Positions 1-64,000 of a stretch of DNA of 64,000 nt are shown here, piece by piece. Numbering within the stretch: position 1 is the first letter of the stretch; every line of letters starts with the position of its first letter. The stretch is from positions 1,600,001 to 1,664,000 of the forward strand of contig CAWCDG010000004.1 in assembly GCA_963794325.1 (NCBI GenBank), written 5' to 3'. Below the pieces are notes generated by a model. It saw only the letters and a list, made by a program, of their open reading frames with translations, was not told the origin of the DNA and did not search any database. This stretch comes from an uncultured delta proteobacterium. GTDB taxonomy: Bacteria; Desulfobacterota; Binatia; Binatales; Binataceae. The position numbers and the translations under genes were made by a program.

Positions 1-1
1 C

Positions 2-814
2 GGACGTCGTGTTCGCGTATCCAAACGGGCGGACAACACTTGCGCGCTCGGCCAGCCTCGACGAATCGAACAGGCGGTCCATCTGGAGCAACTGAGGTGC
101 GACGGATCGGCGCATGGCGGATGCGAGGCGGGCTGTCTCTTTCTGTGGAAGGAAGCGTGGCTTCGCCGCGTCAAGGACACTGCGGAAGAATCGCGTCCTA
201 CGCTCGTCGCAGTTCCGTCCTCCGGGACCGGCGACGCCGCTTATCGTCTGCTGAGTGAGTTCGCACAGAAGCCGAACGACACTCTTATGTGCCAGGCGAC
301 AGAGTTGGCCTCAGCGAGTTGTCCGGCGCCGGTAGGAAGCTCTTCGAAATACTTCGCCAAGGTCGCGCGAGATTGCCTCGAGCATAAGCGAAGCTCCCGC
401 GACCTGCGCCAGCTCATGATTTATTTCTGGGGCAAAGCGATTCTGTATGCGTTCAAGCTGTGGGCGCGCGCCCCGTGGAATGCTGATCGATACCGGAAGA
501 CACCGGCAACAGTGTTAGATTTGCAGCCGGGCGAAGTGGTGCGAGTTCGTGGGATGTTCGAAATTCTGCAGACGCTTGATCGCAAGGGCTGTAATCGGGG
601 CATGGAATTCAAGCCCGAGATGTTCCAGTTCTGCGGCCGCAAGTTTCCGGTTATCTTGAACATGCAGCGACGGATCGACGAACGAAGCGGCGATCTGAAG
701 GGTTTCAAGAGCCCATCCATCGTGCTCGAAGCTGTCTATTGCCAGGGTCAGCGATCGTTCTGTCAGCGTGCGAACTATCATTACTGGCGCGAGATCTGGT
801 TGAGCCGGGTATAG
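2..814 (+). CDS. Conserved hypothetical EPS-cluster protein with a duplicated Cys/Trp motif (5' end outside window)
   Basis: Frame is open from base 2 (GRRVRVSKRADNTC...LRCDGSAHGGCEAGCLFLWKEAWLRRV...) into the listed ORF 287-814, which ends with a second copy (YCQGQRSFCQRANYHYWREIWLSRV). Confidence 0.8.
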   Translation, partial: GRRVRVSKRADNTCALGQPRRIEQAVHLEQLRCDGSAHGGCEAGCLFLWKEAWLRRVKDTAEESRPTLVAVPSSGTGDAAYRLLSEFAQKPNDTLMCQATELASASCPAPVGSSSKYFAKVARDCLEHKRSSRDLRQLMIYFWGKAILYAFKLWARAPWNADRYRKTPATVLDLQPGEVVRVRGMFEILQTLDRKGCNRGMEFKPEMFQFCGRKFPVILNMQRRIDERSGDLKGFKSPSIVLEAVYCQGQRSFCQRANYHYWREIWLSRV

Positions 815-818
815 GACG

Positions 819-1736
819 ATGCAGGCATCTGAACTGGCGGAATTTTTCAGCGCGATCGGTAATCGGGTAATCCAGACTGAGAGCTGCTACTGGTACGACT
901 CCCAGCCTTTTCTGTTCAAGAGTCTGCCGGTTCATCGCCTGGTCGATCCTTCTTCGTCGGAAATAGCGCAGGTCATGATCAAAGGCCCCGCGTTCGCGCT
1001 GCGGTATCCGAAGACACCCGACCACGCCGGTCCGCGCGGCGGAATGTACATTTGCTCGAATCGCAACTACGACATCCAGGCGCTGACCTCGCAGAACGTT
1101 CGCAGCCGAACGCGCCGGGGTCTCGCGCGATGCCGCATCGAGCAGATCGAGTTCCCGTACCTGGCGGAGCATGGCCACGCGTTGACTACCGAAACCACTT
1201 TGCGCCAGATGGGCAAGATGCCGAGCACGACCGAGGCGGAGTGGCATCTGTTCTGCGAGAACGCCAGCCGTTCGAAGGACTTCGAGGCGTGGGGAGCATT
1301 CGTCGAGAATCGGCTGGCGACGTTCATCGTGGGGATGCTGGTCGAGGATTGTTACTACATCCACTTGCAGAAGAGCGCTTCTGATTTGCTGAAGTACTAT
1401 CCGAACAATGCGCTGCTGTTCACCGTGATGAAGACCAAGCTGGCGTGTCCGGAGGTCGCTTACATCTCGCACGGGCCCAAAGCACTCGCGGTGGGGAAAG
1501 GGCTCGACTACTTCAAGACCAGCATGGGTTTCGAGATGCAGCCGTACACGGATCACGTCGTCTTCAATCCATTGGTGAAGCCGTTCCTGATGTGGAAGGG
1601 CGATGCGGTAGTCAATCGGCTGGTGCAGCGCTACCCGGACAATCTGTTCTGGCAGCGAGCCTCGCGCGCATTGCGGGTCGCGCGGGGCGAAGAAGTCGGC
1701 GCAGAGCAATCGGGGAGCGCAGAGCTCGCTTCGTAA
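819..1736 (+). CDS. FemAB/GNAT-fold acyl- or aminoacyl-transferase
   Basis: SQNVRSRTRRGL, YYPNNALLF and GLDYFKTSMGF match FemABX-like GNAT motifs; starts 4 bp after the previous stop. Confidence 0.7.
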   Translation: MQASELAEFFSAIGNRVIQTESCYWYDSQPFLFKSLPVHRLVDPSSSEIAQVMIKGPAFALRYPKTPDHAGPRGGMYICSNRNYDIQALTSQNVRSRTRRGLARCRIEQIEFPYLAEHGHALTTETTLRQMGKMPSTTEAEWHLFCENASRSKDFEAWGAFVENRLATFIVGMLVEDCYYIHLQKSASDLLKYYPNNALLFTVMKTKLACPEVAYISHGPKALAVGKGLDYFKTSMGFEMQPYTDHVVFNPLVKPFLMWKGDAVVNRLVQRYPDNLFWQRASRALRVARGEEVGAEQSGSAELAS

Positions 1737-1891
1737 TGCGAGTCGGGGCAGTGGATCTTCGCTGAGTGCGGCCCGGATTTCACCGGAAGCCGAGAATCAC
1801 CGGCTGAAGCCGGTGCCACTTGAAAGAGGAATGATTTTGGTGGCACAGGCTTTAGCCTGTGATTTCCGAGGGGGACAGGAAGGCGCGATCC

Positions 1892-3202
1892 TTAGAGTGA
1901 AGTGCGGTAGTAGTGGACGGCCTGGGTCATGCCGCCGGATAGGCGGGTGCGGACGTAGTTCATGAAGTTGGTGGTGAATACGTACTTTGGTTTCAGGTAA
2001 ATGCCGCCGTTGTTCAAGGAGAAGAGGATTCGGTGCATCTTCCAGTTCCGGAAATTCTGATGGAGCTGGAATCGAGCCGATACTCCAAGAGTTTGAATTC
2101 CGAACGGGAACTTGAAGCTGAACCATAAGGGCTGGGAATTAATCGACAGGTCTGGCCGATAGGGCTCTTGAATTTCCGCTATTTGTCCATTGGCTAACGA
2201 AAATTCAACAGTCTTATCGAGATCCGGAATCTTGATGGTTACCGGGCGCAATAGCATCAGCAGCGGGCGAGGGTAACGCTCACGTATCTGCGCGGCCATC
2301 GCCTTATAAGCGTCGAAAATATCGCTCAGAGATTTGGTGTCGATAGGGTCATAGGTCAACTCGTCCCATTTAGGCAGTGACGCGTAACGATTCAGAGCTT
2401 GCGAGGAGTCGTGTGCGTCGCCGACCTGGTAACTGTCGCCTGGATAGAGGACTGCAGCGGATTGACCTTGTTGAGTCAGATAGTCGTAGGCGTCGTGCAC
2501 CGTGTTGGCGAACGGATTTACGTATTTGTTGTCCTCGGTCGAGAAGTAGATGAAGCTGGCGAAAGGTATGGTGACTTTCGCGTCGAGCGCGCGATGTACC
2601 TCCGACATGTTGCGAAGGATCTGCTTCGCGCGATCCGGCAAATAGCGATCCGGCGGCTCGAAGCCGGCGTAGGCAGCTATCGAGAACTGGCTGAGAAGCG
2701 TGTCGACGTGTTTGAGGTCTTGCAAGATCAGCCGGCATTCGGGAGTGCTTATGCGCGCATCGTTTTGATTCAGTATTACCTGTTGATCGTCGATGACGGC
2801 CAGCGCCGAATCCATCAGGCCGGCGTGGTAGCAGTACACCTTCGGAGATCCTTCTGTAAGCGGCACTATCTCGCGATGAGGCAGTAGCTGAATGCGTTGA
2901 TAGCCCATGCCCTTGAACGCGGCGACTATCTTTGCCGAGTCGCGAGTCTGGAAGAGGACAGTTACGCGCTGTTTGAAGGAATCCGGAAATGAACCCAAGG
3001 TTGGAAAATGGCAATGGTCGGGATGCTCATGCGATATCCAGAGATAGTCGATACGATCCAGCAGCACGGGATTTAACACTGGGTCGGGACGCAGAGTCCA
3101 CGAATTGTTAAAAATTTTCCCGGACAGCCACGGGTCCATCAGAATCGAGGCGCCGGAGCACTCGACGATCACGCTCGCATGTCCTATGAAGTGGATTTTC
3201 AT
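1892..3202 (-). CDS. MBL-fold metallo-hydrolase (UlaG / CMP-Neu5Ac hydroxylase-like MBL domain)
   Basis: IHFIGHAS, ILMDPWL, WISHEHPDHCH (HxHxDH), LNQND, IPFAS. Confidence 0.75.
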   Translation of the reverse strand: MKIHFIGHASVIVECSGASILMDPWLSGKIFNNSWTLRPDPVLNPVLLDRIDYLWISHEHPDHCHFPTLGSFPDSFKQRVTVLFQTRDSAKIVAAFKGMGYQRIQLLPHREIVPLTEGSPKVYCYHAGLMDSALAVIDDQQVILNQNDARISTPECRLILQDLKHVDTLLSQFSIAAYAGFEPPDRYLPDRAKQILRNMSEVHRALDAKVTIPFASFIYFSTEDNKYVNPFANTVHDAYDYLTQQGQSAAVLYPGDSYQVGDAHDSSQALNRYASLPKWDELTYDPIDTKSLSDIFDAYKAMAAQIRERYPRPLLMLLRPVTIKIPDLDKTVEFSLANGQIAEIQEPYRPDLSINSQPLWFSFKFPFGIQTLGVSARFQLHQNFRNWKMHRILFSLNNGGIYLKPKYVFTTNFMNYVRTRLSGGMTQAVHYYRTSL

Positions 3203-3390
3203 TTGCCATGCGTTGGGATTGTTATTCGGATCGGGCTTGTCGACCGCGACATAACGGATGAAAGAGCTCCGGGCGGGCGCGGGAACTGGCCTATCGTCGT
3301 GGTGGGGAGCTTTCGGTCAGCCGCGGCCCACCGGAGCTAGAAAAAGTCGAAGTTTTTACGTACTCGTACAATCCTCTCTAGAGAAAACCA

Positions 3391-3406
3391 TGCAGATCGC
3401 GTGCCG
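3391..3406 (-). promoter_or_regulatory. Putative sigma-54 -24/-12 promoter for the MBL gene
   Basis: Minus strand reads CGGCAC-GCGAT-CTGCA with exact spacing, about 190 bp upstream of ATG 3202. Confidence 0.5.
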
Positions 3407-3636
3407 ATTATTGCGATGAATCAGAAGCAATGAGTTCGAAGAAGTTAGAGAGAAATATGCTGAGAGCATCGAAGGTTTTCTGTGAATGGCGGTGAATCTC
3501 GAAATCGGCGATGCAAAGGTGGAATCGGGCCGAGTGTGTAGTCGTGAAAAAAATTCGCTTAAGCCGACTCTAACTGGAAGACCGACCAGCGGGCTCAACT
3601 CCAATGGCTAGAACGAGGTTGCGTGAATTGAACCGG

Positions 3637-3652
3637 TGGCATCTTCGTTGCT
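3637..3652 (+). promoter_or_regulatory. Putative sigma-54 promoter for the wzy-like gene
   Basis: TGGCAT-CTTCG-TTGCT, 15 bp before ATG 3668. Confidence 0.65.
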
Positions 3653-3667
3653 TTTCGAGCAGAGCAG

Positions 3668-5185
3668 ATGATGCAAAATTTACAAAGGGCCCCCGAGCAG
3701 ATCATCGAGCCGCAATGGACGAAAGTCCTGCCTGACGCCAATGACCGAGGCGCGCATAAATTCGGGCTCTCGATTTCAGGTTTCAAATATCCGATAGCAG
3801 CGGCAGTAGGATTGGTGGTGCTTGTTCTGCTGACCCATCCTGAGGGCGGTGCGATAGTTGCGGTCGCGATTGCTGCGGCGGTGATTTTGCCATACGCAAT
3901 TTACTATACGAGCGAACACGTTGGCGGGCTGCTAATTGTGCTCGTGGTGATCGAGGCGTTTGCAGCCAGCTACTTCGCCTCAAATTCGGACGACCAGATT
4001 GGTGCCCTGATTCGATATCCCTTGAACCTGTTGTTTGTGCTGCCGTTTATTCCGGCGCTGTGGAGATCAGGAATTCTGCGGCAGGGTGGATTTCGAGATT
4101 ACGCGATTTATTTGGTTTGGGCGTTGTTCAGCGTGTCCTATTCGATTCTGCCGACAGTTTCACTCGCCCGGTCGTTCGCAGCGATCCTGCCGTTCCTGGC
4201 ATTGTGCGCGATTATCTTGGAAGTCAGGAGCGAAAACGACGCACATAGATTTATGGGAGTGCTGCTGGCCGGCTGCGGAATCGTCGTCGCGGCCAACTTC
4301 CTTTATATGCTGATTAATCCGGGCCTGGCGTGGCAGCCTGATACCCAAAGCGGCATGCTTCGGTTCGACGGATTTCTTACCGAGCCGAACGAGATCGGTA
4401 ACTTGACGCTGGCGACTGTGGGCGCGGGGTACGGCTATTGGCCAGTCGCTAAGGGGTGGAAGAAAGGTCTGACTGCAGCCGCGATGATCGGATCGATCGT
4501 GCAGGGCGTGATGGCAGACTCGCGAACGCCAATTATCGCGATCGTAATCGGTTGCGCGGTTTACCTGGTGTTGAAATATCGAGCGAAGGGCGCGGTCGGC
4601 ATCGTAGTGATGTACCTAATCTTCTACGCAGCCGCGCACGCGATTCCCAGCATGCACGAGTACCTGGATCGAGGAGATGTCGCGAGCTTCACGGGGCGAG
4701 AAGTGGCATGGGATTTCGGAGTCCGCAGCATCAAGGCCAGTCCGCTGGTGGGATATGGATACGAGGTCGAGGGCCAAATCCTCTTGAGTCCATACTTCCA
4801 GGGATGGGACGCGGTCTGGGGCATGGGCTACAAATCGTCTCTGCATAACGGCTACCTCTCGCGCGCGGTGAGCCTCGGAATACCCGCACTCCTGTTCTGG
4901 CTGTTTATTATATTACGGCCGATGGTCAGCTGCTTTTTACGCAACGGCGACCCGTGGAAGCTGAAATGGTTGGTACCGCTCGCATTGGTGCCGATGTTGA
5001 TCCTGGAAACGACCGAATCGGTCGTCGATTTCCGTTCATTCGCCGGCGTGATGATGGGGCTGGTCTGGGTAATGCTGGAGCGCGAGAGACTATTCGCTCG
5101 GGCGCAAGCTGCCGCGCGCGCAACAGTCGAGGAAGAATCGAAAGCACCAATCGTCCGCGCTCTGCAGCGAGCACATGCCTCGTGA
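3668..5185 (+). CDS. O-antigen ligase / Wzy polymerase family membrane protein
   Basis: Multiple TM helices; RFDGFLTEPN, ADSRT, FTGREVAW, PLVGYGY, LHNGYL. Confidence 0.85.
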   Translation: MMQNLQRAPEQIIEPQWTKVLPDANDRGAHKFGLSISGFKYPIAAAVGLVVLVLLTHPEGGAIVAVAIAAAVILPYAIYYTSEHVGGLLIVLVVIEAFAASYFASNSDDQIGALIRYPLNLLFVLPFIPALWRSGILRQGGFRDYAIYLVWALFSVSYSILPTVSLARSFAAILPFLALCAIILEVRSENDAHRFMGVLLAGCGIVVAANFLYMLINPGLAWQPDTQSGMLRFDGFLTEPNEIGNLTLATVGAGYGYWPVAKGWKKGLTAAAMIGSIVQGVMADSRTPIIAIVIGCAVYLVLKYRAKGAVGIVVMYLIFYAAAHAIPSMHEYLDRGDVASFTGREVAWDFGVRSIKASPLVGYGYEVEGQILLSPYFQGWDAVWGMGYKSSLHNGYLSRAVSLGIPALLFWLFIILRPMVSCFLRNGDPWKLKWLVPLALVPMLILETTESVVDFRSFAGVMMGLVWVMLERERLFARAQAAARATVEEESKAPIVRALQRAHAS

Positions 5186-6551
5186 CGGGAAAATCAAAGT
5201 CGCGATCGGGCTGAGCGGAGGATTATTCATCCTCGTGGCGCTGGCGTACGTGATGAACGCGATCGCCGAACCCGCGGTTGAATCAACGCACGCCTACTAT
5301 CTCGATTCAAAGAACGGCAACGATTCCAATTCCGGTCGAAGTCCATCGAACGCGTGGCGCACGATCGGAAAATTAAATTCGATCTCACTCGCGCCGGGGG
5401 ACACCGTGTATTTTCAGCGTGGCCAGATATGGCGCGAGACGCTGATACCGAGCAGCGGCGGGGCAGTGGGCCGTCCGGTTACCTTTACGGCTTACGGCAA
5501 CGGGCCCGCGCCGATCATCAGTGGCAGTGACGTCGTCAAGGGATGGAATTCGGTCAACGCTTCGATTTACCGCGCGCACTCACCGAAGCCCAACAATGTT
5601 TACGTCGATGGAGGGCCGGGATGGGGATTGAAGCGCGCGTGCTGCATGCCCGGAACGTCGTGCGAGCAATCAGGGTTGTGCGCGATTGGTGCGATGACCG
5701 CGGGCAGCTGGTATTGGAATCCGGTGGCGTCGGAGTTGTACGTATGGTTGGAGGGCGGCTCCAATCCCGCGAGCCACACGGTTGAGGCAGCGGTGCGCGA
5801 ATATGGAATGAACGCGACCGGAAAGGAAGATGAGATGGGCCACATGGTGGTCGATGGGCTCGCGTTTGAACGCACCGGCGGATACGGAATTTATTTCTAC
5901 TCGAATGCGGAAAACGGAAGAGGGCCAGCTGGAGTAGTCATTCGAAACAATACGGTGAAGCAGACCGGGACCGGACAAATTGACGGTGGCGAATATTACA
6001 ACGCGATCTATTTTGATGAGCACATCGAACTGAATACCGCACCGGAGTTCATCAACAACTCAATCGCGTACAGCGGCGGACATGGTAATGCGATCAATTC
6101 CCAGTTCGCCGACGGCGCCCAGATAGTCGGCAATCATGCCGAACATTTCAATCATAACGGATTCGATACCAAGCATTCGGCGGCAGTGGTGTTCCGCGGC
6201 AACATCGCGCATGACGGCGTCGAGACCGACGGCATCTACCAGGAATACTGCGCGAACGGGCTGATCGAGAACAACGTGGTGTACAACCTGCGCGGGTCGG
6301 AGCCGGGGCAAGGTTCCGGGATTCAAATCGACGTTGGCACTTCAGGGGCAAAGATCGTGGGCAACACGATCTCGAACGTGTTGACCGGCATCTACCTGGT
6401 CACACCTGCGATCGTTCAGAACAATACGGTAAGCAACGCGGGTCACGCGGTTCTGGACGCGAACGCCGGCGGCATCTTCGAGCACAACGCGTGGGGCGAT
6501 TCACCGGTCATCTACGTGAATGGCCGTCGCGAGAATGTCGCGGGCAATTGA
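5175..6551 (+). CDS. Exported right-handed parallel beta-helix protein (polysaccharide lyase-like)
   Basis: N-terminal hydrophobic anchor; YYLDSKNGNDSNSGRSPSNAWRTI, PGDTVYFQRG, AYGNGPAPII; repeated IxNN/GI motifs. Confidence 0.8.
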   Translation: MPRDGKIKVAIGLSGGLFILVALAYVMNAIAEPAVESTHAYYLDSKNGNDSNSGRSPSNAWRTIGKLNSISLAPGDTVYFQRGQIWRETLIPSSGGAVGRPVTFTAYGNGPAPIISGSDVVKGWNSVNASIYRAHSPKPNNVYVDGGPGWGLKRACCMPGTSCEQSGLCAIGAMTAGSWYWNPVASELYVWLEGGSNPASHTVEAAVREYGMNATGKEDEMGHMVVDGLAFERTGGYGIYFYSNAENGRGPAGVVIRNNTVKQTGTGQIDGGEYYNAIYFDEHIELNTAPEFINNSIAYSGGHGNAINSQFADGAQIVGNHAEHFNHNGFDTKHSAAVVFRGNIAHDGVETDGIYQEYCANGLIENNVVYNLRGSEPGQGSGIQIDVGTSGAKIVGNTISNVLTGIYLVTPAIVQNNTVSNAGHAVLDANAGGIFEHNAWGDSPVIYVNGRRENVAGN

Positions 6552-6652
6552 CTAGGTTTCTTTTAGTCAGTTCAAATAAAAGATACTACTTCGCATTACT
6601 AACTGGAGTACCTACTGAGTAAGGGCGCAGGGGCCGGAAGCTCCGCGCGGAT

Positions 6653-6700
6653 TGTAAAATATACAAAATTGTAAAAGCTACATACTATATAAAATATACA
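6653..6700. promoter_or_regulatory. Three tandem TGTA-N5-TACA palindromic boxes (candidate transcription factor or enhancer sites)
   Basis: TGTAAAATATACA 6653-6665, TGTAAAAGCTACA 6670-6682, TATAAAATATACA 6688-6700 in an AT-rich intergenic patch. Confidence 0.55.
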
Positions 6701-7147
6701 AGAAAAGTTTAGTGACTGGGGTTGACGAAGTTGTTCCATTACGACGCCTCTGCTAATGTTCGCCGCGCGGCGTGTCGTGGCGCCGCAGACATAGGTTAAG
6801 TCCAAAGCGCGCGGGTTCTCTTCTTCTTCAAGCAACGCCTCATCTGCCGGCGCGATTTGGGCGCAGTTTGGTAATACAAACGCGAGGGGAGTTTCAGGCA
6901 CTGAGGCTGTGAATCCAGGTCCGCAGGGGAGAGACCTGTCGAGATAGGGGGAGAACCTGTCAGATATGGTTTGTTTTCAGACCTGCCGAAGGCGTCACGC
7001 CAACTGAAATAGCCCGCGCCTAGTCGCGGAAGCGCGTCGGCGTTAGTCCGGCGAGCGGTGTTGTGTACTCCTCCACCGTCTTCGCCGAAGCCGGTCCGAT
7101 GCTGCCCGCGAGACATATTTGCGCACGCCTGGGGAGGGCGATGTGTT

Positions 7148-9499
7148 ATGCGCGGATTGAAAGGCAGGTACAGTTTTGCCGGTCTGATCGTAATTTTCCT
7201 CTTTGCCTTCCTGACGCTCGAGTTCGGAGCGGCTATGGAAGCGGCTGCCATTGAAGTGAAGATCATTTCGCCAACCGGCGGCAGCGTGGTGCGCGGCGCG
7301 GTGCCGATTTCGTTGTTGACGAAATCCAACGCTGCGTTGGTGAAGGTGTATGTAGACGGCGTTTATCTGGCTTCCACCCCCGGCACTATTTCGTGGTTAT
7401 CGACCAATGCCGCCAACGGCATGCACACCATTTCTGCAAAGGCCTACAGCTCGGCCAGCCAGATGCTGGGAACTTCCTCGAGACTGGTTCGCGTAAAAAA
7501 TAGACCGACTCCGACGCCGACACCCACGCCAACGGCTGGTCGTGTGACCATTACGTCGCCGTCGAGCGGGGCTACGGTTTCCGGCACGGTATCTATAGCG
7601 GTGACGACCAGCTCGGTCAGTTGGGTTAACTTCTACATTGACGGAAGCTGGATCGCGTCTTCTCCCCCATACACTGTTGGCTGGGACTCAACCGGCGTCT
7701 CTAACGGACTGCACTCGATCTCAGTCAACGGATACAACAGCAGTAACGCGTTGGTCGCGACCGCTTTGAGCAGCATGAACGTTCAAAATGGATCGTCGCC
7801 CACCCCAACTCCAACATTGACTCCGACGGTGACCGCGACGCCTCCGCCGCCGACACCAACGCTCACGCCTGTACGGACACCGACGCCTACGCCTCCTGCG
7901 CCGACACCGACGCCTACATCTACGCCAACGGGTGGTGTGAGTATTACGTCGCCGAAGTCAGGCGCGACTGTTTCCGGCACGGTGTCGATCGCGGTGACGA
8001 CGGTCGCGCCGGTCAGCTGGGTCAACTTCTTTGTGGACGGAACCTATATGGCGTCCTCGCCGCCTTTCACGATGTCCTGGAATTCGACCAGCGTGGCAAA
8101 TGGTCAGCACGCCATCTCGGTCAACGGATACAACAGCAGTAACGCGCTGGTCACGACCGCGGCCATCAACCTGAACGTGCAAAATGGCGGGAGCCCCACT
8201 CCAACCCCGACTCCGACCTCAACTTCGGGCAGTCCAACACCGACGGCGACGCCGACGTCGACGTCCTGTGCAGGAACCGCCCACTACGTTGCGGCGGCGG
8301 GAAGCGACTCCAACAGCGGCATCTCTGCCAGCGCACCCTGGAAGACCATCGCCCATGTGGAGGTCGCTGAGGCCTCGCTCCAGCCCGGCGCCTGTGTGTT
8401 CTTCAAAGGCGGCGATGTTTGGGAAGAGCAGTTGGACATCTCTGGCGTCAATGGTTCGAGTTCTCTACCCATCACCTTCGGCAGTTATGGAACCGGCCGC
8501 CCAGTAATCGACGGCGGTTCGACGCGGTTATACGGAATCGAAGATGCCTACGGCAATAACGGTGATGAGAACGCCAGTAATTATGTTACAGTCACCGGCT
8601 TTGAGGTGCGCAACGCGACCCGCGGCGGAATCATCTTCTCCGACCTGCACCAGGTGGGAATCGTGATCGCCAACAATTATATCCACAACAATGGATATGG
8701 CGCCTATCCCGGAGCGAGCGGCTTTGGCACAGACGATAATAACTATGGATATAATGAAGCGATTGCCTTCGTGGACGACGACTATAATCTTCCCGACGGT
8801 GTTCAGATTATCAACAACATCGTAAACTATGAGGGCGGTCATAACTCCATCATGGTTGACGGCGATATGGGCGGCGCGGTCGTTCAAGGTAATCAGGTCG
8901 GTCCCGGCTGTTCTCACAATTGCATCGACATGAAACGCTCGGTGGGCGTGACGATCCAGGGCAACACAACAATTTGCAAGCCATCGACCATCACCGTCAA
9001 TGGAAACTCCTATCCGGCCTGCAACGGCAACGCGCTATATACGGAAGAGGATGCGAGTTTCACTGAGACAGTCAAATACCAGGGGAACGTCGCGTTCGGC
9101 GCGGCTTCGGGCTATGCCTGTTTCGGCCTTCAGGCCAACTCAGGGCCAATCAAGGCGACCTACTACAACAATACCTGTTATGACACCGACTTCCCCTTCT
9201 ATGTCACGACCTGCCTTGGCGGGTCGATGACGGTCGAAAACAACATCCTCGATGGCGGGCAGGTGAAGGTGTCCGGCGGGTGTTCTATGACCTGGAATTA
9301 CAATGACGACGGCGGCAGCTTAGGAAAAGACACCTACACCGGCGTCACCCTCGGCTCGAATGACGTCAGCGATATGAACCCGCTCTATGTGAATATCAGC
9401 GGCCTTGACGCCCATCTGCAAGCCGGAAGCCCAGTCCTGGATACCGGGAAGTCGGGCCTGTTTTCGAACATGACCTGGATGGGGGCGCTGGGGCAGTGA
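7148..9499 (+). CDS. Secreted protein: three bacterial Ig-like domains with Pro/Thr linkers plus C-terminal beta-helix
   Basis: GGGGAGGG RBS before ATG 7148; signal-like N-terminus; repeated ITSPxxGATVSGTVSI...W(D/N)STxVxNGxHxISV units; (PT)n linkers; HYVAAAGSDSNSG...PWKTI; LQAGSPVLDTG. Confidence 0.85.
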   Translation: MRGLKGRYSFAGLIVIFLFAFLTLEFGAAMEAAAIEVKIISPTGGSVVRGAVPISLLTKSNAALVKVYVDGVYLASTPGTISWLSTNAANGMHTISAKAYSSASQMLGTSSRLVRVKNRPTPTPTPTPTAGRVTITSPSSGATVSGTVSIAVTTSSVSWVNFYIDGSWIASSPPYTVGWDSTGVSNGLHSISVNGYNSSNALVATALSSMNVQNGSSPTPTPTLTPTVTATPPPPTPTLTPVRTPTPTPPAPTPTPTSTPTGGVSITSPKSGATVSGTVSIAVTTVAPVSWVNFFVDGTYMASSPPFTMSWNSTSVANGQHAISVNGYNSSNALVTTAAINLNVQNGGSPTPTPTPTSTSGSPTPTATPTSTSCAGTAHYVAAAGSDSNSGISASAPWKTIAHVEVAEASLQPGACVFFKGGDVWEEQLDISGVNGSSSLPITFGSYGTGRPVIDGGSTRLYGIEDAYGNNGDENASNYVTVTGFEVRNATRGGIIFSDLHQVGIVIANNYIHNNGYGAYPGASGFGTDDNNYGYNEAIAFVDDDYNLPDGVQIINNIVNYEGGHNSIMVDGDMGGAVVQGNQVGPGCSHNCIDMKRSVGVTIQGNTTICKPSTITVNGNSYPACNGNALYTEEDASFTETVKYQGNVAFGAASGYACFGLQANSGPIKATYYNNTCYDTDFPFYVTTCLGGSMTVENNILDGGQVKVSGGCSMTWNYNDDGGSLGKDTYTGVTLGSNDVSDMNPLYVNISGLDAHLQAGSPVLDTGKSGLFSNMTWMGALGQ
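7526..8215 (+). repeat. Intragenic duplication of the Ig-like module
   Basis: About 7526-7815 and 7922-8215 share long DNA matches (GTTTCCGGCACGGT, GTCAACGGATACAACAGCAGTAACGCG). Confidence 0.8.
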
Positions 9500-9559
9500 G
9501 CCCGGGATTCTGAGGAGTGCGTAAGAACGAACTGACTAGATCTTAATCAGCTACACCTA

Positions 9560-9618
9560 GGACGGGCTCGTATCCTGGATTGTAAATACTACAATCGGGT
9601 GCGAGCCCGTCCGCTTTT
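9560..9618 (+). terminator. Long hairpin after the Ig/beta-helix gene; apex carries a TGTA-N5-TACA box
   Basis: GGACGGGCTCGTATCC...GGGTGCGAGCCCGTCC then GCTTTT; inner GATTGTA-AATAC-TACAATC. Confidence 0.6.
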
Positions 9619-9782
9619 GAACGCGTCACCTGAAATCCTTTCGTCTCCCGAACTGCTCCTTTTGCTTTCTTTAATTTTCCTGAGCCACCTTTCAGCCGAT
9701 CTCAGTTTGTAATCCTTTCACAGTACGCGCCTGCCACGCGCGCAATGGGCCTAATTCAGCGTCGTTTCAATCATCTGTGCGA

Positions 9783-9798
9783 TGGCACGCGAGTTGCC
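9783..9798 (+). promoter_or_regulatory. Putative sigma-54 promoter of the main EPS operon
   Basis: TGGCAC-GCGAG-TTGCC upstream of the probable wza starts (9874/9892/9934). Confidence 0.7.
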
Positions 9799-9933
9799 AT
9801 TGCTAAGTCGGAATGTGAGAGCGCGCGTTCGATCAGTTCAGGGCGGGTCGATCGAGAGCAAATCGTAAAAATTATGAGGACGCATTTTGCCATGAGGCGG
9901 AATTACGCAACGAGGCACAGAATTTCGAGACGC

Positions 9934-10674
9934 ATGAAGCTCATGCTCTGCGCGAGTGCGATTGCTGTCGTCTTGGGCGGATGCTCAGCGCGCAATGCGG
10001 ACAGAGGCGAGAGTGGGGACAAGTATTTAGCATCGAAGCCGATGAGCGCCGAGCAGTGCGCCGCCAACGCCAGCATCCAGAACAGCGCAACGCAGAACGC
10101 CGACTACCGGATCCAGTCCGGCGACAGTCTCGCGCTCGACTTCTATATGAACTCCGAATTCAACGACGGTAACGTCATCGTCGATCCCGATGGAAAGATC
10201 GTTCTGCGGATGGTTGGTCCGGTACAGGCCGCCGGGCTGACGCCGGCTCAGTTGGCCTCGTCAATTGACAAGGCCTACATCAACGAGCTTCGAAATCCCG
10301 GCGCCGTCGTCCACATCAACAACATGCCGAACCGGCAGATCTATGTAGAGGGCGAAGTCGCGAAACCGGGCGCCTTTCCGCTTCAGCCTGGAATGACGGC
10401 GGTGCAGGCGCTGGCGCTGGCCGGCGGAGTGACCGTCGATTCAGCTCCGGATAACACGGTCTTGATTCGCCGCGACGCGTGCGGACAGCCGCAAGGATCA
10501 AAAGTTGATCTCGCGTCGGCCATCAAGAAGCCCGGCTCCGGCGAAGACGTTGCCTTGATGCCGCACGACGTAGTCGTGGTGCCGCGCAGCGGAATCGCGA
10601 ATGCCGACCTGTGGGTTAAACAGCACATCCGGGACGTGTTGCCGGTGGAACCATACATTTCTCCGGCGTTCTAG
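9934..10674 (+). CDS. wza: Polysaccharide export lipoprotein (Wza/GumB-like, Poly_export + SLBB)
   Basis: Lipobox VLGG-C; YRIQSGD, VDPDGKI, AAGLT, IYVEGEVAKPG, ALALAGG. Start is uncertain (9874-9934). Confidence 0.85.
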   Translation: MKLMLCASAIAVVLGGCSARNADRGESGDKYLASKPMSAEQCAANASIQNSATQNADYRIQSGDSLALDFYMNSEFNDGNVIVDPDGKIVLRMVGPVQAAGLTPAQLASSIDKAYINELRNPGAVVHINNMPNRQIYVEGEVAKPGAFPLQPGMTAVQALALAGGVTVDSAPDNTVLIRRDACGQPQGSKVDLASAIKKPGSGEDVALMPHDVVVVPRSGIANADLWVKQHIRDVLPVEPYISPAF

Positions 10675-10705
10675 TCGGATCAGTTTCATTTGTGATGGAA
10701 ATACT

Positions 10706-12226
10706 ATGTTACCGAACAACTACCGAGACTGGATTGATATAGCCTGGCGCCGGCGGCGCATCGCGATGATGGCCGGCGGGATGGTCTTTGGCGTGGTCGC
10801 GCTAGGAACACTGCTGTGGCCTCCGCTGTATTCGTCGAACTGCCAGGTCTTGGTGCAGGACAATCGTGCGCAGTTGCTGGTGTCCCCCGACTTGCAGGGC
10901 AGCAACAACCCTCAGAATTCCGCAACGGTTAACAATCCGGTTCAGGAACAGGATCTCAATTCCGAACGCGAATTGATTACCAGCCTGTACTTAGTTCGGC
11001 TCGCGCTCGATGGCCTGCCGGTTCCACGCGGCTATGAGCACAGCTCAGGGCTGGCGGTTGCGGCCGTGAAAGCAGCTATCCGGCTGCCGCTCGAGGGCTA
11101 CCACGTGCTGCACAGCATCCCGCGGCTCAGTCCGCGTGACGCGTGGGCAATGGACATCGAGCGTCATCTCGATGCGTCAGTAATCAAGCGATCGAACATC
11201 ATTGCGGTCGAGTTTGAGTCGCGCGATCGCGCATGGACGAAGGACTTTCTGGATCGGCTGATGGCTCGATACCTGGAATTTCATGCCAGCCTGTCGCATG
11301 ACCCGCAGGCTGAGAAGTTTTACGAACAGCAGACCGCCATCCTGCAGGCGCGGCTGGAGGCGTCGGAGGGGCAGCTTCGCGATTTCCAGCTCAAGACCGG
11401 CATCGGCAATCTCGACGAGCAGAAGAAGGCGTTGATCGCGCGCATTTCGGATCTGCAGAGTACGGCGGCCAAAACCGACGCGCAGGTTTCAGGAAGCGAG
11501 CAACAAGCAGCGTCCCTACAGTCGCAATTGGGTAAAACGCCGCTCCGGATTCAGAAAGAAACGCGTCAGGAGCAGAACCTGGCGTTACAGCAGTTGAAGC
11601 CGCAGGTGATGCAGTTGCGCGCGGAGCGAGCCGAGTTGCTGACCCGTTATCAGCCGACTAGCGAGCGCATCAAGGAGATCGACGCCAAGCTCGCTTCCGA
11701 GGAAAAAATTCTCGACAGCGAGGACCACCTCGAGGTCAACGAGGAATTAACCGACGTGAACCCGGTCTGGATCACGTTGCAGACCGACCTGAAGCAGGCG
11801 AGCACCGCGGCGTCTTCGGGAAAAGCCACTCGCGACGAGCTCGACAAACAGGTCGATGCCGCGAACCAGCAACTATCGCTGCTCGTTAGCAATGGCGTCG
11901 ATATGGAGCGATTGCAGCGGCAGGTGACGTCGGACTCCGATGCGTACCAGGCCTATGTTCGCAAGACTGAAGAGGCGCGCGCCTCCGAGGCCCTTAACAC
12001 CAACAAGATCCTTAACGTCAGCGTGGCGCAGCCGCCGATACCGCCGATGCAGCCGGTGTTCCCGAGCGTGCCTTTCAACCTGGCGGTAGGTCTGTTGCTC
12101 GCGACGCTGTTTGGAGCGGCGGCCGCGTATTGGGCGGAGGAAAGCGATTCCAAGATCTATTCAATGGGCGTCGTGAACAATCTGACCGGACTTCCGATTG
12201 TCGCGGTCCTGAGCGATCGGGTGTAG
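10706..12226 (+). CDS. Polysaccharide co-polymerase / chain-length determinant (Wzz/GumC)
   Basis: N- and C-terminal TM helices around a coiled coil; PPLYSS, LLTRYQPTS, Pro-rich QPPIPPMQPVFP. Confidence 0.85.
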   Translation: MLPNNYRDWIDIAWRRRRIAMMAGGMVFGVVALGTLLWPPLYSSNCQVLVQDNRAQLLVSPDLQGSNNPQNSATVNNPVQEQDLNSERELITSLYLVRLALDGLPVPRGYEHSSGLAVAAVKAAIRLPLEGYHVLHSIPRLSPRDAWAMDIERHLDASVIKRSNIIAVEFESRDRAWTKDFLDRLMARYLEFHASLSHDPQAEKFYEQQTAILQARLEASEGQLRDFQLKTGIGNLDEQKKALIARISDLQSTAAKTDAQVSGSEQQAASLQSQLGKTPLRIQKETRQEQNLALQQLKPQVMQLRAERAELLTRYQPTSERIKEIDAKLASEEKILDSEDHLEVNEELTDVNPVWITLQTDLKQASTAASSGKATRDELDKQVDAANQQLSLLVSNGVDMERLQRQVTSDSDAYQAYVRKTEEARASEALNTNKILNVSVAQPPIPPMQPVFPSVPFNLAVGLLLATLFGAAAAYWAEESDSKIYSMGVVNNLTGLPIVAVLSDRV

Positions 12227-12231
12227 CAGCG

Positions 12232-13545
12232 ATGTATTACAGGCACTTCGGACTTGATGGACCTCCGTTCCGGTTTACCCCGTCGCCGACGGTCCTTTAC
12301 CTCGGCCCGGCTCATCGCGAATGCCTGGCCGCATTGGAATGGGCGCTGCTGCACGATCAATGCGGATTCATGTTGCTGATGGGCGAGACGGGAACCGGAA
12401 AAACCACGTTGCTGAGTACGGTGCTCGCGCGGCGGCTGCCGAATCTTCAGGTGGCGTGCGTGCCGAATCCGCAGCTTAGCTTCGAAGAAATGATGCGCGT
12501 CATTCTGCCGCAGCTCGGCGTGATGACGAACAATCGCGGCAAACTCGATTTGATTCAGGAACTCGAGCGCGCGGTTGCAAATCGACCGTTGGGGAGCCGC
12601 ACCGCGATCATCATAGATGAGGCGCAGGTCCTCAGTGACGCAAACCTCGAGGATTTTCGACTGCTGGCCAATTCGTTCAATGCGCAAAAGGGCGAGATAC
12701 AGATCGTCCTGATGGGACATCCAGAGCTGATCGATCGCCTCTCGGCGCATCATCTGCGGCAACTGCGGGAGCGAATCTCGACCAAGGTAGTTCTGCCGGC
12801 GCTCAGCGCAAGTGAGAGCATCGCGTACGTTGATTACCGGCTGAAGGGTCAAAACGGATCGGCGCGAATCTTTGAAGCCGACGCGCTCGCGTATCTGGTC
12901 GAGACCGCCGCCGGAGTTCCTCGACGCCTCAACGTCCTTTGTCACAACGCGTTGCTTCTCGCGTATTCGAAAAACAAGAACGTGGTCACGCTGGACGTGG
13001 CGCGCGAGGTGGTGAGCGACTACCAGGATATTTTCCTTCCGTCGAACGATATTCTGCATCCCGAATTAGATAGCCCGGCGCTGGAAGACGCGGAGCCCGT
13101 CGCGCTGCGACCGCGCCCGCGATGGGCGCTGGCTGCCGCCGCATGCGCAGTGTTTGCGCTGGCAGGATTCGGCAGCGTCATGATCCAGGCGCACGGCTGG
13201 AAAAGTCCCAGTCGAGTGGTTTCCGTCGACGCAGTTTCTCATGCGCCGGCTGCGGACGATCAAATTCATAAACCGTCTCTCGCTGATCCGGTTGTCTCTT
13301 CAGGATCGGCCCCGACGGCAGAAGCGGTCGCGACAGCTCCGTCCGTCCCCGCTCAAACATCAATCCGGATTCGTCCGGGAGACACGTTTCATGATTTGGC
13401 GGCGAAATACCTCGGGTCCAAAGATCGGACCAGGGACCTGATAAACGCTAATCCGCAAATTAGAGACCCCAATAATCTCTACGTCGGCCAGATCGTCTAC
13501 TTGCCATCAAATCAGCCCTCCAACCTGGCGGGAGTAGTGCAGTGA
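12232..13545 (+). CDS. ExeA/GspA-like AAA ATPase with TM segment and C-terminal LysM domain
   Basis: YYRHFGLDGPPFRFTP, Walker A GETGTGKTT, Walker B IIIDEAQ, GVPRRLNVLC; LysM IRPGDTFHDLA...NPQIRDPNNLYVGQIVYLP. Confidence 0.85.
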   Translation: MYYRHFGLDGPPFRFTPSPTVLYLGPAHRECLAALEWALLHDQCGFMLLMGETGTGKTTLLSTVLARRLPNLQVACVPNPQLSFEEMMRVILPQLGVMTNNRGKLDLIQELERAVANRPLGSRTAIIIDEAQVLSDANLEDFRLLANSFNAQKGEIQIVLMGHPELIDRLSAHHLRQLRERISTKVVLPALSASESIAYVDYRLKGQNGSARIFEADALAYLVETAAGVPRRLNVLCHNALLLAYSKNKNVVTLDVAREVVSDYQDIFLPSNDILHPELDSPALEDAEPVALRPRPRWALAAAACAVFALAGFGSVMIQAHGWKSPSRVVSVDAVSHAPAADDQIHKPSLADPVVSSGSAPTAEAVATAPSVPAQTSIRIRPGDTFHDLAAKYLGSKDRTRDLINANPQIRDPNNLYVGQIVYLPSNQPSNLAGVVQ

Positions 13546-14342
13546 GCAAATACTACGACGCAATAAATCGGAACCTCGCCACGACTCGTGAACCGCTGGC
13601 GCCAACCCGCCATCGCGCGAAGCTGGTCCCGAAAACGCGCGAGCTGATGGAACCGTCGGTGCGCGAGATCTCGGCAAGGACCGACGCGATCGCGTTCGAG
13701 GATACCTTCCTGCCCGAAAGGCTTCCGTACGATCTGCCGGCAACGCTGGCGCGTCAGGATGCTATCCGGCAGCTAAGCGAGCGGATGGCGCCGACGGCAG
13801 CGGTGGACAAATCGTGCCGGGTCGCAATCTCGGGATGCCGCCCGTCTGACGGCGCATCGTCGATCGCGGCGGCGCTCGCGCTCGACCTCAGTCAGCGGCT
13901 TTCGATGCGCACGATACTGGTGGACGCGAATCTTCAGAGCCCGAGCCTGCATCGCGTGGTGTCGCCGGCGGAACGGGCGGTCGCGCAGATCACGCTGGAC
14001 GGTTCGTTGCAGCTTCGCACCACCGGATGGCAGAGGCTGACGCTGGCGACCTGCTGTCTGAACGGCAATGACGACGAGCGCGAAGCGGCGATCGCGGAAC
14101 TCGAAGGAGTTCTGAGCACGTTTCCCGCGGCCGTGATCGATCTCGGAGTGGCGCGGCTGGATTCACGTATGTTGCCGCTGATGCGGCCGGCCGATCCGAT
14201 CCTGCTGGTGGTTCGCTACGGACAAACCGAACGCAAGGAACTGGCTACTTCAGCAGCCGCACTACGTGCCGCCGATCGAACAGTCGCAGGTGTGATTCTT
14301 AACGCTCGACCGGAGCGATCGCAAAATTTTTACGCGGAGTAA
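13542..14342 (+). CDS. CpsD/CapB BY-kinase-like P-loop protein with degenerate Walker A
   Basis: ISGCRPSDGASSIA (no Lys), A' ILVDAN, Walker B AVIDL, LLVVRYGQT, GVILN. Confidence 0.7.
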   Translation: MSKYYDAINRNLATTREPLAPTRHRAKLVPKTRELMEPSVREISARTDAIAFEDTFLPERLPYDLPATLARQDAIRQLSERMAPTAAVDKSCRVAISGCRPSDGASSIAAALALDLSQRLSMRTILVDANLQSPSLHRVVSPAERAVAQITLDGSLQLRTTGWQRLTLATCCLNGNDDEREAAIAELEGVLSTFPAAVIDLGVARLDSRMLPLMRPADPILLVVRYGQTERKELATSAAALRAADRTVAGVILNARPERSQNFYAE

Positions 14343-14349
14343 CGGTCCC

Positions 14350-15576
14350 ATGAACGACTTCATCATGATTAACGAAAAAAGGCCGCCTATGGAAAATGGA
14401 TATCACAACGGCGTCTCGCGCAACGGCCATACGAACGGCTCGCTCAACGTGGACAAGGTCAACGGCACGAATGGCGGTGGCGCGATCGAGCGTCCCGTTC
14501 CAATCGTAAACGCCCGCCCGGTTGTTGTGGCCAAAGAGCAGCGCGCTCAATTGCGCGGAGTCGGCGTCGTCGGCCTTGGCTACTGGGGACCGAACTGGGT
14601 CCGCAATCTGTACCAGAGTCAGGCGGCGCGCCGAATCGTCGCCTGCGATCTGGATCAGAAGCGGCGACTGCACGTCAGCCAATTGTACTCGGACCTCGAG
14701 ACCACCAGCCGCTTCGAAGACTTGCTGAACGACGACGATATCGAAGGCATCGTGGTCGCGACCCCGGTCGGTACTCACTATGCGATGGCCAAGCGCGCGC
14801 TCGATGCGGGCAAGTCGGTGCTGGTCGAGAAGCCGCTGGCCACGTCCACCGAAGAGGCCAACGACCTGGTGAAGACCGCGCGCGAAAAAAAGCTCGTACT
14901 CATGGTCGGGCACACTTTTGAATACAGCGCGCCGGTGCTGAAGATGCACGACATAATTGCGTCGGGCGAGCTGGGCGACGTTTTCTACATCAGCTCGGTC
15001 CGCGCGAATCTCGGACTTTTTCAGCGCGACGTGAACGTGACGTGGGATCTCGCGACGCACGACATCTCGATCATCCTGAACCTGATGGGCGGCCGCGAGC
15101 CTGAGGCGGTGAGCTGCCAGGGCGAGAGCCACTACGGCCACGGCGTCGAGGATGTCGCGATGCTGACACTGCGGTTCGAGCGCAACATCATCGCGTTCAT
15201 CCACGTGAGCTGGCTCGATCCCGACAAGATTCGCCGCACCACGGTGGTCGGATCGCGCAAGATGCTGGTGTACGACGACACCGCGCCGCAAGAAAAGATC
15301 CGCATCTATGACAAGGGCGTCACCGCGCAAAAGTATTACGACACTTTTGGCGAGTTCCAATTCTCGTATCGCTACGGCGACATCCAGATTCCCCGCATCG
15401 AGGAAAAGGAGCCGCTGTTTTGCGAGTGCGAGCACTTCGTCAACTGCATGAAGAAAGGCGAAACGCCCAACACTGACGGCGTCAACGGGGCGCGGGTCGT
15501 GAACGTGCTCGAGGCCGCCAACTATTCGCTGCGACGGGGCGGCTTGATGGTGCCGCTGGGAGCTGCACTGCGATGA
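14350..15576 (+). CDS. Gfo/Idh/MocA oxidoreductase (WbpB/GnnA-like)
   Basis: VVGLGYWGPN, VLVEKPLA, LMVGHTF, WDLATHD. Confidence 0.9.
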   Translation: MNDFIMINEKRPPMENGYHNGVSRNGHTNGSLNVDKVNGTNGGGAIERPVPIVNARPVVVAKEQRAQLRGVGVVGLGYWGPNWVRNLYQSQAARRIVACDLDQKRRLHVSQLYSDLETTSRFEDLLNDDDIEGIVVATPVGTHYAMAKRALDAGKSVLVEKPLATSTEEANDLVKTAREKKLVLMVGHTFEYSAPVLKMHDIIASGELGDVFYISSVRANLGLFQRDVNVTWDLATHDISIILNLMGGREPEAVSCQGESHYGHGVEDVAMLTLRFERNIIAFIHVSWLDPDKIRRTTVVGSRKMLVYDDTAPQEKIRIYDKGVTAQKYYDTFGEFQFSYRYGDIQIPRIEEKEPLFCECEHFVNCMKKGETPNTDGVNGARVVNVLEAANYSLRRGGLMVPLGAALR

Positions 15577-16097
15577 GTGCGGCAACTGAGCAGCGCCAGG
15601 TTCCGCAACTCGCATGCATCGCGGACGACGTCCGCATGGGCCAACGCGTGCGGCTGGCGTCATACGTAAATCTCTACGGCTGCGAGATTGGCGACGACAC
15701 CCGGCTGGGAGCGTTCGTCGAAGTTCAGCGCGACGCGAAAATCGGGCGTCGCTGCAAAATCTCGAGTCATTCGTTCGTATGCTCCGGCGTCACGATCGAG
15801 GACGAAGTCTTCATCGGCCACGGCGTCATCTTCATCAACGACCGTTATCCGCGCGCGACCGTCAACGGCGCGCCGCAAACCGAAGCCGATTGGAAGATGG
15901 AACATACGGTGGTCAGGAAAGGCGCGTCGATCGGAAGCGGCGCGATCATAATGTGCGGCGTCGAAATCGGCGAGGGCGCATTAGTCGGAGCCGGCGCGAT
16001 GGTGGTGCGCGACGTACCTGCGGGCTCGATTGTCGCGGGTCACCCTGCGCGGCTACGCGGACCGGCGCATGAATCGAAGCAGAGGGAATCGCAGTGA
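15573..16097 (+). CDS. Hexapeptide-repeat N-acetyltransferase (WbpD-like)
   Basis: IGDDTRLGAFVEVQ, CKISSHSFVC, FINDRYPRA, GASIGSGA, VAGHPAR. Confidence 0.9.
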   Translation: MSAATEQRQVPQLACIADDVRMGQRVRLASYVNLYGCEIGDDTRLGAFVEVQRDAKIGRRCKISSHSFVCSGVTIEDEVFIGHGVIFINDRYPRATVNGAPQTEADWKMEHTVVRKGASIGSGAIIMCGVEIGEGALVGAGAMVVRDVPAGSIVAGHPARLRGPAHESKQRESQ

Positions 16098-17299
16098 AAA
16101 TAAAATTCGTGGATTTGGCCGCGCAGAACCTGGAAATCGCCGAGCGCGTCGCGTCCGAGATGGATTCGATCCATTCCGCCACCTCCTACGTTGGCGGGCA
16201 TCAGGTCGAAAGCTTCGAGCGCGAATTCGCCGAATTTCTCAATGTGAAACGCGTCGTCGCCGTCGCGAACGGGACGGATGCACTGCGCATCGCGCTGCTG
16301 GCGCTCGGCGTTGGTCCGGGCGACGAAGTCATAACGGTGCCGATGACCTTTATCGCGACCGCGGCGTCGATTGTGCAGACCGGTGCGCGGCCACGATTCG
16401 TCGATATCGATCCGGCGACCGGCAACATGAGCGTCCGCGCGCTCCGGAGCTTTCTGGAATCTCTGCCGCGCAACGAGCGCCGGAGTGTGCGAGCGATTGT
16501 TCCGGTTCATCTGTATGGTTTGCCTGCTCCGGTCGTCGAGCTGAAAGAAATCGCGGCTGAGTTCAATCTCAAACTGGTCGAGGATGCGTGCCAGGCTCAC
16601 GGTGCGCGCGTGCGCACTCCGGATGGAATGGCGATGGCCGGGACGCTCGCCGACGCTGGATGCTTCAGCTTCTATCCCGGTAAAAATCTGGGCGCCTGGG
16701 GCGATGGCGGCGCGGTCGCGACCAATGACGAGGAAGTTGCGCATCGCGTTTCGAGTCTCAGCAATCACGGGCGGCTGTCCCACTACGCGCACGAGATTTG
16801 CGGCTATAACTCGCGCCTCGATTCGATCCAGGCTGCGGTTTTGCGCGCGAAACTGGAAAAGCTCGCCGAATGGAACGAGCGCCGCCGCGTAGTCGCGTCC
16901 GCTTACCGCGAGTTGCTCGCGCCGCTGGATGCTCAGCCGATTCTCGAACCGGAAGGCGTCGAATCCTGCTACCACCTGTTCGTAATTCGGAACGCGCGGC
17001 GGGACGCGATTCGAAACGCACTGCTTCAGAACGAAATCGAATGCGGAATCCACTATCCGGTCCCGCTGCATCTGCAGCCCGCGCTCGCTTACCTCGGTTA
17101 CCGGGCTGGTGATTTTCCGGCGAGCGAAGCGCTGGCGGATACGACGCTCTCGCTGCCGATGCATCCGCATGTGGACGGACAGGAAATCCTGCGAACGGTT
17201 GAGGTCGTGGCCGGTGTGCTGACGCCGGCGAGTGAATCCCTGGCGGCGCAGCGGCGGAACGCTTCACCAGCCGCTTCGACAGCTTCCTCGAACGCATGA
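16094..17299 (+). CDS. DegT/DnrJ/EryC1/StrS aminotransferase (WbpE/GnnB-like)
   Basis: NGTDAL, PVHLYG, VEDACQAHGA, SFYPGKNLGAWGDGG (PLP Lys), NSRLDSIQAA. Confidence 0.92.
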   Translation: MKIKFVDLAAQNLEIAERVASEMDSIHSATSYVGGHQVESFEREFAEFLNVKRVVAVANGTDALRIALLALGVGPGDEVITVPMTFIATAASIVQTGARPRFVDIDPATGNMSVRALRSFLESLPRNERRSVRAIVPVHLYGLPAPVVELKEIAAEFNLKLVEDACQAHGARVRTPDGMAMAGTLADAGCFSFYPGKNLGAWGDGGAVATNDEEVAHRVSSLSNHGRLSHYAHEICGYNSRLDSIQAAVLRAKLEKLAEWNERRRVVASAYRELLAPLDAQPILEPEGVESCYHLFVIRNARRDAIRNALLQNEIECGIHYPVPLHLQPALAYLGYRAGDFPASEALADTTLSLPMHPHVDGQEILRTVEVVAGVLTPASESLAAQRRNASPAASTASSNA

Positions 17300-17309
17300 A
17301 TGGACTTTT

Positions 17310-18749
17310 ATGTTTGCCGGCGAATGCAAAAAACAGAAAGTGCTTTTCGCGATTGCTGACGTAATCGCACTTACGCTCGCATTCGCAATCGCGCTGATGC
17401 TTCACGATCCGGACGGCGCGATCCTGGCGCATCTCGAGGGCGTCGATCCGCAAACGCTGATCGAATGCGGCATCGTCGTAGGGTTGCTGTGGGTCGGCGT
17501 CTTCCGCGCTTTCGATCTCTTCAAGATGCGGAACGGCAGCCGCAAGGAAGCGATCGCGATCGTCAAGGCCTGCTCGGTCGCCGCCGGCCTGATGCTGCTG
17601 ACCAACTTCGCGGTGAACGCTCAAATCTCGCGCGTGGCGGTCGTCACGTTCTACGCCGCCAGCATCATCAGCGAATTGGGCATCCGAGGAGTATTGCGTC
17701 ACCTGATTCAACAATTTTATTCGAGCCCGCGCATCTCGATCCCGCTGGTGATCATCGGCTTCAACCCGACCGCGCATCTGCTGTGCGACAGCATTCGGGA
17801 AGAGCTTACGCAGTACGAATTCGTCGGGTTTCTCGACGGCGACGCCTTGGGCCACGACTATCACGGCTACCCGGTGTTGGGACGGCCCGATCAGTTGCCG
17901 GACCTCGTACGCGTCCATCCATGCCTCGAAGCTGCGATCGCAATTCCCGACGCGCCGCTGGCCGATCAGGCGCGCATGGTCGAGATTTGTGAAGAAACGC
18001 GGCTGCGATGGTGGGTGGTGCCGTGGGTTTATCGATCGGCGCCGACCGGACTCCGGGTGGACACGGTCGGGCTGATTCCGATAGTCGGCCGCCGCGGCTC
18101 GAACGTCGAAGGCTTGAACTACCTGGTCAAGCGCACCTTCGACGTCGTCTGCGCGTCGCTCATTTTGATTGTCGCGATGCCGATCATCGCGCTCGCCGCT
18201 CTCGCAATTCTAATCACCGACGGCAGGCCCATCTTCTTCCGCCAGCAGCGAATCGGCGCACAGGGTCGTCGATTCGAAATGTTGAAGTTGCGCACGATGA
18301 AAACCGCAGCCGCCGATAGCGTCCATCGTCAATACGTCGAGCGCTGGATCGCCAACGGTCACAGTGCCGCGGCCGGCGCCAATGATAACGGCGGCAAGGT
18401 CTTCAAGCTCGCCAACGATTCGCGCGTCACCCGTGTCGGCCGGATTCTGCGCAAGTTCAGCCTCGACGAGCTGCCTCAAATCCTCAATGTAGTGCGCGGC
18501 GACATGAGCCTCATCGGCCCGCGTCCTGCTCTTCCCTACGAAGTCGAGCACTACCAGGACTGGCACCGCCGCCGGCTCGAGGGGCTGCCGGGAATAACCG
18601 GTCTCTGGCAGGTCAGCGGGCGCAACCAGATCTCGTTCGACGAGATGGTCAAGCTCGACGTCAAGTACCTCGAAGACTGGTCGCTCACTACCGACATCGG
18701 AATTCTATTTCGCACAATCCCGGTTCTATTGAGGGGAGAGGGACTGTGA
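17310..18749 (+). CDS. Priming polyprenyl-phosphate glycosyl-1-phosphate transferase
   Basis: N-terminal TMs; KRTFDV, KLRTM, RVTRVGRILRKFSLDELPQILNVVRGDMSLIGPRP, PGITGLWQVSGR. Confidence 0.92.
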   Translation: MFAGECKKQKVLFAIADVIALTLAFAIALMLHDPDGAILAHLEGVDPQTLIECGIVVGLLWVGVFRAFDLFKMRNGSRKEAIAIVKACSVAAGLMLLTNFAVNAQISRVAVVTFYAASIISELGIRGVLRHLIQQFYSSPRISIPLVIIGFNPTAHLLCDSIREELTQYEFVGFLDGDALGHDYHGYPVLGRPDQLPDLVRVHPCLEAAIAIPDAPLADQARMVEICEETRLRWWVVPWVYRSAPTGLRVDTVGLIPIVGRRGSNVEGLNYLVKRTFDVVCASLILIVAMPIIALAALAILITDGRPIFFRQQRIGAQGRRFEMLKLRTMKTAAADSVHRQYVERWIANGHSAAAGANDNGGKVFKLANDSRVTRVGRILRKFSLDELPQILNVVRGDMSLIGPRPALPYEVEHYQDWHRRRLEGLPGITGLWQVSGRNQISFDEMVKLDVKYLEDWSLTTDIGILFRTIPVLLRGEGL

Positions 18750-20266
18750 ACGATCCCGTACCTGTGAACGGCGATGCTCCTGAGCACGCCGAGCGGAACC
18801 GCTGGTTGTGGAGCGCGTTCGCTCGCTCGATTCGCGACAACATGGTCGCAGAGGTCGTGGTCCAGGTTCTGCGCATCGGCGGGATAGTTGTGCTCGCGCG
18901 CGCGCTATCGCCGAATGATTTCGGTCTGTTCAAAATTCTGGTCGTCGTCTCGACCTTCGCGATGCTGGTCAACGAGGCCGGGATTCCCGACGCTCTTATA
19001 CAGCGCCGCGACCTTACCCCAGCGCATCATTCGACCGCATGGTGGATGAGCATCGGGCTCGCGTCTCTGACCTGCGGCCTGCTGTACGGCGGCGCGCCCG
19101 CACTCGCGCATCTCATGAGGATGCCTGAATTGCGCGAAGGCGTTCGCTTGCTTTGCATTCCTTTTCTGCTCGAGGGCGCTGCGGTCACCGCGAACGCGCG
19201 GCTGCGGCGCGACATGCGATTTGGTGCGCTCGCAGTTGCAGACGTTCTCGCCGAAGTCGCTTTTCTTGTGGTTGCGCTGGGGCTGCTGTGGTATCGGCTA
19301 CCGACCTGGAGCCTGGCCGGTGGTCTCGCGGCGCGCTTTGCCACGCATGCGGTTAGCGTCCTGGTTTCAGGCGGAAAGTCTCCGATTGGACTTCCCACTT
19401 CCTCTGCCGCGCATGATCTGGGCCACTTTGCCATTAAGGTTCTCGGCGGGCGAACCGTCGACGCGCTCGCCTTCAACGTGGACTTTATTCTGATCGGGCG
19501 ACTGCTCGGGAGCTCGGCGCTTGGATATTACGCGATGGCGTGGGACCTGCTGCGTTTCATACCTGACCGCGTCTTTCGAATCGCGGGCCGCGTCACGCTC
19601 CCGACGTTTTGCCATTTGCAGGATCAGACCGATCAGCTCGCGAAAGCTTACCTGAATTTCTGCGGTTATCTTTCCCGGATCATTTTGCCCATCGTTGGTT
19701 GCGCCGCGATCGCCGCACCGGAACTCATCAGTACGATCTACGGGCCAAAGTGGCTGCCAGCCGCGGTGCCGATGCAATTGCTCGCCTGTGGATTGCTGCT
19801 GGTCGGCCTGCGACTCGCCATCGGATCCGTTTACTACGCAAAGAATCATCCCGAGTTCGACTTCTATATTCACACCGCCGGACTCGTGCTGGTCATCATC
19901 ACTGTTTTTGGGCTCGCATCCCACGGCTTGGCTGCTGTGAGCTTTGGCCGAAGCTTGGTCGAAGCGTTGATCAGCATCGTGGGAATGTGGCTTTCCTGCC
20001 TCCTGCTCGACATCAGGATTTCCGATTTCGTCGTGGCGATTCTTCCCGGCGCCGGACTGGCGCTGATGTGCGCGGTAGCCGTCACCGCCGGAAAAATAAT
20101 GGCGAACGCGTGCGGCACTCACGGTGTCGCGACTCTGCTTCTGATCATAGGCCCCCCCGCGATCGTTTATTGCTGGCGGGAATCTTCAACTGCGATGCGG
20201 ATGTTCGCAGGCACCTTAGGTGGCGGCGAAACCGCGCCGATCGTCGTGGCGCAGGAGCTTCAATGA
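18746..20266 (+). CDS. wzx: Wzx-type flippase (PST family)
   Basis: LARALSPNDFG, ALIQRRDL, DFILIGRLLGSSALGYY, YGPKWLPA; multiple TMs. Confidence 0.88.
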   Translation: MNDPVPVNGDAPEHAERNRWLWSAFARSIRDNMVAEVVVQVLRIGGIVVLARALSPNDFGLFKILVVVSTFAMLVNEAGIPDALIQRRDLTPAHHSTAWWMSIGLASLTCGLLYGGAPALAHLMRMPELREGVRLLCIPFLLEGAAVTANARLRRDMRFGALAVADVLAEVAFLVVALGLLWYRLPTWSLAGGLAARFATHAVSVLVSGGKSPIGLPTSSAAHDLGHFAIKVLGGRTVDALAFNVDFILIGRLLGSSALGYYAMAWDLLRFIPDRVFRIAGRVTLPTFCHLQDQTDQLAKAYLNFCGYLSRIILPIVGCAAIAAPELISTIYGPKWLPAAVPMQLLACGLLLVGLRLAIGSVYYAKNHPEFDFYIHTAGLVLVIITVFGLASHGLAAVSFGRSLVEALISIVGMWLSCLLLDIRISDFVVAILPGAGLALMCAVAVTAGKIMANACGTHGVATLLLIIGPPAIVYCWRESSTAMRMFAGTLGGGETAPIVVAQELQ

Positions 20267-21321
20267 ACCAGGCCGCTACACTTGGGGTGATTTCGCGCGA
20301 GTCTGAGCTGAAGATTTTTCCGCTCGAGCAAGCGCGCGCTGAATGGGAGGCCCTTGCCAGATCGCATCCCGAGGCGACTCTCTACCATCGCGGGCCGTGG
20401 CTTGAAGTTTTGCAGCGCGCGTTTGGCGTGCGCCCATCGGTCGCAACCATTTCCGATTCCGGATCGGCGAGAGCTGCCTGCTTACTCGCCCCAGGCGGCA
20501 ATCCAATTCGACGGAGTCTCATCTCGTTGCCGTTTTCGGATTTCTGTCCGCCGCTGGCCATGAACGACTCGGCCCGCGACGCACTGTTGTCCGGATTGGC
20601 GGTCACTCGAAATCGGCCCAGGCTCGAGATGCGCGGCGTCGCGGGAACCTACCCGTGGAACGTGCTCTATCACTTCCAGCGATGGACGCTCGATTTGTCG
20701 CGCCCGTTCCAGGCCATCGAGAAGGCCGCCGACCGCGAAGTACGACGTCATCTGCGTCGCGCGCGCGAGGCCGGGGTCACCGTCGAGCGCTCGCGCGACG
20801 CCGAGGCGATGGACTGCTTCTTCAATCTCCAGTTGGAGAGCCGGCGTCGTCTTGGAGTCCCATCACAGCCGCTCAAGTTTTTCAGGACGGTGTACGAGGT
20901 CTTCGCGAAGATCGACGCGATCGATGTGTGGTTCGCATTGCACCAGGGCAAACGCATCGCCGCGGTGGTCATCCTGCGCGACGGCAATGACCTGCATGCG
21001 AAATGGTCGGCGCGCGCGGCCGGCAGTCCCGACGGCGCCAGTCACCTGATCTTCATCGCTATCGCCGAGCATCACGCGCAGCTCGCCAACTCACTGGACT
21101 TCGGCCGTACCGATAGCCGCAATCGCGGTCTGTCTCGCTTCAAGCGCGAGCTCGGCGCCACCGCGACTGATTTGCCGTACAGCTATTTTCCGCAGATGCC
21201 GACCGTGACGAGCGCCGAAAATCTGACCGGGGTTTGGCAGACCGCATCACGCGTATGGCGAAATCTGCCGCTGCCGGTCGCGCGGGTTCTCAACAACGTG
21301 ACCTACAGGTACCTAGCATGA
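20263..21321 (+). CDS. FemAB-like GNAT protein
   Basis: ATG overlaps the wzx stop; ATLYHRGPWL, LISLPFSD, RRHLRRA, LDFGRTD, GLSRFKRELGA. Confidence 0.8.
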   Translation: MNQAATLGVISRESELKIFPLEQARAEWEALARSHPEATLYHRGPWLEVLQRAFGVRPSVATISDSGSARAACLLAPGGNPIRRSLISLPFSDFCPPLAMNDSARDALLSGLAVTRNRPRLEMRGVAGTYPWNVLYHFQRWTLDLSRPFQAIEKAADREVRRHLRRAREAGVTVERSRDAEAMDCFFNLQLESRRRLGVPSQPLKFFRTVYEVFAKIDAIDVWFALHQGKRIAAVVILRDGNDLHAKWSARAAGSPDGASHLIFIAIAEHHAQLANSLDFGRTDSRNRGLSRFKRELGATATDLPYSYFPQMPTVTSAENLTGVWQTASRVWRNLPLPVARVLNNVTYRYLA

Positions 21322-22172
21322 TGCGCTACATCGCAATCACTCCGGCACGCGACGAGGAAAAATTGCTGCCCGGACTTATCGCCTCGATGGCAGCGCAGGG
21401 CTGGAAGCCCGACCGTTGGATAATAATTGACGACGGTTCCGCGGACGCGACTGGTGCGATACTGGACGAGGCAGCTCGCACCTATCCGTGGATCGAGCCT
21501 CATCATCTGGAGCGCGATCGTCCGCGCGCCCCCGGCGGCGAATGCGTGATCACCCAGTTTCTGCCGCATGAAGCCTGTCAGGAGTACGACTACGTTTTGC
21601 GGCTCGACGCCGACGTCAGTTTCGAATCCGGCTTCATCGACTTGCTGCTCCAGGAATTCAGGCACGACCCCAAGCTCGGAATCGCCAGCCCAACTTTGTG
21701 GGAACCCAAGGGCAGTGAGTGGATCGAGATTCGACAGCCTGAATATCACACGCGCGGGCCGGCCAAGATGTACTCGCTGGCGTGTTTCAACTCGATCGGT
21801 GAACTCGATTCCGACGTTGGATGGGACACGCTCGACGAAGCGCGCGCGATGCTGCATGGTTTTCGCACTCGCGGCTTCCGGCACATCACGGCGCGGCATC
21901 ATCGTCCGCAAGGCGAAGCGTCGGGATGGAGGGCGCGGATGAAGGCCGGGCTGGCGGCATACAGAGTCGGCTATTCCCCGGTATTTGTGCTGGCGCGCGC
22001 GGCGCGCGAGACCTTTACGCGCCCGTCGCCGGCTGACGGCGCGCTGTTACTCGCCGGCTTTCTCCAAGGATACATTCGGCGCGAGCCGCGCTGCGCAGAA
22101 CCCGAACTGGTAAGTTTCATCCGGCGGCACCAGCACCGCAGACTGCTGTTCCAGGAGTCGCTATGGCGCTGA
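21318..22172 (+). CDS. Glycosyltransferase family 2
   Basis: ITPARDEE, IIIDDGSADAT, LDAD, GWDTLDE. Confidence 0.88.
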   Translation: MMRYIAITPARDEEKLLPGLIASMAAQGWKPDRWIIIDDGSADATGAILDEAARTYPWIEPHHLERDRPRAPGGECVITQFLPHEACQEYDYVLRLDADVSFESGFIDLLLQEFRHDPKLGIASPTLWEPKGSEWIEIRQPEYHTRGPAKMYSLACFNSIGELDSDVGWDTLDEARAMLHGFRTRGFRHITARHHRPQGEASGWRARMKAGLAAYRVGYSPVFVLARAARETFTRPSPADGALLLAGFLQGYIRREPRCAEPELVSFIRRHQHRRLLFQESLWR

Positions 22173-23383
22173 GCGTTTCAACCGACGACGTCCGCGAATA
22201 CTCCGTGGCAGGCGAGGAGCCACTCTCGTACGCCAGCCATAACGACGCATTCTCTTTCTGGAAGCTGCCGGAGGAATGGCGGTCCACGCTCGAGTCCGCA
22301 ATCGATGAATCCAGGGTCATCGCCGAGCGTTACCTGTTTGAAGAATACATGGCGCGCAAAGATCGCCGGCCGCCGACGAACATGCAGGCGTACTATCGGA
22401 TCAAGAGTCTGATTCCCGAGTCGGTCCGTCATCGGCTCAACTCGGCAGCGGTCAAGATGCGCGCGAAGCGCGAATTTCCCCGATGGCCGTGTGAAAGCGC
22501 GCTGATCGACTATTGGCGCGATTGGCTGCGAATCACCTTGCACACGATGAAGAAGAGCGACGCGTGGCACATCGGATTTTGGCCCAACGGCATGAAATCC
22601 TGCATCGTGCTGACGCATGACGTCGAAGGCCCGCTCGGAATGAGCCGGATGGAGCAGATGGCGGACCTCGAGGAGCGGTACAATTTCCGATCGTCGTGGA
22701 ACCTGCCGCTGGGGCAGTACCGGATCGATTGGAAGCTTATCGATCGGCTCCGGCAACGCGGCTTCGAGTTTGGCGCGCATGGATTGTCCCATGACGGCCG
22801 CTTGTTCCGCAGTGAGAGCGACTTCAGCGAACTCGCTCCTCTGCTCCAGGAGCGGGCGCGGGCGCACGACATGAACGGCTTCCGCGCGCCCTCGACGCTG
22901 CGGCGAGCCGAATGGATAACCCGACTCTCGTTCGACTTCGATTGCAGCTTCTCGGATTCCGATCCATATGAGCCTCAGCCGGGCGGAACCTGCAGCGTGT
23001 TTCCTTTTTTTCTGTCGCACCTGGTCGAGTTGCCTTACACGATGCCGCAGGATCACACGCTGATTCATTTACTGCATCGGAGTCCGATTCAGACCTGGGC
23101 AATGAAGGCCAAGTGGATCGAATCGCTCGGTGGGATGATCCTGACCCTCGTTCATCCCGACTACTGCGGCGCCGGACGGTATCTCGACGAATACGAAACT
23201 CTGCTCAAGCAGCTGAACGACATGCAATCCGCATGGCGCGCGCTGCCTTCTGAAGTGTCCGCATGGTGGCGTCGCCGGGATCAAATGCAGCTGAGGATGC
23301 GCGGCAACTCTCCTTCGATTGAAGGACCGGGATCGCAGCGCGCGGTCGTGAGGATGCTCTCCAGCGAACCGCTCGCGGAGTGA
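22163..23383 (+). CDS. Polysaccharide deacetylase (NodB/CE4-like)
   Basis: VLTHDVE, FGAHGLSHDG, GFRAP, ELPYTMPQD, LVHPDY. Confidence 0.8.
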   Translation: MALSVSTDDVREYSVAGEEPLSYASHNDAFSFWKLPEEWRSTLESAIDESRVIAERYLFEEYMARKDRRPPTNMQAYYRIKSLIPESVRHRLNSAAVKMRAKREFPRWPCESALIDYWRDWLRITLHTMKKSDAWHIGFWPNGMKSCIVLTHDVEGPLGMSRMEQMADLEERYNFRSSWNLPLGQYRIDWKLIDRLRQRGFEFGAHGLSHDGRLFRSESDFSELAPLLQERARAHDMNGFRAPSTLRRAEWITRLSFDFDCSFSDSDPYEPQPGGTCSVFPFFLSHLVELPYTMPQDHTLIHLLHRSPIQTWAMKAKWIESLGGMILTLVHPDYCGAGRYLDEYETLLKQLNDMQSAWRALPSEVSAWWRRRDQMQLRMRGNSPSIEGPGSQRAVVRMLSSEPLAE

Positions 23384-23384
23384 G

Positions 23385-24557
23385 GTGACGACCATGGCGC
23401 GCTTTCTGATGATTGCCTACACCACCTACATGCATGACGGCCGGGTAAAGCGGCACGCCGAGGCGCTGGCCGAGCGCGGCGATGACGTGGACGTGATTTG
23501 CCTCGCTACCGGCGCGAAGCCGATCACCAACGGCGTCAACGTGATCGGTCTGCCGATGCCGCGATATCGGGGCGAAAGTAAATTCGCATATCTCAGAAGT
23601 TACCTGCGGTTCTTCACGATGGCGGCGCAGCGTGCGGCGCGGATGTCGATGAAGCATCGCTACGACGTGGTGATCGTATGCACCATGCCGGACGCGGTCA
23701 TCGTTTGCGCGATACTGCCGAAGTTCCTCGGCAGCAAGGTCGTCCTCGACGTGCACGACACGATGCCGGAGTTGTATCGGGATAAATTCGGCGGAGCGCG
23801 CGGCGCGGCCGGCGCGAAACTATTGATGCTCGAGGAACGCGCCAGCTCGTGGTGGGCGGACAGCGTTCTCGCCGTGCACGATCTGCATCGCGACCGGCTG
23901 CAACAGGCAGGCGTGCCGGCCGGCAAGATTCACGTCGTCATGAACTCGCCGGACACCCGGATCTTCGACCTGCACAAAAACGGCGACTCGTTCGCGCCCA
24001 ACCAGTTCACCTTGATCTGTCACGGCACGGTTACCCAGCGGCTCGGGCTGGACCTGGCCATCTCTGCGGTCGCGTCGCTGCGCTCGGAAATCCCGGAGCT
24101 GCGGCTCAAGGTGATCGGCGAAGGCGATCGGCTTTCGGAGTCGCGCGCGCTGGTCGATCGGCTGGGTCTGGGCGCCCGCGTCTCCTTCATGGATCTGGTT
24201 CCGGTCGAGAAACTTCCCGCGCTGCTGGTGAAGGCTGACGTTGGTCTAGTTCCTTACCGGCCGAGCAGCGCGACGCATCTGATGCTGCCCGTGAAATTGC
24301 TCGACTACGCGACGCTTGGAATTCCGGTGATCGCCGCTCGTCTGCGGACAGTTGAATATTATTTTGGAGACGGCGCGGTCGAACTATTCGAACCCGGAAA
24401 CGTGAGCGATCTCGCGCGTGCGATCAAGCTGCTCTACCACAATCCGGATTTGCGTGGGCGACTGGTCGAGCGCGCCCGCCATTCCCTCGACGCTCTGAAC
24501 TGGCAGAACCAGCGAAACGAATACTACCGGGCAATCGATTCGCTCCTTACGGCGTGA
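23385..24557 (+). CDS. Glycosyltransferase family 4
   Basis: DGRVKRHA, LDVHDTMPE, HGTVTQRLG, PVKLLDYATLGIPVI. Confidence 0.88.
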   Translation: MTTMARFLMIAYTTYMHDGRVKRHAEALAERGDDVDVICLATGAKPITNGVNVIGLPMPRYRGESKFAYLRSYLRFFTMAAQRAARMSMKHRYDVVIVCTMPDAVIVCAILPKFLGSKVVLDVHDTMPELYRDKFGGARGAAGAKLLMLEERASSWWADSVLAVHDLHRDRLQQAGVPAGKIHVVMNSPDTRIFDLHKNGDSFAPNQFTLICHGTVTQRLGLDLAISAVASLRSEIPELRLKVIGEGDRLSESRALVDRLGLGARVSFMDLVPVEKLPALLVKADVGLVPYRPSSATHLMLPVKLLDYATLGIPVIAARLRTVEYYFGDGAVELFEPGNVSDLARAIKLLYHNPDLRGRLVERARHSLDALNWQNQRNEYYRAIDSLLTA

Positions 24558-25435
24558 TTGTCATTCGGGAGAGTCCTGCAACAACCAAGGGGCTGAAACA
24601 GGAGAAAGAAGCGATGGATGTGAAAGCAGAAACGAACGAGAAGCCGAAAGCGAGAACCCTGGTGGTCGGGCTCGGCGAAGTGGGCGGCGCGCTCGCTGCG
24701 GTGTTGGACCGCAAGGAACCCGTGCTGCGGCACGACCTCGACAGAGTGAAGATAGAAGACCCGATTGGGACTATGCACATCTGTATCCCGTTTCAAACGC
24801 CGCATCAGTTCGAAACTGTCGCGCTCGGATACATCAGCCGGTTTCAGCCCGCTCTGACGATCATCAACAGCACTGTGTTGCCGGGAACCACTCGATCGAT
24901 CGCGGAAAAGAGCGGCAGCGCCGTCGCGTACAGCCCGGTGCGTGGCAAGCACGTGCGGATGGAGCAGGACCTTTCGCATTACTGCAAATTCGTCGCAGCC
25001 CCCAACCGAGCGGACGCGGCCAGCGCCGAGGCGCACTTTCAGGCGGCCGGCATGAAAACCCGGCGGATGACGGAAGTCGAGTCGCTCGAGCTGGGGAAGC
25101 TGGCCGAGACCACGTATTTCGGCGCATGCATCGCGTTCGCACAGGAGATGAACCGCTACGCGGAGCGGGTCGGCGGCGACTATTCCGAGTCGATCGATTT
25201 TTTCGAGGAAGTGGATTTCCTGCCGCGCCAGCGTTACTTCCCCGGCTTCATCGGCGGCCACTGCGTTATTCCCAACATCAAACTGCTGCTTCAAATAGCG
25301 CCGTCGCAGACGCTCGAAGCAATATTGGATTCAAATGAACGACGTGCAATTGAACTCGAATCGCGAAAGGGGGCCAAGGCAGTTTCCAGCTCGCGCGAGC
25401 CTCAGCCGGCCAAAGTGCTGGCTGATCGGCAATAG
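24554..25435 (+). CDS. Short UDP-glucose/GDP-mannose dehydrogenase-family protein (WbpA/WecC-like, no C-terminal domain)
   Basis: VVGLGEVG, NSTVLPGTT, YSPVRG, ELGKLAETTY, FIGGHCVIPN (catalytic Cys); only about 290 aa. Confidence 0.7.
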   Translation: MIVIRESPATTKGLKQEKEAMDVKAETNEKPKARTLVVGLGEVGGALAAVLDRKEPVLRHDLDRVKIEDPIGTMHICIPFQTPHQFETVALGYISRFQPALTIINSTVLPGTTRSIAEKSGSAVAYSPVRGKHVRMEQDLSHYCKFVAAPNRADAASAEAHFQAAGMKTRRMTEVESLELGKLAETTYFGACIAFAQEMNRYAERVGGDYSESIDFFEEVDFLPRQRYFPGFIGGHCVIPNIKLLLQIAPSQTLEAILDSNERRAIELESRKGAKAVSSSREPQPAKVLADRQ

Positions 25436-26762
25436 TCCGGAGCTGCCCACTGCGGCCGGACGGATCGCGCGGCTGCGCGGTCTCGAGGTCGAGGTTTGTC
25501 CTGCGAATGGGGCCGCGCTTCCGTCTTTTCAGACGGCCCGCAACCAGCTGATCGCGATCAATTTCGATCTGTTGTCGCGGCTCGAAGCCGGCGCACAGGC
25601 GCGTCTGCGCGAAGCCGCCGAGAATGGCGCGACCATTTACGTGCGCGGAGGGCTACAGCCTGGACGCAGATTCTCGATGCGGCCGTTTTCGGATCAGCAG
25701 TTCCAGTTTTTGGACTTGCCGGCCGACGGTTATCAATTCTCGACCCATCCGATCCTTCCCGCAGCAATCGCCGGCGAACGAATAGTCACCAGGTTGAACA
25801 TGCCGATGGCGGCTGGATTGGACGACAGCGTCCGCCCGATCGTGTGGAGTCTGCATCGAACCGGATCCGGGACGCCGTCAATTTTTTCGATCGAAGTGGG
25901 TGCCGGCATCGCGATCTTCGATCTTCATCCTGATGATGAATCCAGCGAGCATGAATTGCTCGCGGAACTCGCCGCGCCAACCAGAAGAGCTGCCAGTATC
26001 GGGGCGGTCGCGGCGGTTGATTGGGCCGCCGGACGCAATCCAGCGACTCCCGTGCCGATCAATCTCGTCATCGACGATCGTCCGATCAACTTCGACTATT
26101 TCAACGCGGGCAGGTTGAAGACGTTTATGCAACATCTCGATGATCGGTGCCCCGGCATCCACACCGATTTCGCGTGGACGCCAAGTTACACGCGGCCGTA
26201 TCGCCGCTACCTGGACGTACTGGCACAGCACAACACCGGCTTCGTGTGGCACGGGTTCCTGCGCCACGTGGATCATCGCAGGATCACTGATTTCGAGTCG
26301 CAGCTCGACGCGGGGCGTGCACGCGTCGAAGAAATCACGCGGCATTACGGCGTTAGATTTCAAAGGGTGATGATTTTTCCATACGAAAAAGGCACGCGTC
26401 GCGCCGACGAACTTCTGCGCCGCGCGGGTTTCGTGGCGAAGGTTCAGTCGATGGAGGACAGTCCGCATCCGAATTACTACCGGCTGCGGGGCGTCGCCGA
26501 CAAACCGTCGTTTGATGAGTTCAGTGTGATTTATCGCGATTCGATCGAAACCCTCACCCGCGATCGAATGTTGGCCCTGGCTACGCTTGGGATGCCGGTG
26601 GCCGCGCTGGCGCATCCTCGCGATCTGGCCCTGCGCCGGTTTCAGCCGGGCGATCCGGGCGCAGTGTCGTACTTTGATTCAGTGCTGGCGTTTGCGGCGG
26701 AAAAGTCGCTGCGACCGATGTCGCTCGAAGAAATAGCGGCCGAAGTGCCGGCCGCGCGATAA
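25335..26762 (+). CDS. Hypothetical protein, possible CE4-like C-terminal domain
   Basis: Last gene of the operon; LVIDDRP and WHGFLRHVDH resemble NodB motifs; start uncertain (overlaps the previous gene). Confidence 0.5.
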   Translation: MNDVQLNSNRERGPRQFPARASLSRPKCWLIGNSPELPTAAGRIARLRGLEVEVCPANGAALPSFQTARNQLIAINFDLLSRLEAGAQARLREAAENGATIYVRGGLQPGRRFSMRPFSDQQFQFLDLPADGYQFSTHPILPAAIAGERIVTRLNMPMAAGLDDSVRPIVWSLHRTGSGTPSIFSIEVGAGIAIFDLHPDDESSEHELLAELAAPTRRAASIGAVAAVDWAAGRNPATPVPINLVIDDRPINFDYFNAGRLKTFMQHLDDRCPGIHTDFAWTPSYTRPYRRYLDVLAQHNTGFVWHGFLRHVDHRRITDFESQLDAGRARVEEITRHYGVRFQRVMIFPYEKGTRRADELLRRAGFVAKVQSMEDSPHPNYYRLRGVADKPSFDEFSVIYRDSIETLTRDRMLALATLGMPVAALAHPRDLALRRFQPGDPGAVSYFDSVLAFAAEKSLRPMSLEEIAAEVPAAR

Positions 26763-26772
26763 TCGAGTCCCG

Positions 26773-28209
26773 TCAGTTACCGTGATGTCGCGACGACTCG
26801 CTCGACGACTCGCGATCCTTCCCCTGGTAGCGAACCAGCCGGTTGTAGAGCGTCTTTAAACTGATCCCGAGAATTTGAGCGGCGCGCACTTTATTGCCGT
26901 TGGTAAAATCCAGCGTCTTGAAAATGAACTCGCGCTCGACTTCGTCCAGCGACTCTCCGATGCGCAATTCGAAATGAGGTCCCTTGCGGCCGGCACGCCT
27001 GACGTCGACCGGAAGATCGGCGGCCGCGAGCAGAGGCCGTCGTGCAACGATAGTGGCGCGCTCGATCACGTTTCGCAGTTGCATTACGTTGCCGGGCCAT
27101 CGAAACAAGCGAAGAATTTCCAGACATTCGTTGTCGACGCCGGTCACCGATTTTCGATTGTTCTGCGCGGACTGTGCAACAAACGCCTCGACCAGCGCCG
27201 GAATATCTTCGAGCCGATCGCGCAGCGGCGGCAGTTCGATGGTGAAAGTATTGAGTCTCGAATATAAGTCTTCGCGCAATCTGCCGTAGTGAGTGGCCTC
27301 CGCCAGACTTTTGCTCGAAGACGCGATCAGGCGAACATCCAGCGACGTTTCGTTTCCGTTGCTGGCGCCGAGCCGGCGGAATTTCCTTTCCTCGATCGTT
27401 CGCAGCAGCTTGGCCTGGAGTTCGATCTTCAGCTCGGTAATTTCGTCGAGCAGGAGGGTACCGCCATTGGCCATCGCCAGCAGTCCTTCGCGGCGCCGTG
27501 CGGCTCCCGCAAAAGCGCCGGGCTCGTGGCCCCACAGCTCGCTCTCCATCAGGTCGTGCGGCAATCCCGAGCAGGTGACGGCGACGTATGGATCATTGCG
27601 GCGCGCCGACAGCTCGTGAATCGTCCGCGCCACGATTTTCTTGCCGGTTCCGCTTTCTCCGACGATCGACACCGAGGCGGAACTCGACGCCGCGGCTTCC
27701 TCGACCAGCCTCATCACGCGACGCATCGCGGGCGATTGCCCGATGATTGGTCCAAGCGTGCCGGCCTCGATCAACTTTCGCCGGAGACGCTGGTTTTCCT
27801 CGCTCACTCTGAGTTGAGTCATCAATTCGTTCAAGAGCACGCGCAGATTGGTCGGATTGATCGGCTTGGAGACAACGTCGTAGGCGCCGGGCTTGGTGAT
27901 GGGTTCTTTTGAACGAAGGTCGGCCTCTTCGGCCATCACGATCGTCGCGACTTCGACGCCGCGTGCTTGCAATTCACCTAAAACGGTCTCGCCGTCTTTC
28001 TGATGTGCTTTCAGATCGATCAGAAGGACATGCGGCGAAAACGACTTGGTCTTTTCGAACACCTGATTGCCCGCGACGGCCTGAACCACAAAGCCCCACG
28101 AGTTGATCAGGTCGCGCAATTTCTCGCGGCCGGACTGGTCATCCGCGACGACGAGAATGCGGAGGTCACGGTTATTATCTGACGTGTTGGAGGTTGCTGG
28201 CATCGTCAT
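26773..28209 (-). CDS. NtrC-family regulator (REC-AAA+-Fis HTH) with degenerate activation motifs
   Basis: ILVVADD...LLIDL...SKP; GESGTGKK; ESELWGHEPGAFAGA; LLLDEI; WPGNVMQLRN; GNKVRAAQILGISLKTLYNRL. Start at 28209 or 28203. Confidence 0.88.
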   Translation of the reverse strand: MTMPATSNTSDNNRDLRILVVADDQSGREKLRDLINSWGFVVQAVAGNQVFEKTKSFSPHVLLIDLKAHQKDGETVLGELQARGVEVATIVMAEEADLRSKEPITKPGAYDVVSKPINPTNLRVLLNELMTQLRVSEENQRLRRKLIEAGTLGPIIGQSPAMRRVMRLVEEAAASSSASVSIVGESGTGKKIVARTIHELSARRNDPYVAVTCSGLPHDLMESELWGHEPGAFAGAARRREGLLAMANGGTLLLDEITELKIELQAKLLRTIEERKFRRLGASNGNETSLDVRLIASSSKSLAEATHYGRLREDLYSRLNTFTIELPPLRDRLEDIPALVEAFVAQSAQNNRKSVTGVDNECLEILRLFRWPGNVMQLRNVIERATIVARRPLLAAADLPVDVRRAGRKGPHFELRIGESLDEVEREFIFKTLDFTNGNKVRAAQILGISLKTLYNRLVRYQGKDRESSSESSRHHGN

Positions 28210-28218
28210 TGAATAAGC

Positions 28219-28234
28219 AGCAACCGATGTGCCA
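28219..28234 (-). promoter_or_regulatory. Sigma-54 promoter of the NtrC-like gene
   Basis: Minus strand TGGCAC-ATCGG-TTGCT (consensus match); predicted +1 near 28208. Confidence 0.72.
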
Positions 28235-28381
28235 TGCGGTGGTCGAGAAAAAGCCCCCTGAATCCCCGAGAAAATAATTCGAGAAAATCGCCTCTTAAGT
28301 AAGAAATACATAATTTTAGATATTCGCCTTCTGTGCGAGATTAGAAAGGCTTTATTCCCAACATCTTTTAGTCGCCATTTC

Positions 28382-28397
28382 CGGCACGGCGATTGCT
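28382..28397 (+). promoter_or_regulatory. Putative sigma-54 promoter with no intact ORF downstream
   Basis: CGGCAC-GGCGA-TTGCT followed by GGAGG at 28418-28422. Confidence 0.55.
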
Positions 28398-28672
28398 CAA
28401 GTACTTCAGGATAGCTCGGAGGGTGCGCCAGGCATTATACGGCGCCCGAGTTGGTCGCTACCTTTCCTCAATCGACTACTACTCAAACTGCTACTACCAA
28501 TGATGATGGCGACGTGCAGCGCCAGACGACGACTACAGTTGTCGCACCGTAGCCGGTATCTTACTTTCGCGCTCTGACTCTTTGTTTGAAAGCTAAAAAA
28601 GAGCAATCCGCTGAGCATTGAGTTATGCCCAGCGGATTGCTGTTAATGGGGCGGATCAATTCGACGGCAAGT

Positions 28673-28834
28673 TCAAAGAATTGCTCGTCCTGCGACCAGC
28701 GAGACCACGAACAAGACCAGAAATACGACGAATAGGATTCTCGCAAATTCCGCGGACACGCCCGCAATGCCGCCAAATCCTAGCGCCGCCGCAATGACAG
28801 CTATCACTAGAAAAACGAGTGCGTAATACAGCAT
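28673..28834 (-). CDS. DUF1328 / UPF0391 (YtjA-like) small membrane protein, 53 aa, not in the ORF track
   Basis: Manual translation [53 protein letters not shown]; GAGGT RBS. Confidence 0.9.
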
Positions 28835-28869
28835 GAGTCAGTACCTCACGGGTAGGATACAGAGTAATC

Positions 28870-28885
28870 AGCAACTACTATGCCA
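28870..28885 (-). promoter_or_regulatory. Sigma-54 promoter of the DUF1328 gene
   Basis: Minus strand TGGCAT-AGTAG-TTGCT, 35 bp upstream of the ATG. Confidence 0.7.
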
Positions 28886-28988
28886 TGGTTCATCGAAAAT
28901 TCCCGGAGTAATTGGCCTTTAGGATTCGTGAATAAATTACTCCGAGTATGCTTCAAGAGAATCCTTTCAGGCTGTGGACCTATGACGG

Positions 28989-29004
28989 TGGCCCTATCCT
29001 TGCT
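28989..29004 (+). promoter_or_regulatory. Sigma-54 promoter of csbD-BON
   Basis: TGGCCC-TATCC-TTGCT, 65 bp upstream of ATG 29070. Confidence 0.62.
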
Positions 29005-29069
29005 CGCTTTTATTAGTGTCATGGCCAAGGGATCGTAAAACCCCACTTACCCGCAAGGAGCAGTACCGT

Positions 29070-29267
29070 ATGAATACGGATCAGGTTAAGGGCAAGTTCA
29101 AGCAGCTTTCTGGTGAGATCAAGCGCAAATGGGGCCAGGTGACCGACGATGATTTGAAGCAGGCCCAGGGCAGCATGGAGAAACTTATCGGCAAGATTCA
29201 AGAGCGCTCAGGCGACCGCCGTGAGGCAATCGAGCAGTGGCTCAAGTCGCAAGGTATGAACGAGTAA
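29070..29267 (+). CDS. csbD: CsbD family (YjbJ-like) stress protein
   Basis: MNTDQVKGKFKQLSGEIKRKWGQVTDDDL...GKIQERSG; AAGGAG RBS. Confidence 0.9.
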   Translation: MNTDQVKGKFKQLSGEIKRKWGQVTDDDLKQAQGSMEKLIGKIQERSGDRREAIEQWLKSQGMNE

Positions 29268-29281
29268 CCAGGAGGTAATGT

Positions 29282-29749
29282 ATGGATACAAAATACGCAT
29301 TCAGATTGATCGTGCCGGCGGTCCTGTTCGGGATGGTCTTGTCCGTTCCGGCCTTCGCTCAAAACAGCGCGCCGAATAGCCCGAACGCTGCGTCACCGGC
29401 CAGCGAGGATATGAACGCGCCGGCCGGACAGCAGATGCGTGCGGCTGGTCGAGAGATGAAGGATGCCGGTAGTGACACTGCCGCGGCAGCGACGGACACC
29501 TATCATGGAACTACGCGTGCGGTAAAAGACACGACCATCACCGCCGAAGTGAAGACCGCATTGAAGCGGGATCCACAGGTAGGATTAACCAGGATTCACG
29601 TCATGACCTCCGGCGGAGTCGTGACCTTGAAGGGCAAGGTGCCGACGCCTGATGTGGCTGCGCATGCTGCCCTAGTCGCGGAACAAAACAAGGGCGTCAA
29701 GAGCGTGGACAACCAACTGATGGTGGCTAATTCGGCGCGAACCGACTAG
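29282..29749 (+). CDS. Periplasmic BON-domain (OsmY-like) protein
   Basis: Signal peptide AFA-Q; DTTITAEVKTAL...IHVMTSGGVVTLKG...GVKSVDNQL; AGGAGG RBS. Confidence 0.9.
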   Translation: MDTKYAFRLIVPAVLFGMVLSVPAFAQNSAPNSPNAASPASEDMNAPAGQQMRAAGREMKDAGSDTAAAATDTYHGTTRAVKDTTITAEVKTALKRDPQVGLTRIHVMTSGGVVTLKGKVPTPDVAAHAALVAEQNKGVKSVDNQLMVANSARTD

Positions 29750-29774
29750 CCCGCCAGTCCACTAACAAATCGGA

Positions 29775-29827
29775 GTCGCCGCCGGTTCGTGGGCATCAAG
29801 CTCGCGAACCCGGCGGCGGCAGTTTTT
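29775..29827 (+). terminator. Rho-independent terminator after the BON gene
   Basis: GTCGCCGCCGG...CCGGCGGCGGC followed by AGTTTTT. Confidence 0.65.
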
Positions 29828-30047
29828 ATGGTTGAGGTTATCGAGTTTCAGCGATCGGGGTGTTCTGCAGGCTCAACGGTGTTGCCAGTATCGCTGGTTT
29901 GGTCCTCTTTTCACACATCCAGTTAATAAGCGGGTTTAACTGAATCATCGGAAAAATTTTCAGCACGGATTACATGGTTCCCACTTTTCGGATTTTTGCG
30001 AGTTACCCAAGTCCTCGAAAAAAAAGGGTAATCCATTTCCGGGGCGC

Positions 30048-30063
30048 TGGCACGAGCATTGCG
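30048..30063 (+). promoter_or_regulatory. Sigma-54 promoter upstream of the candidate sRNA and DUF6496 gene
   Basis: TGGCAC-GAGCA-TTGCG. Confidence 0.7.
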
Positions 30064-30074
30064 TGTCTATATTG

Positions 30075-30194
30075 CCTTGAGAACTTGGTCCAAAGGACCA
30101 GTAAGTAAAGTCTCCTTCCCCCAATCCGGCAGGGTCGGTTGCCCCGAACGTCCTCCCCCCGTTTGCGGCGCTGAAACTGCCGGATTTCTTTTTA
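30075..30194 (+). ncRNA. Candidate sRNA or structured leader with anti-Shine-Dalgarno C-rich motifs
   Basis: Follows a sigma-54 motif; hairpin GGTCC-AAA-GGACC, CTCCTTCCCCC, long stem AATCCGGCAG/CTGCCGGATT with apical TCCTCCCCC loop, then a T-tract. Confidence 0.4.
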
Positions 30195-30227
30195 TCAATC
30201 GCAGTCGCGATTCGTCAGGAGTGCCCT

Positions 30228-30425
30228 ATGCCCAGGAAGTCCAGGGGTCGGAAGTATTCGAAGAAGGCCGGCGAGGCGGTCAAACGCGAAATGCATGCGA
30301 TGAAGCTGGGGACGCTGAAATCGGGCCGCTCGGGCAAAAAGGTCAAGGCGCGCAAGCAGGCGATTGCAATTGGCCTCTCCGAGGCCCGGCGCTCCGGCGC
30401 TAAAGTCCCTAAAAAGAAATCTTAG
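30228..30425 (+). CDS. DUF6496-type small basic protein
   Basis: YSKKAGEAVKREMHAMKLGTLKSGRSGKKVKARKQAIAIGLSEARRSGAKVP; AGGAG RBS. Confidence 0.85.
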   Translation: MPRKSRGRKYSKKAGEAVKREMHAMKLGTLKSGRSGKKVKARKQAIAIGLSEARRSGAKVPKKKS

Positions 30426-30598
30426 CGAGCAGACCTTCCGTTCGTACCCGTCTTCCTTGCCAGGCCGCCAGCCGGTAACAGTCCGGCGCCGCACTAGCCT
30501 GACTTGCGAGGCTCGAACTCAGTAAGAAATATCGTCTCTTATAGTAAGTCTTTCATTCGATCATTCCTGCTTTAGCGCGATTTATTTGTGCAATCCAT

Positions 30599-30614
30599 TG
30601 GCGCGCTTCCTGCT
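30599..30614 (+). promoter_or_regulatory. Putative sigma-54 promoter for two small membrane protein genes
   Basis: TGGCGC-GCTTC-CTGCT, 63 bp upstream of ATG 30678. Confidence 0.55.
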
Positions 30615-30677
30615 ATTTAAGCACTTGTCGATTCATAGATGGGTCGGCGGGGTGCAACAGGAAAAGGAAGTATTCAA

Positions 30678-30758
30678 ATGCGTTATGCGATTGCATGGCT
30701 TCTAGGTGTTCCGGCTTCGATTGTCATCCTCTGGTTCGTGCTGGGGCACATGCTCTAA
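30678..30758 (+). CDS. 26-aa single-TM peptide, not in the ORF track
   Basis: MRYAIAWLLGVPASIVILWFVLGHML*; AAGGAAG RBS; WLLGVP motif I recall from small stress-island peptides. Confidence 0.65.
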   Translation: MRYAIAWLLGVPASIVILWFVLGHML

Positions 30759-30834
30759 CTCCAAACTCAGGTCCATCTGAAAACGATGAACCCCGCGGAC
30801 AAAGTCGCGGCGACGCAATTTCAGGAAGACAGTT

Positions 30835-30987
30835 ATGAACCTAATATTACTAGTCCTACTCGTGGTTCTCTTGATCGGCGCATTGCCCGCCTGGCCGTAT
30901 AGTGCCGGCTGGGGCTACTATCCTAGCAGCGCGCTCGGGACGATCCTGGTCATAGTTCTCGTTCTCGCATTGCTTGGACGAGTCTAA
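30835..30987 (+). CDS. DUF3309 family small membrane protein, 50 aa, not in the ORF track
   Basis: MNLILLVLLVVLLIGALPAWPYSAGWGYYPSSALGTILVIVLVLALLGRV*. Confidence 0.9.
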   Translation: MNLILLVLLVVLLIGALPAWPYSAGWGYYPSSALGTILVIVLVLALLGRV

Positions 30988-31027
30988 GACTTCCGCTTCG
31001 TAGGCGATGGCCGTCAGTAGAAGCGAC

Positions 31028-31255
31028 CTACTGACGGTTCATCACCATTCCTGCGCCAATCAGGACAACGCCAAGAACCATCGCTCCCACGCTCACGATC
31101 GGCGGGATGAAGTGTGGTTCCTCAGTCTTGGCCTGAACTTTCAAGTCACCGAATTTCACCACGTCCTGGGTTCGCTCCGTATTGAAGGAGGGCATCGCAA
31201 AGGCGATGAGCCCTAGAAGCGCGACTATCGCGCCGAACATCATGATGCTTTTCAT
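31028..31255 (-). CDS. DUF3185-like small two-TM protein
   Basis: MKSIMMFGAIVALLG...VVKFGDLKVQAKTEE...IPPIVSVGAMVLG; GGAGG RBS. Confidence 0.75.
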   Translation of the reverse strand: MKSIMMFGAIVALLGLIAFAMPSFNTERTQDVVKFGDLKVQAKTEEPHFIPPIVSVGAMVLGVVLIGAGMVMNRQ

Positions 31256-31306
31256 TTCGGTTGTCCTCCAGAAAGTGTTACGTAGGTTCCGCAGGTCCGG
31301 CGAATA

Positions 31307-31322
31307 AGCAAGCCAAGTGCCA
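31307..31322 (-). promoter_or_regulatory. Sigma-54 promoter of the DUF3185-like gene
   Basis: Minus strand TGGCAC-TTGGC-TTGCT (consensus match), 51 bp upstream of the ATG. Confidence 0.72.
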
Positions 31323-31497
31323 CAGAATCTGCCCGCGTCACGATGCTTTGCACGGACCGTAGGCATCCCCGCCGGGAATCATGTAATTGTTGCTCTGTCG
31401 CTATGATTTTCCTGACGTTTGACGTGATGCGCCGGGCTCATTGCGAACCGGCATCGCGCGGACTAAAAGCAGTGAGCCTGATGCGGCTGGAGCCAGC

Positions 31498-33318
31498 ATG
31501 CCTGCGAACCGACTAAGAAGGAGTCTTTCCACCACAATCGTGGTTCCCGCGATCCTGATGGCTCTGGCAGTCATTGCGCTGATGTGGGAATTGCGCCGCC
31601 AGATGATCGAAACCGATTGGGTCGAGCATACTGATCGCGTAATGCTGCTGGTCGAAACCGCGAAAGCCGAATTTTTGTCCGCGCAGGAGGCGCTCAGGAA
31701 TTTCCTTCTTGCTTCAGACCAGACCCACCGCGGTCCGATCGAGAAAAATTGGAACGATAGCCAGGATATGGTCCGGCAACTTGCCGCGCTCGTTTCCGAC
31801 AATCCGACCGAGGAACAACGGGTGAAACTCCTCAACGGCCTCGAGAATCAATGGCTTGAAGCCGTCCGTGACGTGGATCAGAACTCGACCGATGCGGCGA
31901 AAGGTGATCTGTTCCAGCGCGCGACCACGATCGGGACCGAAGTGTTGAATGAGTTCGACGCGTTTTCGGCGGCTGAACAGGAGTTACGGACCGCGCGAGA
32001 CGCGCAACGAGATTTGCATTATCGCGTCGCAATCTGGGGCGTCCCCATCTCTGCGTTGATCCTGGTCATCGGACTCACGGTGGTGGCGTCGCGAGAGATC
32101 CGAAGCGCCAGCAATACGTTCGCCGGAGCGTTGAAAGAAGCGGAGGCGGCGAATCAGGCGAAGACGAATTTTCTCGCGGTCGTCTCCCATGAGTTGCGCA
32201 ACCCGCTGAATTCGATCCTGCTCTGGTGCAACGCGCTGCTCACCAGCGGAACGCTCGAAGGAAAAGTCGATCAAGGAGTCAGAGCAATCTCCCGCGCCGC
32301 CAAGGGCCAGGCGCAGCTCATCGAGGATCTGTTGGACATCTCACGGATCGAAAGCGGCCAGATGCGATTCGACGTGCAACCTGTCAATCCGGCAGAGATT
32401 GTGCGCGCGGCGGTGGACAGCATGAGTCCCGCCGCCGACGCGAAGTCGATTACGATGCAAGTCGTTCTGGATCCGCGCGCGGACGCCGTCATGGGCGATC
32501 CACAACGGCTGCAGCAGGCGGTGTGGAATATCCTGTCCAACGCGATCAAGTTCACGCCCAAGGGCGGCAAGGTGCAGGTGCGCCTCGAGCGAATCAATTC
32601 GCACCTCGAGATTGTTGTCGCCGACAACGGCCGGGGGATCGACCATCGCGAACTCGAAAATGTTTTCGATCGCTTTTGGCAGGCCGCCGGCCCGCACAGC
32701 ACCGAGCGCGGGATGGGCCTGGGTCTTTCCATCGTCAGGCACATTGTAAATCTTCACGGCGGCACGGTCAGTGCTCATAGCGACGGCCCTGGAAAGGGAA
32801 GCGTTTTCATAATTCGCCTTCCGCTTCCGGTTACCACCGCCGGATTGACGAGTCCTGGGCGCCGGCATCCGACGGCGACGCTCACAGGCCAGAGCGCCCG
32901 AGTCCTGCGTCTCGAAGGCATTTCCGCGCTGGTCGTCGATGACGGCCCGGAGACTCGCGAAGCGTTGCGGTCGTTGCTGACGACGCTCGGCGCCAGCGTC
33001 AAGACAGCGGACACTGCGGAGAGTGCAATCGCCTGTCTGACGGAGTCGAAGCCCGACGTGCTCATCTCCGACCTCGGGATGCCCGGTCGCGACGGCTACT
33101 CGCTGATCAAGGAGATTCGGGCGCGTGAACAAGAGACAGGAGCAGTTGAGCATCTGCCGGCCGTTGCACTGACCGCATACGGACGCGTTGAGGATAGGGT
33201 CGAAGTTCTCTCGTCAGGCTTCGACAGCCATGTCGTGAAGCCCGCCGATCCCGCGGAGCTGGCAGCTGTGATCAAAAGATTGGTTAAAGCGCGCAGCTCA
33301 GGCAGCGACGATACCTAA
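31498..33318 (+). CDS. Membrane hybrid histidine kinase (CHASE3-HisKA-HATPase-REC)
   Basis: WVEHTDRV, LVSDNP (CHASE3); FLAVVSHELRNPL; NILSNAIKFT; DNGRGI; GMGLGL; REC LISDLGMP. Confidence 0.92.
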   Translation: MPANRLRRSLSTTIVVPAILMALAVIALMWELRRQMIETDWVEHTDRVMLLVETAKAEFLSAQEALRNFLLASDQTHRGPIEKNWNDSQDMVRQLAALVSDNPTEEQRVKLLNGLENQWLEAVRDVDQNSTDAAKGDLFQRATTIGTEVLNEFDAFSAAEQELRTARDAQRDLHYRVAIWGVPISALILVIGLTVVASREIRSASNTFAGALKEAEAANQAKTNFLAVVSHELRNPLNSILLWCNALLTSGTLEGKVDQGVRAISRAAKGQAQLIEDLLDISRIESGQMRFDVQPVNPAEIVRAAVDSMSPAADAKSITMQVVLDPRADAVMGDPQRLQQAVWNILSNAIKFTPKGGKVQVRLERINSHLEIVVADNGRGIDHRELENVFDRFWQAAGPHSTERGMGLGLSIVRHIVNLHGGTVSAHSDGPGKGSVFIIRLPLPVTTAGLTSPGRRHPTATLTGQSARVLRLEGISALVVDDGPETREALRSLLTTLGASVKTADTAESAIACLTESKPDVLISDLGMPGRDGYSLIKEIRAREQETGAVEHLPAVALTAYGRVEDRVEVLSSGFDSHVVKPADPAELAAVIKRLVKARSSGSDDT

Positions 33319-33345
33319 GCAAGATAGTTAGCTAGCAGCTTTTCG

Positions 33346-33759
33346 TTACTGAACAGGTTCGGGTCTTTCCCGGTGGATCAATCCGACGTGACGCGCGAGC
33401 AACTGCCAGTTTCCGCCGCGCTTCGTCCATACGTTCATGTAGCTGACAAACAGTTTGAACTCGGTGGTATCTGCTATCAGCTGAGAGATCTCGCTGCCGG
33501 TGGTGACGACCAAATTGTCGAACACCGTGATGCGGACCGGCTTGCGTTCATAGATGCGCAGCTTGAGCCGTCCGTTTTTGATCATTTCAAGCAGGATTTG
33601 TTTTCCCGCGATCAGATTCGCGGTGCTGTTGACGACCAGGTCGTCGGCCCACAGCGTCTGCAGCGCTGACGCGTCGGCAGTTAGCATCGCCCTCGCTTCC
33701 CGCTGTTCCAATGCTTCGATCTCGCTTCGTTCCGCGATGATTGATTCTTTCGTATTCAT
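33346..33759 (-). CDS. NTF2-like / DUF4440 protein
   Basis: EIEALEQREARAM...DASALQTLWADD...YMNVWTKRGGNWQLLARH. Confidence 0.8.
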   Translation of the reverse strand: MNTKESIIAERSEIEALEQREARAMLTADASALQTLWADDLVVNSTANLIAGKQILLEMIKNGRLKLRIYERKPVRITVFDNLVVTTGSEISQLIADTTEFKLFVSYMNVWTKRGGNWQLLARHVGLIHRERPEPVQ

Positions 33760-34142
33760 GGCGTTGGCCCTCGCCTGCAATAATGACCTACGGACGTGAG
33801 CAACCGATCAACATCCACCGGTTTAATAATGATTTCGTTGGCGTCTACGTCGGCGCGATCGCTCAAAGCGGTAACGACGATTACCGGGATGTGTGCCAGT
33901 CGTGGGTTCTTGATTTGTTCCGAGCGGAAATGCCAGCCGTCCATCACCGGCATCCACAAATCGAGGATGATCAAATCGGGCGCCGATGCCTGATCCAGGT
34001 AGTCGAGAGCCTCTCTGCCATTGCCGGCAGGAACTGCCTGATAGCCCTTCATCTGCAAAAGGGCGACCATCGCGTCGCGCGCGTCTTCGTCGTCTTCGAC
34101 GACGAGGATTTTGGGTTCCTCTCGTTCTTCGTCGTCGTGCAT
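33756..34142 (-). CDS. Single-domain response regulator
   Basis: ILVVEDD, PDLIILDLWMPVMDG, VVTA, IKPVD. Confidence 0.9.
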   Translation of the reverse strand: MHDDEEREEPKILVVEDDEDARDAMVALLQMKGYQAVPAGNGREALDYLDQASAPDLIILDLWMPVMDGWHFRSEQIKNPRLAHIPVIVVTALSDRADVDANEIIIKPVDVDRLLTSVGHYCRRGPTP

Positions 34143-34330
34143 CGAATCTAATTCTACAAGATACAGGACTCGGGCCAATACTCACTGGATATTTTTCACT
34201 GCGCGAAGGTCAATATTCACCGACTCCGCCAGCGGGAGGGGCTGATTCTCCACGGTAAACCTTTCTCAGTTACCGATTGACCAGAGGGTCGCGAGAAAAG
34301 AAAACTTCGAGTTTGCTATCCTTTTGCTTT

Positions 34331-34346
34331 TGGCCTGCATCTTGCT
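34331..34346 (+). promoter_or_regulatory. Putative sigma-54 promoter of the MEDS kinase
   Basis: TGGCCT-GCATC-TTGCT, about 110 bp upstream of ATG 34456. Confidence 0.55.
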
Positions 34347-34455
34347 GCCTGTTCGAGGGGAACCTTTGTCTTCAGTTATAGGTCGAGATGCGCCAAGAGT
34401 TTGACCACGACTCCCCCGCTGCCGATCCCTTGAGGCTGACGCAGGAGAATCGCCG

Positions 34456-36657
34456 ATGAGCGCGGCGCGGTTTGAGTCGGGCTCCAGTGCGGCCTCATTC
34501 GCGTCGCCGGCTTCATGGACGGACGTCAATCCACATTCGCATCTGGTTCAGTTTTACGAAAGTGACGGATTTCTTATCGACGCATTGGCCCGCTGGTTCG
34601 CCGACGGCCTCAACGGCGGCGATAGTTGCGTATTCGTCGGCACCGAATCGCATCGCATCAGCCTTGAAAAAGAACTTGCGGATCGAGGCTTCGATCTCGA
34701 TCGCACAAGCGGGCGCTTCGTCTGCGTCGATGCGTCACAAGTGCTTTCGACTTTCATAGTCGATGAGTGGCCGAACGGGGATTTGTTCGCTCGCGCGATC
34801 GAAGGTGTTCTGGGCCGCGTGTCTAAATCACGCGAGCTTCGTGTATTCGGCGAGATGGTGACGCTGCTCTGGGCCGACGGGAGACGGCAAGCGGCGGTCC
34901 GCCTCGAAGAGATGTGGAACGCCTTCATGAAGACGCACGCGCTCTCATTGTGCTGCGCGTATCCTCTTCACAGTTTCGGCTCCGATGCGGATGCGTCGTT
35001 GTTTCTAAAAGTCTGCGCGCAGCATACTCCGGTCCTGCCCGCCGAGAGTTACACCGCGCTGACCACGGAGGCTGAACGTCTTCGCGCGATAAGTCTGCTG
35101 CAACACAAAGCGAGTGTCCTTGAAACCGAGAAAGCCGGACGCAAGGAAGCCGAGCAATCGCTTCACCTGCGTCAAAAAGAGCTTTCGGATATCATCGAGA
35201 ACGCGCTCGAAGGAATCCATCAGGTTGGTCCGGAGGGAAAAATTCTGTGGGCTAATCCGGCGCAGCTCAAACTGCTCGGCTATGCGGCCAACGAATACAT
35301 CGGCCATGACCTCGCCGAATTCTACGTTGACCGCAAACGGTTCGATGAGTTCTGGAAGCGGCTCAGGCGCGGCGAGATCATTTACGACTTTGCGGCGGCG
35401 CTGCGATGCAAAGACGAATCGATCAAGGAAGTTCTCATCCATTCGAGCGGGCTGTGGGAAGACGGCAAGTTCCTGTACACCCGATGCTTCATTCGGGACG
35501 TGACGGAAGGCGTCGAACTGGAGCGCGAACTCAAAATAAGGCTGGCGGAACTCGCTCAGGCCGATCAGCGCAAGAACGAATTTCTCGCGATGCTCGGCCA
35601 CGAGCTTCGCAACCCGCTGTCCGCAGTGCTGGACGCTATCGCGACGGCGCAGCTCGACCAGACTCGCCGCGAACGCGCTCTGACCATCGCACGCCGGCAG
35701 ACCGATCAGCTCGCGAGGCTGGTCGATGACCTGCTCGACGTCGGACGAATTACGCAGGGCAGAATCGTCCTCAAGAAGGAAGCGATCAAGGTCGCCAGCA
35801 TCCTCAAGCAGGCGGTCGAAGAAGCCCAGTGTCTGGTCGAACCCGGTCAGCATCAGTTGTCCGTTAGGATCTCGTCGGGCGCCGACGAAGCTGTGATCGA
35901 GGCGGACCCGGCGCGCATGCGTCAGGTGATCGCCAATCTTATACACAACGCGGCGAAGTTCACTCATGCGGGCGGGCGCATCGACGTGCTGGCTGAGCGC
36001 GCCGACAATGAGATCGTCCTGCGGGTGCGCGATTCCGGCATCGGCATCGCGCCGGACCTGCTGCCGCGGGTATTTGATCTCTTCACGCAGGCCGAGCGTC
36101 CGCTTGACCGATCGCACGGCGGCTTGGGCATCGGCCTGACCCTCGTCCAGCGGCTGGTCGAGATGCACGGTGGCCGCGTCGAGGCGTATAGCGCGGGCCC
36201 CGGGATGGGCAGCGAGTTCGAAGTCCGCATCCCCGCCGCTTCTAATTCTCGTCCGCAGGCGACGGCGACCGTAAACCAAGGCGAGGATCACGGGCATCTG
36301 CGAATCGTGATCGTCGAAGATAATTTCGACGCCGCCGAAGCGCTGAAGATGTTGCTCGAGCTGTTCGGACACCAGACCATCGTGGTTGAGAACGGCTTGG
36401 CTGCGATCGAAGTGGTCCGTCACGGCGCGTTTGACATGGCGCTGGTGGATATAGGATTGCCGGGCATCGACGGTTACGAAGTGGCGCGCCGGATCAGAGC
36501 AATCCCAAACGCAAAGACCATGACGCTGATAGCGCTGACCGGCTACGGCCAGGAAACCGACAAACAGCGCGCCCTCTCCGCCGGCTTCGACGAGCATCTG
36601 ACCAAGCCAGTAAAAATCGAACGCCTGCAAGCCGTCCTGAACCGCCCCCGCTATTAA
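34456..36657 (+). CDS. Cytoplasmic hybrid histidine kinase (MEDS-PAS-HisKA-HATPase-REC)
   Basis: HLVQFYESD, RVFGEMVTLLW, LCCAYP (MEDS); PAS ILWANPAQLKLLGY; LAMLGHELRNPL; REC LVDIGLPGIDG. Confidence 0.92.
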   Translation: MSAARFESGSSAASFASPASWTDVNPHSHLVQFYESDGFLIDALARWFADGLNGGDSCVFVGTESHRISLEKELADRGFDLDRTSGRFVCVDASQVLSTFIVDEWPNGDLFARAIEGVLGRVSKSRELRVFGEMVTLLWADGRRQAAVRLEEMWNAFMKTHALSLCCAYPLHSFGSDADASLFLKVCAQHTPVLPAESYTALTTEAERLRAISLLQHKASVLETEKAGRKEAEQSLHLRQKELSDIIENALEGIHQVGPEGKILWANPAQLKLLGYAANEYIGHDLAEFYVDRKRFDEFWKRLRRGEIIYDFAAALRCKDESIKEVLIHSSGLWEDGKFLYTRCFIRDVTEGVELERELKIRLAELAQADQRKNEFLAMLGHELRNPLSAVLDAIATAQLDQTRRERALTIARRQTDQLARLVDDLLDVGRITQGRIVLKKEAIKVASILKQAVEEAQCLVEPGQHQLSVRISSGADEAVIEADPARMRQVIANLIHNAAKFTHAGGRIDVLAERADNEIVLRVRDSGIGIAPDLLPRVFDLFTQAERPLDRSHGGLGIGLTLVQRLVEMHGGRVEAYSAGPGMGSEFEVRIPAASNSRPQATATVNQGEDHGHLRIVIVEDNFDAAEALKMLLELFGHQTIVVENGLAAIEVVRHGAFDMALVDIGLPGIDGYEVARRIRAIPNAKTMTLIALTGYGQETDKQRALSAGFDEHLTKPVKIERLQAVLNRPRY

Positions 36658-36660
36658 CCT

Positions 36661-38511
36661 CTAGACATTCCGCGACCGCTTTAGCGAATACATCCGCATG
36701 GTGCCGTAGTTCTTGGCGGCGGGAACCTGTCCAACATACTCGCACGTGAATTTTGCATTGGGAGTTGTTGCCAAAGCCGCCGCGAACGCTTCGGTCGCAT
36801 ACACCGAACCTTCCGGGGTTATCGGCTCGATTCGGGCTGCCCGGCAAACGTGGGCTCCGGTGAAGCATATGCGCTTGAGGACGGGATCGCGCAGTCGATA
36901 CACCGGGCCAAGGTGAGTACCCAGCCGGAGCGCCAGGTCGGGCAATCCGACGCGCTTGAAATCGAATGCCGCCATCGCTTCCTGCAACTCAATTGCAACG
37001 CTCGCCGCAGTTTCAACGTCGGCTATGGTAACCGACAGGCCGTCGCCCCAGGTGTTACGGTACAAGATTTTACGCCCGTGCCGGCCAAGAACGCGCGCGA
37101 ACATGCCGATCACTTCGCGCGTGAAAATCGGCATCTGCGGCTCGCTAAGTCTGCTGAACCACTTGATGTCGCCGAAGAGCATCGCACGAATTGTGCGATC
37201 GCCGGGCTTGCGCACCATTTGACGTGGCGCAGGGCTACTCGCCCTGGCAGCCTTGCCAACCGGAGTCGGCCGAATGACTTCGCTCATAAGTCCGAGCTTT
37301 CGCCAGCGGTATACATCGGCGGCGGTGCCGATGAGGCCGCGATGCTCGCGCGCCGGCATTCCGTCCCACACCACGATTTGACGGACCTTGCTATCAAGAG
37401 AACGCGCGTGCAGCGTTGCCAATCCCATCGCCATCTCGCTGGCGTAAGCGAACAGACCTTCTTCACTGAAGTGTTGGTCGGTGGTGGCGTAGGTGACGCT
37501 TTTGGCTGCCGAGTAGCATGAGTCAAAGCGCGGCAGCCACGACTTACCGGCGCGCGCCACTGAGACTCGCTTGAACTCCTCGAGGCCGAACGGCATCGTG
37601 ACGTTCAATTCGGCGCCTTTGCGCAGCAGTTCCTCCGCAAACAGAATGTCAGCGCCCGCGGCCAGCGAACCATAGCCGAAACCCACGTCGTGCCTGCGCA
37701 ACGCAGCCGCAATCTGATCGCGCACACTGGACTCGCTCGCTTGCGGAAATCGCGGACCGGGCAGATGGCCGGCGTAGTAGATTACCGACGGCACCGAGAT
37801 CGCTTCGAGCACTTCGGGCGCGATTCCGCGTGCCGCGCAGACCAGTTTGAGCTGCCGTCGCGTCGTCGCAATCGACGAAAAATCGCGGCCGGTGGCGAGC
37901 GCGGCGGCGCGCAAAGCGCTCCCTGCGCTGCCAAGGTCGCCGATGATCAGCGCCGCCTCGGCCTCTGTGGCGCGGGCGAAGTATTCGTCGGTGCTTCCGC
38001 CGGCATGGCCGCCGGCAAAGATCTTCAGCACTTCGCGAGCGAGCGCCTGCGCGCTTCGTAAATCACCGCCAAGAAGCTTGAGGGTCGCCGCGTTGATTCC
38101 GGGATAGTATGCGCCCGTGCGCCGGAAGATATCGTTGTAGCGGCCCGCGGCGATGGCGAGCAGCCGCTTCCGCTTCGGCCCGATTTCCTGAAGAGCCTGG
38201 TCCTTGGCTATGCGCGCATCGAGCGCGGCGACATCGATAGTGAAAGCATCGGCCGGCCGATCGGCGATCAAATCGCCGAGCTTGAACCGGTCGTAGCGAG
38301 TGCGAGCCTGCCGGGTCGCCCCGGTCCTCGCGAGCGCAAGTACAGCGTTGTACCGGAGAACGGAGTCATCCGGATATTCTTCAAGCGCGCGATCCGCGAG
38401 GTCGAACGCCTGAAGCAATTCCCCGCGCGCATTAGCGTCATGGATTTCGGAGATCCATGCGCCAACGGATTTCGAAGGCACGGACACTTTCGAGCTGCTC
38501 TCGTCTGGCAT
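36661..38511 (-). CDS. TPR (TPR-S/TRAF-binding-like) - SLOG-like - class III nucleotide cyclase fusion
   Basis: Helical N-terminus (VLALARTGA, YYPGINAATL, YFARATEAEAAL, STTRRQL-like SIATTRRQL); SLOG-like YYAGH...GYGSLAAGADILFAE...VTMPF...VWDG...GTAD; cyclase MLFGDIKWFSRL, NTWGDG, LRLGTHLGPV, RAARIEP. Confidence 0.8.
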   Translation of the reverse strand: MPDESSSKVSVPSKSVGAWISEIHDANARGELLQAFDLADRALEEYPDDSVLRYNAVLALARTGATRQARTRYDRFKLGDLIADRPADAFTIDVAALDARIAKDQALQEIGPKRKRLLAIAAGRYNDIFRRTGAYYPGINAATLKLLGGDLRSAQALAREVLKIFAGGHAGGSTDEYFARATEAEAALIIGDLGSAGSALRAAALATGRDFSSIATTRRQLKLVCAARGIAPEVLEAISVPSVIYYAGHLPGPRFPQASESSVRDQIAAALRRHDVGFGYGSLAAGADILFAEELLRKGAELNVTMPFGLEEFKRVSVARAGKSWLPRFDSCYSAAKSVTYATTDQHFSEEGLFAYASEMAMGLATLHARSLDSKVRQIVVWDGMPAREHRGLIGTAADVYRWRKLGLMSEVIRPTPVGKAARASSPAPRQMVRKPGDRTIRAMLFGDIKWFSRLSEPQMPIFTREVIGMFARVLGRHGRKILYRNTWGDGLSVTIADVETAASVAIELQEAMAAFDFKRVGLPDLALRLGTHLGPVYRLRDPVLKRICFTGAHVCRAARIEPITPEGSVYATEAFAAALATTPNAKFTCEYVGQVPAAKNYGTMRMYSLKRSRNV

Positions 38512-38584
38512 GATGAGTAACCTTCGAACAAGCAGGTACCGACTTTCGGCACGAAAATCTTATCGAGTGATGGGCGAATCTGGA

Positions 38585-40527
38585 TCACTGTGCGCGGAGC
38601 CGGTCCAGCGAGAGCTTCGCCATCTGATGTCCCTGGGCAGCCGCCAACTCGTACCACTTCAGAGCTTCGGTGCGATCGATCGGCACTCCCCAGCCGCTCT
38701 CGTACAGCTTTCCGAGATTATATTCCGCGGAAGCATTTCCTTGCGCCGCTGCTCCTTGATACAGCGGGATTGCTGCTGAGTAGTCCTGACTGACGCCCTG
38801 GCCCTGACAGTACATGGTGGCGAGTCTGTTTTGCGCGGCCGCCAGTCCTTGCGCCGCTGCTTGACGATACCAGTTTGCTGCTTCGGCATAGTCCGGCCCG
38901 CCTCCGACCTGGCCGGCTTCGTACATGTAGCCGAGATTGTTTTCAGCTTCGGCATTTCCTTGCGCCGCCGCCTTACGATACCAGGTTGCCGCCTGGTCAA
39001 AGTCGGGACCGGTTCCGACTTGGCCTTTTTCATACATATAACCGAGATTCGCTTCGGCTTGGGCGTCACCCTGCGCCGCCGCCTCTCCGAACCATTTGAG
39101 TGCGGTAGTATGATCGCCCAAGCGCTGGGCGGCGTCGCCAAACGCAATTAGCTGAGGCGCGGTATGGGCCCGAGCCAAATCATTGGAACCGCCGGTCCCA
39201 ATCGATTCAACCATTGTACTTGCGAAGCGGTCTGCCATCGACTGCACGTCGGCGGTAGATCCTTTAAAAATTTTCCCGGAGAGCCTTCTGCGTTGTGCGA
39301 CGTCGTATAGATAAACGGTTAGATCCACCGTCGAGCCATTCGACGCTGACCATTCCCTTGACCAGAAAATCGGCCGCGATTGAACTCCAGGGGCTGAAAT
39401 CGAACTGCCCCAACTCATAAGCCGGACTGCTGCGCATCCTGATGGTAGGACTGTGCACCGATCAGATCGAAGGAACCCAGGTTAAGCAGAGAACGCCGCA
39501 CCACCTCAACAAAGTTCTCGCTCACCCGGCCATCTTCATCGCCGCCACCATTTTTCAATGGCGAAATCGCGATACGGGGGAGGTGCGACACGGACGCCGA
39601 TTCGCGAGCAGGAGCTGGCGGCTCTATCGTCGCGAGTCTCTCAGGAGCAGCAGGCGCTATCGTCGCGAGACTCTTCGGTATCGCAGCAGCCTCGGATTTG
39701 GCTTGCGCGACCGCCTCTGCCGCTTTGCGCTTGCGCTCCTTCTCCGTCTGTGCGGCCTTCTGCGCAGCCTGTGCCTGCTCAGCGACCGCGCGTTTTCGAG
39801 CCGTATCCTCGGCCAGCGCGCGTTCTTTCTGGGCCTGCGCAGCGTTCTCCTCTCGTTGCTGCGCGGCCGCGCTTGCTCTCTCAGCCGCCGCAGTCTGCTC
39901 GGCGACACGTTTGCGGAGCAAATCCTGCTGCGCAACGTAATATCGCGCGCCGAAGAAGGCAGCGGTTCCGACGAGTGCAATCGCCAAAGCCGCAATCGAG
40001 GGAGCGATCCACTTCGGACGCGGTCGGGCGCGGGCGATTATCTCTGGCGGTGTTGCAGCACTAAACTCATCGCGAGCAGGCGGCGACGGTCGCGGCGTCT
40101 CCGAAGCGACACGATCGCTCTCGATACGTTCGAGCCAGAATTTAGCGGAATCCGCAATCCCCTCAAGGTGCCGCTCGAACGGCGGCGTGATCGCGTCGAG
40201 CCAGTGCGGTGTGCCGAGAAAATATTCGAGGTCGCCGGACGGCTTCACATTCTCGACCCGCACCGGAACGACGACGAGGCCCTTGCTGACCGCGCGTTCC
40301 ACTTCGCGGCTTACCTGCGGAGACCCGTTGGCGTGCGACGAAAACAAAAGCAGCATCACGCGTGCGGCGTCAATCGCCTCGACAATCGCGGTGCCCCAGC
40401 TCATGCCGGGACGGATGTCGCGCGGCGCGATCCAGCATCGGATGCCGCGTGATTCGAGCTTCGCGCAGACTCCATCGGCATACGGTTTGTCCCGAGCCGA
40501 ATGGCTTATGAATACGTCGTGAGCCAA
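38585..40527 (-). CDS. TIR - TM - Ala-rich coiled coil - TolB N-terminal-like - Sel1 protein, split by two apparent +1 frameshifts (about 39420 and 39341)
   Basis: ORFs 39415-40527, 39264-39458 and 38585-39418 join to ...QDAQQSG/YELGQFDFSPWSSIAADFLVKGMVSV/NGSTVDLTVYLYDVAQRRRLSGK...; TIR DVFISHS...SREVERA; Sel1 AxxNLGYMYExG. Confidence 0.75.
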
Positions 40528-40769
40528 AGAGCTGGTCTTCTCCCATTCGGCGCTCGAATAGCCGAGAAAGATGTCGTTCCCGTCTTTAACCGTTGGTGTC
40601 TTCTCAAAACTCCAAGGGTAACCGAATGTCTAGACGATTTGACTTAACAATCGCAATAGACTAGCAAGATGGCAATCTTCAATCGTGCTAGCTTCCGTAG
40701 GGCTCGGATCCTAGTGAGGCTGTTGCGGAACCCGCGAGAAAAATTCCGGCCTTACGTTTGGGGGAAGCA

Positions 40770-41228
40770 ATGAACAGAATGGCCGCAATCGTCGCGACAG
40801 CGGCAGTATTGATGTGCTTGTCTTCGTGCGCATTGGTGTTTCACGGAACCAACGAAGATGTAACTGTTACCAGCGATCCTCCCGGTGCTACGGCTACGCT
40901 CAGCACTGGGGAGACGCGCGTGACACCATTCGCGGTGACAGTTCCAAGGAAGCAGAACCTTGAGGTCCACTTCGCTAAACCAGGCTATAATCCGACCGAT
41001 GTTACCGATGAATCGCAGATAGAGGCCGGGTACCTTATAGTTGATATCCTTACCTTCGCATGGCCGTATGACGCAGCTTCCGGCGCTTATTTTTCCCATC
41101 AACAATCTACAATTGAAGCAAAACTAGTCCCCATTGAAACTGGGGCACCTGGCGGGCCGGCGCGCGCAGATTCACAACTGCCGCAAGGAAAAGTATCTAG
41201 CAGCGTTGCGGGCGAAGATACGAACTAG
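40770..41228 (+). CDS. PEGA-domain-like lipoprotein
   Basis: Lipobox LSS-C; VTVTSDPPGA, TP, FAKPGY, YDAASGA. Confidence 0.72.
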   Translation: MNRMAAIVATAAVLMCLSSCALVFHGTNEDVTVTSDPPGATATLSTGETRVTPFAVTVPRKQNLEVHFAKPGYNPTDVTDESQIEAGYLIVDILTFAWPYDAASGAYFSHQQSTIEAKLVPIETGAPGGPARADSQLPQGKVSSSVAGEDTN

Positions 41229-41278
41229 TCGAGAAAAAACCGCAATGAGCACGACGGACTCGTGCGGGGGAATTGCTC

Positions 41279-41962
41279 ATGAGGAATTGCGTGACTGGCC
41301 TAACCGTTAGCACCGCTTCAGCGCTTGTCGCTGCGGTCGCTGGAGCCTTGGCTGCGACAGTGTTCCTTAGCGGATGTGCCTTTACAACCGGGCATGTCAA
41401 TCTCGACTATCAGTCCCAGGTAGCCCCTACGAAATTCGCAGTGGCAAATTCCCCTCACATAAGTGTGGCGGTCACTGACAAGCGCCCCACACAGGTGGTG
41501 GGTCATAAGATCAACGGATACGGAATGAAGACCGCAGAGATCGTATCCGACAGCGATGTTCCTGCAACGGTCAAGAAAGCATTCGACCAGGAGCTGGAAG
41601 CGCGCGGATTCACACCGGGGACGGGCGGCATTCTTGTCGCGGTCAGCCTGAACGATTTCGAGAGTGAATACTCGACTGGCTGGTTTTCGGCGCAAGCCAC
41701 CGCGAATATGGGTATGGACGTGAGCGTTGTGCAGACCGACGGCACAATCACCTTCGAAAAGCATATTACGGGGCATAACGAGGAGTCAGTCATGACCTCG
41801 GGCGAGGGGAACGCGCAGGTAGTCCTCAACGCGGCAATGCGCGATGCTGTTTCCAACGTCTTTGGCGACCCCGCCTTCCTTAACGCTCTAATGGGGCACG
41901 GCCAATCCAGCGATCATAGGTCTGCCTCAGAGAGCTCCATCCATAGTCTCTCAGGAAGCTAG
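41279..41962 (+). CDS. YajG-like lipoprotein
   Basis: Lipobox LSG-C; VAVTDKR, ELEARGF, LNDFESEY. Confidence 0.6.
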   Translation: MRNCVTGLTVSTASALVAAVAGALAATVFLSGCAFTTGHVNLDYQSQVAPTKFAVANSPHISVAVTDKRPTQVVGHKINGYGMKTAEIVSDSDVPATVKKAFDQELEARGFTPGTGGILVAVSLNDFESEYSTGWFSAQATANMGMDVSVVQTDGTITFEKHITGHNEESVMTSGEGNAQVVLNAAMRDAVSNVFGDPAFLNALMGHGQSSDHRSASESSIHSLSGS

Positions 41963-43761
41963 CGAGCCTTCTGGAGCCGCTCCAGACCTTGCTTCGCATC
42001 TGGTTGTCCTTGCGCGGCGGCTTTTTCATACCACCAAAGGGCTATAGCGGTGTCCTCGGCAATACCCCAGCCGTTCTCGTACATAGCACCGATGTTGTTT
42101 TCTGCATCGGCGTTGCCTTGTTGCGCCGATTGGCGGAACCAGTTCACTGCCGCGGAATAGTCTCTGTCTACGCCGAAGCCATTGAGGTACATCAGACCGA
42201 GGTTGTTCTGGGCTGCGGCATTTCCCTGTTCTGCCGCTTTGCGGAACCACTTCACTGCTTGGGAATCGTCTTTCTGTACTCCCCAGCCGTTCGAGTACAT
42301 GACGCCCAAGTTGGCCGCGCCCATTGCGTTGCCCTGTTGCGCCGCTTCGAGGAACCACTTCATTGCGGCGGAATAGTCCCTATCTACGCCGAATCCATTA
42401 AGGTACAAAACGCCTAGATTGACCTCGCCTTTGGCGTTACCCTGTTGCGCTGACTCGCGAAACCACTTCACTGCCTCAGAATTGTCTTTCTGCATGCCCC
42501 AGCCCTCGGAATACATCACGCCGAGGCTAGCTTGGGCCTCGGCGTCACCTGCTGCGGCTGCGTCTTCATAGTCCTTCAGGGCTACACTATAGTTTCGTTC
42601 CTTTAGCGCAGCGCTAGCCGAGGCGACGATAGCGACGTTTTTTTGCCGCGCGGCCTCCTGCTCTTTCTTGCGGGTCTCCGCTTCTGTCTCTTCGCTTACT
42701 GTTGGTTCGCCTTCTGCGCCGGCTTGGACGTGGGTCGACTGCTCATCGTTGCGGGCCTGCGCTTCCGCCGCCTCGCGTGCTTTCGCCTCCGCATCTTTGC
42801 GAGCCTGGACCTCGATTGCTTGTTGACGCTTACGAGCAACTGCATCCGCCTCTTTGCGCTGTTTCGCTTCGGCTTCTTTGCGGAGTCGGGCCTCGGTCTC
42901 CTGTTCGCGCTTGCGAGTTTCAGCTTCGGCCTTTTCCCGCGCTCTCACATCCGCATCATTGAGGCCCTGACTGTTTGCAGTTCCTGGTTCCTTGGCAGTC
43001 GGAGGCTCCTTTTGCGACTCGGTCGCGCGTTTTTGCGGGGCGCGAGCCGTGGCGACGGCCGGCTGGTTGGCTGGTTCTTGCGCCGACTTCTCTAGGGCTT
43101 CGTGGTATTGGAAGCCCAAAAGTACGACAGCAGCGAGCGCGGCCACGGCTAGTACAGCGATCAAGACCTTACGAAGAGTGAACGAGACCGTCGGTGCGGA
43201 AATTACCGCCGCGGGTTCCAGATGAATTACCCTTGGCGAAGAAGGCATCGCACCACCACGGGTCACTCCGGGCGGAACCTGCGACGCAGGCGCTTTAGTA
43301 GATCGTTCGGTTGTTGCCCCGGTCGCCGATGGAGATGCGTTGCCAGAATGGCTCCCCATGCGATCCAGCCAGAACCTCGCGGAGTCGGCAATTTTGTCCA
43401 AGTGCTGTGCGAACGGCGCTGTGATCGCGTCGAGCCAGTGCGGTGTGCCGAGGAAATATTCGAGGTCGCCGGACGGCTTCACGTCCTCGACCCGGACCGG
43501 CATGACGACGACACCCTTGTTCACGGCGCGTTCTACTTCGCGGCTGATCTGCGGAGACCCGTTAGCGTGCGACGAGAACACCAGCAGCATCACGCGCGCG
43601 CCGTCGATCGCTTCGATAATCGCGCTGCCCCAGCTCATGCCGGGGCGGATGTCGCGCGGCGCGATCCAGCATCCGATGCCGCGCGACTCCAGCTTTGCGC
43701 AAATCCGGTCGGCGAAGGGCTTGTCCTTAGCCGCGTGGCTTATGAAGACGTCGTGAGCCAT
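41959..43761 (-). CDS. TIR - TM - charged coiled coil - Sel1 repeat protein
   Basis: TIR DVFISHA...SREVERA...WLDA; TM VLIAVLAVAALAAVVLLGF; E/A/K/R coil; about 5 Sel1 repeats. Confidence 0.9.
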   Translation of the reverse strand: MAHDVFISHAAKDKPFADRICAKLESRGIGCWIAPRDIRPGMSWGSAIIEAIDGARVMLLVFSSHANGSPQISREVERAVNKGVVVMPVRVEDVKPSGDLEYFLGTPHWLDAITAPFAQHLDKIADSARFWLDRMGSHSGNASPSATGATTERSTKAPASQVPPGVTRGGAMPSSPRVIHLEPAAVISAPTVSFTLRKVLIAVLAVAALAAVVLLGFQYHEALEKSAQEPANQPAVATARAPQKRATESQKEPPTAKEPGTANSQGLNDADVRAREKAEAETRKREQETEARLRKEAEAKQRKEADAVARKRQQAIEVQARKDAEAKAREAAEAQARNDEQSTHVQAGAEGEPTVSEETEAETRKKEQEAARQKNVAIVASASAALKERNYSVALKDYEDAAAAGDAEAQASLGVMYSEGWGMQKDNSEAVKWFRESAQQGNAKGEVNLGVLYLNGFGVDRDYSAAMKWFLEAAQQGNAMGAANLGVMYSNGWGVQKDDSQAVKWFRKAAEQGNAAAQNNLGLMYLNGFGVDRDYSAAVNWFRQSAQQGNADAENNIGAMYENGWGIAEDTAIALWWYEKAAAQGQPDAKQGLERLQKAR

Positions 43762-43899
43762 TTCCCCCCTGATTCATGTTGTTTAAATCAGACCGGCGCC
43801 GGAAAACATAGGGCGGCGAATATCGATAGCAGCGCGCGACGAGTCTCGCTCGGAATCACTACCGCACTTGCAGGGAAGCTCTGGTTTAGCGGTACGAAA

Positions 43900-45249
43900 T
43901 CAGCGCCGGGGAATTATGCTCAAAAATTGCTGCAACACCGCGGATTTCTGCTGTTGCTCTTGCAAAGCCTCTTGTTGAGCCTGCTGCTGAGCTTGCTGTT
44001 GTTGCTGGGCTTGCAAGGCTGCTTGTTGCGCCGCCTGTTGTTGCGCCAACTGTTGCTGTCGTTGTTGCTCAAGCGATGCCTGTTGCTGCGCCTGTTCTGC
44101 CCGGGCACGTTCCTGCGCGGCCGCGGCTCCTCGTTCTCTTGCGATTTCGTCCGCTGCTCGCCGGGCTCTAACCTTCGCTTCTTCCGCCCGAGCGCTTGCC
44201 TCCTCGGCCTCTGCCTTCTCTGCTTCGGCTTTCGCCTTCGCTTCTTCCGCGTGTTCCTTGGCTACGAGGTCGGTGCCGATCGAGAAGGATCGGCTTGCGA
44301 GTTCGCGATCGCCTGAGTACAGCGAAAATTTATAAAGCCCGGGCTTTTGCGCTATCGAATCTGAAAGTGGGATGACACCCGCGACTGACGCGTCGCCATC
44401 CGCGGATTTGGTGACCCGGCGAACACCTCCCGCAGCGATCTGGAGTCCTGCGGGATCGTAGATTCGTGCTTCGATTGGCGAGTCAGCCGAAGCGCTGGCA
44501 GCCCATGCCAGGTTTGGGGCCGCGCGCAATTGAGTATCAAGGAACGATCCCTGGTCTTGCGTCAGCGGAACTCCGTCGGCGGATGCCAATTGGAGGCGGA
44601 TCGCCGCATCGAGATGCTGTTCCTTGGCGCCGCGTGAGATCGAGTAGAAATGCCCGGCCAAGAAGCCAACAGCTATCAGGACGCTCAGGGCGCCGGCGAA
44701 CGCAAACATTCGCGTGAGCTTGCCGCTCCAACCCGGCCCCGCGCTCAGCGCCTTCATCCGCTTGTCTGCGATCCTCGCCGCTTTGCGATCGACCTCAGGC
44801 TCGATTCCGTAGGACGTCGCGGCGGGTCTGGCCAAGTTCGCAGAGGTCGCTCGGGTCATGCGTTGGAGTGCCTGCGCGAGCTCCTCAAAATGACTCTCGA
44901 TCCGACCCTCTGAGGCATCCAGCCATTGGCTGCTGCTCACGAAATATTCCAACGAGGCAGACAGCGGGACAGATTCGACGCGGAACGGCAGAACGGGAAT
45001 ATTACGGCTTACGGCTCGCTCCACTTCGCGCGGAACGTGAACCGATTTGTTGGACAGCGCGGAGACGATCACGATCATCGCGTGCGCCTCCGTGATTCCT
45101 TCCATGATCGATCTGGCATAGTCGGCGCCGAGCGGTACGTCGCGAGGCGCTATCCAGCATTGGATGTTGCGAGCCTCCAGATCTTTGCAGATAGCCTCGG
45201 CGCATGGTTTGTCATGCGAGGCGTAGCTGATGAAGACATGTTGGGCCAT
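43900..45249 (-). CDS. TIR - TM - unknown periplasmic domain - Ala/Gln-rich tail protein
   Basis: TIR HVFISYAS...CWIAPRD...PREVERA...QWLDA; TM FAFAGALSVLIAVGFLAG; PGLYKFSLY; QQQ-rich C-terminus. Confidence 0.85.
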   Translation of the reverse strand: MAQHVFISYASHDKPCAEAICKDLEARNIQCWIAPRDVPLGADYARSIMEGITEAHAMIVIVSALSNKSVHVPREVERAVSRNIPVLPFRVESVPLSASLEYFVSSSQWLDASEGRIESHFEELAQALQRMTRATSANLARPAATSYGIEPEVDRKAARIADKRMKALSAGPGWSGKLTRMFAFAGALSVLIAVGFLAGHFYSISRGAKEQHLDAAIRLQLASADGVPLTQDQGSFLDTQLRAAPNLAWAASASADSPIEARIYDPAGLQIAAGGVRRVTKSADGDASVAGVIPLSDSIAQKPGLYKFSLYSGDRELASRSFSIGTDLVAKEHAEEAKAKAEAEKAEAEEASARAEEAKVRARRAADEIARERGAAAAQERARAEQAQQQASLEQQRQQQLAQQQAAQQAALQAQQQQQAQQQAQQEALQEQQQKSAVLQQFLSIIPRR

Positions 45250-45602
45250 GGCGCCGCTGTGACTCCCTTGCCGGCTCGGTTAGGTCAGCGCTGATCGCGA
45301 TCTGAGGAAGCAATTCGACAAAATCGGCACGTCCCCTTTTTCGGCGGTTGCTCGTCCCACTGCAAGTGAACAGGGACGCTGATTCGCCCCCATTGTCCGA
45401 AATTCACCTGAGCATATCGCCCAGCGAAGTTAAGTCAAGGCGTAGCCTACGTAAGAGTTTCGCTAGTGAATTTACAAGACGACAATTTGATATAGAGCCC
45501 CTTAGTCGGGATTTGCAGGGGAAAGCTCTGGCTAGTGGAGGTTCACCGAGCAGGCTGCTTCGTGGATCTTCGAACAGCGATCTCGCTTACAATCCAGGAA
45601 AA

Positions 45603-45960
45603 TGGTGGAGGCGGGGGGAATTGAACCCCCGTCCGAAGGCCTTCCGGCGACGGCCACTACACGCTTAGTCTGCGAATTTTAGCTCGCGTCCGGAACGCCC
45701 ACAGACGGGCTTTTCGTACGCCAGCCGGCTGAAATTTCGGTAAGCCGCCCAGCCGGTGAACTGCGGTTCCCTAGCCCACTAAATGACGCCCCGACCCGCT
45801 GCCATGGGCGAACAGCGGCGGGACGCTAGCGGCCCTTAGGCCGCCAGAGCGTAACCGTTATTGTCTGCGGGTAAATTTCGCAGTCTGCCAGTTTTACGGG
45901 TCGACAGCACCCGGCGTGCGACCATGGCCATGTTGTCTTCGTCGAATCCAGTTCGCCCCC
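45603..45960 (-). ncRNA. ssrA: tmRNA; tag reading frame ADNNGYALAA* at 45868-45836
   Basis: 5' GGGGGCGAACTGGATTCGAC; 3' GGTTCAATTCCCCCCGCCTCCACCA; tag ending YALAA; divergent from smpB. Confidence 0.95.
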
Positions 45961-46099
45961 ACGATAGTGGGTTTTCCATACGAGGCCAGTCAGAGGTCGA
46001 AACGGTTACATCTCTAATCTAAGGCCCAGCGGCCGCGTTCGCAACCACTCCTCGCGCCCCCTTATCCACGTCGCCATATGCGGATAAACTCAGCCTGAT

Positions 46100-46598
46100 A
46101 TGGTTCGCGATTCTCAAACGCGCAACGGTAAACCGTCCGCCGACGGATTCGACCTGGTGGTCGATAACCGCAAGGCCCGCCACGACTTCTTCATCGAGGA
46201 AACGCTCGAGGCCGGCCTCGCGCTCACCGGCACCGAGGTCAAATCGCTGCGGGCGCATCGCGCAAATCTTCGCGACAGTTACGCGCGCATCAAGAACGGC
46301 GAGGCGTTCCTCGAGAGCGTCCATATCGGCGCCTACGCTCCCGCCGGCCAGTTCAGCCACAAGGAAACTCGCCCGCGAAAACTCCTGATGCATCGCCGCG
46401 AGATCGATAAGCTCTGGGGCCGCGTGCGCGAGAAGGGCTACTCGATCGTCCCACTTGAAAATTTATTTCAAAAACGGACGCGCCAAGGTCGAACTCGGCC
46501 TCGCCAAGGGCAAGCACTCGTACGACAAGCGCGACGCGCTCGCGCGCAGAGCGTCGGATCGGGAAATCGAGCGCGCCCTGAAAGGACGCAACCGCTAG
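46100..46598 (+). CDS. smpB: SsrA-binding protein SmpB (apparent +1 frameshift near 46456)
   Basis: [33 protein letters not shown]; removing one T restores [26 protein letters not shown]...RNR*. Confidence 0.92.
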
Positions 46599-47457
46599 AG
46601 AACGTTCTGGCTCTTCGCGAGTTTCCGTAATTCCGCAGCCAGGCTCTGAAAGCTGGTGACGCTCGCCGAGAATTCCCCTGGCGTCGTGCCGATGTTTCCG
46701 AGAACGCTCGCAACGGTATCGTGGAAGCGCGCTGGCTTGATCGCGAATCCTCGTGACTCGGCCATCGCACCTTTCTCATTGAGAAAAAATTTGCGGTTCA
46801 GCGCGTACAGCACGAGCGTCATGAAGCCGGCCGCCCGAAACAGGCATCCGGCGACGTACATCACGTCGGCGCGCGCGGCCGGCTTCGCCGCGATCATAAT
46901 TTCGAATTCCGCATCGAACAGATGCTTCGTCACAAGCCGCGGTCCGAAATTTTTCCGGATACTCGCTGACTCCAGACTTGAGCTGAGCGATCACGCCAGC
47001 CGGATCGAAAAGCGGACGGCAGACGTGAATTTCGCCGGCGTAAATCTGTATGTGAAATCCCAGCGGATGTCCGAGCTGGTGGATGCTGCGCGGGCGACCG
47101 GCGACGCAGTCCTCGATAGCCGCGCGCATCGCGCCAATTTCACGGTAGAGAAAATCAACGTGATTGCCGCGAATCTGGAGCCATCCGCCGCCGTTCACTC
47201 CAGGCCCCCACTCGCCAAACCCAGTCACCAGGTTGTCGCTATGCCGATCGTCCAGCTCCTTCGCTGCCGCTCCCAGAGCCGCCGTCGAGAAGGGATGGGT
47301 GCAGTCGTAATAGATTCCGAGATCGATATCCGACCGCTCGTCGGCAGTTCCACGCGCGCGTGATCCGCCGAGCACGATCGCCAGGATGCCGTCGATCTTC
47401 GACACGCGTGCGACGACTCGACTCGAGTATTTCTTCGATTTCGCGTTGCTCGGCCAT
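46595..47457 (-). CDS. Nucleotidyltransferase-domain (DUF4037-like) protein with two apparent +1 frameshifts
   Basis: [18 protein letters not shown]...LGGSRARG...SDIDLGIYY...[13 protein letters not shown].../[10 protein letters not shown]...[13 protein letters not shown]. Confidence 0.75.
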
Positions 47458-47509
47458 TCGCCGAGCTTAGGTCGTGCGATCGTGTCGAGCAACGCTGCTT
47501 GTGCCGGGA

Positions 47510-47554
47510 AACCTAACCCCTAACCCCTTCCCTGCGCGGGAAGGGGAACCGGAT
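47510..47554. repeat. REP-like intergenic palindrome, family A copy 1
   Basis: AACCTAACCCCTAACCCCTTCCC-TGCGC-GGGAAGGGGAACCGGAT; near-identical copy at 59812-59855. Confidence 0.75.
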
Positions 47555-47567
47555 GTTGGGCGTTCGC

Positions 47568-48581
47568 TCATGTATTTGCTTGAGCCGATGCATCTAGCGA
47601 GCTGGCCGCCGCCGCGCCTAGCAGGGCCTGCAATCTCGCGATGCGCTTACTTAGCGGGGGATGCGTCGAGAACAGGTTGTCGAAGAATCCTTCGCCGTCT
47701 TCTCGCAGACCTTCGCGTGGATTGACGATGAACAGATGGCCGGTGCCTGCGGTGCCAGCTTTCAGCGGCGACTCGATTTTCGCGATGTGCTCCAACGCAC
47801 GCAGCAACGCCCGCGGGTTGCGCGTGAACTCGACCGACGACGCATCAGCAAGATATTCCCGCTGTCTCGATACCGCCATCGCGAGCAATTGCGAAAAAAT
47901 TGGCGCCACCGCAGCCAGGATGATAACCGCAACCGTGATCAGCGCCGCTGCCTGGTTGTCGCGATTGTTACTGCTCCTGCCGCGTCCGCCGAAACCACCC
48001 CAGAACATCCAGCGATACATGAAGTCCGACAGCATCGCGATTCCCCCGACCATGACCGCAATCATCATCATCGTGCGGATGTCGTAATCGGCGACGTGCG
48101 ACATCTCGTGCCCGATGACGCCCTGCAATTCCTCGCGATCCATCTGATCGACCAGTCCCTGCGTGACGCAAATCACCGAATGCGACGGGTCGCGTCCGGT
48201 CGCGAACGCATTGGGCGACGGATCGTCCATGATGTACGGCTTGGGCGCCGGCATTCGCGCCGCGGTCGCCATCTCGTTGATCACGTCGAGCACCATCTGA
48301 TGCTTGGGCGTGTCGGCCGTGAGCGGGCGTCCATGAACCGACAGCAGCACCAGGGACGCGCCGCTAAAGTATGAGACCGTGGATTGCACGCCAGCGAAAA
48401 CCAGCGCCGCTATAGTCAGTACCGGAAAGCCGACCAGGTGTCCGTCGACGATTGCGACGTCATTCGCCGCGATATCGAGGCCGAGCCCGAGCGCTCCGAG
48501 CAGCAACATGAACACGACCACCAGCACCGCGGTCTCGCGGCGATTGGTCGCTTCGAGCGCCCTGAAATTACTTGCCGCCAT
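47568..48581 (-). CDS. htpX: HtpX-like M48 zinc metalloprotease
   Basis: PNAFATG, ELQGVIGHEMSHV, SRQREYLADA, FSTHPP. Confidence 0.9.
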   Translation of the reverse strand: MAASNFRALEATNRRETAVLVVVFMLLLGALGLGLDIAANDVAIVDGHLVGFPVLTIAALVFAGVQSTVSYFSGASLVLLSVHGRPLTADTPKHQMVLDVINEMATAARMPAPKPYIMDDPSPNAFATGRDPSHSVICVTQGLVDQMDREELQGVIGHEMSHVADYDIRTMMMIAVMVGGIAMLSDFMYRWMFWGGFGGRGRSSNNRDNQAAALITVAVIILAAVAPIFSQLLAMAVSRQREYLADASSVEFTRNPRALLRALEHIAKIESPLKAGTAGTGHLFIVNPREGLREDGEGFFDNLFSTHPPLSKRIARLQALLGAAAASSLDASAQANT

Positions 48582-48602
48582 CTCGCGTATGTCGCCGCGT
48601 GC

Positions 48603-49163
48603 TTACGCGCGGGGCGCGGTCATCGACAGGTCGACCTTGGGGACTGCCTGCTCTTCCGGCGCGCCTTTGAAGTATTCGGCCGGTGTGAAACCGAAATTGC
48701 TCGCGATGAGATTTGTCGGGAAGCTTTGAATGCGAGTGTTGAGATCGAGCACGACGTCATTGTAGGCCTGCCGCGCGTAGGCGATTTGATTTTCCGTGGT
48801 CGTCAGCTCTTCCTGCAGCTTGAGCACGTTCTCGTCGGCCTTCAACTGCGGATAGTTCTCCATCACGGCCATCAACTTGCCCAAACCGGTCGTGATCTGA
48901 TTTTCCGCCGCCATGCGCGAGGCCTGATCCGGCGCGCTCACTGCTTTTGCGCGCGCCTCAACCACCTGCGTCAGGGTGTCGCGCTCGAACTGCATATAGC
49001 CTTTGACGGCTTCGACGAGATTCGGAATCAAGTCATGACGGCGTTTCAACTGTACATCTATTTGCCGCCACGCATTATCTACCTGGTTGCGCAGACTGAC
49101 TAATCGGTTATAGGCAAGGATTACCCACGCGACGATAGCCACTACGACAATCAGAAATACCAT
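48603..49163 (-). CDS. lemA: LemA family protein
   Basis: YNRLV, AWRQIDVQLKRRHDLIPNLV, ENYPQLKA, FPTNLIA; adjacent to htpX. Confidence 0.93.
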   Translation of the reverse strand: MVFLIVVVAIVAWVILAYNRLVSLRNQVDNAWRQIDVQLKRRHDLIPNLVEAVKGYMQFERDTLTQVVEARAKAVSAPDQASRMAAENQITTGLGKLMAVMENYPQLKADENVLKLQEELTTTENQIAYARQAYNDVVLDLNTRIQSFPTNLIASNFGFTPAEYFKGAPEEQAVPKVDLSMTAPRA

Positions 49164-49266
49164 TCGCGATTCTCCCCTCAGAGGTCAGTTCGTGGCTGCG
49201 CTTTTTCGCTGGCTGCGTCCACGGCGCCGGCAGTATAAACCGCCGGCGCCCGGAACAAAATTTCCC

Positions 49267-49686
49267 CTAGTTTTGAACCTCGACTTTGATCTTGAACGGC
49301 TTGCTCTCGGGCCGCTTCGGCAGCGTCACGTTCAGCACTCCGTCCTTGTAAGTCGCCTTGATGTTGTCGTGGCCGGCGTCTTCGGGCATCGCGAAAGCGC
49401 GCCGCATTGTGCCGTACGCCCGCTCGGACAGATGCACTTCAACATCCTTCGACCATTCAGGCCGCTTGCGCTCCGCCTCGACGATCAAATTTCCGTCCTC
49501 GACGCGCACATCGACTGATCCACTGTTGATGCCTGCCATCTCGAAGTAGAAATGGTACGCGTCCGCATCTTCGATGACGTCCGCGGTCGGCGCCGACTGA
49601 CGCGTGGGCTCGAGCTCGTTCCACAGCACGTTCCAATGGCGAAGCAAAGAGTCATTTGGAGTAAACCCGTTCATCCGCACTTCCAT
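49267..49686 (-). CDS. Hsp20 / alpha-crystallin small heat-shock protein
   Basis: ERAYGTMRRAF, IKATYKDGVLNVTLPK; AGGAGG RBS. Confidence 0.92.
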   Translation of the reverse strand: MEVRMNGFTPNDSLLRHWNVLWNELEPTRQSAPTADVIEDADAYHFYFEMAGINSGSVDVRVEDGNLIVEAERKRPEWSKDVEVHLSERAYGTMRRAFAMPEDAGHDNIKATYKDGVLNVTLPKRPESKPFKIKVEVQN

Positions 49687-49873
49687 CTAAGCAAAACCTC
49701 CTGCCGTAATTTCTGTTCGGTGTGATTTTTAATTTCGGGGCCGCTCGGCGCGAGGAAGGCTCTATCTGTCCTTCGCTCGAATCGCCTCGCGTCCCACAAC
49801 TTGAAGGTAAGTACGAACTGGAAGGCGTCAAGCGGCCCTTCGATCGGAACGACAAAATTTGCGGTAAATAAGG

Positions 49874-50077
49874 CTATTTTGCAGGTTCTGGGGTCTTCGA
49901 GAGGTTGGCAATCTCTTGCGCAAATCGTGCTGCCATCTTGCTATCGCCGTTGCGTTCGGCGATTTTCATACCCTCATTTAGCTCTTTGAGCGCGCGCGGA
50001 ATTTCGCCCTTGCCGAGAAACACACCAACCTTGCGGAAGATACGCGCGTAGAGTTCTCCTTTCTCGGCGGCATTCAT
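49874..50077 (-). CDS. Small helical hypothetical protein (67 aa)
   Basis: MNAAEKGELYARIFRKVGVFLGKGEIPRALKELNEGMKIAERNGD...; TPR-like amphipathic pattern. Confidence 0.5.
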   Translation of the reverse strand: MNAAEKGELYARIFRKVGVFLGKGEIPRALKELNEGMKIAERNGDSKMAARFAQEIANLSKTPEPAK

Positions 50078-50813
50078 GGCGGCAAATTCAATTGACGAAA
50101 CTCGCGATACGATCCTCGACGGTTCTATCACGCTGATACAGCCGAGGCACGGCTACCGCTTCTCGGTCGAGGCGATATTGCTCGGCCGCTTCGCGCGCGC
50201 GTCCACGCGGGACCGAGTGCTCGAGTTAGGCGCGGGATGCGGCGTCGTGTCGATAATGATGGCCACCATCTATCGCCCGCGCGAAGTCGTCGCGCTCGAG
50301 ATCCAGCCGGCGCTGGCGGAGATGGTCGCGCGCAGCGCCGCAATCAACCAACTCAAGTCTGTGCATGCGGTTTGCGCCGACCTGCGGCAGAAAAAGATCG
50401 CCGGCGTCGAACCTGCCAGCTTCGATCTGGTCGTCGCGAATCCTCCCTATCGCGCGGCGGCCTCCGGCCGCGAAAATCCCGACCACGGCCGCCGCGTCGC
50501 TCGCGGCGAGGGCGCGACTGTGCTGGAGGATTTCGTTATGGCCGCGCGCCGCTACGCTCGCACAAGCGGCCGAGTCGCATTTGTCTTCACCGCGCGCAGA
50601 AGCGCCGAGTTGATTTCCGCCATGCGCTCCAGGCAACTGGAGCCCAAGCGGATCCGTTTCGTGCATCCGCGAATCGCAACGCCCGCATCAGTAATGTTGA
50701 TCGAGGCGCGCGTCGGCGGCGGAATCGAAGTAGCTATTGAGCCTCCGTTGATACTATACGAACGCCTGGGAATACATTCTTCCGAAGCCCAAGCATTACT
50801 CAGTTCCCAATAG
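50076..50813 (+). CDS. tRNA1(Val) A37 N6-methyltransferase-like (TrmN6/YfiC family)
   Basis: QPRHGYRFSVEAILL, VLELGAGCG, VVANPPY, EPKRIRFVH. Confidence 0.85.
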   Translation: MAANSIDETRDTILDGSITLIQPRHGYRFSVEAILLGRFARASTRDRVLELGAGCGVVSIMMATIYRPREVVALEIQPALAEMVARSAAINQLKSVHAVCADLRQKKIAGVEPASFDLVVANPPYRAAASGRENPDHGRRVARGEGATVLEDFVMAARRYARTSGRVAFVFTARRSAELISAMRSRQLEPKRIRFVHPRIATPASVMLIEARVGGGIEVAIEPPLILYERLGIHSSEAQALLSSQ

Positions 50814-50858
50814 CCTCTCCCTATCAGGGAGAGGCCGCGCCTCCGGCGCGGGTGAGGG
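50814..50858. repeat. REP-like palindrome, family B copy 1 (between convergent genes)
   Basis: CCTCTCCCT-ATC-AGGGAGAGG-CCGCGCC-TCC-GGCGCGG-GTGAGGG; related inverted copy at 62757-62812. Confidence 0.6.
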
Positions 50859-50890
50859 TCCAAATTCCTGGATATCTTTCTGCCGCTGCG

Positions 50891-51742
50891 CTAGGACTTC
50901 AAGAATTCAATCGCACGCTCCGCGGCGTAGCCGGGTTTCTCCATCGGCATAAAATGCCCCGCGTCTTCCACATCGATCACGCGTCCATGCTTGAGTTGTC
51001 TCGCGACCTTTCCGGACAACGATGCACCAAGTGAATCGCCTCGCGCTCCAAAAATTATCAGCAGCGGCGCCTTGCAGCGGAGAATTCGCCCGAGACCATC
51101 GAAGTCGCGCGCCGTCTCGTAGAATTTCGCTTCAACCTCCGGCGCGCACTTGAGTTCTCGCTTGCCATCACTCGTCGGCCGCGTGCCGAACTCGCAATAG
51201 TCGCGCAGTATGTCGTTGCGCCAGGTTTTGTAGGGCGGCTTCTTCTCGAAGTTCGCGAACATCGCGTCGACGCTGTCGAAGATGCGCCTGCGCTTCAGCG
51301 TCCGCTCGATGAACGGATTGCGCCATCCGAGTTCCGGCGCGTCCGGCGATTCGAAAATTACCGGCTCGAGCAGTACCGCTCGTGAGATCAAGTCTGGGCG
51401 CTCGTTCGCGAGTGAGCCAATTGCTGTCGCGCCAGCGGAATGGCCAATCGCGCGGATACCCGACCAGCCCATCGCGGTTATAAACCCTTTGAGGTCGCGC
51501 ATCGTCGCGTCCCACGTATAATCGCCGTTGGGCGCGGGCGAACTGTCGCCGTGCGCGCGCTGATCGTAGCTATAAACGTGACCGATCGCGCGCAACCGCT
51601 CTGCAAGCGGCCGATAGATGCGGCCGAGAAATCCGGTGGCGTGCAGGATCACGATCGGCGGCCCATCACCGCCCCAGTCCAGGGTGTGCAGCCTGATGCC
51701 ATTGACGGTCACGAAGCTGCTAACGGGTTCAGCTTTTTCCAT
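50891..51742 (-). CDS. Alpha/beta hydrolase
   Basis: LHATGF, YDQRAHGDS, GHSAG nucleophile motif, AGHFMPME. Confidence 0.9.
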   Translation of the reverse strand: MEKAEPVSSFVTVNGIRLHTLDWGGDGPPIVILHATGFLGRIYRPLAERLRAIGHVYSYDQRAHGDSSPAPNGDYTWDATMRDLKGFITAMGWSGIRAIGHSAGATAIGSLANERPDLISRAVLLEPVIFESPDAPELGWRNPFIERTLKRRRIFDSVDAMFANFEKKPPYKTWRNDILRDYCEFGTRPTSDGKRELKCAPEVEAKFYETARDFDGLGRILRCKAPLLIIFGARGDSLGASLSGKVARQLKHGRVIDVEDAGHFMPMEKPGYAAERAIEFLKS

Positions 51743-53063
51743 CTTCAAGTTTGCGGGTGTCCAACGTTTCAGCGGTCCGCGTTGTGTTCGATCCGGTCGT
51801 CTGCCGCGCGAGCGGCTTTGCTTCGAGGGAACAAATATCCTGGAGCGTGATGGTCTTGAGAAGACTGTCCCGCACCGCATCGATCTTCCCGAGCACGAGG
51901 TCCACTCGGGGATCGGCGTCGTGAGCGCCGCGATCAAAGTCGACAGATTTGATAGCGTCCGCCAGCACGATCCGGGACGGGTCGCGTGTCAGGAACAATC
52001 CCTGATTCAGCGAACCGGAATTAGGATCGGCTTCGATCACAAAGCCTGCCTCCTTGAGCCCGTCGACGATCGGCTTAATCGTAGCTTCGGGTACGATGAG
52101 TTCGTGCGACAGCGTCCACGACGTGATGTCGTCGCCGCCGTGGTAAGCGCGGTCCGCCAGCCGAGTCAGGATATGCATCGTGGCCGAATACAGAAAATTC
52201 GGTGAGGTCGGCCCAAGCAACGGTGGGATGTCACCGCGCTGAATCGACGCGGTGAGCTCGGCGCCGAAAAGAATTATCGACCATGCAATGTATATCCACA
52301 TCAGGAAAATCGGCAGCGTCGCCATCGCGCCATAGATCGCCCGATAGTTGGCGACACCCACCTGAAAGCGCACGTAGCCCCACTGCGCGAGCTGAAAAAG
52401 CACGGCGGTCACAAACGAACCGATCGCCGCTGGACCGTATCGCACCTTCGTATACGGGAAAAAAATGTACAGAAAAAAGAATCCGGTCCACACGAACAAG
52501 TACGGCACCAGCTCGGTGACAAATGGAAATGCAGAAATCCGCACCGAGAAAACTGCGGTGAAGCCGAGCGCCGCCACGATCAGAAACGGCACCGTGAACA
52601 GCACGCTCAGGTAATCGGAGAACTTGCGGAAATAACTGCGGCTCTGCGGCACATTGAAGATCGCGTTGAGCGCCTGCTCAACCGTGCCCATCGTGGATAT
52701 GACCGTGATGAGCAAGAAGGCGCCGCCCGCCGATCCCAGCGCCGCCGCATTGACGTTCTCGACGTAGCCCATCAGCTGTGACGACGACGAACCGAGTCCA
52801 AGGTATTGCTCGACCAATGGACGCAACTTTTCCGCGCCACCGAATCCCTTAACCGCGGAAAACGCGAGCGCGAGAATCGGCACGATCGACAACACGACCG
52901 TGAAAGTCAGCGCCGACGCGCGCAGCAGGTCGTTATTGTTGATGAAGGCTTCGACCGCGTGATTCAGGATGTGCCAGACGCGAAGCGCGGTGGTGTGCTT
53001 CGATACCCTGGCCTCGAGGTCCTGCGTCTTGTTTTCGAGCCAGCTGGGAGCGTGTTGCGCCAC
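51729..53063 (-). CDS. YihY/BrkB family membrane protein with C-terminal HTH-like domain
   Basis: RASALTFTVVLSIVPILA, EQALNAIF, YRAIYGAMATLPIFLMWIY, LFGAEL. Confidence 0.88.
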   Translation of the reverse strand: MAQHAPSWLENKTQDLEARVSKHTTALRVWHILNHAVEAFINNNDLLRASALTFTVVLSIVPILALAFSAVKGFGGAEKLRPLVEQYLGLGSSSSQLMGYVENVNAAALGSAGGAFLLITVISTMGTVEQALNAIFNVPQSRSYFRKFSDYLSVLFTVPFLIVAALGFTAVFSVRISAFPFVTELVPYLFVWTGFFFLYIFFPYTKVRYGPAAIGSFVTAVLFQLAQWGYVRFQVGVANYRAIYGAMATLPIFLMWIYIAWSIILFGAELTASIQRGDIPPLLGPTSPNFLYSATMHILTRLADRAYHGGDDITSWTLSHELIVPEATIKPIVDGLKEAGFVIEADPNSGSLNQGLFLTRDPSRIVLADAIKSVDFDRGAHDADPRVDLVLGKIDAVRDSLLKTITLQDICSLEAKPLARQTTGSNTTRTAETLDTRKLEDGKS

Positions 53064-53196
53064 GTTAGTTCCAGGATTGCGCCGCCGCCGATTTGCCCGT
53101 CACGGATTGATTGTCAGGGCACGAGTTGCGCGATGTCAAGTGAGCGGTCCTGGCGTGCGTTGCGCGCCCATCGGCTTTGCGATTAGCTCATCGTTC

Positions 53197-55644
53197 ATGG
53201 CTCGGCTCGTACCGCACGGAAAATATCTCTTCGACGGCGCGCAAAAGTTCTACATTCGCGGCGTTTCGTACGGCCCGTTCGCTCCAAATTCGCGCGGCGA
53301 AAGATATCCCGAGCCCGAGCGCGCCGCCGCGGATTTCGCGCTGATGAAGAGCCTCGGCGCCAACCTGATTCGTCTCTACGTTCCGCCGCCGTCGTGGATG
53401 GTCGAAGAGGCTCAGAAGGCCGGTTTGCGCATGATGCTCGGCATCCCGTGGCCATTCCACATGGCGTTCCTCGATTCGGCCGACATGATGCGCGAAATTC
53501 GCGACGCGATTCGCAAGACGGTTCTCGACACGCGTCAATTCGGCGAGACGATCGCGGCGTACAGCATCGGCAACGAGATTCGCTCGGATATCGTACGGTG
53601 GCACGGGCCGCGCGCGGTCAGCCGCTTTCTCGCTGAGCTCCGTGACATCGGAAAGCAGATCGACCACGACGCGCTTTTCACTTACTCGAACTATCCATCG
53701 GCCGAATATCTTGATCTGAGTTTTCTCGATTTCATTTCGTTCAACGTGTATCTGCATCGCGAAGAAGATTTCCGCCGTTACCTCTCTCATCTGATGGGAC
53801 AAGCGGGCGAGTTGCCGCTGGTGCTCAGCGAAACCGGGATGGATACGATTCGCGAAGGCGAGGAGCATCAGGCGGAACTCCTTTCATGGCAGTGCCGCGC
53901 GGCGTTCGAAATCGGATTGTCCGGCTTCATCGTGTTCGCGTTCACCGACGAATGGCATACCGGCGGCGCCGAGATTACCGATTGGGCATTCGGGCTGACC
54001 CGCCGCGATCGCTCGCCGAAACTCGCCTTCGATGCGGTCGGTAAAGTCTTCAGCGAAAAACTGCCGCCTACGCTCGTGACCGCTCCCAAAGCGACAGTGG
54101 TCGTCGCCGCCTACAATGCGGCGTCGACGCTCGGCGAATGTCTCTCCTCGATTCGCGAGCTCAACTATCCGGACTACGAAACAATCGTCGTCGACGACGG
54201 CTCGACCGATTCGACGTCTGAAGTCGCCAACCAGGACGGCATCCGCGCGATTCGCGTCGAGCACAAGGGCCTCGCTGCAGCGCGCAACGCCGGCGTCGAT
54301 GCGGCATCAGGCGAAATCGTCGCGTTTATCGACGCCGACGCGCGCGCCGATCGCGACTGGCTGTATCACCTGGTCGAGACGATTAAGCGCCGCGATGCGG
54401 CCGCAGCCGCTGGTCCGAATTTCGCTCCCGATCCGCAATCTGCGCGCGCCGCTGCGATGGCTGCCGCTCCCGGGCTGCCGCGCGAGGTGCGCGCAGGTGA
54501 CGATCGCCTCGCGCAACTGTGCGGATGCAACATGGCGGTCACCAAGGCTGCGCTGCTTAAGATCGCGAGGTTCGATCCGATGTTCACTGCCGCGGGCGAC
54601 GATGTCGATCTCTCGTGGCGTCTCACGGCGGCGGGTGAAACGCTCGCATACGCTCCTGGAGCCGTCGTGATTCACGAAAGGCGCGCGACGCTAGCCGGCT
54701 ATCTCCGCCAGCAGCGAGGCTACGGCACCGGCGAAGGCCTGCTGTTCCGCAAATATCCTCTGCGCAGCGCATACCAGGACGGAATGTACGCCGGCCCATC
54801 ATGGATCGGGTCGATCCTCGGCGGCGCGCGCATCTACTACGGCGAATTCGGCCGCGGCCTCTTTCAGACCGTCTATTCCGCCGACAATTCGTACGCTGAA
54901 CTGCCGCTGACCATTCAATGGATCGGCTTGTCACTGATTTTTCTGATCCTCGGCAGCGTCAATCGTTTGATGGGCGTGCTCGGTGCTGGAGGAATAGCCG
55001 TCTCGATTTTAGTCGCAGCGGCTGGTACGGCATTCGCTCCGCTGCCGCGCGAGCATTCCGGGCCAATGGCGCGAATCTATCTCCTGGTTGTCAATTTGCT
55101 CGGCCCAATTGTTCGGAGCCTGGCGCGCGAGCGAGTCAGATGGCGATTCGAACCCGACGCCAGCACTGATTCTAATGGTCCGGTCGAGTTACGCGGCCAG
55201 ATCGAATTCAACGCGCCAGAAGAAGCTGCCAGGATCGACTCAGCCACCATCCTCGACGCGCTCCGCGACTCACTGGTGCACCGCGGCGTCGCAGTCGCCG
55301 TGACCGACGGCTTCCAATCCTACGATCTCGAAGTCGTCGTTCCGCCGATGATTCGCGTGCCGATCAATGCCCTGCGCAAGGACGCCCGCACCGCACTGCT
55401 CTGGCGTGTCCGACCCGCCCCGCGAAATGTACTAATCGGTGCGGCAGTGACATTCGTTTTGTTGGCAGCCGCCTTTTCGTTGGGCGCAGCAATCGTCGGC
55501 GTCGCACTTGCCGCTCTGGCAGTGGGGCTGTTCGCGATCACCCGCGCCAGACGAATTCCTGCGATTATCAGCGCGAGCGCCGCAGAAGTAGCCAGCTCAC
55601 TCGGAATCTCAATCGCAACGGGCGCAGAAGACGAATCTCGATGA
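53197..55644 (+). CDS. Clan GH-A TIM barrel + GT2 + membrane domain fusion
   Basis: RGVSYGPF, GANLIRLY, IGNEI (acid/base), VLSETG (nucleophile), FTDEW; GT2 VVAAYN, VVDDGSTD, FIDAD, GDDVD, QQRGY; C-terminal TMs. Confidence 0.85.
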   Translation: MARLVPHGKYLFDGAQKFYIRGVSYGPFAPNSRGERYPEPERAAADFALMKSLGANLIRLYVPPPSWMVEEAQKAGLRMMLGIPWPFHMAFLDSADMMREIRDAIRKTVLDTRQFGETIAAYSIGNEIRSDIVRWHGPRAVSRFLAELRDIGKQIDHDALFTYSNYPSAEYLDLSFLDFISFNVYLHREEDFRRYLSHLMGQAGELPLVLSETGMDTIREGEEHQAELLSWQCRAAFEIGLSGFIVFAFTDEWHTGGAEITDWAFGLTRRDRSPKLAFDAVGKVFSEKLPPTLVTAPKATVVVAAYNAASTLGECLSSIRELNYPDYETIVVDDGSTDSTSEVANQDGIRAIRVEHKGLAAARNAGVDAASGEIVAFIDADARADRDWLYHLVETIKRRDAAAAAGPNFAPDPQSARAAAMAAAPGLPREVRAGDDRLAQLCGCNMAVTKAALLKIARFDPMFTAAGDDVDLSWRLTAAGETLAYAPGAVVIHERRATLAGYLRQQRGYGTGEGLLFRKYPLRSAYQDGMYAGPSWIGSILGGARIYYGEFGRGLFQTVYSADNSYAELPLTIQWIGLSLIFLILGSVNRLMGVLGAGGIAVSILVAAAGTAFAPLPREHSGPMARIYLLVVNLLGPIVRSLARERVRWRFEPDASTDSNGPVELRGQIEFNAPEEAARIDSATILDALRDSLVHRGVAVAVTDGFQSYDLEVVVPPMIRVPINALRKDARTALLWRVRPAPRNVLIGAAVTFVLLAAAFSLGAAIVGVALAALAVGLFAITRARRIPAIISASAAEVASSLGISIATGAEDESR

Positions 55645-57419
55645 CCACGCTGGAACTCTACGGCCACGTTATTCGCCGGATGCGCCCGCACCTCGGCCGT
55701 CTCGCGATCGCGATCGCGGGCGTGCTGCTTGCCGCCGCGACCGAAGTGCTCAAGCCATGGCCGCTGAAGATTGTGATCGACAACGTGCTGCGCGGCGTAC
55801 CGCTCGTGAGCTCCTGGATTCCGCCGATGGCGCGCGCGGAGCTTCTCATCGTCGCGTGCATCGGTCTCGTAATCCTGTACACGCTGCTCGGCCTGCTCAA
55901 CGTCGTGACGAATTACGTCACCATTTCGATCGGCCAGCGGATGGTCAACGAGTTGCGCGCGCGTCTGTTCGATCATCTGCAGCGCCTCTCGCTGTCATTC
56001 CATCGCCGCCGCGAAGTCGGCGACCTGATGGTGCGAATCACCTACGACACCTACTCGATTCAAACCATCGCGATGAACGGGTTCTTCCCGGTGCTGTCGT
56101 CGCTGATTCTGCTCGGCGGGATGTTCGTCGTGATGATCAGGATGGATGCGACGCTGACGCTCGTCGCGCTCGCGATCATCCCGCTGCTCATTTTGCTGAT
56201 AATGTCGATCAGCGGCCGCATCGACGCAATCGCCGGCGGCGCGCGAATAAAGGAGAGTCGGCTTTACACCGTCGCGCAGAGCGCACTCGCCGCGATTCAC
56301 GTCGTGCAAGCGTTTACTCGCGAAGGCGAGTCGTATCGCGAGTTCGTCGAGTCGAGCAGCGCGAGCCTCGACGCGACCCTGCGCCTCTACACTCTGCAGA
56401 CGCTGTACGCCGGCGCGGTCGGTGTGCTGATCGCATGCGGCACCGCGCTCGTGATTTACCTCGGCGCGCAACACGTCCTCGACGGCCGTCTCACCATCGG
56501 CGCCTTGATCGTATTCATCACGTATCTCGCCTCGCTCTACGCTCCGGTGAATCAGATCTCGCAAACCTACGGGCAGATCGAAGGCGCCAAGGCGGGACTC
56601 CGACGATGCCTCGAGTTACTCGCGATCGATCCCGAAATCAAGGATCGCGCGGGCGCGCAGACTCTCGGCCGCGCGCGCGGCGAAATAGAATTCGACAACG
56701 TAGTGTTTGGTTATGAACCCGGCCGCACCGTGCTCAAGGGGATCAATTTCAAAGCGTCGCCCGGCGAGACGATTGCGATCGTCGGTCCGAGCGGTTCCGG
56801 GAAAACCACGATGGCCAGTCTGCTCGCGCGCTTTTATGAGCCGCAGGGCGGTGCGATCAAAATCGACGGCAACGACACGCGCTACCTCACGCTCGATTCG
56901 GTCCGCGGCAATATTGCGATGGTGCTGCAGCCGCCGCTGGTGCTCGGCGACACGATGCGCGTCAACGTCGCGTTCGGGAAGCCCGCCGTCGATGACGCCA
57001 AGGTGCTGCGCGCAATCGAGATGGCGCGTCTAGAAACCGTCCTCGCCAAGCTACCCGGCGGTCTCGACGAAGTGCTGGGGCAGGGCGGTCACAGTCTTTC
57101 CGAGGGCGAGGCGCAGCGCGTGACGATCGCGCGCGCGCTCCTGAAGGACGCGCCGATTCTGATCATGGATGAGCCGACCAGCGCGCTCGACGCCGAGACC
57201 GAATCGATGGTGCTGTCCGCCGTGCGCGAGGCGATGCGCGGGCGGACCACTCTGGTCATCGCGCACCGGCTCTCGACGATTCAGAACGCCGATCGAATCC
57301 TGGTGCTGCGCGACGGCGCGATCGTCGAGCACGGATCGTTCGACGAGTTGCTGGCTCGCGGCGGCTTCTTCAGCTACCTCTACAATATCCAGGCTTGGAG
57401 CAAGGAAGCCGCCGGCTGA
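55641..57419 (+). CDS. ABC exporter, fused permease-ATPase
   Basis: TM domain; GPSGSGKTT; LSEGEAQR; ILIMDEPTSALD; IAHRLST; overlaps the upstream stop (ATGA). Confidence 0.92.
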   Translation: MTTLELYGHVIRRMRPHLGRLAIAIAGVLLAAATEVLKPWPLKIVIDNVLRGVPLVSSWIPPMARAELLIVACIGLVILYTLLGLLNVVTNYVTISIGQRMVNELRARLFDHLQRLSLSFHRRREVGDLMVRITYDTYSIQTIAMNGFFPVLSSLILLGGMFVVMIRMDATLTLVALAIIPLLILLIMSISGRIDAIAGGARIKESRLYTVAQSALAAIHVVQAFTREGESYREFVESSSASLDATLRLYTLQTLYAGAVGVLIACGTALVIYLGAQHVLDGRLTIGALIVFITYLASLYAPVNQISQTYGQIEGAKAGLRRCLELLAIDPEIKDRAGAQTLGRARGEIEFDNVVFGYEPGRTVLKGINFKASPGETIAIVGPSGSGKTTMASLLARFYEPQGGAIKIDGNDTRYLTLDSVRGNIAMVLQPPLVLGDTMRVNVAFGKPAVDDAKVLRAIEMARLETVLAKLPGGLDEVLGQGGHSLSEGEAQRVTIARALLKDAPILIMDEPTSALDAETESMVLSAVREAMRGRTTLVIAHRLSTIQNADRILVLRDGAIVEHGSFDELLARGGFFSYLYNIQAWSKEAAG

Positions 57420-57429
57420 AATTTTCAAA

Positions 57430-58035
57430 ATGCTTACGATTGGTCTCACTGGTGGAATCGGCTCGGGCAAGAGCACCGTCGCGCAAATCCTCGGCGAGTT
57501 CGGCGCGCCAATTCTCGATGCCGACAAAGTCGCCCACACCACTTACGCGCCCGGCGCTCCCGCCTACGACGCCGTCATCGCAGCTTTCGGCAACGATGTA
57601 GTCGCCGCCGATCGCACGATCGATCGCAGGAAACTCGGCGCCATCGTGTTTGGCAGTCCCGAGCGGCTGAACAAACTGACGTCGATCGTATGGCCCGCGA
57701 CGCGCGAGAGCATCCGCCGCAACGTCGCCGATTTGCGCGCGAACGGCGCGAAGCTGCCGATCGTCGTCGAGGCCGCTATTTTGATCGAGGCAAACTGGCA
57801 GGCGCTATTCGACGAAATCTGGCTGGTGCGTGCTTCGCGCGAACAAGTCGTCACCCGAATCGAAAGCCAGCGCGGCCTGAAACCAGCCGAGACCGAGGCG
57901 CGCATCCGAGCGCAATTGTCCGACGAGGAGCGCTCAAAGCACGCGACGCTTGTGATCGAAAACAACGGCTCGCTCGAAGACCTGCGCGAGCTACTCAAGA
58001 CGGTGTGGGCCGAGGCCCTCAAGCGCAACGGCTAA
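57430..58035 (+). CDS. coaE: Dephospho-CoA kinase
   Basis: IGLTGGIGSGKSTV, LDADKVAH, IDRRKLG, ARIRAQLS. Confidence 0.93.
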   Translation: MLTIGLTGGIGSGKSTVAQILGEFGAPILDADKVAHTTYAPGAPAYDAVIAAFGNDVVAADRTIDRRKLGAIVFGSPERLNKLTSIVWPATRESIRRNVADLRANGAKLPIVVEAAILIEANWQALFDEIWLVRASREQVVTRIESQRGLKPAETEARIRAQLSDEERSKHATLVIENNGSLEDLRELLKTVWAEALKRNG

Positions 58036-58808
58036 GCCCGAATCGCTGCCAGCACCGCGAACGTGACGACTTGTGCCAGCGCGCATCCGCCCGCCAACAT
58101 GTAGCCCGACGCGCCGCCCATCCGCCGGCTGAGCACCAGTCGCATCGCGAGTATCGTCAGCGCGAGCGTTATGATCACCGCCAGCCCGACGTTCTGATAC
58201 AGCCCCATCGTGAGTCCAAGCGCAATCACGCTCGACGCGGCGAACTCGCGAAACGAAATGCCGCCTTCATACGGGATGCCGAGTCCCCAATGCTCCAGCG
58301 GCTTCAGCCCGTAACCGATCGGAATGATCGCCCATCGCGACAGCATCATCGCCATCACGAGCGCGCCGGCTCGTCCTGCGTTGTCGGAGATTCGCGACAA
58401 GCACACGACCTCGAACGCGAACGCGCCGATCGCCGCTCCTGCGCCGAATATTCCGATTCGTGTCAATCCGGTTGACGCTGGCCGCGTCCCTCTTCGAAGC
58501 ACCTCGGCAGTGTCTGCCAATCCGCGATTCGCCAACCCAAGAGACAGTCCCGCTCCGACGATCAGCACGACGAATGAGCGTCCGATTGGCCCGAATACAA
58601 GGCCTGCGGTTCTATCGACAATTGCGAGAATCACACCGAGCACGAATCCGATAATCGGAAAATAGATCATCGCGCGCGAGCGCTGTGACGCGGTGCCCTG
58701 CGATCTTTCGTCGAGAATCGGCCACAACGTGAGCGTTGCGGCTGCCAGCACTGCTTCGAACAGCAGTTCGCGTACAGTTGGCAGACTCGTTTCGCTCGTT
58801 GATTCCAT
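58032..58808 (-). CDS. cobS: Divergent adenosylcobinamide-GDP ribazoletransferase (CobS-like)
   Basis: AMIYFPIIG, RGLADTAE, RIGIFG, LSRW, RRMGGASG; canonical HxDGLAD and GD motifs are altered. Confidence 0.62.
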   Translation of the reverse strand: MESTSETSLPTVRELLFEAVLAAATLTLWPILDERSQGTASQRSRAMIYFPIIGFVLGVILAIVDRTAGLVFGPIGRSFVVLIVGAGLSLGLANRGLADTAEVLRRGTRPASTGLTRIGIFGAGAAIGAFAFEVVCLSRISDNAGRAGALVMAMMLSRWAIIPIGYGLKPLEHWGLGIPYEGGISFREFAASSVIALGLTMGLYQNVGLAVIITLALTILAMRLVLSRRMGGASGYMLAGGCALAQVVTFAVLAAIRA

Positions 58809-58866
58809 CGTGACCGAGGTTGATTACAACAGATCGCGGCGGCGCTACGATAGGCGAAGTGAAAAA

Positions 58867-59790
58867 ATGAAGATTCTGGTGATGGGTGCGGGCGCGGTGG
58901 GAGCCTACTTCGGCGCGCGGATGCGAGCGTCGGGGGAGGACGTCGTTCTATGTGCGCGCGGCGAAAATCTGCGCGCGATTCGCGAGCACGGCCTCGACAT
59001 CACGAGTATCCGCGGCGATCTCCGAATCGACGTTACCGCCACCGACACACCGCGCGACTTCGCGCCGTACGATCTGATCCTGTTCTGCGTGAAGGCCTAC
59101 GACACCGACGCTGCCGCGCGGACGATTTCAGGATGCCTCCAGCCCGGCGGCGCGATCCTGACTTTACAGAACGGCGTCGAGAACGAAGCGAAGCTGGGCG
59201 CGATTTTCGGCCGCGAAGCAGTCATGGGCGGCAACGCGCGCGTCGGAGTCGAGATGGTCGCGCCCGGGAAAATCGTGCACTTAAGCACCGGCCATATCGA
59301 CTTCGGCGAGATCGACGGGCGCCAGACGGATCGCGTAAAAGCGATCGCCGACGTGTTTCAACGTGCTGGAATCCTCGGCCAGGTCTCGACCGACATCATG
59401 ACGGCGCGATGGGACAAGCTCATCTGGAATGGCGCGCTCAACACCGTGACGACGCTGACGCGCCGGCGCGTCGGCGAAATTCTCGACGACCCCGAAGGCC
59501 TGAAACTCCTGCGCACGTTGATGCAGGAGATCGTAAACGTCGCGCGAGCCGAGGGTGCGAAAATTTCCGACGATCGCATCGACGCGTACATCGCTCACTC
59601 GCAGAAAAATCTGCGCGCGCTGAAAACCTCGACTCAGCAGGACCTCGAACGCGGCAAGGCGCTGGAATACGAAGCTCTTAGTGGCGCAGTCGTGCGCGCC
59701 GCACGTCGTCACAAAATCAGCGTCCCAACCGTCGAAACGATCTACACGTTGTTGCGGCTTCTGGACGGTGCGCCGAAGAGGAGTACCTGA
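58867..59790 (+). CDS. panE: 2-dehydropantoate 2-reductase
   Basis: VMGAGAVG, FCVKAYD, LQNGV, WDKLIWN, TSTQQD, LEYEALSG. Confidence 0.9.
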   Translation: MKILVMGAGAVGAYFGARMRASGEDVVLCARGENLRAIREHGLDITSIRGDLRIDVTATDTPRDFAPYDLILFCVKAYDTDAAARTISGCLQPGGAILTLQNGVENEAKLGAIFGREAVMGGNARVGVEMVAPGKIVHLSTGHIDFGEIDGRQTDRVKAIADVFQRAGILGQVSTDIMTARWDKLIWNGALNTVTTLTRRRVGEILDDPEGLKLLRTLMQEIVNVARAEGAKISDDRIDAYIAHSQKNLRALKTSTQQDLERGKALEYEALSGAVVRAARRHKISVPTVETIYTLLRLLDGAPKRST

Positions 59791-59811
59791 GGATTGTGGT
59801 TGATGCCGAAG

Positions 59812-59855
59812 AACCTAACCCCTAACCCCTTCCCGAGCGGGAAGGGGGACCGGAT
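59812..59855. repeat. REP-like intergenic palindrome, family A copy 2
   Basis: AACCTAACCCCTAACCCCTTCCC-GAGC-GGGAAGGGGGACCGGAT between convergent panE and GST. Confidence 0.75.
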
Positions 59856-59884
59856 TTTGAGGGGACCGGATTTAATTCGAGTAA

Positions 59885-60604
59885 TTATCTCTTTTCGAAC
59901 TGCTTGTTGCCGAAAAGGATCTCCCATGCCTTTGGATCTTGCGGTGGCTGATTCGCCGCCGCAGCTGCGCGCATCTTCTCGACGATCTCGCTCATCACTG
60001 CGAAGCCGCGCTGGGTTGCGGGACGCGCGCGCAGCTCGTCGTACCATTTTTTCAGATTCGGGAAATCTTCGAGCGCCTGTCCCTGCATCGAATGCGGCAC
60101 CAGCCACGGGTAGGTTGCGATATCGGCAATCGAGTAATCGCCCGCCAGGTACTTCGCTTCGCCTAGCCGCTTGTCGATCACGCCATAGATGCGCTTGGCC
60201 TCGTTGGTGTAGCGGTTGATCGCATACTCGATTTTCTCGGGCGCGTAGCGGCGAAAGTGATGCGCCTGGCCGAGCATCGGGCCGACGCTCGCCATCTGGA
60301 ACATCAGCCATTGGATCACGTTGTATTTTCCGCGGGTGTCCGACGGCATCAGCTTGCCGGTCTTCTCGGCGAGGTACATCAGGATCGCGCCCGATTCGAA
60401 CATCGCGATCGGCTTCCCGCCGGGACCGTCGGGATCGATGATCGCGGGCATCCGATTGTTCGGGCTGATTTTCAGAAACTCGGGCTTGAACTGATCGCCC
60501 GCGCCGATATTGACCGGAATCACATTGTACTTGAGGCCGACTTCCTCGAGCATCCACGTGATCTTGTAGCCGTTGGGCGTTGGCCAGAAATATAAATCGA
60601 TCAT
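59885..60604 (-). CDS. Glutathione S-transferase, YfcG/YghU (Nu-class) type
   Basis: WPTPNGYKI, ISPNNRMPAI, FESGAIL, QWLMFQM, SIADIA. Confidence 0.92.
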   Translation of the reverse strand: MIDLYFWPTPNGYKITWMLEEVGLKYNVIPVNIGAGDQFKPEFLKISPNNRMPAIIDPDGPGGKPIAMFESGAILMYLAEKTGKLMPSDTRGKYNVIQWLMFQMASVGPMLGQAHHFRRYAPEKIEYAINRYTNEAKRIYGVIDKRLGEAKYLAGDYSIADIATYPWLVPHSMQGQALEDFPNLKKWYDELRARPATQRGFAVMSEIVEKMRAAAAANQPPQDPKAWEILFGNKQFEKR

Positions 60605-60799
60605 CCGCGACTCCTTGTTCGATTCGTCGAGAGCGTCCGTTTCATATTGCAACTTTGATCAGTCGCACGCGCGACGCAACATGAAAATCAGCCGAGGCGC
60701 GTAACCTTCAGCTCGGCATTCGCATCAAAATGCAGCGATGGTTAATCTTAAGGAAAGCCCCCCTCAGGTTACGACCGTCGTTTGAAGAGGAACATTCTG

Positions 60800-61742
60800 A
60801 TGCAAACGATCCGCTACCTTGCCACCGACGTTAACGGCCTGAAGATTTCGTATCGCGAAGCGGGTCGGACCGACGCTCCGACATTGCTGTTGTTGCACGG
60901 CTTTCCGACCGCTGGCCACATGTTCCGCGATCTGATTCCACTTCTCGCGGATAGCTTTCATCTTATAGCGCCTGACCTGCCGGGCTTTGGTCAGTCGGAC
61001 CTGCCGCCACGCCACAAGTTCAAATACACGTTCGAGAACCTTGCCGAGACGATTGATAATTTCATCGAAAAAATCGGACTGAAGCGCTTCGCTATCTACA
61101 TCTTTGATTACGGCGCTCCCGTGGGCTTGAGGATTGCTCTAAAGCATCCGGAACGCATATCCGCCATCGTCTCGCAGAACGGCAACGCCTACGAGGAAGG
61201 GTTGAGCGACGGCTGGAACCCGATCCGGGCATATTGGGAAGACTCGTCGCAGGCGAAGCGCGACGCACTCCGCGCCTTTCTCAAGCCCGAGACCACCGTT
61301 TGGCAATACACTCACGGCGTCTCCGACGCGACAAGGGTTTCGCCCGACGGATACTCGCTCGATAATTTCTACCTGGCCCGGCCTGGTGCAGACGAGGCGC
61401 AGCTCGACCTGTTCGGTGACTACAAGACTAACGTCGCGCTTTACCCGAGCCTTCCAGAAGTATTTCCGAGACCACAAGCCGCCACTCCTGGCGGTGTGGG
61501 GAAAGAACGACCCGTTCTTCCTGCCGCCCGGCGCGGAGGCCTTCAAGCGGGATATCCCCGGCGCACTCGTGCGCTTCTTCGATACCGGACACTTCGCGCT
61601 GGAGACGCACGCCGCCGAGATCGCGGCAGCGATCCGCGATTTTCTCTGCGTTAGTTTCCTGACTCGGTGCAAACTTGAACGACGTGGCCTATCAGTTGAT
61701 CGCGCAGCGCGAGGAGAGAACCCATGTCGCGTGAGAATGTGA
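60800..61742 (+). CDS. Alpha/beta hydrolase (epoxide hydrolase-like), apparent +1 frameshift near 61450; 3' end uncertain
   Basis: LLHGFP, APDLPGFG, FDYGAPVG, QNGNAY; continues in another frame FQKYFR...VWGKNDPFF...DTGHFALE. Confidence 0.82.
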
Positions 61743-62422
61743 GCGTCGTGCTGGTGCACGGCGCCTGGGCTGACGGATCGAGCTGGGCCAAAGTCATCGG
61801 GCCGCTGGCTGCCGAAGGCATCAGGGTGCTCGCGGCTCCGTTGCCCCTGACGTCGTTTGCTGAGGATACGGCCGCCGTTGAGCGCACGCTGGAGCGAGCT
61901 TCGGGGCCAGTCGTGCTTGCGGGCCACGCCTACGCTGGGGCTGTGATCGCGGCTGCACGAAGTGAGAAGGTGAAGGCGCTGGTTTACGTCGCTGCCCTTG
62001 CTCCTGACGAGGGCGAGACTGTCGCCGATGTCTTCAATCGTGCCAAGCCTCATCCGCTGGCTCCAAAGTTGACGCCGGACAGTCATGGGCTGATCTATCT
62101 GCCGCACGAGTCATTCGCAGCCGCGTTCGCGCAGAATGCCTCCGCTGATGAGTTGGCGCTGCTATCCGCGGTTCAGCGGCCGATTTCGCCCGCATGCATC
62201 ACGGCGCCTGTGAATCGTCCACTCTGGAAGGACCGCCCAACCTGGTTTCTGATGGCGGAGCAGGACCGCATGATCGTCCACGACACGCAGCGCTTTATGG
62301 CGGAGCGGATGCACGCCAAGGTGCGGTCGCATCCAGTAGATCACGCGCCGATCGTCACTGCGCCTGGCCTCGTCGTCGAGATCATACGCGAGGCCATTGG
62401 GGAGGCGATCGGCGGCGGTTGA
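61724..62422 (+). CDS. Alpha/beta hydrolase (Abhydrolase_6 type)
   Basis: LVHGAWADGSSW, LAGHAYAG (Ala at the usual Ser position), VYVAALAPDEGE, DHAP. Confidence 0.85.
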   Translation: MSRENVSVVLVHGAWADGSSWAKVIGPLAAEGIRVLAAPLPLTSFAEDTAAVERTLERASGPVVLAGHAYAGAVIAAARSEKVKALVYVAALAPDEGETVADVFNRAKPHPLAPKLTPDSHGLIYLPHESFAAAFAQNASADELALLSAVQRPISPACITAPVNRPLWKDRPTWFLMAEQDRMIVHDTQRFMAERMHAKVRSHPVDHAPIVTAPGLVVEIIREAIGEAIGGG

Positions 62423-62756
62423 TTACCTTCGTTGTGTATGCGCCGCGAGCAGCGGTTTCTCGTCGCGATCTATTTGGGCGCAAACAAGTTCGACCGGTTT
62501 TCGCATCGACAACCGCAAAAGTTGGAGCTGATAGTTGGCGAGGTGCAGCCTTATCGCGCGTAAACTCAACTCAGTTTGCGTCAAAAGTTTCGCGCATTCC
62601 GGCACTTCGCTCATCCATCGAGCTTAGGCCGATGAGGCGCGCGTCCCCAAATCTCAGAGGTTCCAGAGAGAACATATTTATTATTTGTATTGTAGCTTTT
62701 GACACAGGGAGAGGATTCGCGGTTGAAGTTTCACGCATGTTGCTCGAAGCCCGGAA

Positions 62757-62812
62757 CCCTCACCTACCGGCGGCTGCGCCCGCCGGCCTCCTCTCCCGTG
62801 TAACGGGCGAGG
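62757..62812. repeat. REP-like palindrome, family B copy 2
   Basis: CCCTCACC...CCGGCGG/CCGCCGG...CCTCTCCCGT-GTA-ACGGGCGAGG. Confidence 0.55.
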
Positions 62813-62905
62813 TAAGATTCGGACGCTTTCTTCCCAAAAGTTCTAACAGGGACGAAGTCCCGCATCTTCGTTTTGTATAGATACTGGGTGCAGGGGTCAC
62901 CCCTG

Positions 62906-64000
62906 CTAATTCGGTACGCTGTCGGCGTCGCCTTTGCGGACGCCCATCAGGTAGGCTTGGATGAACTCGTCGATCGCGCCGTCGAGCACTGCGCTGGTGT
63001 TGCCGACCTCGACGCCGGTGCGATGGTCCTTAACCATCTGGTAGGGCTGCAGCACGTACGAACGAATCTGGCTGCCCCACGCAATTTCTTTTTTGTCCTT
63101 GCTGAATTTCTCGAGCTCTTCTTTTTTCTTGCGCTGCTCGAGTTCGAACAATCGCGCGCGCAATATCTTCATCGCCATCGCGCGGTTCTTATGCTGCGAG
63201 CGCTCATTCTGGCAGGTGACGACAATATTGGTCGGGAGATGGGTAAAGCGCACCGCCGAGTCGGTCTTGTTGACGTGCTGGCCGCCCGCGCCCGACGCGC
63301 GAAACGTATCGATTCGCAAATCAGCGGGATTGATCACTATCTCGATATCGTCATCGACCTCGGGGAAGACAAACACCGATGCGAATGACGTATGCCGCCG
63401 CGCGTTCGAGTCGTACGGCGAGATTCGCACCAGCCGATGTATCCCCGCCTCGGCCCGCAGATATCCGTAGGCGAAGTCGCCCTCGACCGTGACCGTCGCG
63501 CTCTTGATTCCCGCGCCGTCACCCGGCTGCAAGTCCGCAATCTCGGTTTTGAAGCCGCGCCGCTCGGCCCATCGCAGATAAAGCCGCAGGAGCATCTCGG
63601 CCCAGTCCTGCGCCTCCTGACCGCCGGCGCCCGGATGTATCGAAAGGATCGCGCCGAGGCGATCGTACTCGCCGCTCAGCATCAGCCGCAGCTCCTGGCG
63701 ATCGAGCTCGGCCCGCGATGCGTCGAGGGCGGACGCCGTCTCGCGGGCCGCTTCGGAATCCTCGCCACCTTCTTCTTCGGCCATCTGCAGGAACACGCGC
63801 GCCTCGTCGAGCTTGTCGCGCAGCATCTTGTAGCCCGCGAGCTGAGCGCGAATCTGTTCCTGCTCCTTGAGCGCGGCCTGCGCGGTCTCCTGTCTGTCCC
63901 AGAAGTCGGGCTTGGCGGATTGTTCGATAAGCTGGTTCTGGCGGGCGGTCAGTGCGGGGACGTCAAAGACGCCTCCCGAGCTTTTCGGCGCGGTCGTCGA
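62906..64000 (-). CDS. prfB: Peptide chain release factor 2 (5' end outside window), programmed +1 frameshift
   Basis: GIHRLVRISPY, GAGGQHVNKTDSAVR, WGSQIRSY; upstream frame reads GGG AGG CGT CTT TGA C. Confidence 0.96.
   Translation of the reverse strand, partial: STTAPKSSGGVFDVPALTARQNQLIEQSAKPDFWDRQETAQAALKEQEQIRAQLAGYKMLRDKLDEARVFLQMAEEEGGEDSEAARETASALDASRAELDRQELRLMLSGEYDRLGAILSIHPGAGGQEAQDWAEMLLRLYLRWAERRGFKTEIADLQPGDGAGIKSATVTVEGDFAYGYLRAEAGIHRLVRISPYDSNARRHTSFASVFVFPEVDDDIEIVINPADLRIDTFRASGAGGQHVNKTDSAVRFTHLPTNIVVTCQNERSQHKNRAMAMKILRARLFELEQRKKKEELEKFSKDKKEIAWGSQIRSYVLQPYQMVKDHRTGVEVGNTSAVLDGAIDEFIQAYLMGVRKGDADSVPN
63962..63977 (-). promoter_or_regulatory. RF2 programmed frameshift cassette
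   Basis: Minus strand GGGAGG-CGT-CTT-TGA-C: internal SD, slippery CTT-T, UGA-C stop. Confidence 0.92.

Follow-up and report, generated by a model that had tools for sequence, protein, structure and literature searches.

In the window (the whole stretch of DNA analysed, 64,000 nucleotides of a soil bacterium), a block of minus-strand genes encodes three TIR-domain proteins predicted to cross the membrane once (A, B and C) and a protein (D) in which a TPR-S region and a SLOG-fold domain precede a class III cyclase fold (Table 1). Homologs of D are accompanied by TIR genes in species from several phyla. The best explanation is that the block from A to D is one signalling module, and the pairing of TIR proteins with D across bacterial phyla points to a so far unstudied signalling relay.

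Table 1. Features of the A–D block and its surroundings, with positions counted from the first nucleotide of the window and parts of proteins in residues
Feature	Position	Strand	Description
Gene A	43900-45249	minus	449 aa ORF; TIR_2 5-124; predicted membrane helix ~178-205; ~110-aa domain; Ala/Glu/Gln-rich tail
Gene B	41959-43761	minus	600 aa ORF; TIR_2 5-113; predicted membrane helix ~189-221; Lys/Glu/Ala-rich spacer; five Sel1 repeats
Gene C	39415-40527	minus	370 aa ORF; TIR_2 5-113; predicted membrane helix ~173-196; spacer; first half of post-membrane domain
ORF C2	38585-39418	minus	277 aa; apparent second half of the post-membrane domain of C; four Sel1 repeats
Gene D	36661-38511	minus	616 aa ORF
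D, TPR-S region	37798-38466	minus	residues ~16-238; all-helical
D, SLOG-fold domain	37267-37794	minus	residues ~240-415; Rossmann-like, YpsA/DprA type
D, class III cyclase fold	36676-37197	minus	residues ~439-612
Lipoprotein gene	40758-41228	plus	156 aa
Lipoprotein gene	41273-41962	plus	229 aa
tmRNA gene (ssrA)	45603-45960	minus	neighbour only

The four genes singled out in an earlier note on this DNA are real open reading frames whose domain assignments stand, as do its distances, with 73 bp between the TIR block and D (38585 to 38511) and 353 bp between the start of A and the tmRNA gene, where about 350 bp had been claimed. The TIR genes are co-oriented on the minus strand as described, but their run is broken between B and C by two lipoprotein genes on the plus strand. 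The shorter of these has a weak PEGA match and the longer is Lipoprotein_16/YajG-like (Pfam); no homologs of either were found in 80 loci with a D homolog or in two congener loci, and the pair is interposed, unrelated and outside the conserved module.

The TIR domains of A, B and C (residues about 1–113/124) exceed the Pfam TIR_2 cut-off of 28 bits by a wide margin (75, 83.9 and 81.5 bits; E 9.2e-21, 1.7e-23 and 9e-23, respectively) and, as had been claimed, retain Glu at the catalytic position (Glu75, within REVERA). Each is followed by one hydrophobic 19-mer in hydropathy profiles, in agreement with the proposed N-terminal TIR and single membrane helix; hydropathy gave no membrane helix in D. 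From this layout we infer a type II single-pass topology for the TIR proteins, with the TIR domain in the cytoplasm and the Sel1 or other modules outside. B and C are 77% identical across residues 1–146, and the TIR domain of A is 42–46% identical to those of B and C. The outer modules, which had been thought all different, include two that end in Sel1 repeats, in B (Pfam E 1.1e-50, five stretches) and C2 (E 8.6e-40), with 50% identity between them. The spacer of B has a weak TolA-like match, and the outer part of A shares 58% identity with a 204-aa ORF of the module in a congener (G009). None of A, B, C and C2 matched the cNMP-binding family PF00027 in Pfam.

The third receptor, taken earlier for one gene, is two ORFs in different frames, the TGA of C overlapping the ATG of C2 (ATGA). 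C2 has neither a membrane helix nor a signal peptide, and a single protein at another D locus (L001) aligns with the end of C over residues 208–253 and with the start of C2 over 283–328 (each E 0.003 in a small database). As judged by sequence, C and C2 each encode part of a single post-membrane domain, and C2 probably represents the C-terminal portion of gene C, displaced by a frame disruption that is either genuine or an error of assembly.

D bears out its earlier description as a TPR, SLOG-like and cyclase protein. Its TPR-S region matches PF20308 (residues 34–144; 45.6 bits, cut-off 27.6; E 1.1e-11), with helices across residues 16–238 in the predicted model. The middle domain yielded no Pfam match save scattered chance-level ones (36 sequences, E up to 10) and none in a PDB profile search, while its predicted model (pLDDT 89.8) has the proposed SLOG fold. 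All 10 Foldseek matches at E <0.001 are YpsA, DprA or TRPM2 (YpsA, E 3e-6), and the best structural match is YpsA (VIA Z 18.1, 160 residues aligned, 3.0 Å), followed by DprA (13.3), ShosA (13.0), LOG (10.4) and TRPM2 (10.1), with the SLOG domain of ThsA (6.8) and the 2-deoxyribosyltransferase fold (6.1) further off. The domain thus resembles the YpsA/DprA branch, from which it differs in its position between TPR-S and a cyclase and in having no Pfam or PDB sequence match. By their PDB titles, matched SLOG relatives (TRPM2 entries, 7uxs) bind ADP-ribose or 3'cADPR. An invariant loop of the D homologs, G281..G286-x-D288 in alignment columns, presumably resembles the loop of the YpsA/DprA families in its Gly-rich stretch and Asp (G-x-x-x-x-G-x-D), and the pocket loop appears to be of a nucleotide type and is well conserved.

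The C-terminal region of D matches Guanylate_cyc (PF00211; 28.2 bits, cut-off 21.9; E 1.8e-6) and class III cyclase folds in Foldseek (E about 1e-8, TM 0.67–0.84). Among 30 homologs D448, D490 and K600 are invariant and R560 nearly so, and all four align with canonical positions of 3mr7 and 3et6 in a PDB profile alignment; we take D448 and D490 to be the two metal-binding aspartates, R560 the phosphate-binding arginine and K600 the lysine. The canonical base-specifying pair (Lys/Asp or Glu/Cys) and the transition-state Asn are absent from the D cyclase: the base-specifying Lys/Glu position is an invariant Asn486, the second base-specifying position varies among homologs and the transition-state position is Cys556 (Ser in most homologs). 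Because these canonical residues are missing, the cyclase may be weak, unusual or merely nucleotide-binding. At a threshold of E ≤1e-30, 1,622 clusters belong to the D family.

Across 80 loci from as many species, among which related ones are not independent samples, a TIR gene was present in the flanks of 51 D homologs, within 2 kb in 47 and within 500 bp in 40, using a TIR search model iterated on the same 80 loci; examined flanks at the other 29 contained none. Where at least 3 kb was available on both sides (n = 54), the corresponding counts were 41, 38 and 31, and more than 3 kb from D only six TIR genes occurred in 808,125 bp of flank. Gene order varies, and the 40 adjacent pairs are in the same orientation in 22 cases, on opposite strands in 16 and overlapping in two. 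This recurrence in several phyla, set against the six TIR genes of the outer flank, supports both the proposed functional link between the TIR and cyclase genes and the conservation of the neighbourhood. Pfam TIR_2 was matched by 39/39 scanned partner proteins (drawn from 42 first-round matches, three being left out), and the Glu75 column, whose role follows the available part of PMC7075850, holds Glu in 57/58 D-linked TIR sequences.

A, B and C share their membrane layout with the TIR partners in other species, the helices in both being called by hydropathy only. One strongly hydrophobic 19-mer was found in 44/53 assessable partners at a median of 70 residues past the TIR domain, typically preceded by Arg-rich stretches and followed by a beta-propeller, TPR or Sel1 module. 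Twenty-seven partners are TIR-WD40 proteins, mostly from Actinomycetota by record title, and all 23 of those assessed have the membrane helix. The arrangement of several receptors with one transducer, put forward in the earlier note, is also seen in relatives, with three TIR-membrane genes directly upstream of D in G009 (outer parts Sel1, FGE-sulfatase-like and beta-lactamase-like, the last two judged by motif) and two together with D in L001.

Besides TIR, the only recurring neighbour family of D is cNMP-binding, with a gene within 6 kb of the D homolog at 29/80 loci. Their density per 100 kb, in successive 2-kb bins from D, is 5.6, 5.1, 1.6, 0.45 and 0.47, about ten times higher near D than further out, as counted with a model built from 15 of its own matches and with a few double counts possible (L018, L057) because all ORFs were counted; the genome of the window, at 4.45 Mb, carries 15 cNMP-binding matches, a density of about 0.34 per 100 kb. 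PF00027 was confirmed in 14 of the 17 scanned members of this second neighbour cluster and in its example, L026. The linked readers are CRP-type regulators, ABC/peptide exporters and patatin lipases (two), most of them being transcription factors or exporters. Two homologs carry the D architecture fused to SARP activators, P0256 with Trans_reg_C-BTAD and P0175 with Trans_reg_C-BTAD-cNMP_binding. The cyclic nucleotide tier proposed for this locus finds support in gene context that the earlier note lacked, namely the enrichment beside D and one fusion, but the base and transition-state positions of the cyclase are non-canonical, and no PF00027 gene was present in the 15 kb to each side of the block in this window.

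The suggestion that the block was integrated at the tmRNA gene found no backing. Integrase families were absent among the genes scanned within 15 kb on either side, as was any direct repeat of the ssrA 3' end in 33000–46100, and the window holds no second copy of the 29-nt ssrA 3' end with up to three mismatches allowed. The module occupies different genome sites among its carriers, being about 870 kb from ssrA in G009, and the region past ssrA varies among congeners. D is intact in one of 18 congeners, decayed in another and missing from the remaining 16 (one of these having a weak match to an unrelated cyclase domain only), and it was found in 0/12 other genomes of the class. No known defence or phage genes occur within 15 kb on either side, and no phage records with D homologs were found.

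The module is classed as a variant of Thoeris-like TIR signalling. To our knowledge, characterised Thoeris systems detect infection intracellularly. In the part of a Thoeris survey available (bioRxiv 10.64898/2025.12.03.692087), these characterised bacterial TIR systems pass a TIR-made product (3'cADPR, cADPR and others) to one effector protein, which it activates, and the TPR-bearing effector of type VIII (ThsI) is proposed to perceive TIR-made cADPR; the main text does not mention a cyclase effector. As in Thoeris, the gene of a TIR protein with a catalytic-type Glu here adjoins one whose product combines a SLOG fold with a sensor TPR of the Aravind type. Unlike Thoeris, in which the output is SIR2, a membrane-spanning effector or a CMP hydrolase, D ends in a class III cyclase, several TIR genes accompany one effector, the TIR proteins are predicted to be membrane-anchored with outer modules, and the SLOG domain is of the YpsA/DprA type, far from that of the type I effector ThsA. 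D has no SIR2, Macro or membrane-spanning killing domain (Pfam, predicted models) and no Pfam match to the CMP-hydrolase or nucleoside deoxyribosyltransferase domains that would mark ThsI. A PADLOC run with NCBIfam, of the kind the earlier note had called for, gave weak matches at the level of the TIR domain and nothing for D in any PADLOC or NCBIfam model: A alone is matched by the ThsB model of PADLOC (≤18 bits), Pfam ThsB_TIR reaches 17–20 bits in B and C (cut-off 21.2, passed by C alone, with a counted stretch) and an NCBIfam Thoeris model scores 15 bits where the cut-off is 220, so that a family-level ThsA or ThsB match (Thoeris I–IV, PADLOC and NCBIfam) is absent at this locus.

Class III-type cyclases, cNMP-binding readers and TIR domains are also combined in Pycsar/Pucsar, where, by the available part of bioRxiv 10.64898/2026.08.12.744502, PucC cGMP activates a cNMP-binding TIR NADase. 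In those systems the TIR protein acts as a cNMP-activated effector downstream of the cyclase, whereas here the TIR partners have no cNMP-binding domain among the Pfam matches listed, TPR-S and SLOG precede the cyclase in D and the adjacent cNMP-binding effector is absent within 15 kb on either side (PF00027). Animal TLR/IL-1 receptors, in the accessible part of PMC7075850, cross the membrane once and join a repeat-type outer module to a cytoplasmic TIR whose action is driven by clustering, a layout that the proteins described here are predicted to share. They differ in their inverted polarity (TIR N-terminal, type II), in having Sel1, TPR or beta-propeller modules instead of LRR or Ig, in keeping an NADase-type Glu and in being partnered by a cyclase, not an adaptor or kinase; the resemblance appears to be an analogy of layout, not whole-protein homology.

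The mechanism we lean towards, with modest confidence, is one in which TIR receptors sensing the outside make an NAD-derived signal that the TPR-S/SLOG part of D reads and its cyclase turns into a cyclic nucleotide. A ligand or envelope change would cluster the outer modules, switching on an NAD+-cleaving activity of the clustered TIR domains through Glu75; the ADP-ribose-derived product would diffuse to D, be bound by TPR-S and/or SLOG and promote the dimer required for class III cyclase activity. The cyclic mononucleotide so produced would be read by cNMP-binding proteins, encoded elsewhere in this genome and next door in others.

With the order reversed, as in Pycsar/Pucsar, D would sense the trigger through TPR-S/SLOG and make the cNMP, which would activate the TIR proteins as NAD+-depleting effectors. 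Pairs of cyclase and TIR effector are established and sensor-type domains do precede the D cyclase, but it is CRP regulators, ABC exporters and patatin that carry the cNMP-binding domains near D, none being among the Pfam matches listed for the 39 TIR partners (up to 25 families per protein, a limit that many WD40 proteins exceed), the predicted cytoplasmic part of A, B and C comprises only the TIR domain and a linker of ~50 residues, and the TIR proteins bear sensor-like modules of their own (beta-propeller, TPR, Sel1), all of which makes this order quite improbable. TPR arrays usually bind proteins or peptides, and clustered TIR adaptors could instead bind TPR-S and switch the cyclase by contact, with no diffusible messenger. 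A Bacillus TIR/TPR pair is reported as a complex in the available part of bioRxiv 10.1101/2023.05.26.542521 and animal TLR TIR domains act as adaptors (PMC7075850, in part). The near-invariant Glu (57/58) favours catalysis over scaffolding alone; the nucleotide-type SLOG pocket loop in D is well conserved, and a single D would have to fit TIR domains just 42–46% identical. Such a scaffold has a low probability, somewhat above that of the reversed order.

Similarly low is the probability of classical anti-phage abortive infection by a further Thoeris type, in which the cyclase would kill or arrest the cell by NTP drain or a cNMP flood. It would fit the patchy distribution (one intact and one decayed D in 18 congeners, 0/12 other genomes of the class), the differing genome sites, the two linked patatin lipases, a known effector type, and the 29 effector types predicted in the available part of the Thoeris survey (bioRxiv 10.64898/2025.12.03.692087). 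Outward-facing sensor modules are ill-suited to intracellular phage sensing, two homologs are fused to SARP activators, and the absence of known defence, integrase and phage genes within 15 kb on either side and of phage records with D homologs also speaks against it. As transcription factors and exporters make up most of the linked readers, we think that sensing of an outside or envelope cue (microbial conflict, possibly phage at the surface) is likelier than classical abortive infection. Chance adjacency of TIR genes and D in accessory DNA beside ssrA would suit the interruption by two unrelated lipoprotein genes and the variable region past ssrA, but it is contradicted by adjacency in 40/80 species of several phyla, against six TIR genes across the 808 kb further out, and again at another chromosomal site in G009, and is very improbable.

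A broader proposal, possible but offered tentatively and with some doubt, is that outside-in TIR receptors in several phyla and a TPR-S/SLOG-gated cyclase form a two-messenger relay, a prokaryotic Toll-like counterpart, in which interchangeable outer modules (beta-propeller, TPR, Sel1, lectin-like, PBP-like) would detect extracellular ligands and the cyclic nucleotide would control transcription, peptide export and lipases. If true, TIR enzymes would be wired to sensors facing outside, an NAD-derived messenger would be converted to a second messenger, cNMP, the outputs would be transcription, secretion or lipase activity, beyond suicide alone, and the widespread TPR-S and YpsA-like SLOG domains would gain a testable ligand. 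The TIR cytoplasmic domain and D are proteins of soluble size that can be assayed together, and the D family is tractable for asking how Toll-like receptor layouts arise.

The block at 36661-45249 is occupied by five minus-strand open reading frames (ORFs): the TIR genes A, B and C, the Sel1 ORF C2 that follows C, and D, which encodes a TPR-S/SLOG/cyclase protein. In each of A, B and C, a Pfam TIR_2 match begins at about residue 5 (E 9e-21 to 2e-23); all three have Glu75 within REVERA (3/3) and, by hydropathy, one membrane-helix-like segment behind the TIR domain, which C2 and D lack. Over the N-terminal 146-151 residues, a stretch that spans the TIR domain, B and C share 77% identity, while A is 42-46% identical to either, and Pfam detects Sel1 repeats in B and C2. 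Three co-oriented membrane TIR genes had been described in the earlier note; the TIR_2 match, Glu75 and the single helix hold for all three, but the third gene is split into C and C2, and two lipoprotein genes lie between B and C. The Sel1 array of B is built from 108-nt-period repeats (42002-42531) and gene C carries a 33-nt tandem duplication (85% identity; 39609-39674). The genome's only TIR_2 matches outside the block are two small tandem ORFs (open frames of 159 and 145 aa; G000:C3:179894-180671).

Features of the TIR-D block and the neighbouring tmRNA gene
Feature	Position	Strand	Length or distance
A	43900-45249	-	449 aa
B	41959-43761	-	600 aa
C	39415-40527	-	370 aa
C2	38585-39418	-	277 aa
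D	36661-38511	-	616 aa
Lipoprotein gene between B and C	40758-41228	+	
Lipoprotein gene between B and C	41273-41962	+	
tmRNA gene (ssrA)	45603-45960	-	353 bp from A start

The stop codon of C overlaps the start codon of C2 (ATGA), and the Sel1 repeats of C2, which lacks a membrane helix, share 50% identity with those that follow the membrane helix in B. In the TIR proteins of L001, a Binataceae locus with a D homolog, one post-membrane domain matches both ORFs, the end of C at residues 208-253 and the start of C2 at residues 283-328 (each E 0.003 in a small database), and a protein of the congener G014 gives a matching pattern. Because the alignments fall on successive parts of one domain, C and C2 appear to be a single gene interrupted by a frame change, which is either biological or an assembly error. 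At the junction, 40 codons of the third frame are free of stops; this frame has no BLASTP alignment to the missing middle of the domain, so a pair of frameshifts finds no support. No contig from four soil-metagenome runs of one study, which offered short contigs only, covers 39170-39624.

Conservation of the neighbourhood was assessed at species loci for the best 80 of 568 confirmed D-homolog matches, using a TIR model that started from A, B and C and went through three iterations on the ORFs of these loci. A TIR gene was present anywhere in 51 of the 80 loci, within 2 kb of D in 47 and within 500 bp in 40, and for the 54 loci flanked by 3 kb or more on each side the corresponding counts were 41, 38 and 31. 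Set against only six TIR genes in the 808 kb lying more than 3 kb from D, this distribution bears out the linkage that the earlier note had asked of related genomes. Record titles place D homologs in Actinomycetota, Pseudomonadota, a Binataceae genome, a cyanobacterium and others, and no match was found in phage records. A full-length D relative (31% identity) is found on two Caballeronia megaplasmids, where the gene upstream is a different one and has no Pfam family. On one of them, locus L091 (Caballeronia sp. SBC2 plasmid pSBC2-4; 1-3581, 5559-8713), the upstream protein has 463 aa and a 4-bp overlap, and a TIR gene with an adjoining DUF4231 gene lies approximately 3-5 kb from the D homolog.

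All 39 partners scanned were confirmed as TIR_2 by Pfam (from 42 first-round matches, of which three were set aside: L004 and L005, which nearly duplicate other Arenimonas loci, and an ORF overlapping D). The predominant architecture was TIR-WD40 (27 of 39), with TIR-TPR in two, TIR-Sel1, TIR-nSTAND1-WD40, TIR-NACHT-FGE-sulfatase and a C-terminal TIR in one each, and no second Pfam domain in six. Glutamate occupies the Glu75 column in 57 of 58 TIR sequences. The layout proposed for the block, a TIR domain followed by one transmembrane helix and an outer module, recurs in 44 of 53 assessable partners, as a single strongly hydrophobic 19-mer (Kyte-Doolittle mean at least 2.0) at a median of 70 residues past the TIR domain, usually preceded by Arg-rich residues. 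The 19-mer is present in all 23 assessed TIR-WD40 partners, and three STAND-type partners are among the exceptions. A TIR domain inside, one helix and a repeat module outside is the rule for the D-linked TIR family, a topology we infer from the missing signal peptide and the charge pattern.

Among the 18 other genomes of the genus, G009 has an intact D (66% identity) and G014 a decayed one; D was not found in the 16 remaining congeners, nor in another 12 genomes from the class. Immediately upstream of D, G009 has three TIR-membrane genes in the same orientation, along with a fragment resembling the outer part of A; the outer parts of the three genes comprise Sel1 repeats, an FGE-sulfatase-like and a beta-lactamase-like module, the last two by motif only. 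There is no tmRNA at this D locus, with ssrA about 870 kb off on the same contig. L001 (76% identity) has two TIR-membrane-TPR genes beside D. From these two arrangements, several receptors with one D, as envisaged for the block, is a layout conserved in the lineage at different chromosomal sites. At the G014 locus (L090; G014:C6:2474000-2493900), the D homolog is reduced to fragments with stop codons and two TIR-membrane genes are still open, one of 626 aa with Sel1 and the other of 686 aa with TPR.

D belongs to a large family of uniform length, with 1,999 word-index matches; the representatives number 4,455 at E up to 1e-3, 3,099 at E up to 1e-10 and 1,622 at E up to 1e-30. It matches TPR-S (PF20308), a curated Pfam family, and, weakly yet over the cut-off, Guanylate_cyc; a Protein Atlas search returned TPR-S clusters as sole leads. 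An AlphaFold2 model from 30 homologs (pLDDT 85.9, pTM 0.84) has helices across residues 16-238, followed by an alpha/beta domain (242-413) and then a cyclase-type domain (439-612). The middle domain has no Pfam or PDB sequence match; modelled alone from 36 sequences (pLDDT 89.8), it resembles YpsA (Foldseek E 3e-6; VIA Z 18.1, 160 residues, 3.0 Å) and, by VIA, DprA (Z 13.3), ShosA (Z 13.0), LOG (Z 10.4), the TRPM2 N-terminal domain (Z 10.1), the Moco carrier protein (Z 9.9) and the ThsA SLOG domain with 3'cADPR bound (Z 6.8). The predicted fold is of the SLOG superfamily, YpsA/DprA type, in agreement with the earlier reading of this domain as SLOG-like. The C-terminal domain falls among class III cyclases (Foldseek E ~1e-8, TM up to 0.84). 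In profile alignments to 3mr7 and 3et6, D448 and D490 occupy both of what we take to be the metal-binding Asp positions and R560 and K600 the presumed phosphate-binding positions, the invariant Asn486 stands at the presumably base-specifying position (Lys in adenylyl, Glu in guanylyl cyclases), and the presumed transition-state Asn is Cys in D and Ser in most homologs. With this residue pattern the enzyme is probably active.

When neighbours within 6 kb of D were clustered, only two families recurred: the TIR proteins (48 loci) and an 18-gene cluster (18 loci), in which cNMP_binding (PF00027) was matched by 14 of 17 scanned members and by the cluster's example. These putative readers comprise CRP-type regulators, cNMP-binding C39-peptidase ABC exporters, cNMP-binding patatins, one histidine kinase and one ABC ATPase. 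A model from 15 cluster domains, which is partly circular and may double-count two loci, places cNMP-binding genes within 6 kb of D in 29 of 80 loci; from one 2-kb bin to the next, moving away from D, the densities per 100 kb are 5.6, 5.1, 1.6, 0.45 and 0.47. Across the 4.45 Mb of the window's own genome the model has 15 matches. No cNMP-binding gene lies within 15 kb of the block in the window and therefore any reader would act in trans. Two longer D homologs have an N-terminal SARP-type activator fused to the D architecture, P0175 as Trans_reg_C-BTAD-cNMP_binding and P0256 as Trans_reg_C-BTAD, and these fusions suggest a direct transcriptional output in some bacteria.

The block is flanked by two-component sensors and regulators, smpB, a peptidase, LemA and Hsp20; integrase and phage genes are absent, as is any gene recognised as defence. 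Two congeners keep synteny on the smpB side, and past the 3' end of ssrA they have different DNA with ordinary metabolic enzymes and regulators; the block is accessory DNA that lies at a break in synteny. The tmRNA gene had been put forward as an integration hotspot, and of this only the synteny break at ssrA is left here: there is neither an integrase nor an att-like repeat, and the ssrA 3' end has no repeat in the window. The 3' end of ssrA recurs as an exact 25-nt copy on another contig of the congener G008 (G008:C25:1772-1796), the pattern left by an ssrA-integrated element, and so the site is used in the genus, not visibly in the window. A promoter and terminator scan gave counts equal to the shuffled expectation. 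The left flank is dense in signalling genes (31441-36657 and 26773-28311), including a CHASE3 hybrid histidine kinase, a single-domain response regulator, a sigma-54 activator and a MEDS-PAS hybrid kinase that is convergent with D, 3 bp apart. Further out, a cluster of glycosyltransferase, acetyltransferase-like and UDP-sugar dehydrogenase-like genes (19609-26762) is probably for polysaccharide synthesis.

By the PADLOC and NCBIfam models, the TIR-D module belongs to no modelled Thoeris or Pycsar family. Links among TPR-S, SLOG, TIR and cyclase domains were reportedly predicted by comparative genomics in the work of Burroughs et al. from 2015 (NAR) and of Burroughs & Aravind from 2020 (J Bacteriol). 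Neither a module of TIR with TPR-S/SLOG/cyclase nor bacterial membrane TIR receptors were found in the available literature text, and the module may be listed in supplementary tables or figures of the Thoeris and Pucsar preprints.

The TIR protein would act first, then D, an order we infer because the TIR proteins carry sensor modules of their own and have no cNMP-binding domain among the Pfam matches listed, and because D puts two domains of ligand-sensor type before its output enzyme. Precedents for it are found in Thoeris: SLOG senses 3'cADPR in type I, and an Aravind-type TPR is proposed to perceive cADPR in type VIII (bioRxiv 10.64898/2025.12.03.692087). The reverse order, with D before TIR, is possible and has a precedent in Pucsar (bioRxiv 10.64898/2026.08.12.744502). 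Direct contact between TIR and D is possible as well, the precedent being BcTir/BcTpr (bioRxiv 10.1101/2023.05.26.542521), and a complex prediction of D with a TIR domain scored 0.02 against a mark of 0.32, which counts neither for nor against contact. On the comparative evidence, the TIR-D pairing is very likely a functional module, and a cNMP output has contextual support. The module plausibly works like Thoeris, from which it would differ by a new output and a new, outward-facing input.

Follow-up and report, generated by a model that had tools for sequence, protein, structure and literature searches.

A TIR gene of an uncultured Binataceae bacterium contains a diverged copy of the TolB N-terminal domain

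Results

A TIR gene in three frames

In the window (the whole stretch of DNA analyzed, 64,000 nucleotides), the minus strand from 40527 to 38585 encodes a TIR domain, one transmembrane (TM) helix, a helix of ∼85 residues, a complete TolB D1 domain, and five Sel1 repeats. One extra base at each of two points divides this gene among three frames, A, B, and C. The first-pass annotation, made from the sequence alone, had read the gene by joining three frames, and both that reading and the peptide strings it quoted were borne out; the quoted SGYELGQ is a join of frames A and B, with frame B itself reading ...SSPAYELGQ.... The gene, its parts, and its neighbors are as follows.

40527-39418, minus strand: frame A, 370 aa
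39458-39267, minus strand: frame B, 64 aa
39418-38588, minus strand: frame C, 277 aa
40108-40527, minus strand: TIR domain, predicted cytoplasmic, TTG start, residues 1-140 of frame A
39940-40008, minus strand: single TM helix, residues 174-196, a hydrophobic stretch in the translation at the start of the predicted helix 174-281
39685-39939, minus strand: Ala/Glu/Lys/Gln-rich helical stalk, putatively periplasmic, residues 197-281, an AlphaFold2 helix
39583-39684, minus strand: Pro/Ala-rich linker with a short peptide repeat, residues 282-315, from the translation
39191-39582, minus strand: complete TolB D1 across frames A, B, and C, from tblastn, profile, and tree
39417-39421, minus strand: first +1 break, frame A to B, one extra base, placed by TolB alignment
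39415-39417, minus strand: stop codon TGA of frame A
39339-39342, minus strand: second +1 break, frame B to C, one extra base, placed by TolB alignment
38588-39148, minus strand: five Sel1 repeats, Pfam Sel1 (PF08238), E 8.6e-40, 134.2 bits, 5 stretches
38585-38587, minus strand: stop codon after the Sel1 repeats
36661-38511, minus strand: partner gene, 616 aa, with TPR-S, a middle region, and a class III cyclase-like domain, from Pfam and PDB profile searches
41959-43761, minus strand: paralogue 2, TIR-TM-charged stalk-5 Sel1, intact, without a TolB domain
43900-45249, minus strand: paralogue 3, TIR-TM-periplasmic part-Gln/Ala/Glu tail, intact

The TIR part matches Pfam TIR_2 (PF13676) over residues 5-113 (E 9.1e-23; 81.5 bits against a cut-off of 28), and the nearest solved TIR structure by sequence is 3h16 (E 4.5e-4). 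All 18 of the aligned family members share residue E75, presumably equivalent to the catalytic Glu of TIR NADases. An AlphaFold2 model gives the TIR part low confidence and folds residues 174-281 into one unbroken helix, with pLDDT >90 at about residues 180-270, so that the Ala/Glu/Lys/Gln helical stretch proposed at first pass is real; the Pro/Ala-rich linker behind it is low-confidence and non-helical. With this layout, the protein would have a cytoplasmic TIR domain and a periplasmic head.

Frame breaks and the reliability of the assembly

Both breaks are clean single-base insertions, and compared with TolB, no residue is lost at either. The assembly itself is error-prone: measured against a closed congener, 16 of 166 nonoverlapping conserved genes are frame-broken (18 events in 232 kb), one of them by two +1 shifts 40 codons apart, and smpB, 7 kb from the TIR gene in the same window, is frame-broken as well. 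The frameshifts in the TIR gene are, therefore, untrustworthy. At the measured rate, two errors would be expected in ∼1 in 100 genes of its length, and 2 of 166 were observed. The likeliest explanation of both breaks is an error in the assembly; failing that, they would be mutations of very recent date. With ∼1 in 10 conserved genes frame-broken here, “hidden” or “broken” genes of this assembly should not be called pseudogenes without the reads.

We think it probable that the gene encodes a modular TIR receptor-like protein with a captured D1 and that its breaks are errors of assembly or recent mutations. One point against this reading is that the gene as assembled is broken twice within 80 bases. 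A possible alternative, which we hold to be unlikely, is a young pseudogene: a once-functional fusion with real frameshifts in a decaying locus. It would agree with the spacing of the two +1 breaks and the immediate stop of frame A, with the singleton status of the fusion in all our searches, with the long branch and lowered GC3 of D1 (below), and with the location of the TIR cluster in a variable interval, running from a histidine kinase gene to ssrA/smpB, where the congener G013 has other content. It fits less well with the clean form of each insertion, with ∼640 codons that carry no other lesion, with a dN/dS of ∼0.29, and with the rate at which this assembly breaks conserved genes, including the one that shows the same double +1 pattern.

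Programmed +1 frameshifting was also considered and is unlikely from the sequence alone. At the first break, a Leu codon followed by TGA is loosely prfB-like; at the second, there is neither a stop nor a slippery feature, and 38 further codons follow in frame B.

That a TolB-like segment was mis-joined to a TIR gene during assembly is very improbable. The error rate would allow for such a chimera, and the independent contigs, which come from four soil-metagenome runs of one study and hold small parts of the stretch, leave 39166-39683 uncovered. However, the stalk and Sel1 sequences that flank the segment in frame can each be aligned with family members, and both flanks agree without a mismatch with short contigs assembled from other runs. 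At the protein level, the segment shares only 50% identity with the genome’s own tolB and is thus not a misplaced copy. No RNA dataset containing the stretch was listed.

Origin of the TolB domain

A tblastn search of window positions 38000-41000 with the genome’s own TolB (444 aa; G000:C4, L001) returned three colinear pieces in three frames, spanning TolB residues 6-102, 92-128, and 120-167 at 35-53% identity (E 3e-17 and 5e-8). Pfam scored the separate frames only, not the whole read-through; TolB_N (PF04052) matched the 64-aa piece B at E 0.0084 and 16.7 bits, below the cut-off of 22.4, and pieces A and C alone had no match at E ≤ 1. We then used a D1 profile of 129 positions, built from 49 TolB D1 sequences of the class Binatia. 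On this profile, the three pieces score 29.8, 24.7, and 41.2 bits at positions 2-52, 51-79, and 78-125, respectively, and the domain read through as a whole, with an X placed at either break, reaches 117.8 bits over positions 2-125 (E 5.6e-34 in a search of 39,165 ORFs). Elsewhere in the genome, the profile matches only TolB (198.7 bits) and one cyclase-TM-TolB_N-like-TPR protein (29.2 bits). The TolB N-terminal domain that the first-pass annotation had seen hidden in the TIR protein is, therefore, present and complete. The profile comparison that it had proposed for the repaired segment gave a clear match for the X-joined read-through on our own profile; with Pfam TolB_N, piece B by itself gave a subthreshold score.

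The fused D1 is 48.1-54.3% identical to the TolB D1s of the genus (29 of 29) and 26.2-38.8% identical to TolBs of other families (20 of 20). In a maximum-likelihood tree, it clusters with the genus TolBs at 100/100, and the comparison with the genome’s own tolB that had been proposed thus places its origin in the lineage’s tolB; its branch measures 1.21 against a median of 0.098 (∼12-fold). Compared with the genome’s own tolB, it has a pN of 0.336 and a pS of 0.655, giving the dN/dS of ∼0.29. Its pS to any genus tolB is 0.64-0.74, above the 0.35-0.56 between the genus tolBs and the genome’s own, and the duplicate is therefore not recent. It keeps 21 of the 28 columns that are conserved at at least 90% in all 49 TolBs, and none of the three in-frame segments contains a stop codon. 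GC3 is 0.56-0.73 in the D1 segments and 0.79 in tolB; this low GC3 and the very long branch fit relaxed constraint as well as a new function. By these sequence measures, the D1 is an old duplicate of the lineage’s own tolB that has been kept under selection while evolving fast.

The homology covers the whole of D1, and the signal peptide, the TolA box, and the beta-propeller are all missing from the captured copy. At the TolA-box position, where the 10 of 10 genus TolBs printed carry a conserved P-I-(V/T)-(I/M)-x-I-x-G-P-G motif, the fused D1 has an unrelated Pro/Ala/Ser linker instead. In Pfam searches, PD40 had no match in any of the three frames, compared with 132.4 bits in the genome’s own TolB. 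Unlike TolB of the Tol-Pal system, the fused D1 is embedded in a membrane protein and lies outside any tol operon: tolA and tolB stand together at C4:1.82 Mb, and the TIR gene lies 180 kb off, at C4:1.64 Mb, among TIR genes. The capture is unusual. It is a clear instance in which a single domain of a housekeeping envelope protein was copied, without the parts known to mediate interactions, into a TIR protein of receptor-like design.

A modular scaffold

The TIR-TM-stalk-Sel1 scaffold is common in Binataceae, and D1 is an insert between stalk and Sel1. Three family proteins (P0005, P0009, and P0026) and paralogue 2 align with the present gene as TIR-TM-stalk-Sel1, with a gap exactly at the D1 site. 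Among the Binataceae proteins of this plan (these four and P0004), the TIR domain is 55-75% identical, and the TM helix, the charged stalk, and the Sel1 repeats are held in common; none has the D1 insert. The best 120 of 1779 family matches carry varied modules behind the TIR domain, including Sel1, FGE-sulfatase, beta-lactamase-like, VHL-beta, SH3, TonB_C, PEGA, propeller, and lectin. The gene thus appears to belong to a large and modular family, present in Binataceae and in other soil bacteria, whose members cross the inner membrane once, by a single helix, with the TIR domain N-terminal and cytoplasmic and with a periplasmic module that varies from member to member. It is little studied, and thousands of soil-bacterial TIR-TM proteins would exchange periplasmic modules freely in this way.

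The first-pass annotation had likened the stalk to TolA domain II. A long Ala/Glu/Lys-rich helix behind an N-terminal TM helix is common to both, a likeness of predicted shape and not of homology. The stalk has no similarity to the genome’s own TolA (best E 0.28), the middle part of which is Pro/Thr/Glu-rich and unlike the stalk, and no match to NCBIfam tolA_full (TIGR02794) at E ≤ 0.01; neither search supports a relationship with TolA. Furthermore, the TIR protein has no TolA or TonB C-terminal domain, and homologous charged stalks occur in P0005, P0009, P0026, and paralogue 2, all without a TolB domain. Paralogue 2 gives a subthreshold tolA_full match (22.8 bits against a cut-off of 59.45).

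A D1-type domain in front of alpha-solenoid repeats also recurs in other sensors of the same order (output domain, TM helix, D1-type domain, repeats). Examples are the TIR-TM-D1-like-TPR proteins L021, L019, L012, P0125, and P0129 and the cyclase-TM-D1-like-TPR protein of this genome (L002). TolB_N scores 16.8 bits in L021 and 22.0 bits in L019, both with TPR, and 22.2 bits in L002 (26.2 in another search); P0045, like P0125 and P0129, is a further D1-like protein with TPR. The D1-like domains of these sensors are far from TolB (23-25% identity; 16.8-31 bits), and BLASTP with the fused D1 missed them. In contrast, the present gene carries an authentic, separately acquired TolB copy, Sel1 repeats, and a long helical stalk before the domain.

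Genes for PEGA and YajG-like lipoproteins stand between the TIR genes of the cluster and are not conserved in the clusters of relatives. For the interval itself, we found no repeat of at least 12 bases of the ssrA 3′ end in 28000-45500 and no GC anomaly, and a promoter/terminator scan gave counts equal to those in shuffled sequence.

Searches for a second fusion

Within the collections searched, the fusion is unique. An intact TIR-TolB_N-Sel1 protein, proposed at first pass as something to look for in other genomes, was not found in 60 relatives or in 46 congeners. With the whole of frame A as query, 5.8 billion clustered proteins yielded no second fusion. Residues 296-370 of frame A found only the gene itself among 106 candidates in the clustered proteins, and residues 24-110 of frame C, compared with longer clustered proteins, found none among 280 candidates. 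Among the best 150 matches in 1.84 billion representatives, only the gene itself reaches residue 370. A TolB-D1 profile and BLASTP over 233 retrieved proteins gave no further fused D1, and scans of metagenome and genome contigs with the C-terminal half of D1 gave ordinary tolB loci and chance matches only. The available portions of the literature describe neither a TIR-TolB fusion nor membrane-anchored bacterial TIR proteins with periplasmic modules. As no intact copy occurs in any collection searched, conservation of the whole architecture is not demonstrable.

Possible roles of the captured domain

On the reading that we favor, a modular TIR receptor-like protein with a captured D1, an ancestral TIR-TM-helical stalk-Sel1 protein would have gained a tolB D1 duplicate between stalk and Sel1, and this duplicate then evolved ∼10 times faster than TolB as coding sequence under purifying selection. 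D1 and the Sel1 solenoid may together form a periplasmic head that binds a ligand or partner, held off the inner membrane by a rigid stalk of ∼13 nm. D1 and repeats would then be another instance of the recurrent periplasmic TolB_N-like/TPR module, made with authentic TolB material. How the TIR domains oligomerize in the cytoplasm could then depend on whether the head is occupied.

The first-pass annotation had proposed two more specific roles, bait and docking. As an integrated decoy, D1 would bait periplasmic attackers that exploit Tol-Pal, such as bacteriocins and phage proteins, and trigger the TIR domain; this we consider improbable. The idea draws on the fast evolution of D1, on the likely signal reader adjoining the TIR protein, on the freedom with which the family swaps periplasmic modules, and on D1 being a duplicate of a host protein in a pathway exploited by colicins and filamentous phages, as stated in the accessible part of one report (bioRxiv 10.1101/790931). 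The same part of that report gives the TolB N-terminal motif and the propeller as the TolA- and Pal-binding parts (bioRxiv 10.1101/790931). However, TolA box and propeller were left out of the duplicate, ordinary binding modules fill the same position in sister proteins, and no second such fusion turned up in the collections searched. The TolB propeller is also the binding place of colicin TolB boxes, and a bait for propeller-binding agents is excluded by the anatomy of the fused protein. We know of no attacker that binds TolB D1.

It is improbable that a membrane-spanning TIR receptor here displays a Tol-Pal mimic, fires when a bacteriocin or phage protein grabs it, and raises the alarm through a TIR-made nucleotide received by the adjoining TPR-S/cyclase protein. 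If it did, the protein would be an outward-looking, decoy-based bacterial innate immune receptor that combines the integrated-domain logic of plant NLRs with the topology of animal Toll-like receptors. The likeness to the integrated decoys of plant NLRs lies in the duplicate of a host protein domain within a TIR-bearing receptor and is conceptual only. The present gene has no NB-ARC or STAND module, and its D1 came without the parts through which TolB is known to interact.

As a docking sensor, D1 would attach the receptor to a component of Tol-Pal (TolA, Pal, or TolB), from where it would signal damage to the envelope. We give this little credence. D1 does originate from TolB, the modeled stalk of ∼85 residues could reach the peptidoglycan zone, and the available part of one source lists Sel1 repeats as peptidoglycan-associating modules (PMC7159879). 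Against these points, a linker of unrelated sequence stands where TolB has its TolA-box motif, no propeller is left for Pal, and most congeners lack the locus, which lies 180 kb from tolA-tolB. With the TolA-box motif and the propeller missing, the receptor is unlikely to dock onto Tol-Pal in any of the known ways. Our results neither support nor exclude the decoy or the Tol-docking idea; given the limits of the fusion searches, the bait is unsupported rather than disproved.

The downstream TPR-S/cyclase gene

The partner gene starts 73 bases downstream of the TIR gene. Its product matches Pfam TPR-S (45.6 bits; cut-off 27.6), as the only such match in the genome, and Guanylate_cyc (28.2 bits; cut-off 21.9). 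The middle region has no Pfam match at E ≤ 10, and a PDB profile search with the partner returned matches to the cyclase and TPR parts only. The partner is a conserved neighbor of TIR-TM genes: it occurs in 7 of 47 genus genomes (six besides this one), all 7 of which also have TIR-TM homologues, and it lies at most 2 kb from a TIR-TM gene in G009, G014, G029 (two loci), G034, and G070, although these congener neighborhoods are not independent evidence. In G007, G013, G016, and G003, the partner and the TIR-TM genes are both missing.

A 2020 paper in J Bacteriol by Burroughs and Aravind reportedly deals with the TPR domain in TIR signaling. In this genome, searches for known systems gave no system-level match: with the Thoeris models, PADLOC returned weak TIR-domain matches only (E 1e-5 to 1e-8), NCBIfam returned TIR-domain matches of 15-18 bits against cut-offs of 220-600, and the partner had no match in either. 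The arrangement resembles Thoeris, for example type VIII, in which, according to the accessible text of its description, a TIR gene stands with a presumed TPR-type reader that has an enzymatic domain, as here (bioRxiv 10.64898/2025.12.03.692087). The discussion there concerns ThsI, an effector of a TIR system, whose TPR domain is taken as the part that probably reads the signal. The present system differs in that the TIR protein is membrane-anchored with a predicted periplasmic head, that up to three TIR genes accompany one partner, and that the last domain of the partner is class III cyclase-like.

The gene order and domain content suggest that the TIR and TPR-S/cyclase genes form a periplasm-sensing, Thoeris-like pair. 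A NAD-derived product of the TIR domain may be read by the TPR-S/cyclase protein, so that the two would act as a sensor and a reader facing outward into the envelope. If the pairs of TIR-TM and conserved TPR-S/cyclase genes in Binataceae signal like other TIR systems, what they sense would lie in the envelope or outside the cell and not in the cytoplasm, and threat perception by bacterial TIRs could be tested in a new setting. The association extends to another family of the phylum, where a distant partner homologue adjoins a TIR-TM-TPR gene (L108); a second distant homologue, also in another family of the phylum, adjoins a TM-TPR ORF that is cut off at the start of its locus (L107).

A TolB Domain Across Three Frames

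We read the TIR gene through all three of its frames, from a TTG start that yields M-AHDVFISH, the same as in all homologues.

40527 (TTG start) to 38585-38587 (stop), minus strand: whole gene, three frames
40527-39418, minus strand: frame A, 370 aa
39458-39267, minus strand: frame B, 64 aa, ∼26 residues of them part of the gene
39418-38588, minus strand: frame C, 277 aa

In Pfam, frame A matches TIR_2 (81.5 bits), frame C holds five Sel1 repeats (134.2 bits), and frame B alone gives a weak TolB_N match that falls short of the 22.4-bit cut-off (16.7 bits, E 0.0084). The first-pass annotation had proposed a TolB N-terminal domain (D1) hidden across the frames, and it is indeed there. The genome's own TolB (444 aa; TolB_N at 72.6 bits plus PD40 repeats, adjoining a TolA/TonB-like gene) aligns to the window as three colinear pieces, one per frame. 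We built a profile from 49 TolB D1 sequences (its own, 28 from congeners, and 20 from genomes that belong to other families in the class), and left out one locus whose genome carries an unpublished flag. The three pieces scored 29.8, 24.7, and 41.2 bits at adjoining positions, and with an X placed at both breaks, the read-through scored 117.8 bits over profile positions 2-125 of 129. The only other matches in the whole genome were TolB (198.7 bits) and one cyclase-TM-TolB_N-like-TPR protein (29.2 bits). Each break is a +1 shift from one extra base, and neither costs the alignment to TolB a residue.

A hydrophobic helix (residues 174-196) lies C-terminal to the TIR domain. From an alignment of 18 family members, AlphaFold2 predicts residues 174-281 as one unbroken helix (pLDDT >90 for ∼180-270), which would comprise the membrane helix and a stalk of roughly 85 residues, ∼13 nm if straight; model confidence was low for residues 286-370 and for the TIR part (mean pLDDT 60).

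Assembly Error or Inactivation

We gauged the frequency of frame breaks in the window's genome (G000; 10 contigs, 85% marker completeness) against 400 kb from the closed genome of a congener, G007 (of the 442 ORFs ≥250 aa there, 357 were chosen by codon-position GC). Among 166 non-overlapping conserved genes (≥60% identity to G007 with ≥70% coverage), 16 changed frame. A total of 18 events (10 +1 and 8 −1) fell within 232 kb, or 0.078 per kb; three or four of them, near the N-terminus, are ambiguous. With a looser filter, 29 of 272 genes were affected. Within the window, smpB (46100-46630, plus strand) is itself broken near 46455-46516: residues 1-139 of G007 SmpB match one frame and residues 123-169 another at 98% identity, most likely through an assembly indel. 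The assembly is thus unreliable at the level of single frames. One conserved gene carries two +1 shifts 40 codons apart. Double errors in one gene are still rare (2/166). We consider the two breaks in the D1-bearing gene probably artefactual; real, very recent inactivation is the less probable reading. In another few-contig, low-completeness congener, G014, the homologue of the neighboring TPR-S/cyclase gene lies in three pieces with internal stops (L102, C6:2488009-2488876), which suggests the same kind of assembly error.

Origin of the Fused D1

The fused D1 (39582-39191, minus strand) shares 48.1-54.3% identity with all 29 genus TolB D1s (50.4% with the genome's own) and 26.2-38.8% with 20 TolBs from other families. 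A maximum-likelihood tree groups it with the genus TolBs (100/100), its exact position among them being unsure because its branch is so long (1.21 vs. a median of 0.098). Against its own tolB, pN is 0.336 and pS 0.655 (dN/dS ∼0.29). Compared with the genus tolBs tested, its pS ranges from 0.64 to 0.74, above the 0.35-0.56 between its own tolB and those genes, a difference that the copy's lower GC3 (0.56-0.73 vs. 0.79 in tolB) may inflate. Of 28 columns that are at least 90% conserved across all TolBs, the copy keeps 21, and of 96 columns conserved within the genus it keeps 58. Taken together, the identities, tree, substitution rates, and kept columns indicate that the fused D1 is a duplicate of a Binatus-lineage tolB, not recent and fast-evolving, that evolved as coding sequence.

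Colicin TolB boxes bind the TolB propeller. The copy begins with D1's first strand. In the 10 genus TolBs examined, D1 is preceded by the motif P-I-(V/T)-(I/M)-x-I-x-G-P-G, in whose place the copy has a Pro/Ala/Ser linker, and Pfam finds no PD40 repeat after the fused D1. In mature TolB, TolA binds to the first twelve residues and Pal to the propeller (bioRxiv 10.1101/790931). Since the known interaction parts were left out of the copy, the ideas that D1 serves as a decoy or docks onto Tol-Pal would be possible only through some other D1 surface.

Insertion into a Modular TIR Family

Frame A has 1,779 relatives at E ≤ 1e-5 among 8,000 candidates scored, some with the source names Candidatus Binatus or Binataceae. 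The best 120 are TIR-TM proteins with varied C-terminal modules (Sel1, FGE-sulfatase, beta-lactamase-like, VHL-beta, SH3, TonB_C, PEGA, propeller or lectin), and the precomputed Pfam column lists TolB_N in none of these 120. P0005, P0009, P0026, and paralogue 2 (43761-41959, minus strand) align as TIR-TM-charged stalk-Sel1 with a gap exactly at the D1 site; D1 was thus inserted into an architecture that already existed. Directly before it, the linker (39583-39684, minus strand) contains a short tandem peptide repeat of two similar 10-12-residue Pro/Ala units, which may be a scar of the insertion.

The stalk had been likened to TolA. It shows no similarity to the genome's own TolA, the middle of which is Pro/Thr/Glu-rich, and no tolA_full match; the paralogue 2 stalk reaches a sub-threshold 22.8 bits (cut-off 59.45). 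Judged by sequence, the stalk is not derived from TolA. Two other family members, P0037 and P0119, have a TonB/TolA-type C-terminal domain (TonB_2, 60.6 bits; TonB_C, 32.9 bits) and would in effect be TonB-like proteins with a cytoplasmic TIR domain.

No intact TIR-TolB_N-Sel1 orthologue, which the first-pass annotation had proposed looking for, emerged from the congeners, other families, protein collections, or contig scans searched, all by methods limited by word or pattern seeding. TIR-TM homologues occur in 8 of 46 congeners, none matching frame A past residue 313, and 24 genomes from other families gave no match to frame A at all. A search with residues 296-370 of that frame retrieved only the window's own protein, which alone reached residue 370 among the best 150 of 25,166 representative matches; residues 24-110 of frame C matched nothing among longer proteins. 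When contigs were scanned with the C-half of D1, only two ordinary tolB loci and two chance matches came up; identity over D1 is 51.5% at the L097 tolB locus. Four of 233 retrieved proteins have a D1-like domain (31.0, 27.9, 16.1, and 9.0 bits), all belonging to the distant “TolB_N-like plus TPR” type; none of the four was detected when the fused D1 was the BLASTP query.

This [TolB_N-like]-[TPR] module recurs behind TIR or cyclase domains in G000 and its relatives, which shows a D1-type domain beside an alpha-solenoid to be a favored periplasmic arrangement. The D1-bearing gene has rebuilt that arrangement from authentic TolB. The best-supported reading makes the protein a TIR receptor that faces the periplasm and belongs to a modular family, with a putative binding head remodeled by capture of TolB D1. 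The G000 cyclase protein with this module is a 691-aa adenylate/guanylate cyclase-TM-TolB_N-like-TPR protein (C4:1857104-1859179; L002 403-2478, minus strand).

A Conserved Partner Gene

Three TIR-TM genes stand in tandem (45249-43900, 43761-41959, and 40527-38585), and the whole cluster sits between a histidine kinase gene and ssrA/smpB.

45603-45960, minus strand: tmRNA gene (ssrA), directly beside the cluster (Rfam, 189.7 bits)
41273-41962, plus strand: Lipoprotein_16/YajG-like gene between TIR genes (61 bits)
40758-41228, plus strand: PEGA-like lipoprotein gene between TIR genes (17.1 bits, below cut-off)
38511-36661, minus strand: partner TPR-S/cyclase gene, 616 aa, starting 73 bases downstream of the D1-bearing gene

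The histidine kinase-ssrA/smpB interval varies among congeners (in G013 it holds 16.7 kb of other genes, with no TIR or partner gene); neither a repeat of the ssrA end nor an integrase was seen at the cluster. Both lipoprotein genes are absent from the TIR clusters of four congeners.

The partner, the sole TPR-S match in the genome, combines TPR-S (45.6 bits), a ∼290-residue middle region without a Pfam match, and a class III cyclase-like domain. The middle region contains the motif G-x-x-A-A-G-x-D-I-L-F-x-E, which may resemble SLOG-type nucleotide-binding domains. The partner is present in 7 of 47 genus genomes, all seven of which also have TIR-TM genes. TIR-TM homologues occur in nine; of the two that lack the partner, G020 has only a 36-residue match, and the TIR genes of G027 are 52% identical and differ in their C-terminal parts. 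The partner lies <2 kb from a TIR-TM gene in G009 (after three TIR genes), G034 (after two), G029 (two loci), G014, and G070; in G063, each gene sits on a small contig of its own. Three more distant homologues among 401 genomes of the phylum (37-39% identity, with an extra N-terminal RyR domain) comprise one directly followed by a TIR-TM-TPR gene, one at a contig end, and one preceded by a TM-TPR ORF cut at the locus start. Because the pairing is seen across families, it argues for a functional link, kin not being independent. The TIR receptor with its captured D1 would work together with the neighboring TPR-S/cyclase protein. The TPR domain of a TIR-system effector is discussed as the likely cADPR reader in a recent preprint (bioRxiv 10.64898/2025.12.03.692087), which refers to an earlier prediction to that effect.

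The third paralogue (43900-45249, minus strand) has a ∼130-residue periplasmic region without a family, then a long Ala/Glu/Lys stretch and a Gln-rich tail. At a G014 locus (L010), an ORF that by eye looks like a patatin-like phospholipase (plus strand, offset 149, 388 aa) lies directly upstream of a TIR-TM-Sel1 gene.
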